Shown here in pieces: positions 1 through 19,582 of a stretch of 19,582 nucleotides of DNA (positions are counted from its first letter, which is position 1; each line of letters starts with the position of its first letter). The notes under the pieces are model-generated. The model did not search any database, was not told where the DNA came from, and was given only the letters and a program-made list of their open reading frames with translations. The DNA is taken from the NCBI GenBank assembly GCA_038851755.1, contig JAWCKR010000022.1, forward strand, positions 1 through 19,582, given 5' to 3'. Made by a program: the position numbers and the translations under genes. The DNA comes from Candidatus Hadarchaeales archaeon. Its GTDB lineage: Archaea; Hadarchaeota; Hadarchaeia; Hadarchaeales; WYZ-LMO6.

Positions 1-1
1 G

Positions 2-1051
2 GCCATCCTCACCCTCGGGACCGACGGGAAGCCGTACCAGGAGCTCCGGGAGGAGGACCTGCTGGCCTGGGCCCGCTCCCACTCCCACCTAAAGCCCTCC
101 TCGCTCTTCAGCTACTGGAACAGGCTCAAGACCTTCCTTCGATGGGTGCACGGGTGCAGGAGCTCCAGGGACCCCAGCCCCCCCTTCCTGAGCAGGGTGA
201 AGGTGGGGAGGGGGCAGAGGGAGCTCCCGAGGGACATCCTCTCCCCCGAGGAGGTCCAGAGGCTCCTGGCAGCCTGCAATTCCATCAGGAACCGGGCCCT
301 GGTCCACGTGTGCTATGAGGGCGGTCTCAGGGCGGGGGAGGTCCTGGGGCTCAGGGTCGGGGACGTGCAGCTCGACCGCCTCGGGGCCGTGGTCATCGTG
401 AAGGGGAAGACCGGGACCAGGAGGGTGCGCCTCATCGAGTCGGTCCCCGACCTCCAGAGGTGGCTGGCCGTCCACCCGGGGAGGGGGGACCCGAACGCCC
501 CCCTCTGGCCCTGCCCCGGAGGGAAAAGCCTCGGCTACGATACCTTCGCCTGGATCCTCAGGAGGCTGGCCACCAAGGCGGGGATCGGGAAGAGGGTCCA
601 CCCCCACCTCCTCAGGCACACCAGGGCCACCCACCTGGCGAAGAACCTCACCGAGGACCAGATGAGGGTGTATTTCGGCTGGACCAGGGGGTCGAACGTT
701 CCCGCCAGGTACGTGCACCTCTCGGGGAGGGACGTGGACGGGGCCCTGGCCAGCCTCTACGGCCTGGGCCGGGAGGACGGGAGGAGGGCCTGCCCGAGGT
801 GCGGCTTCCTCACCCCCGAGGGCTCCCTCTACTGCCCCAGGTGCTCCTTCGTCCTCTCGGAGGCCGAGGCCCTGAGGGCGGAGAGGCTCAGGGAGAGGGA
901 GGAGGAGATCCTGGAGAAGGTGGTGAGGAAGCTCATCGAGAGGCACCCCGACCTCTTCGAGGGGGTCCTGAGGGAGGTGGTGAGGGAGGAGGAGCAGGAA
1001 AGGTCCTCGGAAGTTGAGCACATCGCCCACCTGGACGAGGAGATCGCTTGA
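2..1051 (+). CDS. Tyrosine recombinase/integrase (XerC/D-like) with C-terminal Zn-ribbon; 5' end lies outside the window
   Basis: The frame is open from base 2 (AILTLGTDGK...YWNRLKTFLRWVHG), so 146 is not the true start. Catalytic motifs: GLRAGE (R), VKGKTG (K), HPHLLRH (HxxR), FGW (H/W), ARY (Y). C-terminal CPRC-x10-CPRC. Confidence 0.92.
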   Translation, partial: AILTLGTDGKPYQELREEDLLAWARSHSHLKPSSLFSYWNRLKTFLRWVHGCRSSRDPSPPFLSRVKVGRGQRELPRDILSPEEVQRLLAACNSIRNRALVHVCYEGGLRAGEVLGLRVGDVQLDRLGAVVIVKGKTGTRRVRLIESVPDLQRWLAVHPGRGDPNAPLWPCPGGKSLGYDTFAWILRRLATKAGIGKRVHPHLLRHTRATHLAKNLTEDQMRVYFGWTRGSNVPARYVHLSGRDVDGALASLYGLGREDGRRACPRCGFLTPEGSLYCPRCSFVLSEAEALRAERLREREEEILEKVVRKLIERHPDLFEGVLREVVREEEQERSSEVEHIAHLDEEIA

Positions 1052-1743
1052 GGGGAAAGGTGGCCTTCACCGTGGACCTGGAGGAGGATGCGCCCCCCTT
1101 CCTGCGCACCTGGAGGGGGATGGAGGAAGGTCTTCCCGCCCTGCTGGAGGTGCTGGAGGAAGCGGGGGTGAGGGCCACCTTCTTCTCCACCGCCGAGGCC
1201 GCTGGGAGGCTTCCTAAGGGGTTGAGGGGGCACGAGGTAGGCTGTCACGGTTTGCGCCACGAGAGACTGGACCACCTCCCTCCTGGTGAGCGGAGGAGGA
1301 GGGTGAGGGAGGCCACGGAGAGGATGAGGAGACTGGGATGGAGGCCCAGGGGCTTCAGGGCCCCCAACTTCAGGCCCACCACCGAGGTCCTGGAGGAGGT
1401 GAGAAAGCTGGGGTACTCCTACGACTCTTCCCTCGCCGCCTACAAGTTCTACGGGGGTCTCAGGCTTCCAGACCTCCCGGAGTTCCCCAACACCCTTCCC
1501 TCCAGCGCTCTCCGCCTCCCCCTACCCCTCTCCAGGAGGATGGTGGGATGGTGTGTGCGCCACCTTCCCCTCACCGTGCTGGACTACCACCCCTGGGAGG
1601 CCGTGAGGATGGAGGGGGTGAGGTGGGACCTGAGGTTCTCCACGGGAGAAACCTCCCTCCGCAGGTTGAGGGAGCTGCTGAGCTGGCTGAAGGGTGAAGG
1701 AGTAGAGTTCGTGACCCTCGCGGAGATGCTCCCTTCTTTATAG
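1048..1743 (+). CDS. Polysaccharide deacetylase (CE4/NodB-homology family)
   Basis: Motifs TVDLEED, ATFF, HEVGCHG-x2-H, GFRAP, YSYDSS, YHPWE. The TTG start overlaps the integrase TGA (TTGA) and has GAGGAG upstream. Confidence 0.88.
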   Translation: MRGKVAFTVDLEEDAPPFLRTWRGMEEGLPALLEVLEEAGVRATFFSTAEAAGRLPKGLRGHEVGCHGLRHERLDHLPPGERRRRVREATERMRRLGWRPRGFRAPNFRPTTEVLEEVRKLGYSYDSSLAAYKFYGGLRLPDLPEFPNTLPSSALRLPLPLSRRMVGWCVRHLPLTVLDYHPWEAVRMEGVRWDLRFSTGETSLRRLRELLSWLKGEGVEFVTLAEMLPSL

Positions 1744-1764
1744 AGGAGGGAGAACTCTGAAAGG

Positions 1765-2160
1765 ATGGTGACCCCCAAGAGCAGAGGGACCAGGTGGGAG
1801 TACAGGGTGGCCCACAGGTTCGAGCGCTGGGGCTACGAGTGGAGGAGGTCCGGGAGCTCCCTGGGGGTCTACGACCTGCTCATCACGAAGGGGGGAAGGC
1901 CGCAGTTCCTGGTCTCCTGCAAGAAGACCATGGGTGACCGCCTCTACATTCCCCTGGAGGAGGTGGAGGAGCTGAGGAGGGAGGCGAGGGGGATGGGGGC
2001 CAGGCCCCTCGTGTGCTTCGGCTTCCGCAGGACCTCCCCCCTGGTGTGCGAGCTGGGGAGGCTCAGGAGGAGCGGGGGGGAGAGCTACAGGCTGGAGCGC
2101 GGGGACGGGGAGCCTCTGGACGAGTGGCTGGGGAGGAGGGAAAGGTGCAGGAAGGCCTGA
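1765..2160 (+). CDS. hjc: Hjc-like Holliday junction resolvase (PD-(D/E)xK nuclease)
   Basis: 131 aa with RG-x3-E, GY-x2-RRSGSS, YDLL and ..SCKKT, followed by LYIPLEEVEEL...GARP. This follows the archaeal Hjc pattern, but the ExK motif reads SCK. Confidence 0.7.
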   Translation: MVTPKSRGTRWEYRVAHRFERWGYEWRRSGSSLGVYDLLITKGGRPQFLVSCKKTMGDRLYIPLEEVEELRREARGMGARPLVCFGFRRTSPLVCELGRLRRSGGESYRLERGDGEPLDEWLGRRERCRKA

Positions 2161-3785
2161 AGGAGTTCTTCGAGCACCCCCTGCTCAGGCCGAGGACCCT
2201 GTGGTACAGGAGGTACCAGGAGGAGATCATGGGTGAGGCGGTGAGGAGGAACACCATGGTGATCCTCCCCACCGCCCTGGGCAAGACGGTGATCTCCATC
2301 CTGGTGGCGGTCCAGCTCCTCCACAGGTACCGGAAGGGCAAGGTGCTGGTCATGGCCCCCACCCGTCCCCTGGTGGTCCAGCACGCCAGGAACTTCGTTT
2401 CCTCCGTGCGCCTCCTCCCCTCCGAGCCCAGGGTCCTCACGGGGAGGGTGGACCCGGGGAGGAGGGAAAGGGCCTGGAGGGAAGGGAGGGTCTTCTTCGC
2501 CACCCCAGAGGTGGTGAGGAACGACCTGGAGGAGGGGAGGCTGGGCCTGGGGGAGTTCGTGCTCCTGGTCTTCGACGAGTGCCACAGGGCGGTGAAGGAG
2601 TACGCCTACACCCTGGTGGCCCAGCGCTACCTGCAGGAGTGCCCCTACCCCCTGGTGCTTGGGCTCACCGCCTCCCCTGGATCCTCCCCGGAGAGGATAG
2701 AGGCCATCTGCAGGGCGCTGGGGATAGAGCACGTGGAGTACCGCACCGAGCTCGATGAGGACGTGAGCCCCTATGTTCATCCCGTGGAGGTGACCTGGCA
2801 AAAGGTCCCCCTCCCCCCGGAGTACTCCTCCCTCTCCTCCCTCCTGAGGGAGATGGCGGGGGAGAAGGTGAGGTGGCTGTGGGAGCACGGTTACCTGAGG
2901 GTCCCCCCCAGCAGGGTGACCAGGAAGATCCTGCTCGGGGTGGGGGAGGAACTGAGGAGGAGGCTGGCGGCGGCCAGGGAGAAGGGGCCCCTCTTCACAG
3001 CCCTGAGGTGCCAGTCCCTCTCCCTCACCCTTTCCCACGCCCTGGAGCTGCTGGAATCCCAGGGCCCCTCCGCCCTGCGTTCCTTCCTGGAGAGGGTGGA
3101 GGGGAAGAGCGGGGAGAGGAGGACCTACTCCCTCCTCCTCAGGGACCCGAGGTACGCCAGGCTGAAGGAGCTGCTGGCCTCCCTTCCCGAGCATCCCAAG
3201 ATGGAGAGGCTGCTGGCGGAGGTGAGAACCCAGCTGGAGTCCTCCCGGGAGTCCAGGGTGCTGGTCTTCGCCCAGTACAGGGACACGGCCTCCAGGCTGG
3301 TGGAGCACCTCTCCCGAGGCCTGCCGGGGGTGAGGGTGGAGAGGTTCGTGGGGCAGTCCAGCAGGGCCAGGGACCTGGGGTTGAAGCAGAGGGAGCAGCT
3401 GGAGGTGCTGGACAGGTTCAGGAGGGGGGAGACCAGGGTCCTGGTGGGCACCTCCATAGCGGAGGAGGGTCTGGACATCCCCTCCGTGGACCTGGTGGTC
3501 TTCTACGAGCCCGTCCCCTCCGAGATAAGGTACATCCAGCGCAAGGGGAGGACGGGGCGCTTCTCCTTCGGGAGGGTGGTCATCCTCCTCTCCGAGTCCA
3601 GGTTTGACCTGGCCTCCCACTTCTCCTCCCGCAGGAAGGTCAAGCGCATGCAGTCCCTCGTGAGGGAGGTGGAGCGCAGGCTCCAGCCCATCCTCCGCCT
3701 CTCCGTCCCCACGCCCGATCCCATGACGGAGGAGGAACTCTCGGATCCCCTCAGGGACGCGCCCTTCCAGGTGGAGGAGGGCTAG
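2145..3785 (+). CDS. Hef/FANCM (Mph1)-type SF2 DEAH-box helicase lacking the C-terminal ERCC4 nuclease
   Basis: Motifs RRYQ, LPTALGKT, APTRPLVVQH, DECHRA..YAY, GLTASPG, HPKM, FVGQ, EEGLDIP, QRKGRTGR. Start placed at GTG 2145 after a GGAGG SD; the ORF-track extension from 2013 overlaps hjc. Confidence 0.9.
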   Translation: MQEGLKEFFEHPLLRPRTLWYRRYQEEIMGEAVRRNTMVILPTALGKTVISILVAVQLLHRYRKGKVLVMAPTRPLVVQHARNFVSSVRLLPSEPRVLTGRVDPGRRERAWREGRVFFATPEVVRNDLEEGRLGLGEFVLLVFDECHRAVKEYAYTLVAQRYLQECPYPLVLGLTASPGSSPERIEAICRALGIEHVEYRTELDEDVSPYVHPVEVTWQKVPLPPEYSSLSSLLREMAGEKVRWLWEHGYLRVPPSRVTRKILLGVGEELRRRLAAAREKGPLFTALRCQSLSLTLSHALELLESQGPSALRSFLERVEGKSGERRTYSLLLRDPRYARLKELLASLPEHPKMERLLAEVRTQLESSRESRVLVFAQYRDTASRLVEHLSRGLPGVRVERFVGQSSRARDLGLKQREQLEVLDRFRRGETRVLVGTSIAEEGLDIPSVDLVVFYEPVPSEIRYIQRKGRTGRFSFGRVVILLSESRFDLASHFSSRRKVKRMQSLVREVERRLQPILRLSVPTPDPMTEEELSDPLRDAPFQVEEG

Positions 3786-4459
3786 CCCCTCCTGGCCCCC
3801 CTCACCACGTCTTCCGCCGCGGCCCTCCAGTCTTTAGCCTTCACCACGCTGGAGGCCAGGAGCACCCCCTCCGCCCCCAGCTCCAGCGCCATCCTCACAT
3901 CCTCCCCGGTGGAGATGCCCGCCCCGCACAGGACCCTCACGCTCGGGTCCACCCCCTTCACCAGCTTCACGGCCTCGCTCACCACCTCCGGCCTCACCTT
4001 GGAGACGGCCCTCCCCGTCCCTATCAGCTCGGGGGGCTCCACGGCCACGAAGTCGGGACGGAAGGAGGCCACCTTCCTGCAGAGTTCGGGGTCAGCCGCG
4101 CACACCACGCTCACCAGACCCAGCTCCCTCAGCCTCTTCACGCAGGCCTCTATCCCCTCCACCTCCAGGGGATGCTCGGAGTGGTTGATCAGGGAGCCCA
4201 CCGCCCCCGTCTCCTTCACCGCCTCCGGGAGGACCCAGCCCGTGTGGGCACCGGGGGTGAGGGGGTCCACGTGCTGGGCCAGGACGGGAAGTCCCACCTC
4301 CGCCACGCTCCTGAGGTCGGGGGCCTGAGGTGCCACGGCCACGCACACTTCCTCGCGCTGGGCGGCGGAGGAGAGGACCCTGGAGAGCTCCACGGCCTTC
4401 CTCCCCGTGGCCTCCGCGTAGGCCTTGAAGTTCACGATGACCAGCGGGGTCCTCAGCAT
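3782..4459 (-). CDS. tpiA: Triosephosphate isomerase, archaeal type (225 aa)
   Basis: Motifs VNFKAY, AQHVD, GAHTG, LINHSE, AVEPPELIGTG, LCGAGI, GVLLAS. ATG at 4459 gives the typical archaeal length. Confidence 0.96.
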   Translation of the reverse strand: MLRTPLVIVNFKAYAEATGRKAVELSRVLSSAAQREEVCVAVAPQAPDLRSVAEVGLPVLAQHVDPLTPGAHTGWVLPEAVKETGAVGSLINHSEHPLEVEGIEACVKRLRELGLVSVVCAADPELCRKVASFRPDFVAVEPPELIGTGRAVSKVRPEVVSEAVKLVKGVDPSVRVLCGAGISTGEDVRMALELGAEGVLLASSVVKAKDWRAAAEDVVRGARRG

Positions 4460-4491
4460 CACTCCCTTACTTTTCCCGGTTAAAAAACGGT

Positions 4492-5577
4492 TCAGAGGTC
4501 GCTGCGCAGGAACTTCCCGAGCACCTCGGCCCTGGGGGAGAGCCTGTAGAGCTTGATGTTCTTCCCGCTGTAGACGGTCTCTATCACCCCCTTCTGCAGG
4601 AGGTGCTCCAGGTGGCGGGTGAGGTTCTTGGGGGCGATGTTGATCTTCCTGGCGATCTCCCTGATGGAGGCCACCTCCTTCCTGGCCAGGAACTTCAGGG
4701 CCCGGAACTTCAGTTCCTCCCCGAAGATCTCCTTCACCGTGGCGAAGAGCTCCTCCCTCACCTGAGGGGTTTCGGGGGGTTTGTTGCCCACCTCGGAGAG
4801 GGAGCCGGGGGTGGAGACGAAGCAGCAGCTCTTGTCCCCCTTGGCTATGCACTTCGTCTCCTCCATGATCATCTCCTTACCCAGCAGACCGGAGATCAGG
4901 CCGGAGAGGTAGCCCCTGAAGAACTGGCTCTTGCTCTCCTTTCCCTTCCCCTTGAAGGGGAGGCACTCGAAGAGGTCCTGCATCTCCACCTCCACCGTTT
5001 CACCGTTGAACTTCTTGATGGTGGGGAAGCCCCAGCCCTTCGCTATCCTTTCCGTGAGCACCAGGTCCAGGGCCTGTGCCCCGCTCAGCCCGAGCTGGGA
5101 GACCTTCCTGGCCTTCCTCAGCCCCGCCTTCACCCCCATCCTGAAGAAGGAGAGCTTGTTGTTCTCCACCTGGTTGAAGTTCTGCAGGAGGTCCCCGAAG
5201 GTCTCCACCCTGAGGGTGATGGCCCTCTCCTCCATCACCATCAGGGGGAAGTGCAGCTTGTCCACCAGCAGCCCCTCGGAGGTCCCGGGCTGGGAAAAGA
5301 CCTCCTTCACCCCCTCCACCTTCGCCAGTTCCTTCTCGAACTCCTCAGGCGTGATCTCCGAGTGGGTGAGGTCGGCGAAGAAGGAGAAGTGCCTGAGGGG
5401 GGATCGGGGTTCGGTGGTGAGGTTTCCGGCCACGATCTCCACTCCCTTCTCCTTGGCCCTCCAGGTGATCTCGGCGAGGGTGCTCACGAGGTCTTCGGTT
5501 AAAACTAGGTATTCGACGACCTTCCTGCCGGGCAGATATGCCCCCATGGGCAGATACTTGGGACCCCCCACCTTCAT
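4492..5577 (-). CDS. ACT-like + V4R + C-terminal ArsR-type wHTH regulator
   Basis: N-terminal ACT-like segment ending EKELAKVEGVKEV. V4R signature GWG...FEC...FFRGYLSG...EETKCIAKGDKSCCF. C-terminal HTH SIREIARKINIAPKNLTRHLEHL..KGVI...YRL. The start could alternatively be ATG 5547. Confidence 0.82.
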   Translation of the reverse strand: MKVGGPKYLPMGAYLPGRKVVEYLVLTEDLVSTLAEITWRAKEKGVEIVAGNLTTEPRSPLRHFSFFADLTHSEITPEEFEKELAKVEGVKEVFSQPGTSEGLLVDKLHFPLMVMEERAITLRVETFGDLLQNFNQVENNKLSFFRMGVKAGLRKARKVSQLGLSGAQALDLVLTERIAKGWGFPTIKKFNGETVEVEMQDLFECLPFKGKGKESKSQFFRGYLSGLISGLLGKEMIMEETKCIAKGDKSCCFVSTPGSLSEVGNKPPETPQVREELFATVKEIFGEELKFRALKFLARKEVASIREIARKINIAPKNLTRHLEHLLQKGVIETVYSGKNIKLYRLSPRAEVLGKFLRSDL

Positions 5578-5610
5578 CCCCCGACCCCACTTGATTATTT
5601 TTCGTCCCTC

Positions 5611-5618
5611 TATTTAAA
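5611..5618 (-). promoter_or_regulatory. Putative TATA box (TTTAAATA on minus strand) for the V4R regulator
   Basis: AT-rich consensus archaeal TATA about 34 nt upstream of ATG 5577, in an otherwise GC-rich context. Confidence 0.55.
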
Positions 5619-5783
5619 CAATTTGGTATTACACAAAAACGCGAAGAGGAGCAGGGAGGACGCTGGGAGAGGGCAGGGAACGAAAAAGGAATGATGTTTC
5701 GAAAAAGGGTCACCGTGTTACGGTGTGGGGGAAGAGGACTACGGGGAATTTTTAGGGTGAAGGTGTGAGCACAACCAAAGCGC

Positions 5784-6053
5784 ATGAGGGGGAGAAGGAA
5801 CAGACTGGAGATCATCGGGGAGATCCTGGAGCTGGCTTGCCTGGGGGAGATGACGAAGACGGGAATAGCCTACAGGACCAACCTGGGCTTCGGGCTGGCC
5901 CAGAAGTACATCGACGAGCTGGTGGGGAGGGGACTGCTGGAGATGAAGCCCAACGGTGTGGACGGGGAGAGCCCGCGAAGGGTCTACCACACCACGGAGG
6001 AAGGAATGAAGGTGCTGCGGAAGCTCAGGGAGCTCAGGAAGATGTTCTGCTGA
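5784..6053 (+). CDS. Small archaeal winged-helix regulator (HTH_45/COG3432-like)
   Basis: RRNRLEIIGEIL...TKTGIAYRTNL...KYIDELVGRGLL...YHTTEEG. GGTG SD-like sequence upstream. Confidence 0.85.
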   Translation: MRGRRNRLEIIGEILELACLGEMTKTGIAYRTNLGFGLAQKYIDELVGRGLLEMKPNGVDGESPRRVYHTTEEGMKVLRKLRELRKMFC

Positions 6054-6309
6054 GCTCCTCCTGAGACGCCAGCATCCTCTTTCCGAACTCCGTCAACCTG
6101 TACTCCCTCTCCACGAAACCCGTCTCCTCCAGCAGCTTCAGCACAGCCTTTATGCTCTCCCTGGAGGCCTTCGTGAGCTCCGCCAGCTCCGTGAGGGAGT
6201 GGGAGGTCCCGTCGCCCAGGATCCCGAGGATCTCCTCCGCGAGTTCTTCACCCCATTTTCCTCCCAGCCTCCTCTTGATTTCCTCGAAGGAGTCCTCGAG
6301 CCCAGTCAC
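6034..6309 (-). CDS. Small winged-helix DNA-binding protein
   Basis: EILGILGDG..HSLTELAELT..SRESIKAVLKLLEETGFV...YRLTEFG. GTG start about 24 nt downstream of a minus-strand TTTAAG (6333-6338), so probably leaderless. Confidence 0.72.
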   Translation of the reverse strand: MTGLEDSFEEIKRRLGGKWGEELAEEILGILGDGTSHSLTELAELTKASRESIKAVLKLLEETGFVEREYRLTEFGKRMLASQEELSRTSS

Positions 6310-6342
6310 GGGGAAGCTGGGGGAAGGGAGGACTTAAAGGAG

Positions 6343-6398
6343 GACTGAACTGAGCGCCAGAAAAGGGCGCCAGAACTATTTTCAGTGGACGCCTTTAT
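6343..6398 (+). promoter_or_regulatory. Repeated operator/promoter block, copy 1
   Basis: 6343-6388 matches 11140-11185 at 45/46 nt. Contains GCGCCAGAA twice, terminal inverted ACTGAA/TTCAGT, then CGC-CTTTAT (TATA-like). Confidence 0.7.
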
Positions 6399-6420
6399 CC
6401 CGGGGCTCTGGTCTTCCCTC

Positions 6421-6530
6421 GGTATGGCCGGGAAAACCGGAGAGGCCCGGGGGACTAAAGGGGAGCCCCCGTTAAAGGGAGGTCCCTTCTGGGACCGACC
6501 GATGATAGCCCCGCAAAGGAGGGAAGAAAC
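6421..6530 (+). ncRNA. Candidate structured cis-regulatory 5' leader (riboswitch-like), copy 1
   Basis: 6443-6512 is identical to 11242-11311. Contains the hairpin GGTCCC-TTCT-GGGACC and long-range GGGG/CCCC pairing, and ends just before the SD GGAGG. Confidence 0.5.
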
Positions 6531-7559
6531 ATGAAAGCGAACAGGAAGCTGGCAGCAGCCTTGTCCCTGGCAATGATAATGGCGACCCTGGGAACGATGG
6601 CGCCGGCAGTCGCAGGGGAAGGAAACAACGGATCCAAAACAATCACTACCAGCGTCACAATACCCCCGGGAGGAGGCAACCCTCCCATCGTGAAGTGCAA
6701 GTGGGAGCAGGACCTCACCACGGACCTGGAGGACGGTGACCCCTCGCACCTCACCCCCGGAGGCCAGTTCCTCCCGCCCTGCGTGTACCAGGGTAAGAAG
6801 ACCATCCAGTACTGGGCGGTGGTGACGGACCCGGAGGGTACGGCCACCGTGGAGGGGGTCTACGTGGACGTCTACCACCCCGACAGGAGCTTCAAGTACG
6901 AGGTGATCCTGACCAAGGTGAACAAGGAGTGCGGCATAGCGGCCTTCCAGGCCGCCTACCAGGCCGGTCTGATCACCTTCGCCGATGGCCACGACTACGA
7001 GGAGGTCCTGGACGAGCTCCAGGAGTGCCTGGCCGACGTCTGGATGGGGGTGGCGGACCTGGACTACCACCAGATGGCCGGAGACTACAGAGTGGAGGCC
7101 TACGCCTTTGACCACAGCAACAACCTCTCTGTCCCGCTGGTCAACACGTTCCTGTACGTGCCCTGTGCCTGCTGCGAGTTCGACTTCACCTCGGTCGACT
7201 ACGGCAGCGTGGACGTGTGCACGTTCAAGTGGATAGGTGGGGACAACGTCTTCGGTACCTACGACAAGCCCACCGTCAGGAACATCGGGAACGTGCCCTG
7301 CCAGATCGTGGTGGAGCAGGACGACATGGGCATGGGCCAGGACTACAACGGCAACTGGAACGTGGAGTTCGGGGCCAGGCTGGGCTGGAACGGTGCGTCC
7401 GTGATCTACGACCCATACGATGAGGTCGTGCTGCCTGACGTGCTGCCCAACTGCAACACCCAGAAGCTCGACTTCGGCATCCACGTGAAGAAGGTCCTGC
7501 CCCCCGAGTCTTACGTCGGGACGATGTGGCTCAGCTGCCAGCCGGCGCAGGCGCCCTAG
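6531..7559 (+). CDS. Secreted Cys-rich beta-sandwich protein; putative fibre/surface subunit
   Basis: Sec signal peptide MKANRKLAAALSLAMIMATLGTMAPAVA, strong SD, strongly GC3-biased codons, 11 Cys, acidic composition, Ig-like VRNIGNVP and a terminal YVGTMWL strand. No membrane anchor. Confidence 0.7.
   Translation: MKANRKLAAALSLAMIMATLGTMAPAVAGEGNNGSKTITTSVTIPPGGGNPPIVKCKWEQDLTTDLEDGDPSHLTPGGQFLPPCVYQGKKTIQYWAVVTDPEGTATVEGVYVDVYHPDRSFKYEVILTKVNKECGIAAFQAAYQAGLITFADGHDYEEVLDELQECLADVWMGVADLDYHQMAGDYRVEAYAFDHSNNLSVPLVNTFLYVPCACCEFDFTSVDYGSVDVCTFKWIGGDNVFGTYDKPTVRNIGNVPCQIVVEQDDMGMGQDYNGNWNVEFGARLGWNGASVIYDPYDEVVLPDVLPNCNTQKLDFGIHVKKVLPPESYVGTMWLSCQPAQAP
6668..7531 (+). repeat. 864-bp direct repeat, copy 1
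   Basis: Aligned by eye to 8982-9845 (offset 2314). Only two differences seen: 7330G/9644A and 7396C/9710T. Confidence 0.95.
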
Positions 7560-7587
7560 GCAGAGGGACCAAACATGCAACCGAACA

Positions 7588-7639
7588 CCCAATCCGTACA
7601 CCCGCGCGGGCGTATGGGTTGGGGTACCTTTTTATTTTT
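7588..7639 (+). terminator. Long hairpin plus T-tract terminator/attenuator after the subunit gene
   Basis: CCCAATCCGTACACCCG-CG-CGGGCGTATGGGTTGGG stem with G-U pairs, followed by TTTTTATTTTT. Confidence 0.7.
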
Positions 7640-7679
7640 GCGGTCAAGTGGAAAGATCATCGACGAGAGAACAGTCAGG

Positions 7680-8867
7680 ATGGTAGTTTTCGTTTTGTTG
7701 ACATTTTCGCTTTGTTCCGCATTTCTCCCTCCCGTTTGTGCGGCTAAGCTTGCCCTGGTGCCCAACCAGCTGAAGATAGAGAACGCCATGAGAGGTGGAG
7801 AGTACGAAAGGATAGTTACTGTAATCACCGACGAGAACGCCAGAGTCTTCCTCCGGACCGAGGGCGTGGCGGGAGGATGGATCAGCGTGTACGAGTTTGA
7901 GAATCAGACGGCCCCGGTGGAGGAGGTAATCGCCGACGAGAATGGGAGGAGCGTCCTCTTGATCAGGATTAAAATCCCTTCCGACGCCAGCAACGGCACC
8001 TACACGGCATCCCTCATCGCGGAGGTCATCCTCTCCGGGGCTGAGAACTCGGGGGGAACAGGAGTGGGACTCAGGGCCTCGGTGGGAATCACCCTTGAGG
8101 TCACCGGGACCCAGATTCTGAGTGGGGCGGTGGAGTACATCATGGTCGAAGACACCGAGGTGGGCTATCCCCTAAGGATAGGGGTGAGGTTCCGGAACAC
8201 CGGGAACGTGGTCGCAACACCGGAAATCAGGACCACCATAACCAAGGACGGGTCCCCCTTGGACAATTTTGTCCGCGCCGAGGTTGGTGTGGCTCCTGAG
8301 AAGACCGAGACCATCACGGTGGAGTGGGACACTACGGGAAGGGAAACCGGGAGGTACGAGGCGAGCGTGGAGGTCATGCTGGGAGGGGAGGTGCTGGCGG
8401 CCGAGAATCAAGAGTTCGAGCTGTTGCCTTTCGGGACGCTGAGCAGGAGGGGGGAGCTGGTTGAGCTGGAGTATGATGGTGAGCCTTCGGTGGGCAGTAA
8501 GATAAGAATTCTAGCCACCTTCCTGAACACTGGCGAAATCGATACAAGGGCGAGGTTGGTGGGCGAGGTTCATGTTGACGGCGTCTTCACCGACAACCTC
8601 TCGAGCGATGAGAGGTGGGTGGAGCCCGGAGAAAAAGTCACGCTGAGAGCCTACTTGGGGATTGAAAAGACCGGTCGCTACGTGGTGGAGGGCTGGGTGG
8701 AATACGATGGCAAAGTGACCGAAGTAAAGGAGCTTTCCTTCAAAGTAGGGAGCGAGCCTGGCTCTGTCCTCCCCGTGGTGGTGATGGTGTTCGCAGCATT
8801 GCTGGTGGGGGGTGGACTGGTTGGGGGTAAGACCCTCTTCAGAAAGTTTTCACCGAAGGCTAAGTAG
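7680..8867 (+). CDS. Membrane-anchored multi-Ig-domain protein (DUF916/WxL-interacting or PapD-chaperone-like N-domain plus CARDB-like domains)
   Basis: Signal peptide from ATG 7680. IKIPSDASNGTYTASL..., GTGVGLRASVGITLEVTG, two FxNTG(N/E) Ig motifs, C-terminal TM plus basic tail. The family assignment is a resemblance only. Confidence 0.6.
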   Translation: MVVFVLLTFSLCSAFLPPVCAAKLALVPNQLKIENAMRGGEYERIVTVITDENARVFLRTEGVAGGWISVYEFENQTAPVEEVIADENGRSVLLIRIKIPSDASNGTYTASLIAEVILSGAENSGGTGVGLRASVGITLEVTGTQILSGAVEYIMVEDTEVGYPLRIGVRFRNTGNVVATPEIRTTITKDGSPLDNFVRAEVGVAPEKTETITVEWDTTGRETGRYEASVEVMLGGEVLAAENQEFELLPFGTLSRRGELVELEYDGEPSVGSKIRILATFLNTGEIDTRARLVGEVHVDGVFTDNLSSDERWVEPGEKVTLRAYLGIEKTGRYVVEGWVEYDGKVTEVKELSFKVGSEPGSVLPVVVMVFAALLVGGGLVGGKTLFRKFSPKAK

Positions 8868-11145
8868 CTCCAGGGAACAAGTCTTGGTGCTCTTGGTGTT
8901 GTGGGTCTCTACGACCTTGGTGATGGCATCAGCAGTGGCTGCTGAAGAAATCACAGTGGTTACTTCGGTCTTCATAGCAAAGGGAGGAGGCAACCCTCCC
9001 ATCGTGAAGTGCAAGTGGGAGCAGGACCTCACCACGGACCTGGAGGACGGTGACCCCTCGCACCTCACCCCCGGAGGCCAGTTCCTCCCGCCCTGCGTGT
9101 ACCAGGGTAAGAAGACCATCCAGTACTGGGCGGTGGTGACGGACCCGGAGGGTACGGCCACCGTGGAGGGGGTCTACGTGGACGTCTACCACCCCGACAG
9201 GAGCTTCAAGTACGAGGTGATCCTGACCAAGGTGAACAAGGAGTGCGGCATAGCGGCCTTCCAGGCCGCCTACCAGGCCGGTCTGATCACCTTCGCCGAT
9301 GGCCACGACTACGAGGAGGTCCTGGACGAGCTCCAGGAGTGCCTGGCCGACGTCTGGATGGGGGTGGCGGACCTGGACTACCACCAGATGGCCGGAGACT
9401 ACAGAGTGGAGGCCTACGCCTTTGACCACAGCAACAACCTCTCTGTCCCGCTGGTCAACACGTTCCTGTACGTGCCCTGTGCCTGCTGCGAGTTCGACTT
9501 CACCTCGGTCGACTACGGCAGCGTGGACGTGTGCACGTTCAAGTGGATAGGTGGGGACAACGTCTTCGGTACCTACGACAAGCCCACCGTCAGGAACATC
9601 GGGAACGTGCCCTGCCAGATCGTGGTGGAGCAGGACGACATGGACATGGGCCAGGACTACAACGGCAACTGGAACGTGGAGTTCGGGGCCAGGCTGGGCT
9701 GGAACGGTGTGTCCGTGATCTACGACCCATACGATGAGGTCGTGCTGCCTGACGTGCTGCCCAACTGCAACACCCAGAAGCTCGACTTCGGCATCCACGT
9801 GAAGAAGGTCCTGCCCCCCGAGTCTTACGTCGGGACGATGTGGCTTGGGTGCAGATCTGACTTTGCTGTGAACTCCAGTGGGACCATTTGGATACCCCAC
9901 GAGTGGGAGTGTTTAGAGGTGTGGACGGGGAGTGCCTCAACGGGCGTTTACGGTTTACCCGACATTCCCGGTGCGCCGGTAGGATGGTCCCTGTTGGAGA
10001 TGTGGACTGAGGGCGCCTCTTCCCCGGCTCGTTGGGGGCTCCTGGAACTCTCAGCGGGCCTTCCGGGGGGCTCCGGCTCCAGCGCATCGAGGGAATGGCG
10101 TCTGGTAGATTCATGTGGAGGCGGAGCCCAAGCCACGACTGAGGTCGTTTCTACAGGAGATTCCAAGTCTCCTGGGGTCCAGGGTCTGGGCCTCACGAAC
10201 TGGATGAGCGAACCCACGACCACCCTTACCGTGGAGACCCTTCCCATAAGAGCGGGGGTCTACGTGGACGACCTTTACTGGGGGAGGGCTCCACAGACGA
10301 GGGAGGTGGAGGCAGGCGTTCACACGGTTTTCTTTGGGGATTGTCCTGACTACCTGACTCCCGCACCTCAAACCTCGATTATACCGCAGGGTGAGAGTAG
10401 AACCGTTACTGGAATCTACACGGAGATACCGGAGGAGTTGATTGAAAGCGAATCGTCCCCAGTTCATCTCCCCTCCATAAGAGCTGGCGAGAGCGTGGCC
10501 GTAGAGCTGGAGGGCACGGCTATCACTGAGATAACGATGGGGTTGAGGAGGGGGGTAGAGAACGTGTGGTTGATGGTTCAGCAGCTGACCGACCTGCCCG
10601 CCGGTTGGGTGGTAGGGGCCCCAGGGCTCCCCTATCGGTATCTGAACATAGTGGTTGAGAATCTAATCGATCCATACCTTGACACCGCGCTGATAGTTTT
10701 CAGGGTGGAGAAGTCTTGGGTGGAGGAAGCTGACATAGACCCAGCCACTGTGGTCCTTTGGAGGTGGAATCCTTCCAGCAAGGAGTGGGAATCTTTGTAT
10801 ACCGTGATGATAGGAGAGGACGGCACCCGCTACACCTATCGTGCGGAGTCTTCGGATCTGTCCCTGTTTTCCGTATCGGGGTTACCCGTGAGTCTTACTT
10901 CGCTGACACTGCCGGAGCCTCCGGGGATAATGGTGGTCGCATTGCTGGCAGGGACCTTCGTAATGGCGTTGGCAGTAGTGTCGATTACGGGAAGCTTGGT
11001 CAAGAGGGGGATCATGGCGCACCGTATTCGTGGTGCAAAAGCTTGGAGGGTGAGGTGGTGGGTTCTCGCCTGGATGGCGTACTTCGTGGAGAGAATACGG
11101 ACCGTGGGCGCTTCAATCCTCTCTGGAGACATCTCTCCCGACTGA
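8812..11145 (+). CDS. Membrane-anchored surface protein: copy of the 6531 subunit domain + Trp-repeat linker + PEGA-like + PGF-pre-PGF domain + C-terminal TM
   Basis: Signal peptide ending ASAVAA; 288 aa near-identical to the 6531 protein. TLTVETLP..AGVYVDD..WG.AP....AGVHTV is PEGA-like. YRYLNI...FRVEKSWV...IDPATVVLWRW...WESL...YTYRAESSDLSLFSVSG is PGF-pre-PGF. Start uncertain (8812, 8884 or 8887). Confidence 0.78.
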   Translation: MDWLGVRPSSESFHRRLSSSREQVLVLLVLWVSTTLVMASAVAAEEITVVTSVFIAKGGGNPPIVKCKWEQDLTTDLEDGDPSHLTPGGQFLPPCVYQGKKTIQYWAVVTDPEGTATVEGVYVDVYHPDRSFKYEVILTKVNKECGIAAFQAAYQAGLITFADGHDYEEVLDELQECLADVWMGVADLDYHQMAGDYRVEAYAFDHSNNLSVPLVNTFLYVPCACCEFDFTSVDYGSVDVCTFKWIGGDNVFGTYDKPTVRNIGNVPCQIVVEQDDMDMGQDYNGNWNVEFGARLGWNGVSVIYDPYDEVVLPDVLPNCNTQKLDFGIHVKKVLPPESYVGTMWLGCRSDFAVNSSGTIWIPHEWECLEVWTGSASTGVYGLPDIPGAPVGWSLLEMWTEGASSPARWGLLELSAGLPGGSGSSASREWRLVDSCGGGAQATTEVVSTGDSKSPGVQGLGLTNWMSEPTTTLTVETLPIRAGVYVDDLYWGRAPQTREVEAGVHTVFFGDCPDYLTPAPQTSIIPQGESRTVTGIYTEIPEELIESESSPVHLPSIRAGESVAVELEGTAITEITMGLRRGVENVWLMVQQLTDLPAGWVVGAPGLPYRYLNIVVENLIDPYLDTALIVFRVEKSWVEEADIDPATVVLWRWNPSSKEWESLYTVMIGEDGTRYTYRAESSDLSLFSVSGLPVSLTSLTLPEPPGIMVVALLAGTFVMALAVVSITGSLVKRGIMAHRIRGAKAWRVRWWVLAWMAYFVERIRTVGASILSGDISPD
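8982..9845 (+). repeat. 864-bp direct repeat, copy 2
   Basis: Near-identical to 6668-7531, with two non-synonymous differences (G>D, A>V). Confidence 0.95.
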
Positions 11146-11195
11146 ACTGAGCGCCAGAAAAAGGCGCCAGAACTATTTTCAGTGGTCGCTTTTAC
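11140..11195 (+). promoter_or_regulatory. Repeated operator/promoter block, copy 2
   Basis: 45/46 identity to 6343-6388, then CGC-TTTTAC. Overlaps the stop codon of the upstream gene. Confidence 0.7.
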
Positions 11196-11218
11196 CCCAG
11201 CTTTCAGGCGGGCTTTGA

Positions 11219-11333
11219 GGCCATGGCGGAGGAAACCGAGAAGGCCCGGGGGACTAAAGGGGAGCCCCCGTTAAAGGGAGGTCCCTTCTGGGACCGACCG
11301 ATGATAGCCCCATCAAAAAGGAGGTGAAAGGAG
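11219..11333 (+). ncRNA. Candidate structured cis-regulatory 5' leader (riboswitch-like), copy 2
   Basis: 70 nt identical to copy 1, followed by the SD GGAGGTGA and the ATG at 11334. Confidence 0.5.
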
Positions 11334-11858
11334 ATGAGAACAGCGATGGCCGTGTTTGGAGCACTCATGTTGGCTCTCGCTCTGACCGGTGTGGCTTTCG
11401 CCCACTGGACCGATTCCCTGTACATCAGCGGCACGGTCAACACGGGAACCTTTGGAGCTGAGCTCAGCGTGGGGACGGGTCATGATAGTGAGCCACCCTG
11501 CAAGGATGTCAGCTCTATTTCGGGCACCCTCTCGGAGGACGGAAAGACTATAACAGTGACGGTCACCAACGCCTATCCCTGTATCGACTACTACCTGCCC
11601 ATAGATGTGCACTGCACGGGTACCGTTCCCCTGATCATAGAGAGCATAGTGATAGACAGGGGAACCCTGCCGGAGAACACCACGCTGGAGATTATCCCGG
11701 CGATGATAGATTTCCCCTTAGAAGTGGGTACGCAGTTACACTACTGTGATGCGGCTTACGGGGAGTTGCACGTGCACCTGGACGAGGACGCAGAGGAGAA
11801 CACAAACTACACCTTCAGCGTAACCATCAACGTGGTGCAGTGGAACTACTACGACTGA
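11334..11858 (+). CDS. SipW-cognate signal peptide protein; TasA/CalY-like putative major fibre subunit
   Basis: h-region then GVAFA|HWTDSLYISGTVNTG, the SipW-class pattern A-x-(F/W)-(T/S)-D...G. Also NAYP, GTVP and a terminal VVQWN strand. Confidence 0.8.
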   Translation: MRTAMAVFGALMLALALTGVAFAHWTDSLYISGTVNTGTFGAELSVGTGHDSEPPCKDVSSISGTLSEDGKTITVTVTNAYPCIDYYLPIDVHCTGTVPLIIESIVIDRGTLPENTTLEIIPAMIDFPLEVGTQLHYCDAAYGELHVHLDEDAEENTNYTFSVTINVVQWNYYD

Positions 11859-11890
11859 GGGGTTCTAGGAGATTTGAAGGGGGAGTACAG

Positions 11891-13366
11891 TTGAGGAACA
11901 CAAAGCTAGCCGTACTGCCGATACTGCTGCTGGTAGGGACGCTCCTGACCGGTGTGGCCTTCGCCCACTGGTCGGAGTCCCTCCTGCTCACGGGGAGCGT
12001 GGCCACGGGATTGTTGGACTGGCAGTTCACTGGCGTGGGCCACTTGGACCCAGGCCCACCCGACAGCGTGAGGGACTACCACTGCCGGGACAACTTCGAG
12101 GGGCCTCCTCCCTACTACTGGCAGGGGGACAAGGATGTGGGCTACACCACAGCGGTGATAACGGAGGATCCCCACGTCATCGAGGTGACCTTGAACAATG
12201 TGTACCCCAGCTACTTCAACTCCATAAGTGTGTACGCAAAGAACACGGGGAGCATTCCCTTGATCATAGAGAGGGCCATCATCGATGGGAATGTGGTGAT
12301 GGACTTCGACGAGAAAGTCAGGCTGGACCTCGATGGGGACGGGAAGGATGACTTGGAGATATGGTGGAAGGCCAACATCTTTGGCGTTCAGCTGGAGCCA
12401 GGGGAAGATGGACCTCAGACGAGCTTCTGGGTTCACGTTCTGCAGGATGCGCCTAGGGGTGAGTCCCTGGAGTTCACCATCGAGCTGGTGGCGGTGCAGT
12501 GGAATTACTCCGAGCATCCCCCCGCACCGAAGCCCACCATAGGACTTTCGCCACCAATTCTGACCTTCAGCGCCGTACTCGGTGGACCCAATCCACTGCC
12601 GCAGAACTTTACCGTTTCCAACCTGGGTCCTGCCGGGACCACGCTTAACTGGACGGTCACGGATAATGCAGCCTGGCTTTCGCTCTCCCCGACGAGCGGT
12701 TCCCTGCCAGGAGGGAGTTCCGAGCCTATGGCTGCGAACGTGAGCATCGCTGGGCTGGGAGTAGGGACATACTATGCCACGGTCACGGTTTCGGATCCCA
12801 ACGCCACGAACGATCCGCAGACTGCAACCGTGGTGCTGGTGATCTCTGCACCCAGTGTCATAGCGGATAACTTGGACGTCAATGGCGGGCTCGACACGTC
12901 GGGAGGATACTGGTGTGGAAATAATTGGTGTGCTAACCCACACACCCTGACGCCCTCAGATTTGGAAAGTCTGGAGAACAGCAACAACATTCGGTATCAA
13001 AGCTATGGCGTGTGGAGCGAGGACTATTCCAACAACGAGTACCTCGATTTAGAGTTCGAAAACATCCCCTGCGGGGCCACGGTGAACAGCGCTGTGCTCA
13101 AGTTCGAGTGGCAGAGAACCACGAAGGTGGATAATGCCAGGCTGAGGATATGGAACGGCTCCAGCTGGAGTGCGCACTACTATCTTCCCATGCCAACTCC
13201 CAACAATGACACCACCGTGACGATAGACCTGAAAGGACTCTACGGCATAGACACTTGCTACGAGGTCAACAACTTGAAAATCAGATTCCAGGCTTCAAGC
13301 AGCGACTGGTCCAATGCTTATACCAAGCACGATTGGGTCGAGGTTCAAGTGACCTATACACTGTGA
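11891..13366 (+). CDS. TasA-like domain + BACON/Ig-like domain + C-terminal beta domain; putative minor or tip adhesin subunit
   Basis: TTG 11891 after a GGGGAG SD. GVAFA|HWSESLLLTGSVATG, NVYP, NTGSIP, AVQWN; DLDGDGKDD Ca-loop; WTVTDNAAWLSLSPTSGSL is BACON-like. Confidence 0.75.
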   Translation: MRNTKLAVLPILLLVGTLLTGVAFAHWSESLLLTGSVATGLLDWQFTGVGHLDPGPPDSVRDYHCRDNFEGPPPYYWQGDKDVGYTTAVITEDPHVIEVTLNNVYPSYFNSISVYAKNTGSIPLIIERAIIDGNVVMDFDEKVRLDLDGDGKDDLEIWWKANIFGVQLEPGEDGPQTSFWVHVLQDAPRGESLEFTIELVAVQWNYSEHPPAPKPTIGLSPPILTFSAVLGGPNPLPQNFTVSNLGPAGTTLNWTVTDNAAWLSLSPTSGSLPGGSSEPMAANVSIAGLGVGTYYATVTVSDPNATNDPQTATVVLVISAPSVIADNLDVNGGLDTSGGYWCGNNWCANPHTLTPSDLESLENSNNIRYQSYGVWSEDYSNNEYLDLEFENIPCGATVNSAVLKFEWQRTTKVDNARLRIWNGSSWSAHYYLPMPTPNNDTTVTIDLKGLYGIDTCYEVNNLKIRFQASSSDWSNAYTKHDWVEVQVTYTL

Positions 13367-13379
13367 ACAAACCAAACCA

Positions 13380-13396
13380 TTTTTGTTTTTATTTTT
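13380..13396 (+). terminator. Archaeal oligo-T terminator
   Basis: TTTTTGTTTTTATTTTT about 14 nt after the stop at 13366. Confidence 0.6.
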
Positions 13397-13425
13397 CGTA
13401 AAAACCCGGTCAAAACCGTGATGGA

Positions 13426-15333
13426 ATGAAAGAAGAAGGAAGGGCGGCGGGAAGGAAGGCGGCTTTCGTCCTAGTCCTTACCCTCTTCAACTACTTCTTC
13501 CTGAACCTCTTTCGTCCTGGGGGATGGATGGCCTATCTCCTGCCCTCCCTTTGCTGGGGTTTCCTTGCCCTGGTTGCCCTGAAGCTTTTTGGCTTGAGCA
13601 GGATAAGGTCCTGGTTTAACCCCAAGGTATCCCTAACTGCCGCGTGTGTTTCAATCCTTTATGTGCTGGTCCTACTGAACTTGGGCCTCTTCACGGGATT
13701 CGGGAAGAGTCCCTACTCCTTCGCTCCTTTGCCTCTCCTCACCAATGCGTTACTTGCCTTTTCCACTTTGATGGGCATGGAGTTCTCCCGGGCATACTTG
13801 GTAAAGACGGTGGGCAGGAACAGACCCTTCCTGGTCTTCGGGCTTGTCACCCTCCTGTACGCCCTGTTGGGTATTTCCACCGCCAGACTCTTTCAGCTTG
13901 GAGATCCCCTAGCCGCTACCAAGTTCTTTGGGGTCGGTTTTCTGCCCCTCTTAGCGGAAAGCCTTCTTGTCACCCATCTGGCGCTCTTGGGCGGTCCGGT
14001 GGCCTCCCTGGCCTACCGCGCCCCCCTCACCATCTTCTGGTGGTTCTCCCCCATCCTCCCCCGTCTCTCGTGGGGGATGGAGGCCTTTCTAGGGGTGATG
14101 GTACCGACGGCCGGGTTCTTCTTGATCAACCTCTACACTTCCCCTTTCACCCTGCGGAGGCAGGGTTTAACCCGGGAACCAGGAGGATTCGGCGGGTTCA
14201 GGAAATCCCAAGCCAGAGGTCTGGTGTTAACCTCGGTTCTCTGTGTCCTGATGGTGTGGGTTTCCACGGGGCTCCTGGGCCTCAGGGTGACGACCGTCTT
14301 GAGCGGGAGTATGAGTCCCAGCTTGGAGGTGGGGGATGTGGTGGTGGTGAGGGAGGTTTCCCCCTCATCCGTGGGGCCAGGTGACGTGATTCAGTTCGGG
14401 CGAGAAGGGGAGGCTGTAATCCACAGGGTGGTGGAGGTAAGGCAGGAGGGAGGAAACTGGTTCTTCATCACTAAGGGAGATGCCAATTCTTCCCCAGATC
14501 CCACCCCCGTCTCTTCCTCTCAGCTGATGGGAAAGATGGTCCTGCAGATTCCCAAGGTTGGGTGGATAGTCATCTTCGTGAAGGAGGCTACCTTGAGCCT
14601 GTGGTCGTTCTTGCAGGAGCACTTGGCTGTCTTCCTTTCTTTGCCCATCCTGACGATTTCTTTTCTCCTAGCCCGCAAATACAGGAGGGGGCGGGTGGGA
14701 TGGAGCAGAAGGGTCCCCCCCGAGAGATGGAGTGCTCCCTTTTCCCTCCTCATGCTCTTCCTAGCGGTGGGAGGAATAGCCTACGCCCACTGGAGCGAGC
14801 CTCTCTACGTGTCGGGCACGGTGGAGACGGGAAGCTGGGGGTCAGAGATAGAATGTTACGGGGTCTGGAGCTTCCCGTGCTGGCAGGTGAACTCCTGGCT
14901 TTCGGAGGACAACCGCACCCTCAACCTACGCTACTGTTACACCTATCCCTGCGATACGGTCTTGGTCGTTCTCAAGATTCACAACATGAAAACCGTACCT
15001 GTATTCTTCGAGGGCTTCCGGTACCAGTTCTCCCCTTCCTCCATGGAGGACGGTTTCCACATTTACGAGTGGTTCTTCGGTCCATACGGTGATGGTTGCC
15101 AGCAGGGAGACTGCTGCTGGTGGAAGGACCATCTCTGCGGGGACGGATGCGGAGGTCTTGATGAGAAGACTTGCTGCTGGATGAGTTCTTGCTGTCGCAG
15201 ACCGCCCATCCAGCTCGATCCCTGCCAGAGCCTGATAGCCGTGGTGGAGCTGAAAAGTTGCACTTGGTCCTGCGGTTTCACCCTCTCCATAAGCATAGAG
15301 GATGTATGCTGGGCCTGCCTGGGAAGAGCGTGA
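13426..15333 (+). CDS. sipW: Polytopic membrane domain + SipW/Sec11-type signal peptidase I (S26B) fused to a C-terminal Cys-rich TasA-like substrate
   Basis: VLSGSMSP..VGD, VIHRV (Ser/His dyad), TKGDAN. Downstream and in frame: GGIAYA|HWSEPLYVSGTVETG, then LSEDNRTL, YTYPC, KTVP, IQLDPCQ, which parallel the 11334 protein. Confidence 0.85.
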   Translation: MKEEGRAAGRKAAFVLVLTLFNYFFLNLFRPGGWMAYLLPSLCWGFLALVALKLFGLSRIRSWFNPKVSLTAACVSILYVLVLLNLGLFTGFGKSPYSFAPLPLLTNALLAFSTLMGMEFSRAYLVKTVGRNRPFLVFGLVTLLYALLGISTARLFQLGDPLAATKFFGVGFLPLLAESLLVTHLALLGGPVASLAYRAPLTIFWWFSPILPRLSWGMEAFLGVMVPTAGFFLINLYTSPFTLRRQGLTREPGGFGGFRKSQARGLVLTSVLCVLMVWVSTGLLGLRVTTVLSGSMSPSLEVGDVVVVREVSPSSVGPGDVIQFGREGEAVIHRVVEVRQEGGNWFFITKGDANSSPDPTPVSSSQLMGKMVLQIPKVGWIVIFVKEATLSLWSFLQEHLAVFLSLPILTISFLLARKYRRGRVGWSRRVPPERWSAPFSLLMLFLAVGGIAYAHWSEPLYVSGTVETGSWGSEIECYGVWSFPCWQVNSWLSEDNRTLNLRYCYTYPCDTVLVVLKIHNMKTVPVFFEGFRYQFSPSSMEDGFHIYEWFFGPYGDGCQQGDCCWWKDHLCGDGCGGLDEKTCCWMSSCCRRPPIQLDPCQSLIAVVELKSCTWSCGFTLSISIEDVCWACLGRA

Positions 15334-15373
15334 GGGCATGTACCTATCTATTTAGGAGGAGGAGTGAAGGAGG

Positions 15374-16432
15374 ATGGTGGGGCTAAAGCGTTTCTTGAAG
15401 AGGTTGGGAAAGGGCTCCTTCCTAATCATCTCTTTTTTCCTCTTGCTTGACGCCCTCTTGCTTCTGGGGTACTCCCATTCTAGGCCAGAGACGGAGAACC
15501 GAACCCAGGTCCTTCTCTCTTACCGGCACCGCGGGGAATACGATTACGTGGCGCATTTGAAGCCCAACGAACTCTACGACAACAGGCTGGAACTCTCAGC
15601 CGGGGAGGGAACGGTTTACCTTCCCCTGCTGGAGAACCTCTCCCTCACCTTCCGCTATACCTTCTTCTCCACGGAAAAGGGCACTCTTTCTTCCTCCTAT
15701 CGGGTGGAGGTGGTGCTCTCCACCCAGGCTTGGAGCAAGAGCTATCCCTGGCTGGAAAACTCAGTCCAGGCCCCGGGAAACACCTTAGAGTTTTCCACGG
15801 CTTTGGTTCTCGACCCTTCTTGGGTGGAAGAGAGGATGGAGGCGATAAGCTGGGAAACGGGTACTTCCACCCGCAGCTACGACGTGCAGGTGAGGACATC
15901 GGTCCACACGGTTGCCCAGACGGGGAAGGGCACGGTGGACGAATCCTTCTCACCTCAGCTCACCCTTCACTTCGTGAGGGACCCAGCCAAGGGGGAGTAC
16001 CTCACGGTGGAGGGACTGGAGGAAAGGAAGGAGGGAGCGATTATTCATCCAGAGACTCTTCACCGTGGAGAGATAGGAACCCTCAGGAGGATTTCCTATG
16101 TACTGCTGGCGTTCGCACTGTTGTGCGTTTTTCTCACGGGCTGGGCCTACTTCTCGGCTGAGAAACCAAGGAAGGTGGAGGAGCTGGTGGAGCCCCTCCG
16201 GGAGCTGGTGGTGGAACTCTCGGAGGAGCCGAAGGTCCCGGCAGGGGGGACCACGGTGAGGGTGGGAAGGATGGAGGACCTGGGCAAGATTGCCGAAGGG
16301 CTGATGAAGCCGGTCCTGCACGTGAGGCTCCCCTCACACGATGGTGAAGAGCACCTTTTCTTGGTCCTTGACGGCTCCGTGAGGTACGAGCACCGGGTGA
16401 AGGCGCTGGGGGGCATAGTGGTAAAGAGGTAA
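15374..16432 (+). CDS. DUF5305-like membrane protein
   Basis: N-terminal TM, Y..HRGEYDYVA.LKPNELY, extracellular beta domain, second TM, and a cytoplasmic V..MEDL.KIAE.L.KPVLH...DGSVRY tail. This family is typically found next to S26 peptidases. Confidence 0.65.
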   Translation: MVGLKRFLKRLGKGSFLIISFFLLLDALLLLGYSHSRPETENRTQVLLSYRHRGEYDYVAHLKPNELYDNRLELSAGEGTVYLPLLENLSLTFRYTFFSTEKGTLSSSYRVEVVLSTQAWSKSYPWLENSVQAPGNTLEFSTALVLDPSWVEERMEAISWETGTSTRSYDVQVRTSVHTVAQTGKGTVDESFSPQLTLHFVRDPAKGEYLTVEGLEERKEGAIIHPETLHRGEIGTLRRISYVLLAFALLCVFLTGWAYFSAEKPRKVEELVEPLRELVVELSEEPKVPAGGTTVRVGRMEDLGKIAEGLMKPVLHVRLPSHDGEEHLFLVLDGSVRYEHRVKALGGIVVKR

Positions 16433-16489
16433 CACCTTTTCACTCCTGGCGTCTTTTGTTTCCCAAGAGAACCGTGGTTTACCCATCCC

Positions 16490-16495
16490 TTATAA
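16490..16495 (+). promoter_or_regulatory. TATA box (TTATAA) for a probably leaderless protease gene
   Basis: Lies about 24 nt upstream of ATG 16519, and there is no SD before that ATG. Confidence 0.55.
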
Positions 16496-16518
16496 CACCC
16501 GCCATCAAAAATTATTCG

Positions 16519-17334
16519 ATGAAACTCCTGGCGGGTGTGCTGGCCTTTCTCCTTTTGCTGGCCTTCCCCCTCCCCGTCCTGGCGGCCTCTGGGGAGGAGG
16601 ACCCCCTCCCGCAGGAGTGGGTGGGGAAGCACAAGATCGTGGAACACTTCGGGAAGCTGAGCAGGATGGTCCTCGTCCGCTATGTGGGTGAGAGACTCTC
16701 CGAGCCCTCGGAGGTGGTGGAGATAGGGGACCCGGACAACGATGGGGCCGTGGATGCTTACGCGCTTCTGGGTGTGTGGTGGGATCTCTCCAAGTATCCC
16801 GGCGGGGTTCCCTACACGGTGAACCCCACTGTGGCGGCCAGGTCCTACAGGTTGAAGGAGGGTGAAGTGGTGGGGGCCGTCCAGAGGGCCTTCGAGAACT
16901 GGGACGATGCGGTGGAGAGGGAGCTGTACAACAACAGGGTCACGGTGAACTGGAAGGCCAGCGCCAGCCCCAGGCGTCCGGACTACCGGAACGTGGTTAC
17001 GTGGGGAAGGCTGCAGAAGGGGGTGGTGGCCGTCACCTACCTCTGGTACCTCACGGATACGGGAGAACTCGTGGACGCGGATATAGTGTTTAACTCATAC
17101 TACAGATGGGGGATAGACCCCGACGGCGAGGGCACGGGGTACCAGCTGAGCGGGGCTTTCGACCTCCAGAACATAGCCACCCATGAGACCGGTCACTTCA
17201 CGGGCCTCGACGACCTCTATGACGAGCCCTACTGGGCCATGACCATGTACGGCTATGCGGACTTCGGAGAGACGTGCAAGGTTTCCTTGGAGCCTGGGGA
17301 TGTGGCTGGGGTCAGGGCGATTTACGGGTCCTAG
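16519..17334 (+). CDS. Secreted matrixin-like (metzincin, M10-like) zinc metalloprotease
   Basis: Signal peptide MKLLAGVLAFLLLLAFPLPVLA; AFENWD, DADIVFN, FDLQNIATHETGHFTGLDD, Met-turn TMY, LEPGDVAGVRAIYG. Confidence 0.9.
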   Translation: MKLLAGVLAFLLLLAFPLPVLAASGEEDPLPQEWVGKHKIVEHFGKLSRMVLVRYVGERLSEPSEVVEIGDPDNDGAVDAYALLGVWWDLSKYPGGVPYTVNPTVAARSYRLKEGEVVGAVQRAFENWDDAVERELYNNRVTVNWKASASPRRPDYRNVVTWGRLQKGVVAVTYLWYLTDTGELVDADIVFNSYYRWGIDPDGEGTGYQLSGAFDLQNIATHETGHFTGLDDLYDEPYWAMTMYGYADFGETCKVSLEPGDVAGVRAIYGS

Positions 17335-17401
17335 GTGTGCGGGTAAGAGGCCTGAGGACCGCTGAAGCCGTTGCAATGGTTTCCGAGCACCGAACAATCT
17401 T

Positions 17402-17430
17402 CCAGAACAAACTTCAGTAGTCGCTTTTAC
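17402..17430 (+). promoter_or_regulatory. Degenerate third copy of the operator/promoter block
   Basis: CCAGAACAAACTTCAGTAGTCGCTTTTAC matches 11167-11195 at 25/29 positions. Confidence 0.62.
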
Positions 17431-17494
17431 GTGCCCTCCTGAAACTTCCTCCGAGACGTAGCTTCGAATCGAACTGGGTGGGGGTAGGTCAAGG

Positions 17495-18385
17495 TTGGCC
17501 GGTCTGGGAACCTGGGGGAAACCTTCTGAGAACAGGGAGGCTTGGAAAGAGGAGCTTCTGCTGAGGCTGGAGGGAAGAGCCCCTCCTCCTCCGCCCCCCG
17601 AGGAGGTGCCGACGCCGCCACCACCACCGGAGGAAAAAAGGAGGCTCCAGCGGCTCAGGCAGGTTCCCTCCAGGGCCTGGGCGAAGTTCTTCGGCTTCAA
17701 TGTCTCCCTGTGGATGAGGGTGAACAGGCACAGGCTGATCTTCGACCTCGTGCTTTCCTTCCTCATCCTCCTCCTCGTCCTCTTCTCACGCCTTCCCTCT
17801 TGGTCTCTCTGGCCCCTGGTGGGCTTTCTGGTCTTCCTCATGATCGTTTTCTCCCTTCCCTCCTCTTTCATGCTTGGTTTGCGTTACTCCATCCTGGCCG
17901 TGTTCGTCGTGTTGGTCTTCATAGTCATCGTTCTGGGGGTCTGGTTCCTCGTCTCACCGGCGGTCGTGATGATGGCCATGCCGCCGCCACCCGAACCTCC
18001 CACGGCCGCCGGTGAGTACGGGGTGAAGGTGGGGAAGGTCACCCTCTGGGACTATGACATCGAGGGACCGGTGGAGTACCAGGGGGTGCCCTGTACCCGC
18101 ATCACGGCAAGGAAGGCCAAGATCTCCGGGCAGGAGATGACGGGGGGAGGACTGGGATTGGGAGCCTCCTCCATGGAGGTGGAGAACTTCCAGGCTTACG
18201 TCACCTACATGAGGGGGACAGGCAGCGCCTTCGGCATGCGCGTTCGGTCGGGCTGGAAGGGGGGTAGCTCTCCTCCCTGGACGGTGGGGCTCCTGGGGAA
18301 TCCCACCACCTTCTCGGATGTCACCATGCACATGGTCTCGATGGAGGGAAGGAGGATCACGCTCAAGGGGGTGGAGATGGGTTGA
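17495..18385 (+). CDS. Membrane protein with Pro-rich linkers and an extracellular beta domain (DUF6230/DUF6114-associated-like)
   Basis: Poly-Pro tract, about 3 TM segments, PPPPEPP linker, and a C-terminal ...VENFQAYVTYMRG...FSDVTMHMVSMEGRRITLKGVEMG. TTG start uncertain; family call tentative. Confidence 0.55.
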   Translation: MAGLGTWGKPSENREAWKEELLLRLEGRAPPPPPPEEVPTPPPPPEEKRRLQRLRQVPSRAWAKFFGFNVSLWMRVNRHRLIFDLVLSFLILLLVLFSRLPSWSLWPLVGFLVFLMIVFSLPSSFMLGLRYSILAVFVVLVFIVIVLGVWFLVSPAVVMMAMPPPPEPPTAAGEYGVKVGKVTLWDYDIEGPVEYQGVPCTRITARKAKISGQEMTGGGLGLGASSMEVENFQAYVTYMRGTGSAFGMRVRSGWKGGSSPPWTVGLLGNPTTFSDVTMHMVSMEGRRITLKGVEMG

Positions 18386-19557
18386 GCCTCCGCAGACTCC
18401 TCCCGGTGGTCTTACTCCTTTTCTCCCTCCTGCTGGCGGTCCCCCTCGTGCTGAAGGGGAGGGTGTACGTGATGCAGGGGGGATCCATGGAGCCCTCCAT
18501 CTCCAACGGCGACCTAGTCCTCCTGAAGCCGGCCGGGGAGATACAGGAGGGCGACGTGGTGGTGTACAGGAACATCTGCCACCGGGTGCTCTCCGTGGGA
18601 GAGGAGACCCTCACTACCAAAGGGGACGCCAACCCTGACCCCGATCCCTGGGTGGTGCCCAGGAATGCGGTGGTGGGGAAGGTGGACAGAGTGATTCCCG
18701 GACTGGGTTCCCTCTTCCTCTTTGCCCGTTCTCCCCTTGGTATAGCCCTCTTCGCGGGTCTCTTCTTCCTCCTAGCTTTCACCTGGGCCATGCCAGAGGT
18801 CAAGGTGGGCAGGCCGCGTCTCACCCTCAGGGAGGGGCTCATGGCCCTCCCCTCGGTGGGGCTGGCCGTAGCCTGGTATTTCTCCAGCGGCCTGTTAAGG
18901 CTGCTCTTCTTCACCCTTCTCTGCTTTTCCGTCCCGCTCTTCCTGAACTCCCTTTCCTCCCTCAAACGCCTCAGGGAGAGGTGGCCCTTCTGGGCCATCG
19001 TGCTCGCCTTCCTGGGTGGGGCCTGGATCCTGACTTCCTGCAGGGTGGTGCCTGGCCTGCTCTACCTCCACCATCCGGACCTCTTCTTCACCCCCATCCT
19101 GGCCCTTCTCACCATGGGTCTGGCGGGGGCCATGCTCTGGCTCCGCTCGGACCGACTTACTTCCATCATAGGAGTGGTGCTCATCGTCGTGGGCATCATC
19201 ACCTTCTTCTCCATGCCGATAGGGGAGGTTTTCGCCTCTCTCTTCACCATCGTGGCAGGGGCGCACGCCCTAGCCTGGCAGCCTCCATCCACCCCCGGGA
19301 TGTCTTCCCTGGTGGAGCTCCCCCAGCGCGAGGAGGAGAGGGAGGAGGAAAGGGAGGTCCCGCCCCTGGAAGAGGAGAGTGCTCCCCCCGCTCTGGAGGA
19401 GAGGAGAGGAGGGAGGGGGAGTGGGCTGGAGGAGGTGGTGGGCAGGATTCATTCCCTTTTGCGCTCGTCGTTGGAAAGGAGGGGAGAAGAACCCGCAAGC
19501 ACGGAGAGCGGTCAAGCCCCGATCCACGACGGAGAAAACCCAGAGGTGAAGGAATGA
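18382..19557 (+). CDS. Second S26B signal peptidase I fused to a DUF6114-like membrane domain
   Basis: GGSMEPSISNGD, ICHRV, TKGDANPDPDPW. C-half RERWPFWAIVLAFLGGAWIL...IVAGAHALAWQP resembles DUF6114. TTGA overlap with the previous gene. Confidence 0.8.
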   Translation: MSLRRLLPVVLLLFSLLLAVPLVLKGRVYVMQGGSMEPSISNGDLVLLKPAGEIQEGDVVVYRNICHRVLSVGEETLTTKGDANPDPDPWVVPRNAVVGKVDRVIPGLGSLFLFARSPLGIALFAGLFFLLAFTWAMPEVKVGRPRLTLREGLMALPSVGLAVAWYFSSGLLRLLFFTLLCFSVPLFLNSLSSLKRLRERWPFWAIVLAFLGGAWILTSCRVVPGLLYLHHPDLFFTPILALLTMGLAGAMLWLRSDRLTSIIGVVLIVVGIITFFSMPIGEVFASLFTIVAGAHALAWQPPSTPGMSSLVELPQREEEREEEREVPPLEEESAPPALEERRGGRGSGLEEVVGRIHSLLRSSLERRGEEPASTESGQAPIHDGENPEVKE

Positions 19558-19582
19558 GGAAAGGAGTCTTCTTGGCAGCTTC
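19554..19582 (+). CDS. Start of the next, translationally coupled gene (MRKESSWQL...), truncated by the window end
   Basis: ATGA overlap with the stop at 19557, SD GAGGTGA upstream, and the frame stays open to the window end. Confidence 0.45.

Follow-up and report, generated by a model that had tools for sequence, protein, structure and literature searches.

A probable variable cell-surface island with AbpX fibre genes and a candidate riboswitch-like RNA leader in a hot-spring Hadarchaeales archaeon

The window, i.e., the whole stretch of 19,582 nucleotides that was analyzed, carries a series of genes for secreted and membrane proteins, preceded by genes for a candidate regulator and two winged-helix proteins. 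All parts of the locus listed in the initial annotation were recovered, on the plus strand, and the following features were annotated:

4492..5577, minus strand: ACT/V4R/wHTH protein (MsvR-like), candidate regulator, divergent (Pfam V4R 36.8 bits, HTH_24)
5784..6053, plus strand: H1, Sso10a/HTH_45 winged-helix protein (NF053610 63 bits, cut-off 60)
6034..6309, minus strand: H2, small winged-helix protein (Pfam HTH matches; kept in G002)
6343..6398, plus strand: promoter copy 1, short repeated sites followed by a putative BRE/TATA-like element (29-nt motif 6370-6398)
6424..6512, plus strand: RNA leader copy 1, 5′ hairpin (about 6424-6447) and conserved core 6448-6512
6531..7559, plus strand: A, secreted 342-aa subunit with N-terminal donor-strand-like segment, Ig-like domain and cannula/TasA-like C-domain
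7588..7640, plus strand: strong hairpin and T-tract between A and B (fold -30.9 kcal/mol over 7560-7650)
7680..8867, plus strand: B, signal peptide, Ig-type domains (CARDB 27.4 bits) and C-terminal TM
8812..11145, plus strand: A′, anchored copy of A with PEGA-like and PGF-pre-PGF parts and C-terminal TM (start codon uncertain)
11140..11195, plus strand: promoter copy 2 (29-nt motif from 11167)
11223..11311, plus strand: RNA leader copy 2, core 11247-11311
11334..11858, plus strand: X1, AbpX-family major pilin, A|HWTD (phmmer to 9sj2, E 1.7e-4)
11891..13366, plus strand: X2, AbpX-like, BACON-like and distal beta domains, minor or tip subunit
13426..15333, plus strand: S1, multi-TM SPase I with internal signal segment and Cys-rich AbpX-like pilin, A|HWSE
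15374..16432, plus strand: D, DUF5305 SPase accessory protein (PF17231 52 bits, cut-off 29)
16519..17334, plus strand: M, secreted M10-type metalloprotease, HExxHxxGxxD variant (PF00413, matrixin, 33.2 bits, cut-off 24)
17402..17430, plus strand: promoter copy 3, 29-nt motif only, without RNA leader (kept in G002 and G003)
17495..18385, plus strand: Y, three TM segments and extracellular DUF6230-like domain (atlas lead 0.84)
18382..19557, plus strand: S2, SipW-type S26 peptidase fused to a DUF6114-like membrane domain
19554..19582, plus strand: first part of the following gene, truncated at the contig end (same N-terminus in G003)

The promoter motif was verified as common to three starts. With up to 9 mismatches allowed, the 29-nt motif has only three sites (6370, 11167 and 17402) in the 1.25-Mb genome, and its BRE/TATA-like element is putative, as read from the letters. 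Promoter copies 1 and 2 have about 170 nt in common at 85% identity; copy 3 has just the 29-nt part. H1, whose homologues adjoin fibre genes in loci L018 and L024, may bind the promoter repeats. The MsvR-like gene lies beyond the range covered by the initial annotation and keeps its position in the Hadarchaeota genomes G002 and G003.

Judged from sequence, the module at 11.3-16.4 kb is an archaeal AbpX locus with major and minor pilins, a multi-TM SPase I and DUF5305. Profile A3 matches AbpX (PDB 9sj2) with E 2e-17, which agrees with the earlier assignment to TasA-superfamily fibre genes with a dedicated SPase. The Asp/Glu content is 15.2% for X1 and 12.0% for X2, which was counted as agreeing with the AbpX clade value of about 15%; the aromatic residue 2 and acidic residue 4 of the AbpX donor strand are found in HWTD and HWSE, and an SPase I of about 10 TM segments and DUF5305 are adjacent. 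The locus thereby resembles Pyrodictium abyssi AbpX (PDB 9sj2/9rhp) in homology, W-x-D/E donor strand and acidic composition, and archaeal abpX loci in minor/tip subunit, multi-TM SPase I, DUF5305 and a nearby transcription factor, as far as the main text of the abpX study describes them (10.64898/2026.01.04.697558). The core, presented as novel in the initial annotation, had thus already been described there as major, minor and tip subunits, 10-TM SPase I and DUF5305 (Sleutel et al., 2026). Hadarchaeota, Bathyarchaeia and riboswitches are not mentioned in that main text, the supplements of which may list such loci. The SPase fusion reported there is with DUF5305 (the supplements may list more), in contrast to the fusion with a pilin found here.

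The motif A|HW(T/S)(D/E) does occur three times, in X1, X2 and S1, but its third carrier is no separate gene: it is the pilin domain fused to the C-terminus of S1 (motif at residue 454). This fusion recurs in 46 of the 120 best matches of S1, which are all 46 long proteins among those 120. A crude hydropathy scan revealed 10 hydrophobic segments in S1, one of them being the internal signal. Both Ser/His S26 peptidases were confirmed by TIGR02228 (cut-off 51.85), with 99 bits and the motif S295/H333 for S1 and 71 bits and S35/H67 for S2. X1 would be exported, cut at A|HWTD by S1 with assistance of DUF5305, and polymerized via N-terminal donor-strand complementation, by homology probably assisted by Ca2+. 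X2 would act as minor or tip subunit, and S1 may process itself, its pilin domain being either released or kept as an anchor.

The donor-strand fibre logic of the TasA superfamily is common to this locus, Bacillus tapA-sipW-tasA and Pyrobaculum abpA/abpB, as described in the consulted part of PMC9245690; a dedicated SPase is present in Bacillus as here, whereas Pyrobaculum lacks one. Membership in the Bacillus TasA/SipW system was rejected, the SipW equivalog NF046067 reaching 77.1 and 40.8 bits against a cut-off of 190 and PF12389 giving no match. No counterpart of TapA/AbpB was recognized in the window.

The predictions of a metalloprotease (M) and a DUF5305-like protein (D) held. The DUF6114-like protein turned out to be part of S2 and scores 26.2 bits, slightly under the cut-off of 27.9. 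Among the other profiles named in the initial annotation, TIGR04213 passed as well, and PF12389, DUF916 and TIGR04088 had no match in the window proteins, the searched library possibly not including TIGR04088. Y has 29-32% identity to a neighbour in G003. S2 is kept in G003, and its counterpart in G002 lacks the S26 domain. The truncated last gene corresponds in G003 to one for a secreted DUF6230-like protein (DUF6230 E 5.7e-5, under the cut-off). Y, S2 and the DUF6230-like genes would form an independent surface module.

Between the promoter and the ribosome-binding site of both major subunit genes, A and X1, lies a structured leader of about 65 nt, which had been taken as part of the promoter and overlooked as an RNA. 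Copy 1 scores 68.6 bits with covariance model R1, a model built partly from copy 2. By BLAST, the leader was found in 9 of 61 genomes, one of which (G003) matches the promoter half only; by pattern search it occurs in 8 of 66 Hadarchaeota genomes, exactly those 8 with AbpX-like genes, and also on contigs linked to Bathyarchaeia and Methanomethylicia. The half of the leader that was not queried is also carried by 72 of 122 metagenome pattern matches. Among 68 distinct copies, 45 precede AbpX-like genes, 12 trypsin-like, 2 TasA-like and 2 vWA genes, one stands before A, one before another gene, and 5 have no clear ORF. All 63 clear ORFs start with a hydrophobic, signal-like stretch, and in most copies the leader lies 10-17 nt from the Shine-Dalgarno sequence. 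An RNA-library contig spans 6460 into A without mismatch (this run consists of contigs only and may contain DNA).

In alignment A5, 92.8% of cells pair, compared with 40-50% in slid controls, and 12 of 27 pairs change on both sides, which was reached by none of 500 shuffles, a control that overstates the support because the sequences are related. Ten of the 12 covarying pairs are located in an optional 5′ pseudoknot that is absent from the source genome. The core stems are almost invariant: apart from G-U/G-C changes, one compensatory pair was seen in 2 sequences and another in a single sequence, an invariance partly forced by the search pattern and filter. Covariation is strong for the 5′ pseudoknot and thin for the core. 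Folded singly, the copies do not stand out (z -1.0 to -1.9 for those in the window, +0.06 for that in G002), and no catalogued Rfam riboswitch or ribozyme family came near its gathering threshold in covariance-model scans.

Its location within the 5′ UTRs of genes that form a coherent set and its conserved secondary structure with covariation make the leader a riboswitch-like candidate and possibly a new regulatory RNA. Few riboswitch classes, mainly TPP and fluoride, are listed for archaea in the part of the survey consulted (McCown, 2017, PMC5473149). The leader would act in cis as a pseudoknotted element ahead of A and X1, and its most likely role is the gating of translation: pairing of the 3′ C-run with the loop G-run would leave the ribosome site free, and pairing with the Shine-Dalgarno sequence would block it, the states being switched by a ligand or protein. 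The arrangement of stem, A-rich linker and variable hairpin, the 5′ UTR position and the 3′ strand pairing back to a loop presumably recall the c-di-GMP-I and fluoride riboswitches and the pistol ribozyme, and we take the regulon of pili, adhesins and secreted proteases to resemble bacterial c-di-GMP regulons. Diguanylate, diadenylate and CYTH cyclases were not found in the source genome G000 (93% complete), the lack of a GGDEF gene setting the system apart from c-di-GMP riboswitches, and a pistol-like cleavage arm does not follow the core.

The leader could also be a constitutive element, for instance a pseudoknot that blocks exonucleases or enhances translation, or a site bound by a general protein such as L7Ae; it would then stabilize the mRNAs of abundant secreted proteins without switching. 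We regard this as somewhat improbable. It would fit the location before major subunits and secreted proteases, the missing second-messenger cyclases and the weak anti-Shine-Dalgarno hairpin (median -1.7 kcal/mol; -2 or lower in 31 of 68 copies), and the 3′ internal loop, which we take to resemble a kink-turn strand, was counted in its favour. It accounts less well for unpaired bases that are near-invariant across hot-spring and sediment lineages (partly by construction), for the loss of the leader along with the fibre genes in G003, and for the narrow spacing to the Shine-Dalgarno sequence.

Upstream of the AbpX module, A, B and A′ form a cassette of their own. The free and anchored Cys-rich copies noted before could be confirmed: A and A′ agree over 864 bp at 99.8% identity (2 differences). 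In sequencing run X1, possibly the source sample, this 864-bp unitig has a depth of 22.6 versus 10-12.5 in the flanks, so the duplication is real. A′ further matches PGF-pre-PGF (TIGR04213, 76.7 bits, cut-off 28), and the hairpin behind A is likely a stoichiometry terminator. The family of A comprises 201 homologues without Pfam match, so far unannotated, and is also present in Dehalococcoidia, Methanomicrobiales and Thermoplasmatota. B is its habitual partner, following an A gene in 9 of 12 GTDB loci, and at least 2 A paralogues occur in 8 of the 12.

In the monomer model of A (AF2, pLDDT 96), residues 1-24 are unpaired, and T12, V14, V/I16 and G19 recur in 92-99 of 100 homologues; model and alignment thus agree on a conserved amphipathic N-terminal strand that is free in the monomer. 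The subunit had been called unrelated, but its modelled C-domain is most like cannula/TasA-superfamily protomers, by a small margin: cannula Hyper2 ranks first (Z 8.1, rmsd 3.3, 115 aligned), less than 1 Z unit ahead of unrelated ASH/PapD domains (next 7.3), and CanX (7.0), AbpA (6.4), thread (5.9) and TasA (5.8) also match. Foldseek gave no match for A at E <= 0.001 (best E 0.015), no sequence link to AbpX was found outside the signal region, and sequence homology to TasA-superfamily members was not detectable. With CanA/CanX/Hyper2, as far as the cannula study was consulted (10.1101/2024.12.30.630787), the C-domain aligns over 114-115 of 133 residues (Z 7.0-8.1). Identity is 4-7%, and A differs from cannulae in its partner B, its anchored copies and the extra Ig domain between putative donor strand and acceptor. 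A probably polymerizes by donor-strand exchange into a second fibre besides AbpX, in which the T-x-V-x-I strand would fill the C-domain of the next subunit, A′ would serve as the base, anchored in the membrane, and B as a likewise anchored partner in assembly.

That A, A′ and B are instead non-polymerizing two-domain adhesins or S-layer-associated proteins of WxL/WxLIP type is considered unlikely. We take the set of small secreted subunit, membrane-anchored Ig partner and larger anchored copy to resemble WxL/WxLIP clusters; the model of the monomer shows a complete fold at high confidence, with an N-domain of generic Ig type, and the nearest named atlas cluster is WxL, at just 0.75. Membership was rejected, as PF13731 in the subunit and DUF916 and DUF3324 in the partner, which define these clusters, were not found together: PF13731 and DUF916 had no match, and B has just a weak WxLIP_HBD match (E 0.037, 14.4 bits, cut-off 28.9). 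The alternating N-terminal strand left unpaired, the free, anchored and adapter versions and the multiple paralogues per locus argue for polymerization.

The cassettes are patchily distributed. Of 66 Hadarchaeota genomes, a single one contains the A family; the locus of G002 lacks A-B-A′, and in G003 M, Y and S2 remain but the leader, X1, X2 and S1 are gone, as is most of DUF5305. In sequencing run X4, contigs reach a depth of about 3000 as far as 6404, 35-55 from A to D, 2300-2900 at M and about 300 for Y-S2, values that are summed strain depths and not copy numbers; loose contig ends at 6404 and 17430 adjoin promoter motifs. From these sequence data, the three cassettes segregate separately and the super-locus is not conserved.

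The initial annotation had proposed a single multi-filament regulon, conserved and under common control, with two peptidases of its own and a possibly disulfide-crosslinked matrix, which now appears quite improbable. Promoter motifs unique to the locus and the same leader before A and X1 speak for it, and AbpX-A fusion proteins in other genomes indicate that the two fibre types can be linked: in 4 of 120 A homologues, e.g., in L023, an AbpX domain replaces the donor strand. Such an adapter is not encoded in the window, however, the three-cassette form occurs in 1 of the 66 genomes, cassettes are lost separately, and S2 can lack its S26 part. Cross-linking is not borne out either, since any given Cys position is shared by at most 68 of 100 A homologues (Cys counts span 1 to 16) and the one tightly co-occurring pair, C56/C186, is explained equally well by an intrachain bond.

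A DNA recombination or cassette-capture site (attC-like) instead of an RNA is hardly credible: copies flanking the inserted cassette, duplicate or degenerate copies (G055, G030, L044, L056/L057), population breakpoints at promoter motifs and a tyrosine recombinase at 2-1051, found by profile search, would suit it, but the element always lies 5′ of a Shine-Dalgarno sequence and secreted gene, shows loops of varying length and pseudoknot covariation where a palindrome would be expected of such a site, and breaks in the promoter part and not in the leader core, for which ordinary homologous recombination between the 170-bp repeats suffices.

Taking fibres and leader together, we consider it likely that the locus is a variable cell-surface island of three cassettes, each opening at a copy of the promoter motif. 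A-B-A′ most likely arrived by lateral transfer and came to lie behind a duplicate of promoter and leader; the AbpX fibre operon and the surface module are the other two cassettes. More speculatively, and at well below even confidence, the leader might be a new archaea-specific riboswitch class for an ion or non-canonical nucleotide messenger, which switches on matrix fibres and secreted proteases in Hadarchaeota, Bathyarchaeia and Methanomethylicia and was duplicated here, thereby also taking control of a second family of two-domain donor-strand fibres that had not been described before.

If the A family polymerizes, a two-domain branch with AbpX adapters would be added to the donor-strand fibres, a group that attracts interest as thermostable biomaterials. 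Joining a peptidase to its own substrate in one protein would be an uncommon means of setting the stoichiometry of tip or anchor. What makes archaea form biofilms is a largely open question. Here, a 65-nt RNA accompanies matrix genes in three archaeal groups that are uncultured; since it can be made in vitro and probed with candidate ligands and cell extracts, a signal for archaeal biofilm formation would become directly testable.

All parts named in the initial annotation were found in the window. The super-locus is a patchwork: a synteny survey did not bear out the proposed conservation, with the family of the secreted subunit A present in one and AbpX-like genes in eight of 66 Hadarchaeota genomes, by which the phylum is sampled. 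The window is one entire contig of a 1.25 Mb genome (93% complete), and its DNA was found in sequencing runs that are hot-spring metagenomes. The named proteins closest to the pilin X1 (81-84% identity) and the signal peptidase S1 (74%) are from Candidatus Hadarchaeales. The left 4.5 kb are filled by housekeeping genes (recombinase, deacetylase, Hjc, Hef, TIM). The following elements were located (A, A′, X1 and M are on the + strand):

2-1051, tyrosine recombinase, incomplete at the contig start, whose C-terminus is a zinc ribbon; in G002, its place is taken by a glycosyltransferase
6448-6512, leader core before A
6668-7531, repeat copy in A
8982-9845, repeat copy in the membrane-anchored A′
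11247-11311, leader core before X1
16519-17334, M10-type metalloprotease M, in which Asp replaces the third zinc-binding His; it is kept where fibre genes are deleted

The patchwork could be followed in two other Hadarchaeota genomes. In G002, a single promoter-leader is located immediately before X1, and the 4797-bp cassette between the two window repeats was therefore either gained in the window genome or lost in G002; the rarity of the cassette favours a gain. The S2 counterpart of G002 has no peptidase domain. In G003, the promoter leads directly into a DUF5305 remnant, M, Y and the peptidase S2 are kept, and module 3 extends beyond the window's contig end with secreted DUF6230-like genes. 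In run X4, two steps in contig depth adjoin promoter motifs, one of about 60-fold at 6404 and one of about tenfold near 17430. The promoter motif said to be common to three starts was recovered as a 29-nt motif at exactly three genome sites, with a longer shared element in only two of the copies. The DUF6114-like domain is present as well, as the tail of S2 and not as a separate protein. DUF6114 and DUF6230-like genes also form a set of variable content in other Hadarchaeales loci (L015, 4319-7162; L200, 8669-12081), which is otherwise mostly actinobacterial according to the atlas listing. A literature search revealed no paper on DUF6114 and one, unrelated, on DUF6230.

The core fibre operon X1-X2-S1-D is of a type already described. 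Direct comparison matches X1 to AbpX of Pyrodictium abyssi at E 1.7e-4, and a profile search does so at E 2e-17. Archaeal abpX clusters comprise minor subunits, tip proteins, a ten-TM SPase I and a DUF5305 protein, the same make-up as here, in the available text of Sleutel et al. (10.64898/2026.01.04.697558), whose description of abpX loci there does not include a pilin fused to the peptidase C-terminus. In S1, a second signal-like segment is followed by an AbpX-type donor strand. The three AHW motifs of the initial annotation are present, the third being the tail of S1 and not a separate protein. Among the best 120 S1 matches (S1 included), this segment was found in all 46 proteins of at least 480 aa and in none of the 74 shorter ones, and the domains distal to it differ, e.g., CBM96 in locus L017. 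From this architecture, we infer that S1 may make its own tip or anchor subunit.

For subunit A, 201 homologues and no Pfam family were found, with named homologues from Bathyarchaeia, Dehalococcoidia and Methanomicrobiales. In the 12 GTDB loci, the Ig partner B follows an A gene in nine, and two or more A copies occur in eight. The AlphaFold model of A (pLDDT 96) has two domains and leaves the first 24 residues unpaired; this segment carries a conserved alternating T-x-V-x-V/I, then glycines. The PDB gave no meaningful match to A, by sequence or profile, or to a B profile, and whole-chain fold searches with A yielded mostly generic Ig matches. By fold search the N-domain is a generic Ig fold, and the C-domain alone has the cannula protein Hyper2 as top match (Z 8.1, rmsd 3.3, 115 of 133 residues aligned), with CanX, AbpA, thread and TasA at Z 5.8-7.0 and unrelated PapD-like domains at up to 7.3. 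The modelled likeness to cannula/TasA-superfamily protomers is suggestive, not decisive. An A trimer prediction scored 0.04 and 0.01 against a mark of 0.42, which counts neither for nor against.

In four of 120 A homologues, an AbpX domain stands in place of the N-terminal strand, as would be expected of an adapter joining two donor-strand fibres. Such AbpX-A fusions were noted at L023 (6538-8103) and in P0003, P0006, P0113 and P0119, one of them from Dehalococcoidia, a class whose sampled genomes gave no leader. The suggested disulfide cross-linking received no support: each cysteine site of the A family is occupied in 2-68 of 100 homologues, and the co-occurrence of C56 and C186 (both in 33, a single one in 6, neither in 61) fits an intrachain bond.

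A and A′ share 864 bp at 99.8% identity. Misassembly of the repeat was considered and rejected on sequencing-run evidence. In X4, a run of another study, this repeat is collapsed into a single unitig that differs from the window by 49 bases, which hints at gene conversion that keeps both copies alike; such concerted evolution is possible, and assembler bubble-merging could mimic the signal.

By RNAalifold, the leader is predicted to form a bulged 8-bp stem, followed by a second arm containing an internal loop and a variable-length hairpin. A pseudoknot from the loop to the 3′-end and an optional 5′ H-type pseudoknot were added by hand; the latter was seen in 50 of 66 copies and is only a hairpin in the window genome. 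In the final structure, 92.8% of cells pair, and two-sided changes occur at 12 of 27 pairs, ten of them in the optional 5′ domain. None of 500 shuffles was as good, for sequences that are mutually related, and slid controls pair at 40-50%. Selection of copies on the core accounts in part for its near-invariance, and single-sequence folding energies are unremarkable. The fold may resemble that of the pistol ribozyme. A consensus of the latter was not found in PMC6765202. Rfam gave chance-level scores only, and no description of the motif was found among the publications listed by literature searches. Neither TasA or AbpX nor Bathyarchaeia or Hadarchaeota are named in the main text of the COMPASS preprint (10.64898/2026.10.21.760802), though its supplements or its database of 1.52 million motifs could include this one. 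No earlier account of the RNA leader, the SPase-pilin fusion or the A-B family was found in the literature available; one could be contained in the supplements to the preprints on AbpX and COMPASS.

By exact pattern, the leader occurs in eight of 66 genomes, the same eight that carry AbpX-like genes, and both are missing together in G003. The 3′ part of the duplicated region (the two leader cores) is 76-87% conserved in another family of the order. A metagenome scan with the 3′ two-thirds as query revealed at least 122 loci. Among the 122 listed, 72 also contain the unqueried 5′ part; the 50 without it were excluded, and those of them that were displayed look like chance matches, except L129, a genuine copy truncated at the end of its contig. 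Hosts include clusters named Bathyarchaeota, 'Nitrososphaeria' and Methanomethylicia, a Thermoproteota range judged from protein names. Behind the 68 distinct copies listed are 45 AbpX-like genes, 12 trypsin-like proteases, two TasA-like genes (PF12389 matches), two vWA genes, one A gene and one other; five have no clear ORF. All 63 ORFs start with a hydrophobic stretch, and the SD is mostly 10-17 nt downstream of the leader. At L049, L051, L063, L089 and L115, in uncultured organisms from sediment, the leader stands directly before genes for secreted trypsin-like S1 proteases. Tandem promoter-leader copies, some without an ORF behind (L044, L056/L057, L037, L110), suggest that the unit was often duplicated and then decayed. 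The Hadarchaeales locus L018 (G030:C35, 3844-8073) combines two PF12389 TasA-like genes, HTH_45, an S26 peptidase, an anchored AbpX-like gene and a degenerate second leader copy. With mostly exact patterns, which divergent versions could escape, no leader copy was detected at the 12 GTDB loci of the A family or in three of their genomes, nor in samples of 151 Dehalococcoidia (the class of G067), 401 genomes each of the phyla of G066 and G068, viral contigs and plasmids.

A contig from the RNA library of an independent study runs without mismatch from inside the leader into A (6460-6810), which fits a 5′UTR and is not proof of transcription; the RNA run X7 covers nine of 30 bins, its gaps being uninformative on expression. 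No GGDEF, DAC or CYTH cyclase gene was detected in the window genome. That the leader is a new riboswitch is put forward tentatively. A winged-helix factor, probably H1, whose homologues also adjoin fibre genes in L018 and L024, would act on the repeated sites of the promoter. In Hadarchaeales promoters (L038-L040, L055-L057, L125), the TATA-like element is preceded by two to three short tandem repeats, a likely activator site. The leader would then gate the output of the major subunits: its 3′ C-run can pair with the SD in both window copies (-4.9 and -4.6 kcal/mol), and the pseudoknot would free the SD from it. A constitutive stabilising role of the leader is nearly as likely as this gating. 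Behind A, a hairpin and T-tract would limit B and A′ to small amounts compared with A.

Follow-up and report, generated by a model that had tools for sequence, protein, structure and literature searches.

A predicted pseudoknotted RNA leader of archaeal matrix-filament subunit genes, putatively of the riboswitch type

Two unrelated genes of a Candidatus Hadarchaeales archaeon are preceded by the same non-coding block, which is very probably a structured RNA and, as a genetic element, probably cis-regulatory. The best overall explanation for this element is a riboswitch-type cis-regulatory leader, to which we assign a probability of about 0.38; that it is a riboswitch for a small ligand is a putative and tentative assignment. 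The element combines what is generally expected of riboswitches, a conserved structured RNA in the (inferred) 5' UTR with covariation and invariant junction bases. The riboswitch reading was preferred because aptamers usually show this pattern: unpaired bases that do not vary, an optional hairpin of variable form, a pseudoknot, a coherent regulon, and a copy number of one or two per genome.

The window, i.e., the whole stretch of DNA that was analysed (19,582 nt, GCA_038851755.1 JAWCKR010000022.1:1-19582), comprises both copies of the element found in this genome (1.25 Mb, 26 contigs, 93% complete). It has the following features:

6034–6309, minus strand: divergent gene for a putative 91-aa winged-helix regulator (weak matches to wHTH families)
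6343–6401, plus strand: promoter-like block, copy 1, with ACTGAACT-type repeats, the inverted repeat GCGCC..GGCGC, and the TATA-like CCTTTATC at 6391–6398 (93% identity to copy 2)
6421–6447, plus strand: variable 5' leader with the small hairpin P0, CCGG 6428–6431 / CCGG 6437–6440 (MFE folds)
6448–6471, plus strand: hairpin P1 of copy 1, CGGGGG 6448–6453 / CCCCCG 6466–6471 (covariation, RNAalifold)
Within P1 of copy 1, plus strand: bulged A6454; P1b, C6455-U6456 / A6464-G6465; apical loop 6457–6463
6460–6463, plus strand: GGGG of the P1 loop, predicted 5' strand of the pseudoknot, copy 1
6472–6505, plus strand: P2 domain of copy 1, with P2a, UUA 6472–6474 / UGA 6503–6505, and the internal loop AA 6475–6476 / GA 6501–6502
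6477–6500, plus strand: P2 hairpin of copy 1, including tandem G.A/A.G, 6479–6480 / 6497–6498
6506–6512, plus strand: linker UAG 6506–6508, then CCCC 6509–6512, predicted 3' strand of the pseudoknot
6513–6530, plus strand: spacer with SD GGAGGG (6518–6523), as read from the sequence
6531–7559, plus strand: gene 1, open reading frame for a 342-aa secreted protein (..GGG.PP.VKCKWEQDL..)
11140–11198, plus strand: promoter-like block, copy 2 (93% identity to copy 1)
11219–11246, plus strand: variable leader with P0, copy 2 (GGCC..CGG..CCG..GGCC; MFE fold)
11247–11311, plus strand: core motif, copy 2, the same sequence as copy 1 (offset 4799), with a score of 83.3 bits for covariance model R1
Within the core of copy 2, plus strand: P1 11247–11252 / 11265–11270; loop G-run 11259–11262; P2a 11271–11273 / 11302–11304; P2 11276–11299; UAG 11305–11307; CCCC 11308–11311
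11320–11327, plus strand: SD GGAGGUGA of the abpX-like gene, as read from the sequence
11334–11858, plus strand: gene 2, 174-aa AbpX/TasA-like matrix-filament subunit (signal peptide, then ..AFAHWTDSLYISGTVNTG..; PDB match)

Alignment of the two sites confirmed that 6443–6512 and 11242–11311 are identical over 70 nt, as a sequence-only reading of this DNA had noticed. The identical block ends 6–8 nt before the SD of two unrelated genes with start codons ATG 6531 and ATG 11334. It lies within a wider repeat (6424–6512 vs. 11223–11311) of 93% identity, and further upstream the two promoter-like blocks of 6343–6401 and 11140–11198 (family D6) form a second common block, also with 93% identity. 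The approximately 25–40 nt between promoter-like block and 70-nt block have diverged between the copies, while the flanks are 93–100% identical, in agreement with the same reading. A small CC/GG hairpin had further been seen in both copies, and MFE folds recovered it as P0: despite the differing sequence, CCGG/CCGG of copy 1 is replaced by CGG/CCG in copy 2.

By comparison of sequences, the core of about 65 nt is an H-type pseudoknot with a hairpin embedded in the third loop. The G+C-rich P1, with the bulged A and a two-pair CU/AG extension, carries a G-run in its loop and is directly followed by P2a and P2; after the UAG linker follows a C-run that is complementary to the G-run of the P1 loop (GGG:CCC). 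Across phyla, about 15 unpaired nucleotides, comprising the A bulge, AA, AA/GA, and UAG, hardly vary, and the C-box-like word GAUGAU is conserved together with the internal loop AA/GA. The length of P2 ranges from 11 to approximately 50 nt. A reduced form consists of P1, the loop, GUUAAAUAG, and CCC, and since it lacks P2, this hairpin is dispensable. The drawing proposed by the sequence-only reading was thus retained in part: its GGGG...CCCC pairing is the pseudoknot that is now supported, and its GGUCCC/GGGACC hairpin is P2, but in place of its CCC..GGG hairpin, covariation gives P1 with CGGGGG/CCCCCG. A hairpin just 5' of P1 is predicted for many but not all homologs (mean z of -0.69, z<-1 in 21 of 63), and we did not retain P0 as a universal 5' hairpin. 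Many leaders from Hadarchaeota and Bathyarchaeia harbor a second, similar hairpin-GUUAAA module upstream.

Collection of homologs and a test for covariation had been proposed from the sequence alone, and both bore out a conserved structure. Two alignments were used: A3 comprises 29 diverse copies aligned by MAFFT, and A4 comprises 74 copies fitted to the covariance model, a procedure that favours the structure of the model. P1 was paired in 100% of the cells of the 74 sequences, and five of its six pairs showed changes on both sides. C:G was replaced by A:U or U:A, and G:C by C:G, A:U, or U:A; G.U pairs occurred in addition. For P2, both-sided changes were seen in all six pairs (74 instances). 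None of 500 shuffled alignments reached the observed scores, and when the 3' partners were slid by 1–3 columns, pairing decreased from 90–92% to 40–67%. RNAalifold applied to the MAFFT alignment, which was not fitted to the model, returned the same P1 and P2 and independently added P1b and P2a. P2a showed no double changes; it has U.G in 60 and C-G in 12 of the 74 sequences.

The pseudoknot GGG:CCC is kept in 68–72 of the 74 sequences. In nine genomes both strands are altered or extended with complementarity retained (GGGGA:UCCCC, GGGGAU:GUCCCC, GGGA:UCCC, UGGGGU:AUCCCA, GGC:GCC, GGC:GUC, and GGG:CUC). Among these pairings, GGC:GCC represents a flip from G:C to C:G, and GGGGA:UCCCC and GGGGAU:GUCCCC are coordinated extensions. 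Since the three core pairs are invariant in at least 62 of the 74 sequences, the covariation support for the pseudoknot comes from these nine divergent sequences, several of which are interrelated.

A coding function of the block was also considered. Open frames of 37 and 35 codons start at ATG 6424 and ATG 11223 in the two copies, span the block, and end with a TGA where the gene starts, as a small upstream open reading frame or leader peptide would do. In the 74 homologs the anchor distances modulo 3 were distributed as 31/27/15, stops were present in all frames in 16 of the 74, and the translated peptides were unrelated. This reading was rejected due to the lack of a conserved frame and of related peptides, and its probability is practically nil.

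TATA-like boxes are located 50–56 nt upstream of P1, namely CCTTTATC in the window (6391–6398), CCGCTTAT in other Hadarchaeota, and CCTTTTAAGC in the Thermoprotei-type loci. In other Hadarchaeota, related ACTGAACTnAG repeats precede the motif together with the CCGCTTAT boxes. From the positions of these boxes and the usual archaeal spacing, the TSS would be expected about 25 nt past the box and about 25–30 nt before P1. In a public run labelled as RNA, assembled contigs covered 6460–6810 and 6818–7458 without any difference to the window; such contigs show neither starts nor strand, and they may include DNA carry-over. The contig that begins at 6460 speaks, though weakly, against a transcription start past the block. 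Promoter-like boxes and RNA-library contig together suggest that the element is located in the 5' UTR. Contigs from RNA libraries exist for both motif-led genes, and their depth cannot be ranked. Run X4 left 7608–11225 uncovered, and in X8 and X9 contig depth was uneven between the genes, values that are no measure of expression level or silence.

The divergent 91-aa protein had matches to several wHTH families, of which only the one to wHTH-PRTase_assc (27.6 bits) exceeded its curated cut-off (27). Its gene also adjoins the promoter block in two other genomes (G002 and G003), and we infer that the protein regulates the locus at the DNA level.

These data also bear on the question of whether the element itself acts at the DNA level, either as promoter or operator, with GTTAAA as the TATA box and P1 as a palindromic operator, or as a recently duplicated promoter. 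GTTAAA(T)A does look like the TATA box of an archaeon, P1 has the form of an inverted repeat, and the copies of the window are identical. However, the G.U and U.G pairs in P1, P2, and P2a work only in RNA of the plus strand, and between GTTAAA and the conserved GAUGAUAGCCC there are 0 to approximately 50 nt, depending on the copy. Archaeal promoters have a fixed spacing between TATA box and start. The boxes 50–56 nt upstream of P1 are separate and better TATA-like boxes, and the RNA-library contig begins, as a weak argument, upstream of the start that such a promoter would give. Spacing and G.U pairs ruled out GTTAAA as a promoter, and duplication alone is excluded by conservation across phyla, which also disposes of the recent promoter duplication considered in the sequence-only reading. 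G.U pairs, strand specificity, and a P2 of variable length all suggest that the block acts as RNA rather than DNA; an element acting at the DNA level is most improbable.

The genes that follow the motif form a coherent group. The 174-aa protein matched AbpX (PDB 9sj2_C) with an E value of 1.7e-4, and the alignment starts from W25, the mature N-terminus. Its gene is followed by genes for an AbpX-like 508-aa protein, a SipW-like signal peptidase I (13426–15333, TIGR02228), and a DUF5305 protein (15374–16432, PF17231). According to the body of a preprint, abpX loci have a make-up as in this AbpX/signal peptidase/DUF5305 locus; the same body of text, supplements aside, does not contain the words "UTR" or "riboswitch" (10.64898/2026.01.04.697558). 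We assign the product of 11334–11858 to the AbpX/TasA superfamily on the basis of the match to a solved member and of a locus with SipW-type signal peptidase I and DUF5305. The 342-aa protein had no match in Pfam, NCBIfam, or PDB, and a search of a protein atlas gave only unnamed clusters; homologs of it also follow the motif in four further loci (L074, L083, L084, and L217).

Most motif-led genes encode AbpX/TasA-like matrix-filament subunits. Among 65 distinct starts of downstream open reading frames, 30 have an N-terminus of the AbpX/TasA type by pattern and about 10 more by eye. The others include five of the 342-aa protein family, two type IV pilin-like proteins, and a few other secreted proteins, and about eight entries among them are open reading frames called in the wrong frame. 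Within the window's order, AbpX-like genes were found in 8 of 65 genomes, which are exactly the eight with the full motif. In G003, a congener, promoter block and end of the DUF5305 gene are fused, and the whole locus including both leaders is missing from this genome as a result. The RNA core is near-identical between lineages, and AbpX-like proteins from outside the genus, within the window's order, are 36–50% identical.

When 61 related genomes were searched at the DNA level, the core (6448–6511) was detected with 76–88% identity in another family of the same order. With covariance model R1, 12 of the 65 genomes of the order, which are at the same time all 65 genomes of the class, had a match at E≤0.01. 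Ten of these are clear (eight with the full motif and two with the reduced form) and two are doubtful. A pattern scan of metagenome contigs revealed 50 loci. A looser pattern applied to genome contigs gave at least 20 true copies, full or decayed, among the 80 titled matches listed; all 20 were archaeal, and the other 60 were chance matches to the 5' half that lacked the 3' half. The titles of the true copies among the matches listed name Hadesarchaea/Hadarchaeota, Bathyarchaeota/Bathyarchaeia, Thermoprotei/Thermoproteota, Nitrososphaerota, Ca. Culexmicrobium, and, in one case, Archaeoglobales. Among the untitled loci listed, 7 of 40 were true copies.

For wider samples of classes and of the phylum the broader models R2 and R3 were applied; all genome sets are samples, and many of the genomes are incomplete. 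A Bathyarchaeia-type class had the motif in 6 of 151 sampled genomes, and the class of G066 had it in 6 of 120 (five clear, as L227 with 27.4 bits is another multi-copy element). The count was 10 of 62 genomes for the class of G068, and for the phylum-wide sample it was 8 of 151 genomes, among which L274 (23.5 bits) is again the other multi-copy element. In the class of G067 it occurs in G067 alone among 96 genomes. This Archaeoglobales record is a contig of only 2.7 kb that may be misbinned, the motif being present in none of the 95 other genomes. G410 of the same class has a different repeat, and seven weak matches in G410 and L034, L227, and L274 were discarded as belonging to a different multi-copy element.

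Occurrence of the motif is thus sporadic, with one or two copies per genome that are always in 5' UTRs. The homologous copies are on the strand of the gene, 8–35 nt upstream of start codons. The spacer before the start codon is variable, and it is A-rich in many of the homologs displayed. Recurrence of the core in other archaea excludes chance. Part of the conservation could nevertheless reflect recent spread, as related sequences do not count as independent and gene transfer may carry the loci between genomes.

The element is placed between a conserved promoter and the strong SD of the first, major-subunit gene of loci for extracellular filaments or matrix, and in the mechanism that we favour it would act in cis on the expression of this first subunit gene. 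A ligand or bound factor may stabilise the pseudoknotted fold. The stabilised fold would keep the C-tracts (CCC of the tail and the 3' strand of P1) off the G-rich SD and thereby turn translation on, and on opening of the fold the C-tracts could pair with the SD and dampen initiation. In homologs the SD is located 8–30 nt beyond the motif. Blocking of the CCC tail increased the mean predicted accessibility of the SD from 0.62 to 0.84 in 43 leaders (ViennaRNA, 37 °C, no energy for the pseudoknot). The probability of the SD being unpaired was below 0.5 in only 14 of the 43 leaders, and the SD is predicted to be mostly open even without the pseudoknot. For some of the leaders, the folds predict base pairs between the CCC tail and the SD. 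Because just these 14 leaders are predicted as closed, we regard pairing of the C-tracts with the SD as a weak candidate for an expression platform. No clear conserved expression platform and no conserved alternative structure was found over the 43 leaders, and no terminator-like feature was seen by eye.

The absence of a conserved alternative structure would also suit a constitutive, non-sensing leader, in which the stable tertiary fold close to the 5' end protects the mRNAs of structural proteins with very high expression from 5'-to-3' decay or, for efficient initiation, presents an A-rich spacer and the strong SD. Placement before major structural subunit genes with strong extended SDs, many of them with an A-rich spacer, is consistent with such a function, as are the six G-C pairs of P1, which is stable alone, and the RNA-library contigs for both motif-led genes. 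About 15 invariant unpaired nucleotides and a pseudoknot conserved across phyla are, however, unnecessary for simple stabiliser hairpins. Such constraint is typical of specific recognition, although a knot-like, nuclease-resistant fold would show it too. We consider a leader of this type unlikely, though a serious rival to the riboswitch reading.

The same invariant unpaired nucleotides and the compact fold could serve for docking of an RNA-binding protein that controls the translation (by repression or activation) or the mRNA decay of the subunit genes, possibly an L7Ae-like binder of K-turns or G.A pairs or another factor. Pseudoknot operators of autoregulated mRNAs from bacteria and phages bind proteins. 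An SD that is not sequestered in most predicted folds, the conserved tandem G.A/A.G of the Hadarchaeal-type P2, and the second hairpin-GUUAAA module in many leaders, as repeated binding sites would give, are in line with an operator. In the 74 sequences, 45–46 cells were non-standard at the two tandem pairs. On the other hand, the sequence of the G.A-bearing P2 is not conserved: many copies from Bathyarchaeia and Thermoprotei have a plain Watson-Crick helix there, without G.A, and the reduced form lacks P2 altogether. No canonical K-turn (3-nt bulge, then G.A, A.G) could be drawn; the tandem G.A of the Hadarchaeal P2 has no 3-nt bulge and is missing in other lineages. A K-turn with GUUA/UAGC as the NC stem was discarded, since the frequent change of U to C in GUYAAA is uncompensated in that register; RNAalifold pairs UYA with UGA instead (P2a), where U.G becomes C-G. 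Furthermore, no gene for an RNA-binding protein is conspicuous in the locus, and conservation across phyla would require an equally conserved partner. A protein-binding operator is a rather doubtful alternative, still to be taken seriously beside the riboswitch reading.

The sequence-only reading had rightly seen a conserved, structured, riboswitch-like 5' leader before matrix/filament genes in an archaeon, but the kinship to the ydaO or c-di-GMP-I riboswitches that it suggested was not upheld. A permissive scan of the whole window against Rfam 15 returned 12 weak matches, none of them on the element (E≤10), and a scan of the 121 nt of 6415–6535 with laxer filters returned four matches at chance level (E about 1 or higher). 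ydaO (RF00379), c-di-GMP-I (RF01051), and crcB (RF01734) gave no match at E≤10 in either scan. Size and architecture, two hairpins and one pseudoknot in about 65 nt, also differ from those of the ydaO and c-di-GMP-I classes. A variant of either class that senses a cyclic dinucleotide would be consistent with the matrix and pilus gene context, which parallels that of bacterial c-di-GMP riboswitches. The search for the corresponding cyclases, which the earlier reading had named as a further check, found neither DAC (PF02457) nor GGDEF (PF00990) domains in the own genome (93% complete), while 11 of 14 and 8 of 14 control genomes, respectively, were positive. A cyclic dinucleotide is an unlikely ligand because no DAC or GGDEF domain was found, and a variant ydaO or c-di-GMP-I riboswitch is improbable in the extreme.

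A compact pseudoknotted fold with invariant junction bases may also belong to a self-cleaving ribozyme or a processing site that releases a stable monocistronic subunit mRNA. P1 plus linker is reminiscent of the 5' part of pistol ribozymes, and one RNA-library contig ends inside the P1 loop, at 6460, an end that could equally be an effect of assembly or coverage. No Rfam ribozyme family matched at E≤10, and the likeness to pistol ribozymes was dropped on this result. No conserved helices follow the C-run, and a copy number of one or two per genome, with 5' UTRs as the only location, also argues against cleavage or processing, which we regard as very improbable.

The reduced form (L035) scored 14.6 bits with SAM_alpha (RF00521) over P1 and GUUAAA (E 0.22; gathering score 36); the window copies gave no match to this family. 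In a library of openly accessible papers, supplements aside, a full-text search with the motif strings found no relevant paper, and word searches on archaeal structured RNAs found nothing on this motif. Judged by Rfam 15 and the literature searches, the element appears to be an undescribed RNA family of a known general kind.

To our knowledge, few cis-regulatory RNAs have been described in archaea, and the known ones are shared with bacteria and not archaea-specific. Descriptions of the control of extracellular matrix filaments in archaea are scarce. As a speculation that goes beyond the riboswitch reading and that we hold to be somewhat unlikely in full, the element may represent the first archaea-specific riboswitch class for biofilm-matrix and pilus subunits, a counterpart of the bacterial c-di-GMP riboswitches. 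It would sense a signal not yet linked to RNA in archaea, e.g., a second messenger that has escaped recognition or an ion like Ca2+, which AbpX-type filaments require, and would have spread with the filament loci across Hadarchaeota and several classes of Thermoproteota. Ligand sensing by the element, if it occurs, would uncover a signal that governs biofilm formation in archaea. Should the element instead bind a protein or prevent decay, several uncultured archaeal lineages would have in common a new element of post-transcriptional control. For further work the motif comes with an alignment that shows strong covariation, with a defined regulon, and with an RNA small enough for probing and structural studies, and it is a practical marker for major-subunit genes of filament/matrix loci in metagenomes.

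Among known systems, minimal pseudoknot riboswitches are closest in architecture. SAM-II/SAM-V and preQ1-I are minimal classes of this kind, and in preQ1-II, an H-type pseudoknot, loop 3 contains an embedded hairpin. They share with the archaeal element a P1, a loop strand that pairs with the 3' tail, an A-rich strand (here GUUAAA) leaving P1, an optional embedded hairpin, the small size, and the location in the 5' UTR. It differs from the preQ1 and SAM classes in its conserved loop and junction sequences and in an SD outside the pseudoknot, and also in its archaeal hosts and in downstream genes that are not related to SAM or preQ1 metabolism. The bacterial c-di-GMP-I and -II riboswitches are alike by function only, as structured leaders before pilus, adhesin, and matrix genes. 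They match the element neither in sequence nor in structure, no GGDEF domain was found in the own genome, and we know of no c-di-GMP signalling in archaea. The ydaO riboswitch shares some short sequence words with the element. ydaO has a large pseudo-twofold architecture with many helices, whereas the archaeal element is much smaller, with its single pseudoknot and two hairpins, in a genome in which no DAC was found. With L7Ae-bound K-turns and tandem G.A motifs the element has in common the tandem G.A/A.G of the Hadarchaeal P2, the AA/GA loop, and GAUGAU, but it has no canonical 3-nt bulge and the G.A-bearing part of P2 is absent in many homologs. Structured 5' UTRs stabilise the mRNAs of S-layer proteins, pilins, and exoproteins, as known for the aprE leader of B. 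subtilis and leaders of S-layer genes. These resemble the archaeal element as long structured leaders with a strong SD before the gene of a very abundant secreted structural protein. They are lineage-specific simple stem-loops, while the archaeal element is, by prediction, a pseudoknot with invariant unpaired bases that is found across phyla.

The promoter block (6343-6401 and 11140-11198), which precedes each of the two leader RNAs, contains the inverted repeats ACTGAA..TTCAGT and GCGCC..GGCGC. ACTGAACTnAG repeats were found again upstream of the leader motif in other Hadarchaeota. The repeats of the promoter block are likely sites for the regulator encoded by a divergent winged-helix gene (6034-6309). 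The same-genus genome G003 has retained both this gene and the promoter block.

G003, contig C17, about 1430-1570, minus strand: congener counterpart of the promoter-block region (locus L008)

There, the DUF5305 gene directly abuts the promoter block with its 3' end, and a matrixin-like gene follows. This genome lacks the stretch of about 10 kb that carries the abpX locus together with the two leaders. In the window, two further genes lie downstream of the abpX locus.

16456-17334: matrixin-like metalloprotease
18382-19557: fusion of a second SipW-like signal peptidase with DUF6114

Repeat comparison within the window revealed 300 nt of 100% identity between two coding regions.

6531-7559: 342-aa gene, with the repeat copy 6668-6967
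8812-11145: 777-aa PGF-pre-PGF gene, with the repeat copy 8982-9281

Since the N-terminal domain is identical in both proteins, the sequences suggest a recent duplication or gene conversion. A coding motif of the AbpX-type N-terminus, ..AHW(T/S)(D/E)..GTV.TG, is present in three copies.

11382-11447: copy 1
11945-12010: copy 2
14767-14832: copy 3, within the 635-aa ORF 13426-15333

Because the 635-aa ORF combines this third copy with a signal peptidase I domain, it may represent a fusion, or two genes that were read as one.

In genome G030 the intact leader motif is accompanied, at a distance of about 1.6 kb, by a decayed second copy (L041/L150, contig C35, 1741-1804). This copy has lost P2 as well as the tail, and its P1 is disrupted (CCCUAG).

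Another element occurs in multiple copies, seven of them in genome G410 (L228-L234) and others in G045 (L034), G238 (L227) and G524 (L274). It measures about 90 nt and is bounded by a long terminal stem (CUUGCUUCUGAGG .. CCUUAGAAGCAAG), and the interior is similar to the 3' two-thirds of the leader motif, comprising GGGAGCC, the UAAAAGGGC hairpin and ACCGAUGA.AGCC. No Rfam match was found for this element, which could be related to the leader or could be the RNA of a mobile element.

Many leaders from Hadarchaeota and Bathyarchaeia harbor a second module 5' of the core (L009-L014, L098, L102, L109, L152, L170, L176, L208, L218 and L222), and in Bathyarchaeia further conserved hairpins are located upstream. 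The module consists of a hairpin (CGUGCY..RGCACG), followed by GUUAAA and then by a strand that could pair with the loop of the hairpin (e.g., CUGG..CCAG), an arrangement that resembles another pseudoknot placed in tandem with the first.

Follow-up and report, generated by a model that had tools for sequence, protein, structure and literature searches.

A near-identical domain in a secreted and a membrane-anchored archaeal protein, and a proposed assembly system resembling the WxL pilus

Two genes of an archaeal surface cluster, A and C, share one domain in almost the same DNA: an ungapped repeat of 864 bp occupies positions 6668-7531 and again 8982-9845 (offset 2314), with 862 of 864 bases identical. 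Non-allelic gene conversion of an older A/C paralogy is probably the best reading of this tract, one stretch having recently been copied between the genes. We infer it from the sharp edges of the tract inside homologous open reading frames, from a relative of C whose domain falls outside the A+C pair, and from an independent tract in another lineage. Because the intervening gene, B, is a conserved partner whose family profile matches WxLIP1 of Enterococcus faecium (EfmWxLIP1), we propose, by analogy, that the three proteins form a system of subunit, membrane-anchored chaperone and anchored subunit resembling the WxL pilus. Throughout, the window is the whole stretch of DNA analysed, 19,582 nt long.

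A near-identical tract in genes A and C

Gene A (6531..7559, forward strand) encodes a secreted, unanchored protein of 342 aa, in which a signal peptide is followed by an N-terminal strand, a Gly linker and two beta-sandwich domains. Gene C (8812..11145, forward strand; 777 aa) encodes the membrane-anchored form, laid out as signal peptide, N-terminal strand (ITVVTSVFI), A domain, W-x-L-L-E-x-W repeats, PEGA-like segment, PGF-pre-PGF domain, membrane helix and basic tail. An earlier note on this DNA had described one copy as free and the other as anchored, and the two layouts agree with it. The start of C is uncertain, the GTG at 8812 overlapping B by 56 nt.

Both copies of the tract (6668..7531, A residues 47-333 of 342; 8982..9845, C residues 58-345; forward strand) are in frame and in the same codon phase. 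Judging by its length and exactness, the repeat cannot have arisen by chance. Its two mismatches, 7330 G / 9644 A and 7396 C / 9710 T, are nonsynonymous, setting Gly267 and Ala289 of A against Asp278 and Val300 of C. At the left edge the DNA match between A and C drops to 15 of 33 bases and at the right edge to 6 of 15, yet the two proteins continue to resemble each other there (5 of 11 residues identical on the left; WLSC vs WLGC on the right), as the earlier note had it, and on both sides the residues are typical of the family. That note also took the repeat for almost exactly the mature domain, with two differences; length and number of differences stand, but the tract extends from the Gly linker as far as the final strand, omitting A's conserved N-terminal strand (residues 36-44) and the last 8 residues of A. 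A and C each retain their own signal peptide, N-terminal strand and C-terminus.

Such a repeat could in principle be an assembly artefact, with one copy traversed twice, variants of near copies merged, or two strains joined: the window is an entire metagenome contig, and 864 bp exceeds short-read size. We consider this quite improbable. The copies differ at two sites and lie in different, intact, in-frame genes with proper flanks; a merging of variants would still need nearly identical copies; and the same pattern is found in a second, unrelated assembly, the Thermoplasmatales MAG L007, although this is a MAG contig as well. There, a 914-bp tract with 0 mismatches is shared by paralogues of 577 aa and 413 aa, its flanks are about 80-85% identical, and the N-terminal strand is again outside. 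On its sequence, this is an independent second case of a large and a small paralogue sharing an identical tract.

The age of the paralogy can be read from P0121, an orthologue of C that is collinear with it over 710 residues at 69% identity, including the right flank (WLGC...). In the tree, the domains of A and C are sisters (100/100 support), with the domain of P0121, one relative only and itself seen without a free copy, as the outgroup to both. Free forms elsewhere, such as P0002 and P0004, have flanks like those of A (VTIPPGGG and WLSC.PA). Together with the diverged but homologous flanks and the L007 tract, the position of P0121 upholds what the earlier note had proposed, an older paralogy homogenised by conversion. 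Nor is the anchored fusion a one-off: P0121 carries it, and a similar one is present in L012, a Methanomicrobiales MAG. That the repeat is genuine and also the product of conversion we regard as likely.

A single, recent, selectively neutral recombination would be a rival account, in which close paralogues convert by chance and their identity says nothing about function. The copies are just 2.3 kb apart, the tract stops where DNA homology stops, and paralogues are 37-76% identical in most related loci (L001, L003, L004, L010 and L011), so homogenisation is not general. The earlier expectation that paralogues cluster within genomes holds for some loci, with sister pairs formed by A+C and also in L003, L004 and P0002/P0003, and fails for L010 and L011, whose paralogues belong to separate orthologous lineages. 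We nevertheless find the neutral account unlikely, given these other sister pairs and the recurrence in the distant lineage of L007 with the same limits, Gly linker to last strand.

Conversion would be eased by the 2.3-kb spacing, and it may have been favoured if A and C both need to fit the same partners. If C merely donates a strand, identity of the domain is not required, and conversion may then be neutral. In general, tandem surface-protein paralogues can evolve in concert through gene conversion, and the present case resembles this phenomenon in its identical core tract, its diverged flanks and the grouping of paralogues within the genome. It differs in that A and C have different architectures and that the tract is a shared folded domain minus its N-terminal strand, in two distant lineages.

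The copies are also direct repeats in the same frame, so that a deletion of 2314 bp between them would leave an intact open reading frame. Such a recombination switch would fuse the promoter and signal peptide of A to the anchor of C, giving secreted/anchored variation. This we deem very improbable: a deletion form has not been observed, the right flank in P0121 is that of C itself, and the conserved partner B would be lost.

Base composition sets the tract apart, as the earlier note had remarked for gene C: its GC3 is 0.92, vs 0.55 and 0.65 in the remainder of C and 0.64 in the first 45 codons of A. Four housekeeping genes of the window (integrase, Hjc, helicase and a V4R-HTH regulator) are at the same level as the tract (0.91-0.95), and the remaining genes of the surface cluster are low (0.65-0.81). 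GC-biased conversion was set aside as the cause of the high value, 0.92 being the local housekeeping level and A-type genes of relatives without identical tracts also exceeding their own B gene in GC3. The proposal that the highly expressed free subunit was the donor is only plausible: A-type genes exceed the adjoining B gene in GC3 in 5 of 6 loci, a slight pointer to A as the source, against which the flanks of A itself are not rich in GC3. The phylogeny is silent on the direction of conversion, since domains group by lineage and not by architecture.

The PGF-pre-PGF domain of C (residues 557-690; 10480..10881, forward strand) matches TIGR04213 at 76.7 bits against a cut-off of 28, and that of P0121 scores 74.3 bits. 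The hydrophobic C-terminal helix (about residues 705-727; 10924..10992, forward strand), identified in the translation, is conserved in P0121 and is followed by the basic tail of 50 aa; an NCBIfam search of this C-terminus gave no match to a PGF-CTERM sorting signal. A search with the tail of C returned only P0121, plus P0128, which has the PGF-pre-PGF part and no A domain. We also note that P0121 starts 6 residues past the point matching the left edge of the repeat, which would fit a repeat-induced assembly break.

The A domain family and its partner B

The A domain, made up of two beta-sandwiches, represents an uncurated family; at E <= 0.001, A has 201 homologues. It matches no Pfam or NCBIfam family, its profile finds no relative in the PDB, and it has no sequence similarity to TasA, AbpA or AbpX. 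Membership of the TasA/AbpX superfamily was rejected, A having no PDB matches. The protein atlas lead for A is WxL, a weak one (score 0.75), and none of 54 A-family members matches the WxL domain PF13731 at E <= 1. The AlphaFold2 (AF2) model of A has a mean pLDDT of 91.8. Its Foldseek matches include the pilins CsuE, CfaE and CfaB, at TM-scores of only 0.2-0.33, and its fold resembles the AgI/II and RbmA adhesin or matrix proteins.

Among the 127 homologues listed, 109 are stand-alone proteins and 15 have the domain at the C-terminus, behind an N-terminal payload; payload fusions include vWA, matrixin and TasA-like domains. The N-terminal strand of A (KTITTSVTI; 6636..6662, forward strand), outside the identical tract, is a candidate donor strand. 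The AF2 monomer leaves it unpaired and not modelled as a strand. The family consensus at this place is VxTxVxIxxGGG, with T40 at least 90% conserved, and 80 of 85 stand-alone homologues have the motif, as do 9 of 17 payload forms and none of 4 TasA-like fusions. Being kept so often in payload forms, the strand could be an ordinary part of the domain.

Related loci were collected by scanning genome contigs for the pattern W[NMD]Vx[FY]DAR[LM]G; the FGARLG of the window is outside it, and its closest relatives were therefore missed. The A and B families were found together in Bathyarchaeia, Methanomicrobiales, Thermoplasmatota and Dehalococcoidia. Of 13 related loci, 9 have a B-type gene immediately following an A-type gene, as the window does, and 8 of these 10 A-B loci have exactly two A-type genes. 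On this gene order, A-B is a conserved cassette, usually with a second A-type gene; the earlier note had passed over B as the partner.

Gene B (7575..8867, forward strand) encodes a protein of 430 aa in which three Ig-like domains stand between a signal peptide and a C-terminal membrane helix; the helix is placed at 401-425 in an AF2 model of mean pLDDT 89.5. Its family comprises 3896 representative clusters at E <= 0.001. Searched against 177,635 PDB sequences, the family profile has a sole match below E 0.05, EfmWxLIP1 (E 1.6e-5, about 157 residues), and WxLIP is also the protein atlas lead for B. Pfam matches of B to the WxLIP models are all under the gathering scores (best 25.0 vs 28.9 and 19.5 vs 27.3), though they follow the expected order, PGBD matching domain 1 and HBD domain 2; below threshold, WxLIP_HBD is found in 13 of 71 B-family members and WxLIP_PGBD in 9 of 71. 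These profile matches indicate a remote relationship between B and WxLIP, the chaperone with DUF916 and DUF3324 that belongs to the WxL pili of Bacillota.

Foldseek with the whole three-domain model of B returned generic tandem Ig/ASH proteins as its top 50. A PapD-like chaperone of the chaperone-usher type was tried as an identity for B and rejected, with none among these top 50 matches.

In the AF2 model, B has a long beta-hairpin (residues 141-177; 7995..8105, forward strand) with strands at 141-151 and 166-177. In the profile alignment it aligns with the part of EfmWxLIP1 between its two domains, and it may be equivalent to the donor hairpin of ElrE, as the latter is described in the preprint 10.64898/2026.10.17.759780. 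We see in B a candidate chaperone or receptor, anchored in the membrane, for the A domain.

A proposed assembly and its known counterparts

In the elrABCDE locus of E. faecalis, ElrD/ElrC are described as the pilins of a WxL pilus, ElrE as its DUF916-DUF3324 chaperone, ElrA as the tip and ElrB as the base (10.64898/2026.10.17.759780). The same preprint, in its description, gives PapD-like chaperones as the best structural matches of ElrE, and reports the WxL pilus only in Bacillota, from a search at Pfam gathering thresholds.

By analogy with this system, A would be the major secreted subunit, and B would hold or prime it at the membrane. Subunits would be linked by strand donation via the conserved N-terminal strand of A, T-x-V-x-I then GGG. 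C shares with A the strand residues that would face the groove, along with the domain, and has a membrane anchor in addition; it could be built in as the cell-proximal subunit, tying the assembly to the membrane. Filament formation by the A domain and nucleation or tethering by C are thus proposals modelled on WxL pili. We hold the whole explanation, conversion plus a WxL-like assembly with C as tether, to be evenly poised between right and wrong. For A-B as a WxL-like subunit and chaperone system our confidence is just short of even, and the role of C as a tether is put forward tentatively.

The likeness to the WxL pilus extends to several features. In each, a small secreted protein made up of the domain alone bears an amphipathic strand at its N-terminus; larger forms place a payload ahead of a C-terminal domain, as described for WxL tip adhesins (10.64898/2026.10.17.759780); and an adjoining multi-Ig partner, here detectably related to WxLIP, has a C-terminal membrane helix. 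The usual count is two subunit genes and one partner gene, in line with the commonest WxL cluster given in PMC10599100, one WxLIP and two WxL genes. Both also include a rare form in which an N-terminal domain is followed by further modules, as in C.

The differences are as clear. The A domain is not a WxL domain (no PF13731) but a pair of beta-sandwiches of about 290 aa; the Ig-like domains of B number three instead of two; and the hosts are archaea and Chloroflexota, not Bacillota. There is no LPxTG or sortase step: no gene for an LPxTG base subunit or a sortase is found among the open reading frames of the window, and the membrane helix of C is proposed to provide the anchoring, a role that falls to the sortase-linked ElrB in Enterococcus. 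Finally, the WxL pilus polymerises, whereas for A-B-C polymerisation is a proposal.

A static surface complex would be a rival to polymerisation. In it, the domain would be a docking or lattice module that binds B, and A and C would be identical since both bind B. The conserved A-B cassette fits this, as does the resemblance of the fold to AgI/II and RbmA; the vWA, matrixin and TasA-like fusions would then display enzymes and adhesins, and an earlier model of WxL/WxLIP, as outlined in PMC10599100, is indeed a surface platform. On the other side stand the strongly conserved N-terminal strand and Gly linker, unpaired in the monomer model, and the preprint's report of the homologous bacterial system as a pilus (10.64898/2026.10.17.759780). 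We therefore rate a static complex as rather unlikely.

Chaperone-usher pili of Gram-negative bacteria share with the proposed assembly the donor-strand complementation suggested here, and their components CsuE, CfaE and CfaB are among the proteins matched by A in Foldseek. They differ in that no usher and no periplasm are involved here and that B is membrane-anchored.

In its most specific form, the proposal is that A-B-C is the archaeal and Chloroflexota counterpart of the chaperone-guided, donor-strand-exchange WxL pilus, with a different two-domain subunit and a membrane-anchored base whose polymerisation domain recurrent conversion keeps identical to that of the shaft subunit; we think this possible, though on balance doubtful. 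If true, it would describe a route of fibre assembly, as yet undescribed, that is widespread among cells lacking peptidoglycan, and suggest that chaperone-assisted strand-exchange assembly may exist beyond walled bacteria. The gene set provides an initial lead to the function of two large and uncurated families, A and B. It also offers a natural case, found twice independently, of conversion keeping a shared domain, proposed to serve in assembly, identical between proteins with different jobs.

Upstream elements and genes D, E and F

Next to the A-B-C genes, the window encodes components of the TasA, archaeal bundling pilus and AbpX type of fibre with a SipW-type peptidase, to which the A domain itself has no similarity. 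Gene D (11334..11858, forward strand) encodes a matrix protein of 174 aa of the AbpX/TasA superfamily (phmmer match to AbpX, 9sj2_C, E 1.7e-4). AbpX is reported to polymerise without a chaperone. D, E and F are mutually similar: E (11840-13366) and F (13426-15333) each have a segment related to the others at the N- or C-terminus, and F matches archaeal signal peptidase I (TIGR02228, 99 bits vs a cut-off of 51.85). In relatives, TasA-like proteins are fused to the A domain (P0003, P0006, P0113, P0119 and a 522-aa protein of L004).

An upstream element of about 170 nt, comprising promoter and leader, precedes gene A (6343..6512, forward strand; repeat families D3 and D5), and a second copy (11140..11311, forward strand), starting at C's stop codon, lies ahead of gene D. 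Rfam gave nothing credible in the window, this element included. The two copies are about 90-93% identical, and the first folds at -84 kcal/mol, with z = -3.2 relative to shuffled sequences.

The tract common to genes A and C

Gene A (6531-7559; 342 amino acids), the secreted stand-alone form, and gene C (8812-11145; 777 amino acids), the membrane-anchored form, share an ungapped direct repeat of 864 bp at 6668-7531 and 8982-9845. As far as this sequence goes, the repeat is genuine. It is read in the same codon phase in both genes, corresponds to residues 47-333 of A and contains two mismatches, both of which change the protein (A Gly267 to C Asp278; A Ala289 to C Val300). Beyond its edges, A and C agree at 15/33 bases on the left and 6/15 on the right. 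The residues encoded there are still family-typical: KTITTSVTIPP (A) and ITVVTSVFIAK (C) before the common GGGNPP, WLSC and WLGC after the tract. The earlier note thus described the tract and its homologous flanks correctly, but equated it too closely with the mature domain: a conserved strand at the N-terminus of mature A (residues 36-44) lies outside.

Protein A carries a signal peptide and matched no Pfam or NCBIfam family; a consistent Pfam match was likewise found for 0/54 members of its family. The 201 homologues at E ≤ 0.001, none with a name, come from sources that include Bathyarchaeia, Methanoregula, Methanoculleus, Methanocalculus and Dehalococcoidia/Chloroflexota. The AF2 model (mean pLDDT 91.8) comprises two beta-sandwich domains, with residues 30-45 at lower confidence and without strand pairing. 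Foldseek returned only loose matches (TM-scores 0.2-0.33), and these were adhesins and pilins with two domains: the AgI/II C-terminal domains, RbmA, CsuE, CfaE and a CfaB fusion.

In C, a signal peptide and the protein's own strand precede the domain. Beyond it come four W-x-L-L-E-x-W-like repeats and a weak match to PEGA, then a PGF-pre-PGF domain scoring 76.7 bits (cut-off 28), and finally a hydrophobic helix with a basic tail of 50 amino acids. The four short repeats occupy about 9880-10100 (residues about 357-430), ahead of the PEGA-like segment; in P0128, which shares the PGF-pre-PGF part of C but lacks the A domain, many EWQLIETWTGT repeats (residues about 40-130) precede the PGF-pre-PGF domain. 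Among the 127 homologues listed, 109 are stand-alone and 15 have an N-terminal payload; the anchored-fusion layout of C recurs only in P0121. In a Methanomicrobiales protein (locus L012), where NCBIfam recognised no named domain, the A domain continues into a long extension with a hydrophobic helix at the C-terminus. Elsewhere among relatives, TasA-like domains, matrixin or vWA stand in front of the domain in fusion proteins (P0003, P0006, P0113, P0119; locus L004, 6538-8106; P0125; P0123, P0124), and P0122 has it in tandem, as two whole copies and a partial one.

Probable gene conversion and its possible donor

Gene conversion between the secreted and the membrane-anchored paralogue is the best explanation of the repeat, as four lines agree. 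First, the edges of the tract are sharp and set within homologous but diverged flanks. Second, these flanks have different orthologues: those of A resemble free forms elsewhere (e.g. P0002 and P0004), and C runs collinearly with P0121 for 710 residues (69% identical; about 80% for the domain, 62% for the tail). Third, a maximum-likelihood tree built from 43 domains joins A and C as sisters at 100/100 support and places P0121 outside the pair; since P0121 has the architecture of C, the fusion predates the A/C identity. Fourth, a metagenome-assembled Thermoplasmatales genome (locus L007) provides an independent case: 914 bp without mismatch (8616-9529 and 10203-11116) are common to a 577-aa payload form and a 413-aa free form, the flanks being about 80-85% identical, then unrelated. 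Its N-terminal strand is outside the tract as in the window, and a B-type gene follows downstream at 11404.

These observations support the older paralogy, homogenised by conversion, that the earlier note had proposed; it had named absence of the anchored fusion from relatives as counting against this, and P0121 has the fusion, the L012 protein a similar layout. The within-genome clustering of paralogues that it named as a check is seen for A and C but not for loci L010 and L011, whose paralogues stay in separate orthologous lineages of the tree. As paralogue identity is also only 37-76% in five loci (L001, L003, L004, L010 and L011), homogenisation recurs but is not universal.

The contrast in codon style between the tract and the rest of C is real, with GC3 at 0.92 against 0.55 and 0.65; A's first 45 codons are at 0.64. 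Four housekeeping genes of the window (integrase, Hjc, helicase and V4R-HTH regulator; 0.91-0.95) share the level of the tract, and the other surface-cluster genes (0.65-0.81) are the low ones. The step between the two levels separates window positions 1-5600, with these four among its housekeeping-type genes, from the surface cluster at 6500-19500, the tract excepted; the phage-integrase-family gene is located at 2-1051. In related loci, including those without an identical tract, the first A-type gene exceeds the adjoining B gene in GC3 in 5/6 cases. This pattern is what codon selection would give in a gene with an abundant product, and it leans towards A as the possible donor, the role that the earlier note gave it, although A's own flanks are not GC3-rich.

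Gene B and a proposed WxL-like system

Gene B (7575-8867), the conserved partner of the A-type genes, stands between the two repeat copies. A B-type gene directly follows an A-type gene in 9/13 related loci, and 8/10 A-B loci, the window counted, have exactly two A-type genes. The order A-type, B-type, second A-type is found as in the window on three Dehalococcoidales contigs, L010 (5675-6644), L011 (9595-10335) and L013 (6655-6974), all of which stop inside the second A-type gene.

B carries a signal peptide, and its architecture (AF2 mean pLDDT 89.5) comprises three Ig-like domains, a long hairpin at residues 141-177 and a C-terminal helix. Its family is large, at 3896 representative clusters for E ≤ 0.001. 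Against all 177,635 distinct PDB sequences, a profile of 71 members matched EfmWxLIP1 alone (9i25_C, 9i1y_A; E 1.6e-5, with about 157 residues aligned); the following match stood at E 0.061. Sub-threshold Pfam matches in the family are correctly ordered: 9/71 members have WxLIP_PGBD where domain 1 ends, and 13/71 have WxLIP_HBD within domain 2. Independently, the protein atlas has WxLIP (0.90) among the nearest named clusters for B, and WxL (0.75, weak) as the nearest for A. The whole B model in Foldseek gave generic tandem Ig/ASH proteins only.

Enterococcus WxL clusters are reported to build a pilus in which a small WxL protein polymerises via a donated N-terminal strand, a membrane-anchored DUF916/DUF3324 protein acts as chaperone by donating a hairpin strand, tip adhesins join an N-terminal payload to a C-terminal WxL domain without donor strand, and a small LPxTG protein with only the donor strand anchors the base (10.64898/2026.10.17.759780). 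That preprint, of October 2026, places the system in Bacillota only, from a screen at Pfam gathering thresholds; the commonest cluster is described as one WxLIP and two WxL genes (PMC10599100). The A-B-C set agrees with this layout at each point apart from three differences: the subunit has a domain other than WxL, B is longer by one domain, and a sortase step is absent. A narrow literature search on the WxL domain in archaea and on WxLIP found no description of such an archaeal system. The filament-and-tether idea of the earlier note is reasonable, modelled as a WxL-like system with B as candidate membrane-anchored chaperone; that A polymerises, that B binds it and that C serves as the tether we infer.

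Directly after the signal peptide comes the strand of the A family (consensus VxTxVxIxxGGG), whose T40 is conserved at 90% or more. The strand is present in 80/85 stand-alone forms, 0/4 TasA-like fusions and 9/17 payload forms; being kept in the last, it could be an ordinary part of the fold. Between A and C, alternate residues of the strand are alike (I/V, T, V, I) and the remaining ones differ.

The downstream matrix module and a duplicated element

An AbpX/TasA-type matrix module lies downstream of the A-B-C cassette. Gene D matches AbpX (E 1.7e-4), F contains a signal peptidase I of the archaeal type (99 bits; cut-off 51.85), G is a DUF5305 protein and H a matrixin. In F (13426-15333; 635 amino acids), a polytopic membrane region and the SipW-type signal peptidase I are fused to an AbpX/TasA-like domain at the C-terminus, which has a signal-like segment of its own in front, AYAHWSEPLYVSGTVETG; one chain thereby unites a peptidase and a likely substrate. 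A second S26 (S24/S26-type) signal peptidase, fused to a DUF6114 membrane domain, marks the right end of the cluster (18382-19557). TasA-like proteins and matrixin, separate neighbours here, are fused to the A domain in relatives, which links the two modules functionally.

A non-coding element of roughly 170 nt occurs before A (6343-6512) and, at about 90-93% identity, before D (11140-11311), the second copy beginning at the stop codon of C. Folding of the element into a structure is predicted (z = -3.2), and Rfam gave no match. With the same element before both genes, A and the AbpX-like D may have common regulation. All of gene A except about 155 nt at the 5' end and 28 nt at the 3' end recurs elsewhere in the locus.

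Follow-up and report, generated by a model that had tools for sequence, protein, structure and literature searches.

The AbpX loci (with AbpX of Pyrodictium abyssi) have in common with the locus described here the subunit family, a donor strand with Trp at position 2 and, at position 4, an acidic residue, a signal peptidase with extra helices, an adjacent DUF5305 gene, and subunits of a minor or tip-like kind whose domains vary (bioRxiv 10.64898/2026.01.04.697558). However, peptidase and subunits are separate genes in these loci, and the only fusion mentioned in the consulted portion of the preprint joins DUF5305 to the peptidase; a fusion of 635 aa would be filtered out there, because only subunits of 100-350 aa were kept (bioRxiv 10.64898/2026.01.04.697558). 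In Bacillus subtilis (tapA-sipW-tasA), a dedicated S26 peptidase of the ER/archaeal type likewise matures the major subunit and also TapA, a minor starter or anchor subunit that donates its N-terminal strand, but in the consulted portions of these papers the three genes are separate (PMC9245690, PMC10151520). The haloarchaeal tafi system (TafA/C/E/F) also builds its fibre by donor strands, with a tip, an adapter, a core and a base anchored in the membrane, has a DUF5305 partner (TafG) and possesses a dedicated peptidase, TafD, whose deletion revealed that it processes the subunit; it differs, in the portion consulted, in its Tat export and in having as anchor a separate protein with a C-terminal helix (PMC11821415). 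How the chaperone-free donor-strand fibres of TasA, AbpA and AbpX start, orient and stay on archaeal cells is left open in the consulted portions of the sources, where tips and anchors are proposed from structure predictions only (bioRxiv 10.64898/2026.01.04.697558; PMC11821415).

The S24 proteins LexA, UmuD and lambda repressor share their catalytic fold with the S26 domain described below (Z 8-10) and, as here, hold enzyme and scissile bond in one chain. LexA can be cleaved in cis and UmuD in trans. These proteins are, however, soluble, use a Ser-Lys dyad, carry the site N-terminal to the domain and have no link with secretion. In viral polyproteins such as flavivirus C-prM an internal signal peptide is cut by the host signal peptidase on the outer or lumenal face; they offer a parallel to the helix, basic loop and second helix ending in small-x-small found here, but their peptidase is a separate host enzyme, whereas in our case it lies within the polyprotein. 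SipA/LepA of Streptococcus pyogenes pili (4n31, Z 10.5) is another signal-peptidase fold dedicated to surface-fibre assembly. It is devoid of catalytic residues and works in the manner of a chaperone, while those of the peptidase studied here are invariant.

The protein reported here would represent, in a prokaryote, a signal peptidase bearing its own internal signal-peptide substrate. The literature searched yielded no described peptidase-substrate fusion; the supplements of the AbpX preprint (bioRxiv 10.64898/2026.01.04.697558) may show more architectures. The words "fused" and "fusion" are absent from PMC9245690 and PMC11821415, and in PMC9715654 "fused" occurs a single time, where it refers to a pair of unrelated neighbouring genes. 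A natural chain of peptidase and subunit offers a direct handle on the question of fibre initiation and anchoring, and such a fusion hints that the means to begin a fibre on the cell surface, or to keep it there, is built into the protein.

The window, i.e. the whole stretch of 19,582 nucleotides that was analysed, belongs to an uncultured hot-spring archaeon of the Hadarchaeales. Its features are collected in the table. As the first-pass annotation had proposed, a single open reading frame runs from the S26 peptidase part into a subunit part without any stop between them. The order of the parts is eight helices, S26 domain, helix, basic loop, signal-peptide-like helix ending AYA/HW and 181-aa domain. 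The His codon that follows the cleavage motif does lie at 14788, and the fused frame (IAYA/HWSEPLYVSGTVETG) has this motif in common with the two upstream frames (VAFA/HWTDSLYISGTVNTG and VAFA/HWSESLLLTGSVATG).

Table. Features of the fused peptidase gene and its neighbours in the window (residue numbers refer to the respective protein)
Feature	Position	Strand	Details
AbpX-like major subunit preprotein, 174 aa	11334..11858	+	signal peptide ends VAFA, mature start HWTDSLYISGTVNTG at residue 24
AbpX-like minor subunit, 508 aa from listed GTG	11840..13366	+	VAFA/HWSE junction, mature start HWSESLLLTGSVATG
Fused peptidase and subunit ORF	13426..15333	+	635 codons, 635 aa, open throughout
N-terminal membrane domain	13426..14175	+	residues 1 to about 250, 8 predicted helices (AlphaFold2 model)
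Ninth membrane helix	14200..14262	+	residues 259-279, model helix; basic loop in front; predicted to take the chain outward, where the S26 domain follows
S26 signal peptidase I catalytic domain, archaeal/ER type	14236..14589	+	residues 271-388, TIGR02228
Ser295, His333, Asp352	14308-14310, 14422-14424, 14479-14481	+	in catalytic domain
Tenth membrane helix	14623..14673	+	residues about 400-416 (400-421 in the model); predicted to return the chain to the cytoplasmic side
Basic cytoplasmic loop (predicted)	14674..14727	+	RKYRRGRVGWSRRVPPER, residues 417-434; n-region of internal signal peptide
Internal signal-peptide h/c region	14728..14787	+	WSAPFSLLMLFLAVGGIAYA, residues 435-454; eleventh helix (433-450 in the model); ends A-Y-A, predicted cleavage site
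Donor strand	14788..14832	+	HWSEPLYVSGTVETG, residues 455-469; Trp at position 2, Glu at 4
Passenger, AbpX-like beta domain	14788..15330	+	residues 455-635, 181 aa, Cys-rich insert (18 Cys)
DUF5305 protein	15374..16432	+	PF17231, E 8.2e-14

The continuity of the frame was evaluated both in contigs of sequencing runs and in relatives. Logan contigs from runs X1 and X2, possibly the source samples, show 0 differences over 13300-15400. A Logan contig of run X4, from another study, covers 13303-15400 with 112 substitutions and keeps the frame of the fused gene; its sole insertion, of 1 base at 13385, lies 5' of the start codon. It should be noted that runs X4 and X5 are labelled metatranscriptomic and are flagged as probably DNA, and that no run holding the sequence is recorded as RNA. 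Homologues at E<=0.001 numbered 141, and 35 of the 120 that were listed possess both junction and passenger, the fused proteins coming from JGI, NCBI, ENA and Logan. These data confirm that the fused frame is a real, intact and conserved fusion.

In a tree of 117 peptidase cores the fused forms lie in one clade (SH-aLRT 100), in which 32 of 34 members are fused, against 0 of 83 outside it. Of 65 species genomes from the order, 6 carry a full-length fusion (G000, G062, G012, G013, G015 and G007), and in G005 the fused gene is a contig-end fragment. The fused gene comes after two free subunits in G062, G013 and G012; in G015, on a short contig, it comes after one. The continuous frame is kept down to 37% identity (residues 260-635), and at 45% or more over full-length alignments. 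The fusion suggested in the first pass is thus kept by orthologs and fixed in one clade of Hadarchaeales. Two related proteins are shorter: P0040 (418 aa) stops within the loop, and P0036 (432 aa) has no C-terminal domain. The free-subunit profile, run against longer proteins (7999 candidates scored), gave three matches with no peptidase among them, this search being weak on fusions elsewhere.

A split form was also observed. In the Bathyarchaeota genome B24 a gene downstream of the peptidase encodes, by itself and with a signal peptide of its own, a passenger-type subunit, and its GTG start overlaps the peptidase TGA stop; the passenger of the window matches this subunit with 32% identity over 180 aa (E 3e-24). 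This translationally coupled arrangement, a new observation, shows the fused part to be derived from a preprotein of the ordinary secreted kind. More generally, subunit genes are found upstream in many full-length ten-helix peptidase loci (e.g. L047, L049-L053, L055, L062, L065-L067), and the fusion marks a special paralogue, a subunit adjoining or fused to its peptidase.

Concerning the peptidase core, TIGR02228 matches residues 271-388 with E 2.3e-28 and 99 bits (cut-off 51.85), while PF00717 reaches 18.4 bits on the fused protein, under its cut-off of 23.3. The SipW-type label of the first pass does not hold, since the SipW equivalog model NF046067 gives 77.1 bits against a cut-off of 190, a further difference from the Bacillus system. 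A profile match was obtained with SEC11C (7p2q_A, E 1.3e-13), and structural searches with the AlphaFold2 model matched the fold of the S26 domain to SEC11, LepB and LexA. The SGSM, HRV and GDAN motifs align to SGSMEP, HRV and KGDNN of SEC11A/C, and contain the catalytic Ser295 and His333 (His instead of Lys) and the conserved Asp352; all three are invariant in 21 of 21 aligned sequences. From these motifs the fused peptidase looks active. It is the ten-helix peptidase of the AbpX loci, and with its DUF5305 neighbour the window locus matches those loci (bioRxiv 10.64898/2026.01.04.697558). The DUF5305 protein has been proposed, in the consulted portions of two sources, to be an accessory subunit of such signal peptidases (bioRxiv 10.64898/2026.01.04.697558; PMC11821415). 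Apart from the fused gene and another in the window, three signal peptidase I matches occur in the genome, and processing of the free subunits could thus fall to other enzymes.

The free subunits were compared with solved fibre proteins. A profile of nine free-subunit sequences matches solved AbpX (9sj2_C) with E 1.2e-12, and the 508-aa subunit, which has a BACON-like Ig domain (PF19190, E 2.8e-6), a C-terminal beta domain and no C-terminal membrane anchor, is 29% identical to the 174-aa one (E 5e-16). The mature 174-aa subunit matches no Pfam family at E<=10, including Peptidase_M73, which again differs from the Bacillus system. The first-pass description of these subunits as TasA-like can therefore be retained in part: judging from the profile matches they are members of the AbpX branch of the TasA superfamily, but a Pfam TasA/Peptidase_M73 match is not found. 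AbpX-like domains are present in only three proteins of the window's genome (93% complete), none with a C-terminal anchor, and the fused copy is therefore the only membrane-tethered AbpX-like domain in this genome.

The passenger belongs to the same family. Residues 401-635 are 41% identical to the 174-aa subunit over 100 residues (E 5e-20), far beyond chance, while the direct match of the passenger to solved AbpX is weak (E 0.0025 with a 21-sequence profile); by transitivity through the 174-aa subunit, and then the family profile, sequence comparison makes a strong case that the passenger is homologous to AbpX. Residues 451-635 match no Pfam family at E<=10, including PF12389 (Peptidase_M73). 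In the model the passenger has nine beta strands with pLDDT 70-88. Searches with the whole 635-residue model gave no AbpX, TasA or AbpA chain among the structural matches listed for residues 470-632, the top ones, with Z 7.3 for an AP2 appendage domain and Z 7.1 for SGBP-B, being uninformative. When residues 455-635 and the mature 174-aa subunit were predicted as a complex, the score was 0.00 and the mark 0.32, which amounts to no verdict. The passenger has pI 4.67 with 11.6% D+E, against pI 4.09 and 15.2% for the mature part of the 174-aa subunit; the values typical of the AbpX family are a pI near 4 and some 15% D+E.

Among relatives, what follows the donor strand is in some cases an AbpX-like beta domain and in others a small Ig-like domain, SpaA/SdrD-B-like domains or a lectin-like domain. 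The type differs even between peptidases separated by very short branches, and only the donor strand is constant; this swapping of domains among close relatives is a new observation. The predicted tip proteins of AbpX loci are described likewise, with constant strand and variable domain, in the consulted portion of the preprint (bioRxiv 10.64898/2026.01.04.697558). The exchange points to a variable, probably surface-exposed function.

The junction between the two parts hardly varies. Its signal peptide, of the signal peptidase I type, is internal rather than N-terminal and is conserved in all 35 fused proteins, with Gly at -5 (35/35), Ala or Ser at -3 (34 and 1) and at -1 (15 and 20), and Tyr at -2 in 34, a residue that the peptidase does not require there. 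Downstream, Trp at +2 is found in 35/35 and Asp or Glu at +4 in 27/35, and no linker is inserted between helix and strand in any of the 35. The hydrophobic core drifts among fused proteins while the recognition positions stay. In the window the strand begins H-W-S-E, with Trp and the acidic residue placed as in AbpX, and aligns to residues 1-15 of mature AbpX, QWSETLSLSATISTG. From these residues the fused site looks cleavable, although the conserved G-x-A-Y-[AS] could serve helix packing instead of cutting.

The AlphaFold2 model has eight N-terminal helices and those at 259-279, 400-421 and 433-450, the last being the internal signal peptide. The helices at 259-279 and 400-421 flank the catalytic domain, and the placing of the basic loops accords with the positive-inside rule, so that cleavage site and catalytic domain are both predicted on the outer face. 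The model is silent on whether the site reaches the active site, because residues 403-470 have pLDDT <50.

From these data we infer the following course of events. The chain would insert with its N-terminus inside, the S26 domain would emerge outside after helix 9, and helix 10 would lead back inward to the basic loop. Helix 11 would then act as a normal signal-peptide core, placing A-Y-A/H-W and the passenger outside, beside Ser295 and His333. Cutting at this site, by the same molecule or by a neighbour, would yield a subunit some 181 residues long that now begins with the donor strand, and the signal peptide would be left behind as helix 11 of the peptidase. The freed strand may then enter the groove of the major 174-aa subunit, the passenger serving as starter, tip or minor subunit made 1:1 with the peptidase at the place where major subunits mature. 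On balance we favour, at somewhat better than even odds, cleavage of the site with release of a subunit that starts the fibre or is a minor component of it.

It is also conceivable, as a more speculative extension that we consider rather doubtful, that the enzyme primes itself, a cut in cis freeing exactly one starter per enzyme before the free major subunits are handled. If so, a single polypeptide would fix both the order of steps and the stoichiometry with which a fibre is initiated, the first substrate would be pre-threaded beside the active site, its signal peptide would become a lasting eleventh helix of the peptidase, and the binding target of the fibre tip would depend on the exchangeable C-terminal domain. 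Against the release reading itself stand the lower acidity of the passenger and the further signal peptidase I matches of the genome; also, in the consulted portion of the preprint recombinant AbpX polymerised even with an additional Met at its N-terminus, so that strand donation does not strictly need the native N-terminus to be free (bioRxiv 10.64898/2026.01.04.697558).

The alternative that survives best, which we regard as possible but distinctly less probable than release, is that the site stays uncut and the C-terminal domain, tethered through helix 11, is the membrane anchor or base of the fibre, either accepting the strand of the last free subunit, as proposed for TafF, or donating its own, as for TapA. 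The window's genome fits this, having no C-terminally anchored AbpX-like protein, unlike the Hadarchaeales loci with such a separate protein (G005:C35, G002:C48 and G007:C68), and the fused domain of the window's clade is a complete beta domain of the AbpX-like kind. LPxTG-like ends are found in bacterial relatives of L061 and L064, a C-terminal helix with basic tail in L049, and the tafi model, in the portion consulted, has a membrane-anchored subunit-like protein at its base (PMC11821415). However, the small -3/-1 residues kept in all 35 fused proteins would be needless in a permanent anchor, many of the fused domains are small and non-AbpX, probably with no groove, and there is no spacer between the helix and Trp+2, whereas the Trp of AbpX docks between two neighbouring subunits in the consulted portion of the preprint (bioRxiv 10.64898/2026.01.04.697558). 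Moreover, G005 and G007 each possess the fused peptidase together with a separate C-terminally anchored AbpX-like protein, and because of this the passenger is not needed as an anchor in them. The same two genomes rule out a simpler scheme that we had considered, by which a genome has a fused peptidase or a separate anchored subunit, never both.

Release of the passenger could also be bypassed if the C-terminal part were also, or mainly, made from an internal start in the loop, the long form being a by-product of a lost stop. An AGGAGG at 14683-14688 lies 6 bases ahead of an in-frame GTG (14695-14697), from which MGWSRRVPPERW, hydrophobic core and AYA would form a typical signal peptide; a start-type codon is found 31-33 codons before the site in 4 of the 6 loci examined, and the start of the split relative falls in exactly that region. 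On the other hand, AGG Arg codons of a basic loop yield such motifs by themselves, and in the alignment of 21 sequences V, L or M is not maintained at this position, where S and R are common. The frame kept down to 37% identity and across the substitutions of the X4 strain indicates selection for a continuous frame. We therefore find this origin improbable.

It is likewise improbable that signal peptide and strand, being tethered, sit in the active site as a pseudo-substrate and regulate the peptidase, with the C-terminal domain as sensor or lid instead of a fibre part. The S24 proteins LexA and UmuD, sharing the fold and carrying their cleavage site in the chain, offer a precedent, and the product helix would remain attached after any cut; but the entire donor strand is conserved as in free subunits, beyond the cleavage region, and the fused domains resemble surface or adhesin-type domains. 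The chance that the fusion is an artefact of assembly or sequencing, with a lost stop or frameshift, is negligible: nothing was found in its favour beyond the related P0040 and P0036, and fused proteins from several sources, the full-length copies in six genomes, the identical X1/X2 contigs and the divergent X4 contig with frame kept all speak against it. Since the fusion is known only from uncultured archaea, tests of cleavage will need heterologous expression.

The N-terminal membrane domain is strongly conserved, its invariant residues including E119, R122, Y197, R198 and N235, and residues 1-250 match no Pfam family at E<=10. Intramembrane proteases of the CPBP/Rce1 type carry the motifs EExxxR, FxxxH and HxxxN/D. 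Such an identity was considered for residues 1-250 and rejected, because they have no invariant His, only E119/R122 (ExxR) and N235, and no Pfam CPBP match at E<=10. The best structural match of this domain is nevertheless Rce1 (4cad_F; Z 12.8, rmsd 4.7, 220/250 residues), a Z that helical bundles reach by arrangement alone, and this likeness of fold is kept only as a lead.

The gene downstream of the two free subunits runs for 635 codons without interruption, and in it an archaeal-type signal peptidase I domain is followed by a hydrophobic helix, a basic loop, a second hydrophobic stretch and a putative cleavage site, in the order that the first-pass annotation had read. That annotation had also called the enzyme SipW-type, an identity we rejected since its score with the NCBIfam SipW equivalog model, 77 bits, falls far short of the cut-off of 190; the Pfam S24 and S26 matches were both under cut-off. 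The claimed resemblance of the junction to those of the two upstream subunits was borne out: residues 401-635 match the 174-aa protein with 41% identity over 100 residues (E 5e-20), and the 174-aa and 508-aa proteins are 29% identical (E 5e-16). Judged by sequence comparison, the likeness of the fused C-terminal domain (the passenger) to these subunits is homology, chance being excluded.

Features of the fused gene, its locus and the loci compared with it (a slash marks the junction; residues are those of the fused protein)
Feature	Position	Strand	Remarks
Fused gene	13426..15333	+	
Eight-helix domain	13426-14175 (residues 1-250)		
Signal peptidase I domain	residues 271-388		NCBIfam TIGR02228, E 2.3e-28, 99 bits (cut-off 51.85)
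Hydrophobic helix	residues about 400-416		C-terminal to S26 domain
Basic loop	residues 417-434		RKYRRGRVGWSRRVPPER
AGGAGG and, six bases on, in-frame GTG (Val424)	14683-14697		within basic loop
Hydrophobic stretch	up to residue 454		ends GGIAYA
Passenger start	from His codon at 14788	+	HWSEPLYVSGTVETG, directly after GGIAYA
Cys-rich insert	15091-15201 (residues 556-592)		contains GCQQGDCCWWKDHLCGDGCGGLDEKTCCWMSSCCRR
Junctions of upstream subunits			VAFA/HWTDSLYISGTVNTG; VAFA/HWSESLLLTGSVATG
DUF5305	15374..16432		E 8.2e-14
Secreted matrixin-like metalloprotease	16456-17334		PF00413, E 5.6e-8
Membrane protein, 296 aa	17495-18385		no family match
Second archaeal-type signal peptidase I	18382-19557		TIGR02228, E 1e-19
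Two genes sharing a domain	6531-7559; 8812-11145		GGGNPPIVKCKWEQDL to GTMWL
AbpX-like proteins, 431-441 aa	L045 3841-5166 (G005); L046 1412-2707 (G002); L127 191-1516 (G007)		AYA/HWSETL
Peptidase-subunit overlap, archaeon B24	L048 1030-1057		GTGA

A search with residues 260-635 returned 141 proteins at E<=0.001, and the counts given here rest on the best 120 of them. The best 35 (P0001-P0035, some of which are fragments) all carry the same junction and then a C-terminal domain, which the remaining 85 do not; the fused homologues are named 'signal peptidase I' in the databases and come from Hadarchaeales or Hadesarchaea archaea. The full-length fused gene was found in 6 of the 65 species genomes of the order (G000, G062, G012, G013, G015 and G007), so that orthologs do keep the fusion, a point which the annotation had left to be checked. 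G062 belongs to the same genus and its fused gene is 74% identical, and G005 has a fragment at a contig end. Two free subunit genes lie upstream in G062, G013 and G012, and one in G015, on a short contig. With the query used, neither the N-terminal nor the C-terminal part was matched in three further genomes of the genus, which are 88-93% complete; the distribution of the locus is therefore patchy.

Around the junction, the 35 fused proteins have glycine at position -5 (35/35), alanine (34/35) or serine (1/35) at -3, tyrosine at -2 (34/35), alanine (15/35) or serine (20/35) at -1, histidine at +1 (32/35), tryptophan at +2 (35/35), aspartate or glutamate (27/35), glutamine (7/35) or asparagine (1/35) at +4, and glycine at +10 (34/35). 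P0030 and P0033 read AYA/TW, and position -3 is valine in G007. No spacer between hydrophobic helix and strand occurs in any of the 35. What follows the strand differs: the window's clade and most others have an AbpX-like beta domain, P0029-P0033 a domain of some 120 residues that carries the motif ITPRTLNL, P0025 and P0026 SpaA-like and SdrD-B-like domains (PF17802, PF17210), P0024 and P0028 a domain with the motif QGFWSTHP, P0034 another domain, and G007 and G005 one that is lectin-like. P0021 differs in its passenger from P0030 and P0033 despite very short peptidase branches, so the exchange is recent, and its breakpoint lies directly after the strand.

A maximum-likelihood tree was built from 117 peptidase cores, the N-terminal fragments P0007, P0020 and P0026 being excluded. 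In it the fused forms fall in a single clade (SH-aLRT 100; 32 of its 34 rows are fused), and none of the 83 rows outside it is fused. Nested within the clade are its two unfused members, P0036 and P0040; both are without the C-terminal domain, P0040 terminating within the basic loop (RWRRKGLGS), and they may have arisen by secondary splitting or loss, or may reflect errors in gene calling. A wider scan, with one genome per species, covered 80 loci from Dehalococcoidia, Bacillota, Bathyarchaeota, Thermoproteota, Archaeoglobales and others; there hmmsearch found no ORF matching both subunit and peptidase profiles, and subunit genes mostly precede the peptidase. Bathyarchaeota archaeon B24 (LUCB01000022.1, locus L048) departs from this order: a subunit gene stands at the 3' end of a peptidase that shares 46% identity with the window's (E 1e-88). 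This peptidase ends in RRGRRWKRRRWVR-TGA, the GTG start of the subunit overlaps the TGA, and the GGAGG repeats ahead of it double as codons for the Arg-rich tail of the peptidase. The B24 subunit has its own signal peptide (LLTICGVAYT/HWSD) and matches the whole window passenger (32% identity over 180 residues, E 3e-24). The locus is a split version of the same gene pair, from which it follows that the passenger derives from a secreted preprotein of the ordinary kind, whose translation was coupled to that of the peptidase; a slight change of frame would fuse such a pair.

Ser295, His333 and Asp352 do not vary across 21 aligned sequences and align with the SEC11 motifs. The AlphaFold2 model (mean pLDDT 64.8) has eight N-terminal helices and helices at 259-279, 400-421 and 433-450, and its S26 domain matches SEC11A/C, LepB, SpsB, LexA and UmuD. 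The best structural match of the eight-helix domain is the CAAX protease Rce1 (4cad_F; Z 12.8, rmsd 4.7, 220 residues; Foldseek probability 0.99), whose conserved His motifs it does not possess; it may form a lateral membrane pocket receiving signal peptides. The genome has five peptidase-family matches (two in the window, one on C17, two on C15), so the fused enzyme is a dedicated paralogue. The second peptidase of the window has the reversed layout, catalytic domain first and a multi-helix C-terminal domain after, the latter weakly matching DUF6114 (26.2 bits; cut-off 27.9).

The free subunits are assigned to the AbpX family because a profile built from nine of them matches the Pyrodictium abyssi AbpX fibril chain 9sj2_C (E 1.2e-12). 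The profile of the 21 fused proteins matches this chain too (E 0.0025), with residue 1 of mature AbpX (QWSETLSLSATISTG) paired with the H/W of the junction. The window agrees with every feature of the AbpX-type loci described in the accessible text of bioRxiv 10.64898/2026.01.04.697558, and in that respect the locus is known. According to the same text, subunits were retained only at 100-350 residues, so that a 635-residue fusion would have been missed, and the sole fusion described there joins DUF5305, rather than a subunit, to a peptidase. In the literature searched, as far as its texts were accessible, we found no description of a covalent peptidase-substrate preprotein fusion, of its fixation in one archaeal clade, or of domain exchange behind a constant donor strand; these are what appears new here.

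We predict, with moderate confidence, that the fused protein is cut at A454/H455, which would free a 181-residue subunit whose donor strand would insert into a major subunit, and would leave the signal peptide as the eleventh helix of the enzyme. Cutting is favoured because the catalytic residues and small residues at -3 and -1 are kept, a linker is absent, the passenger descends from a cleavable preprotein and its variability is tip-like. The same mode of action has been proposed for TapA with TasA and for AbpB with AbpA (PMC9245690; PMC10151520). Because residues 403-470 have pLDDT <50, cutting in cis and in trans are indistinguishable in the model. The main rival, that the passenger remains attached and anchors the fibre, we consider rather unlikely. 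It agrees with the window's genome (1.25 Mb, 93% complete), where AbpX-like domains occur only in the 174-aa, 508-aa and fused proteins, none with a C-terminal membrane helix, while the tabulated AbpX-like proteins of other Hadarchaeales (loci G005:C35, G002:C48 and G007:C68), candidate membrane anchors of the fibre, have a normal junction, a C-terminal membrane helix and a basic tail, and bacterial relatives have LPxTG-like ends. Against it, such a separate anchor coexists with the fused peptidase in G005 and G007, and a permanent anchor does not need A-x-A.

It is improbable that the C-terminal part is translated separately from GTG424, a possible internal start which would give a stand-alone preprotein: in 4 of 6 loci a start-type codon stands 31-33 codons ahead of the site, yet its position is not kept in the protein alignment. 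An assembly or sequencing artefact can be dismissed, given the 35 fused homologues, the six genomes with full-length copies and the Logan contigs from three runs. As to the stop that might have been lost, contigs of X1 and X2, both possibly source samples of the window, have zero differences over 13300-15400, and a contig of X4, from a separate study, spans 13303-15400 with 112 substitutions and a single inserted base, at 13385, before the start codon. The fusion, carried by uncultured organisms, is real, conserved and directly testable, with cleavage as its central prediction, and it touches the question of how such fibres start and are held.

The passenger has 18 Cys in total, as in G062, and 1-2 in G012, G013 and G015; its Cys-rich insert, of low confidence in the model, possibly binds metal or forms disulfide bonds. 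The interval from DUF5305 to the second peptidase is occupied by the metalloprotease and the 296-aa protein. Two other genes of the window share a near-identical domain of about 300 residues; the longer also carries a PGF-pre-PGF domain (TIGR04213, E 1.9e-21) and ends in a hydrophobic tail.
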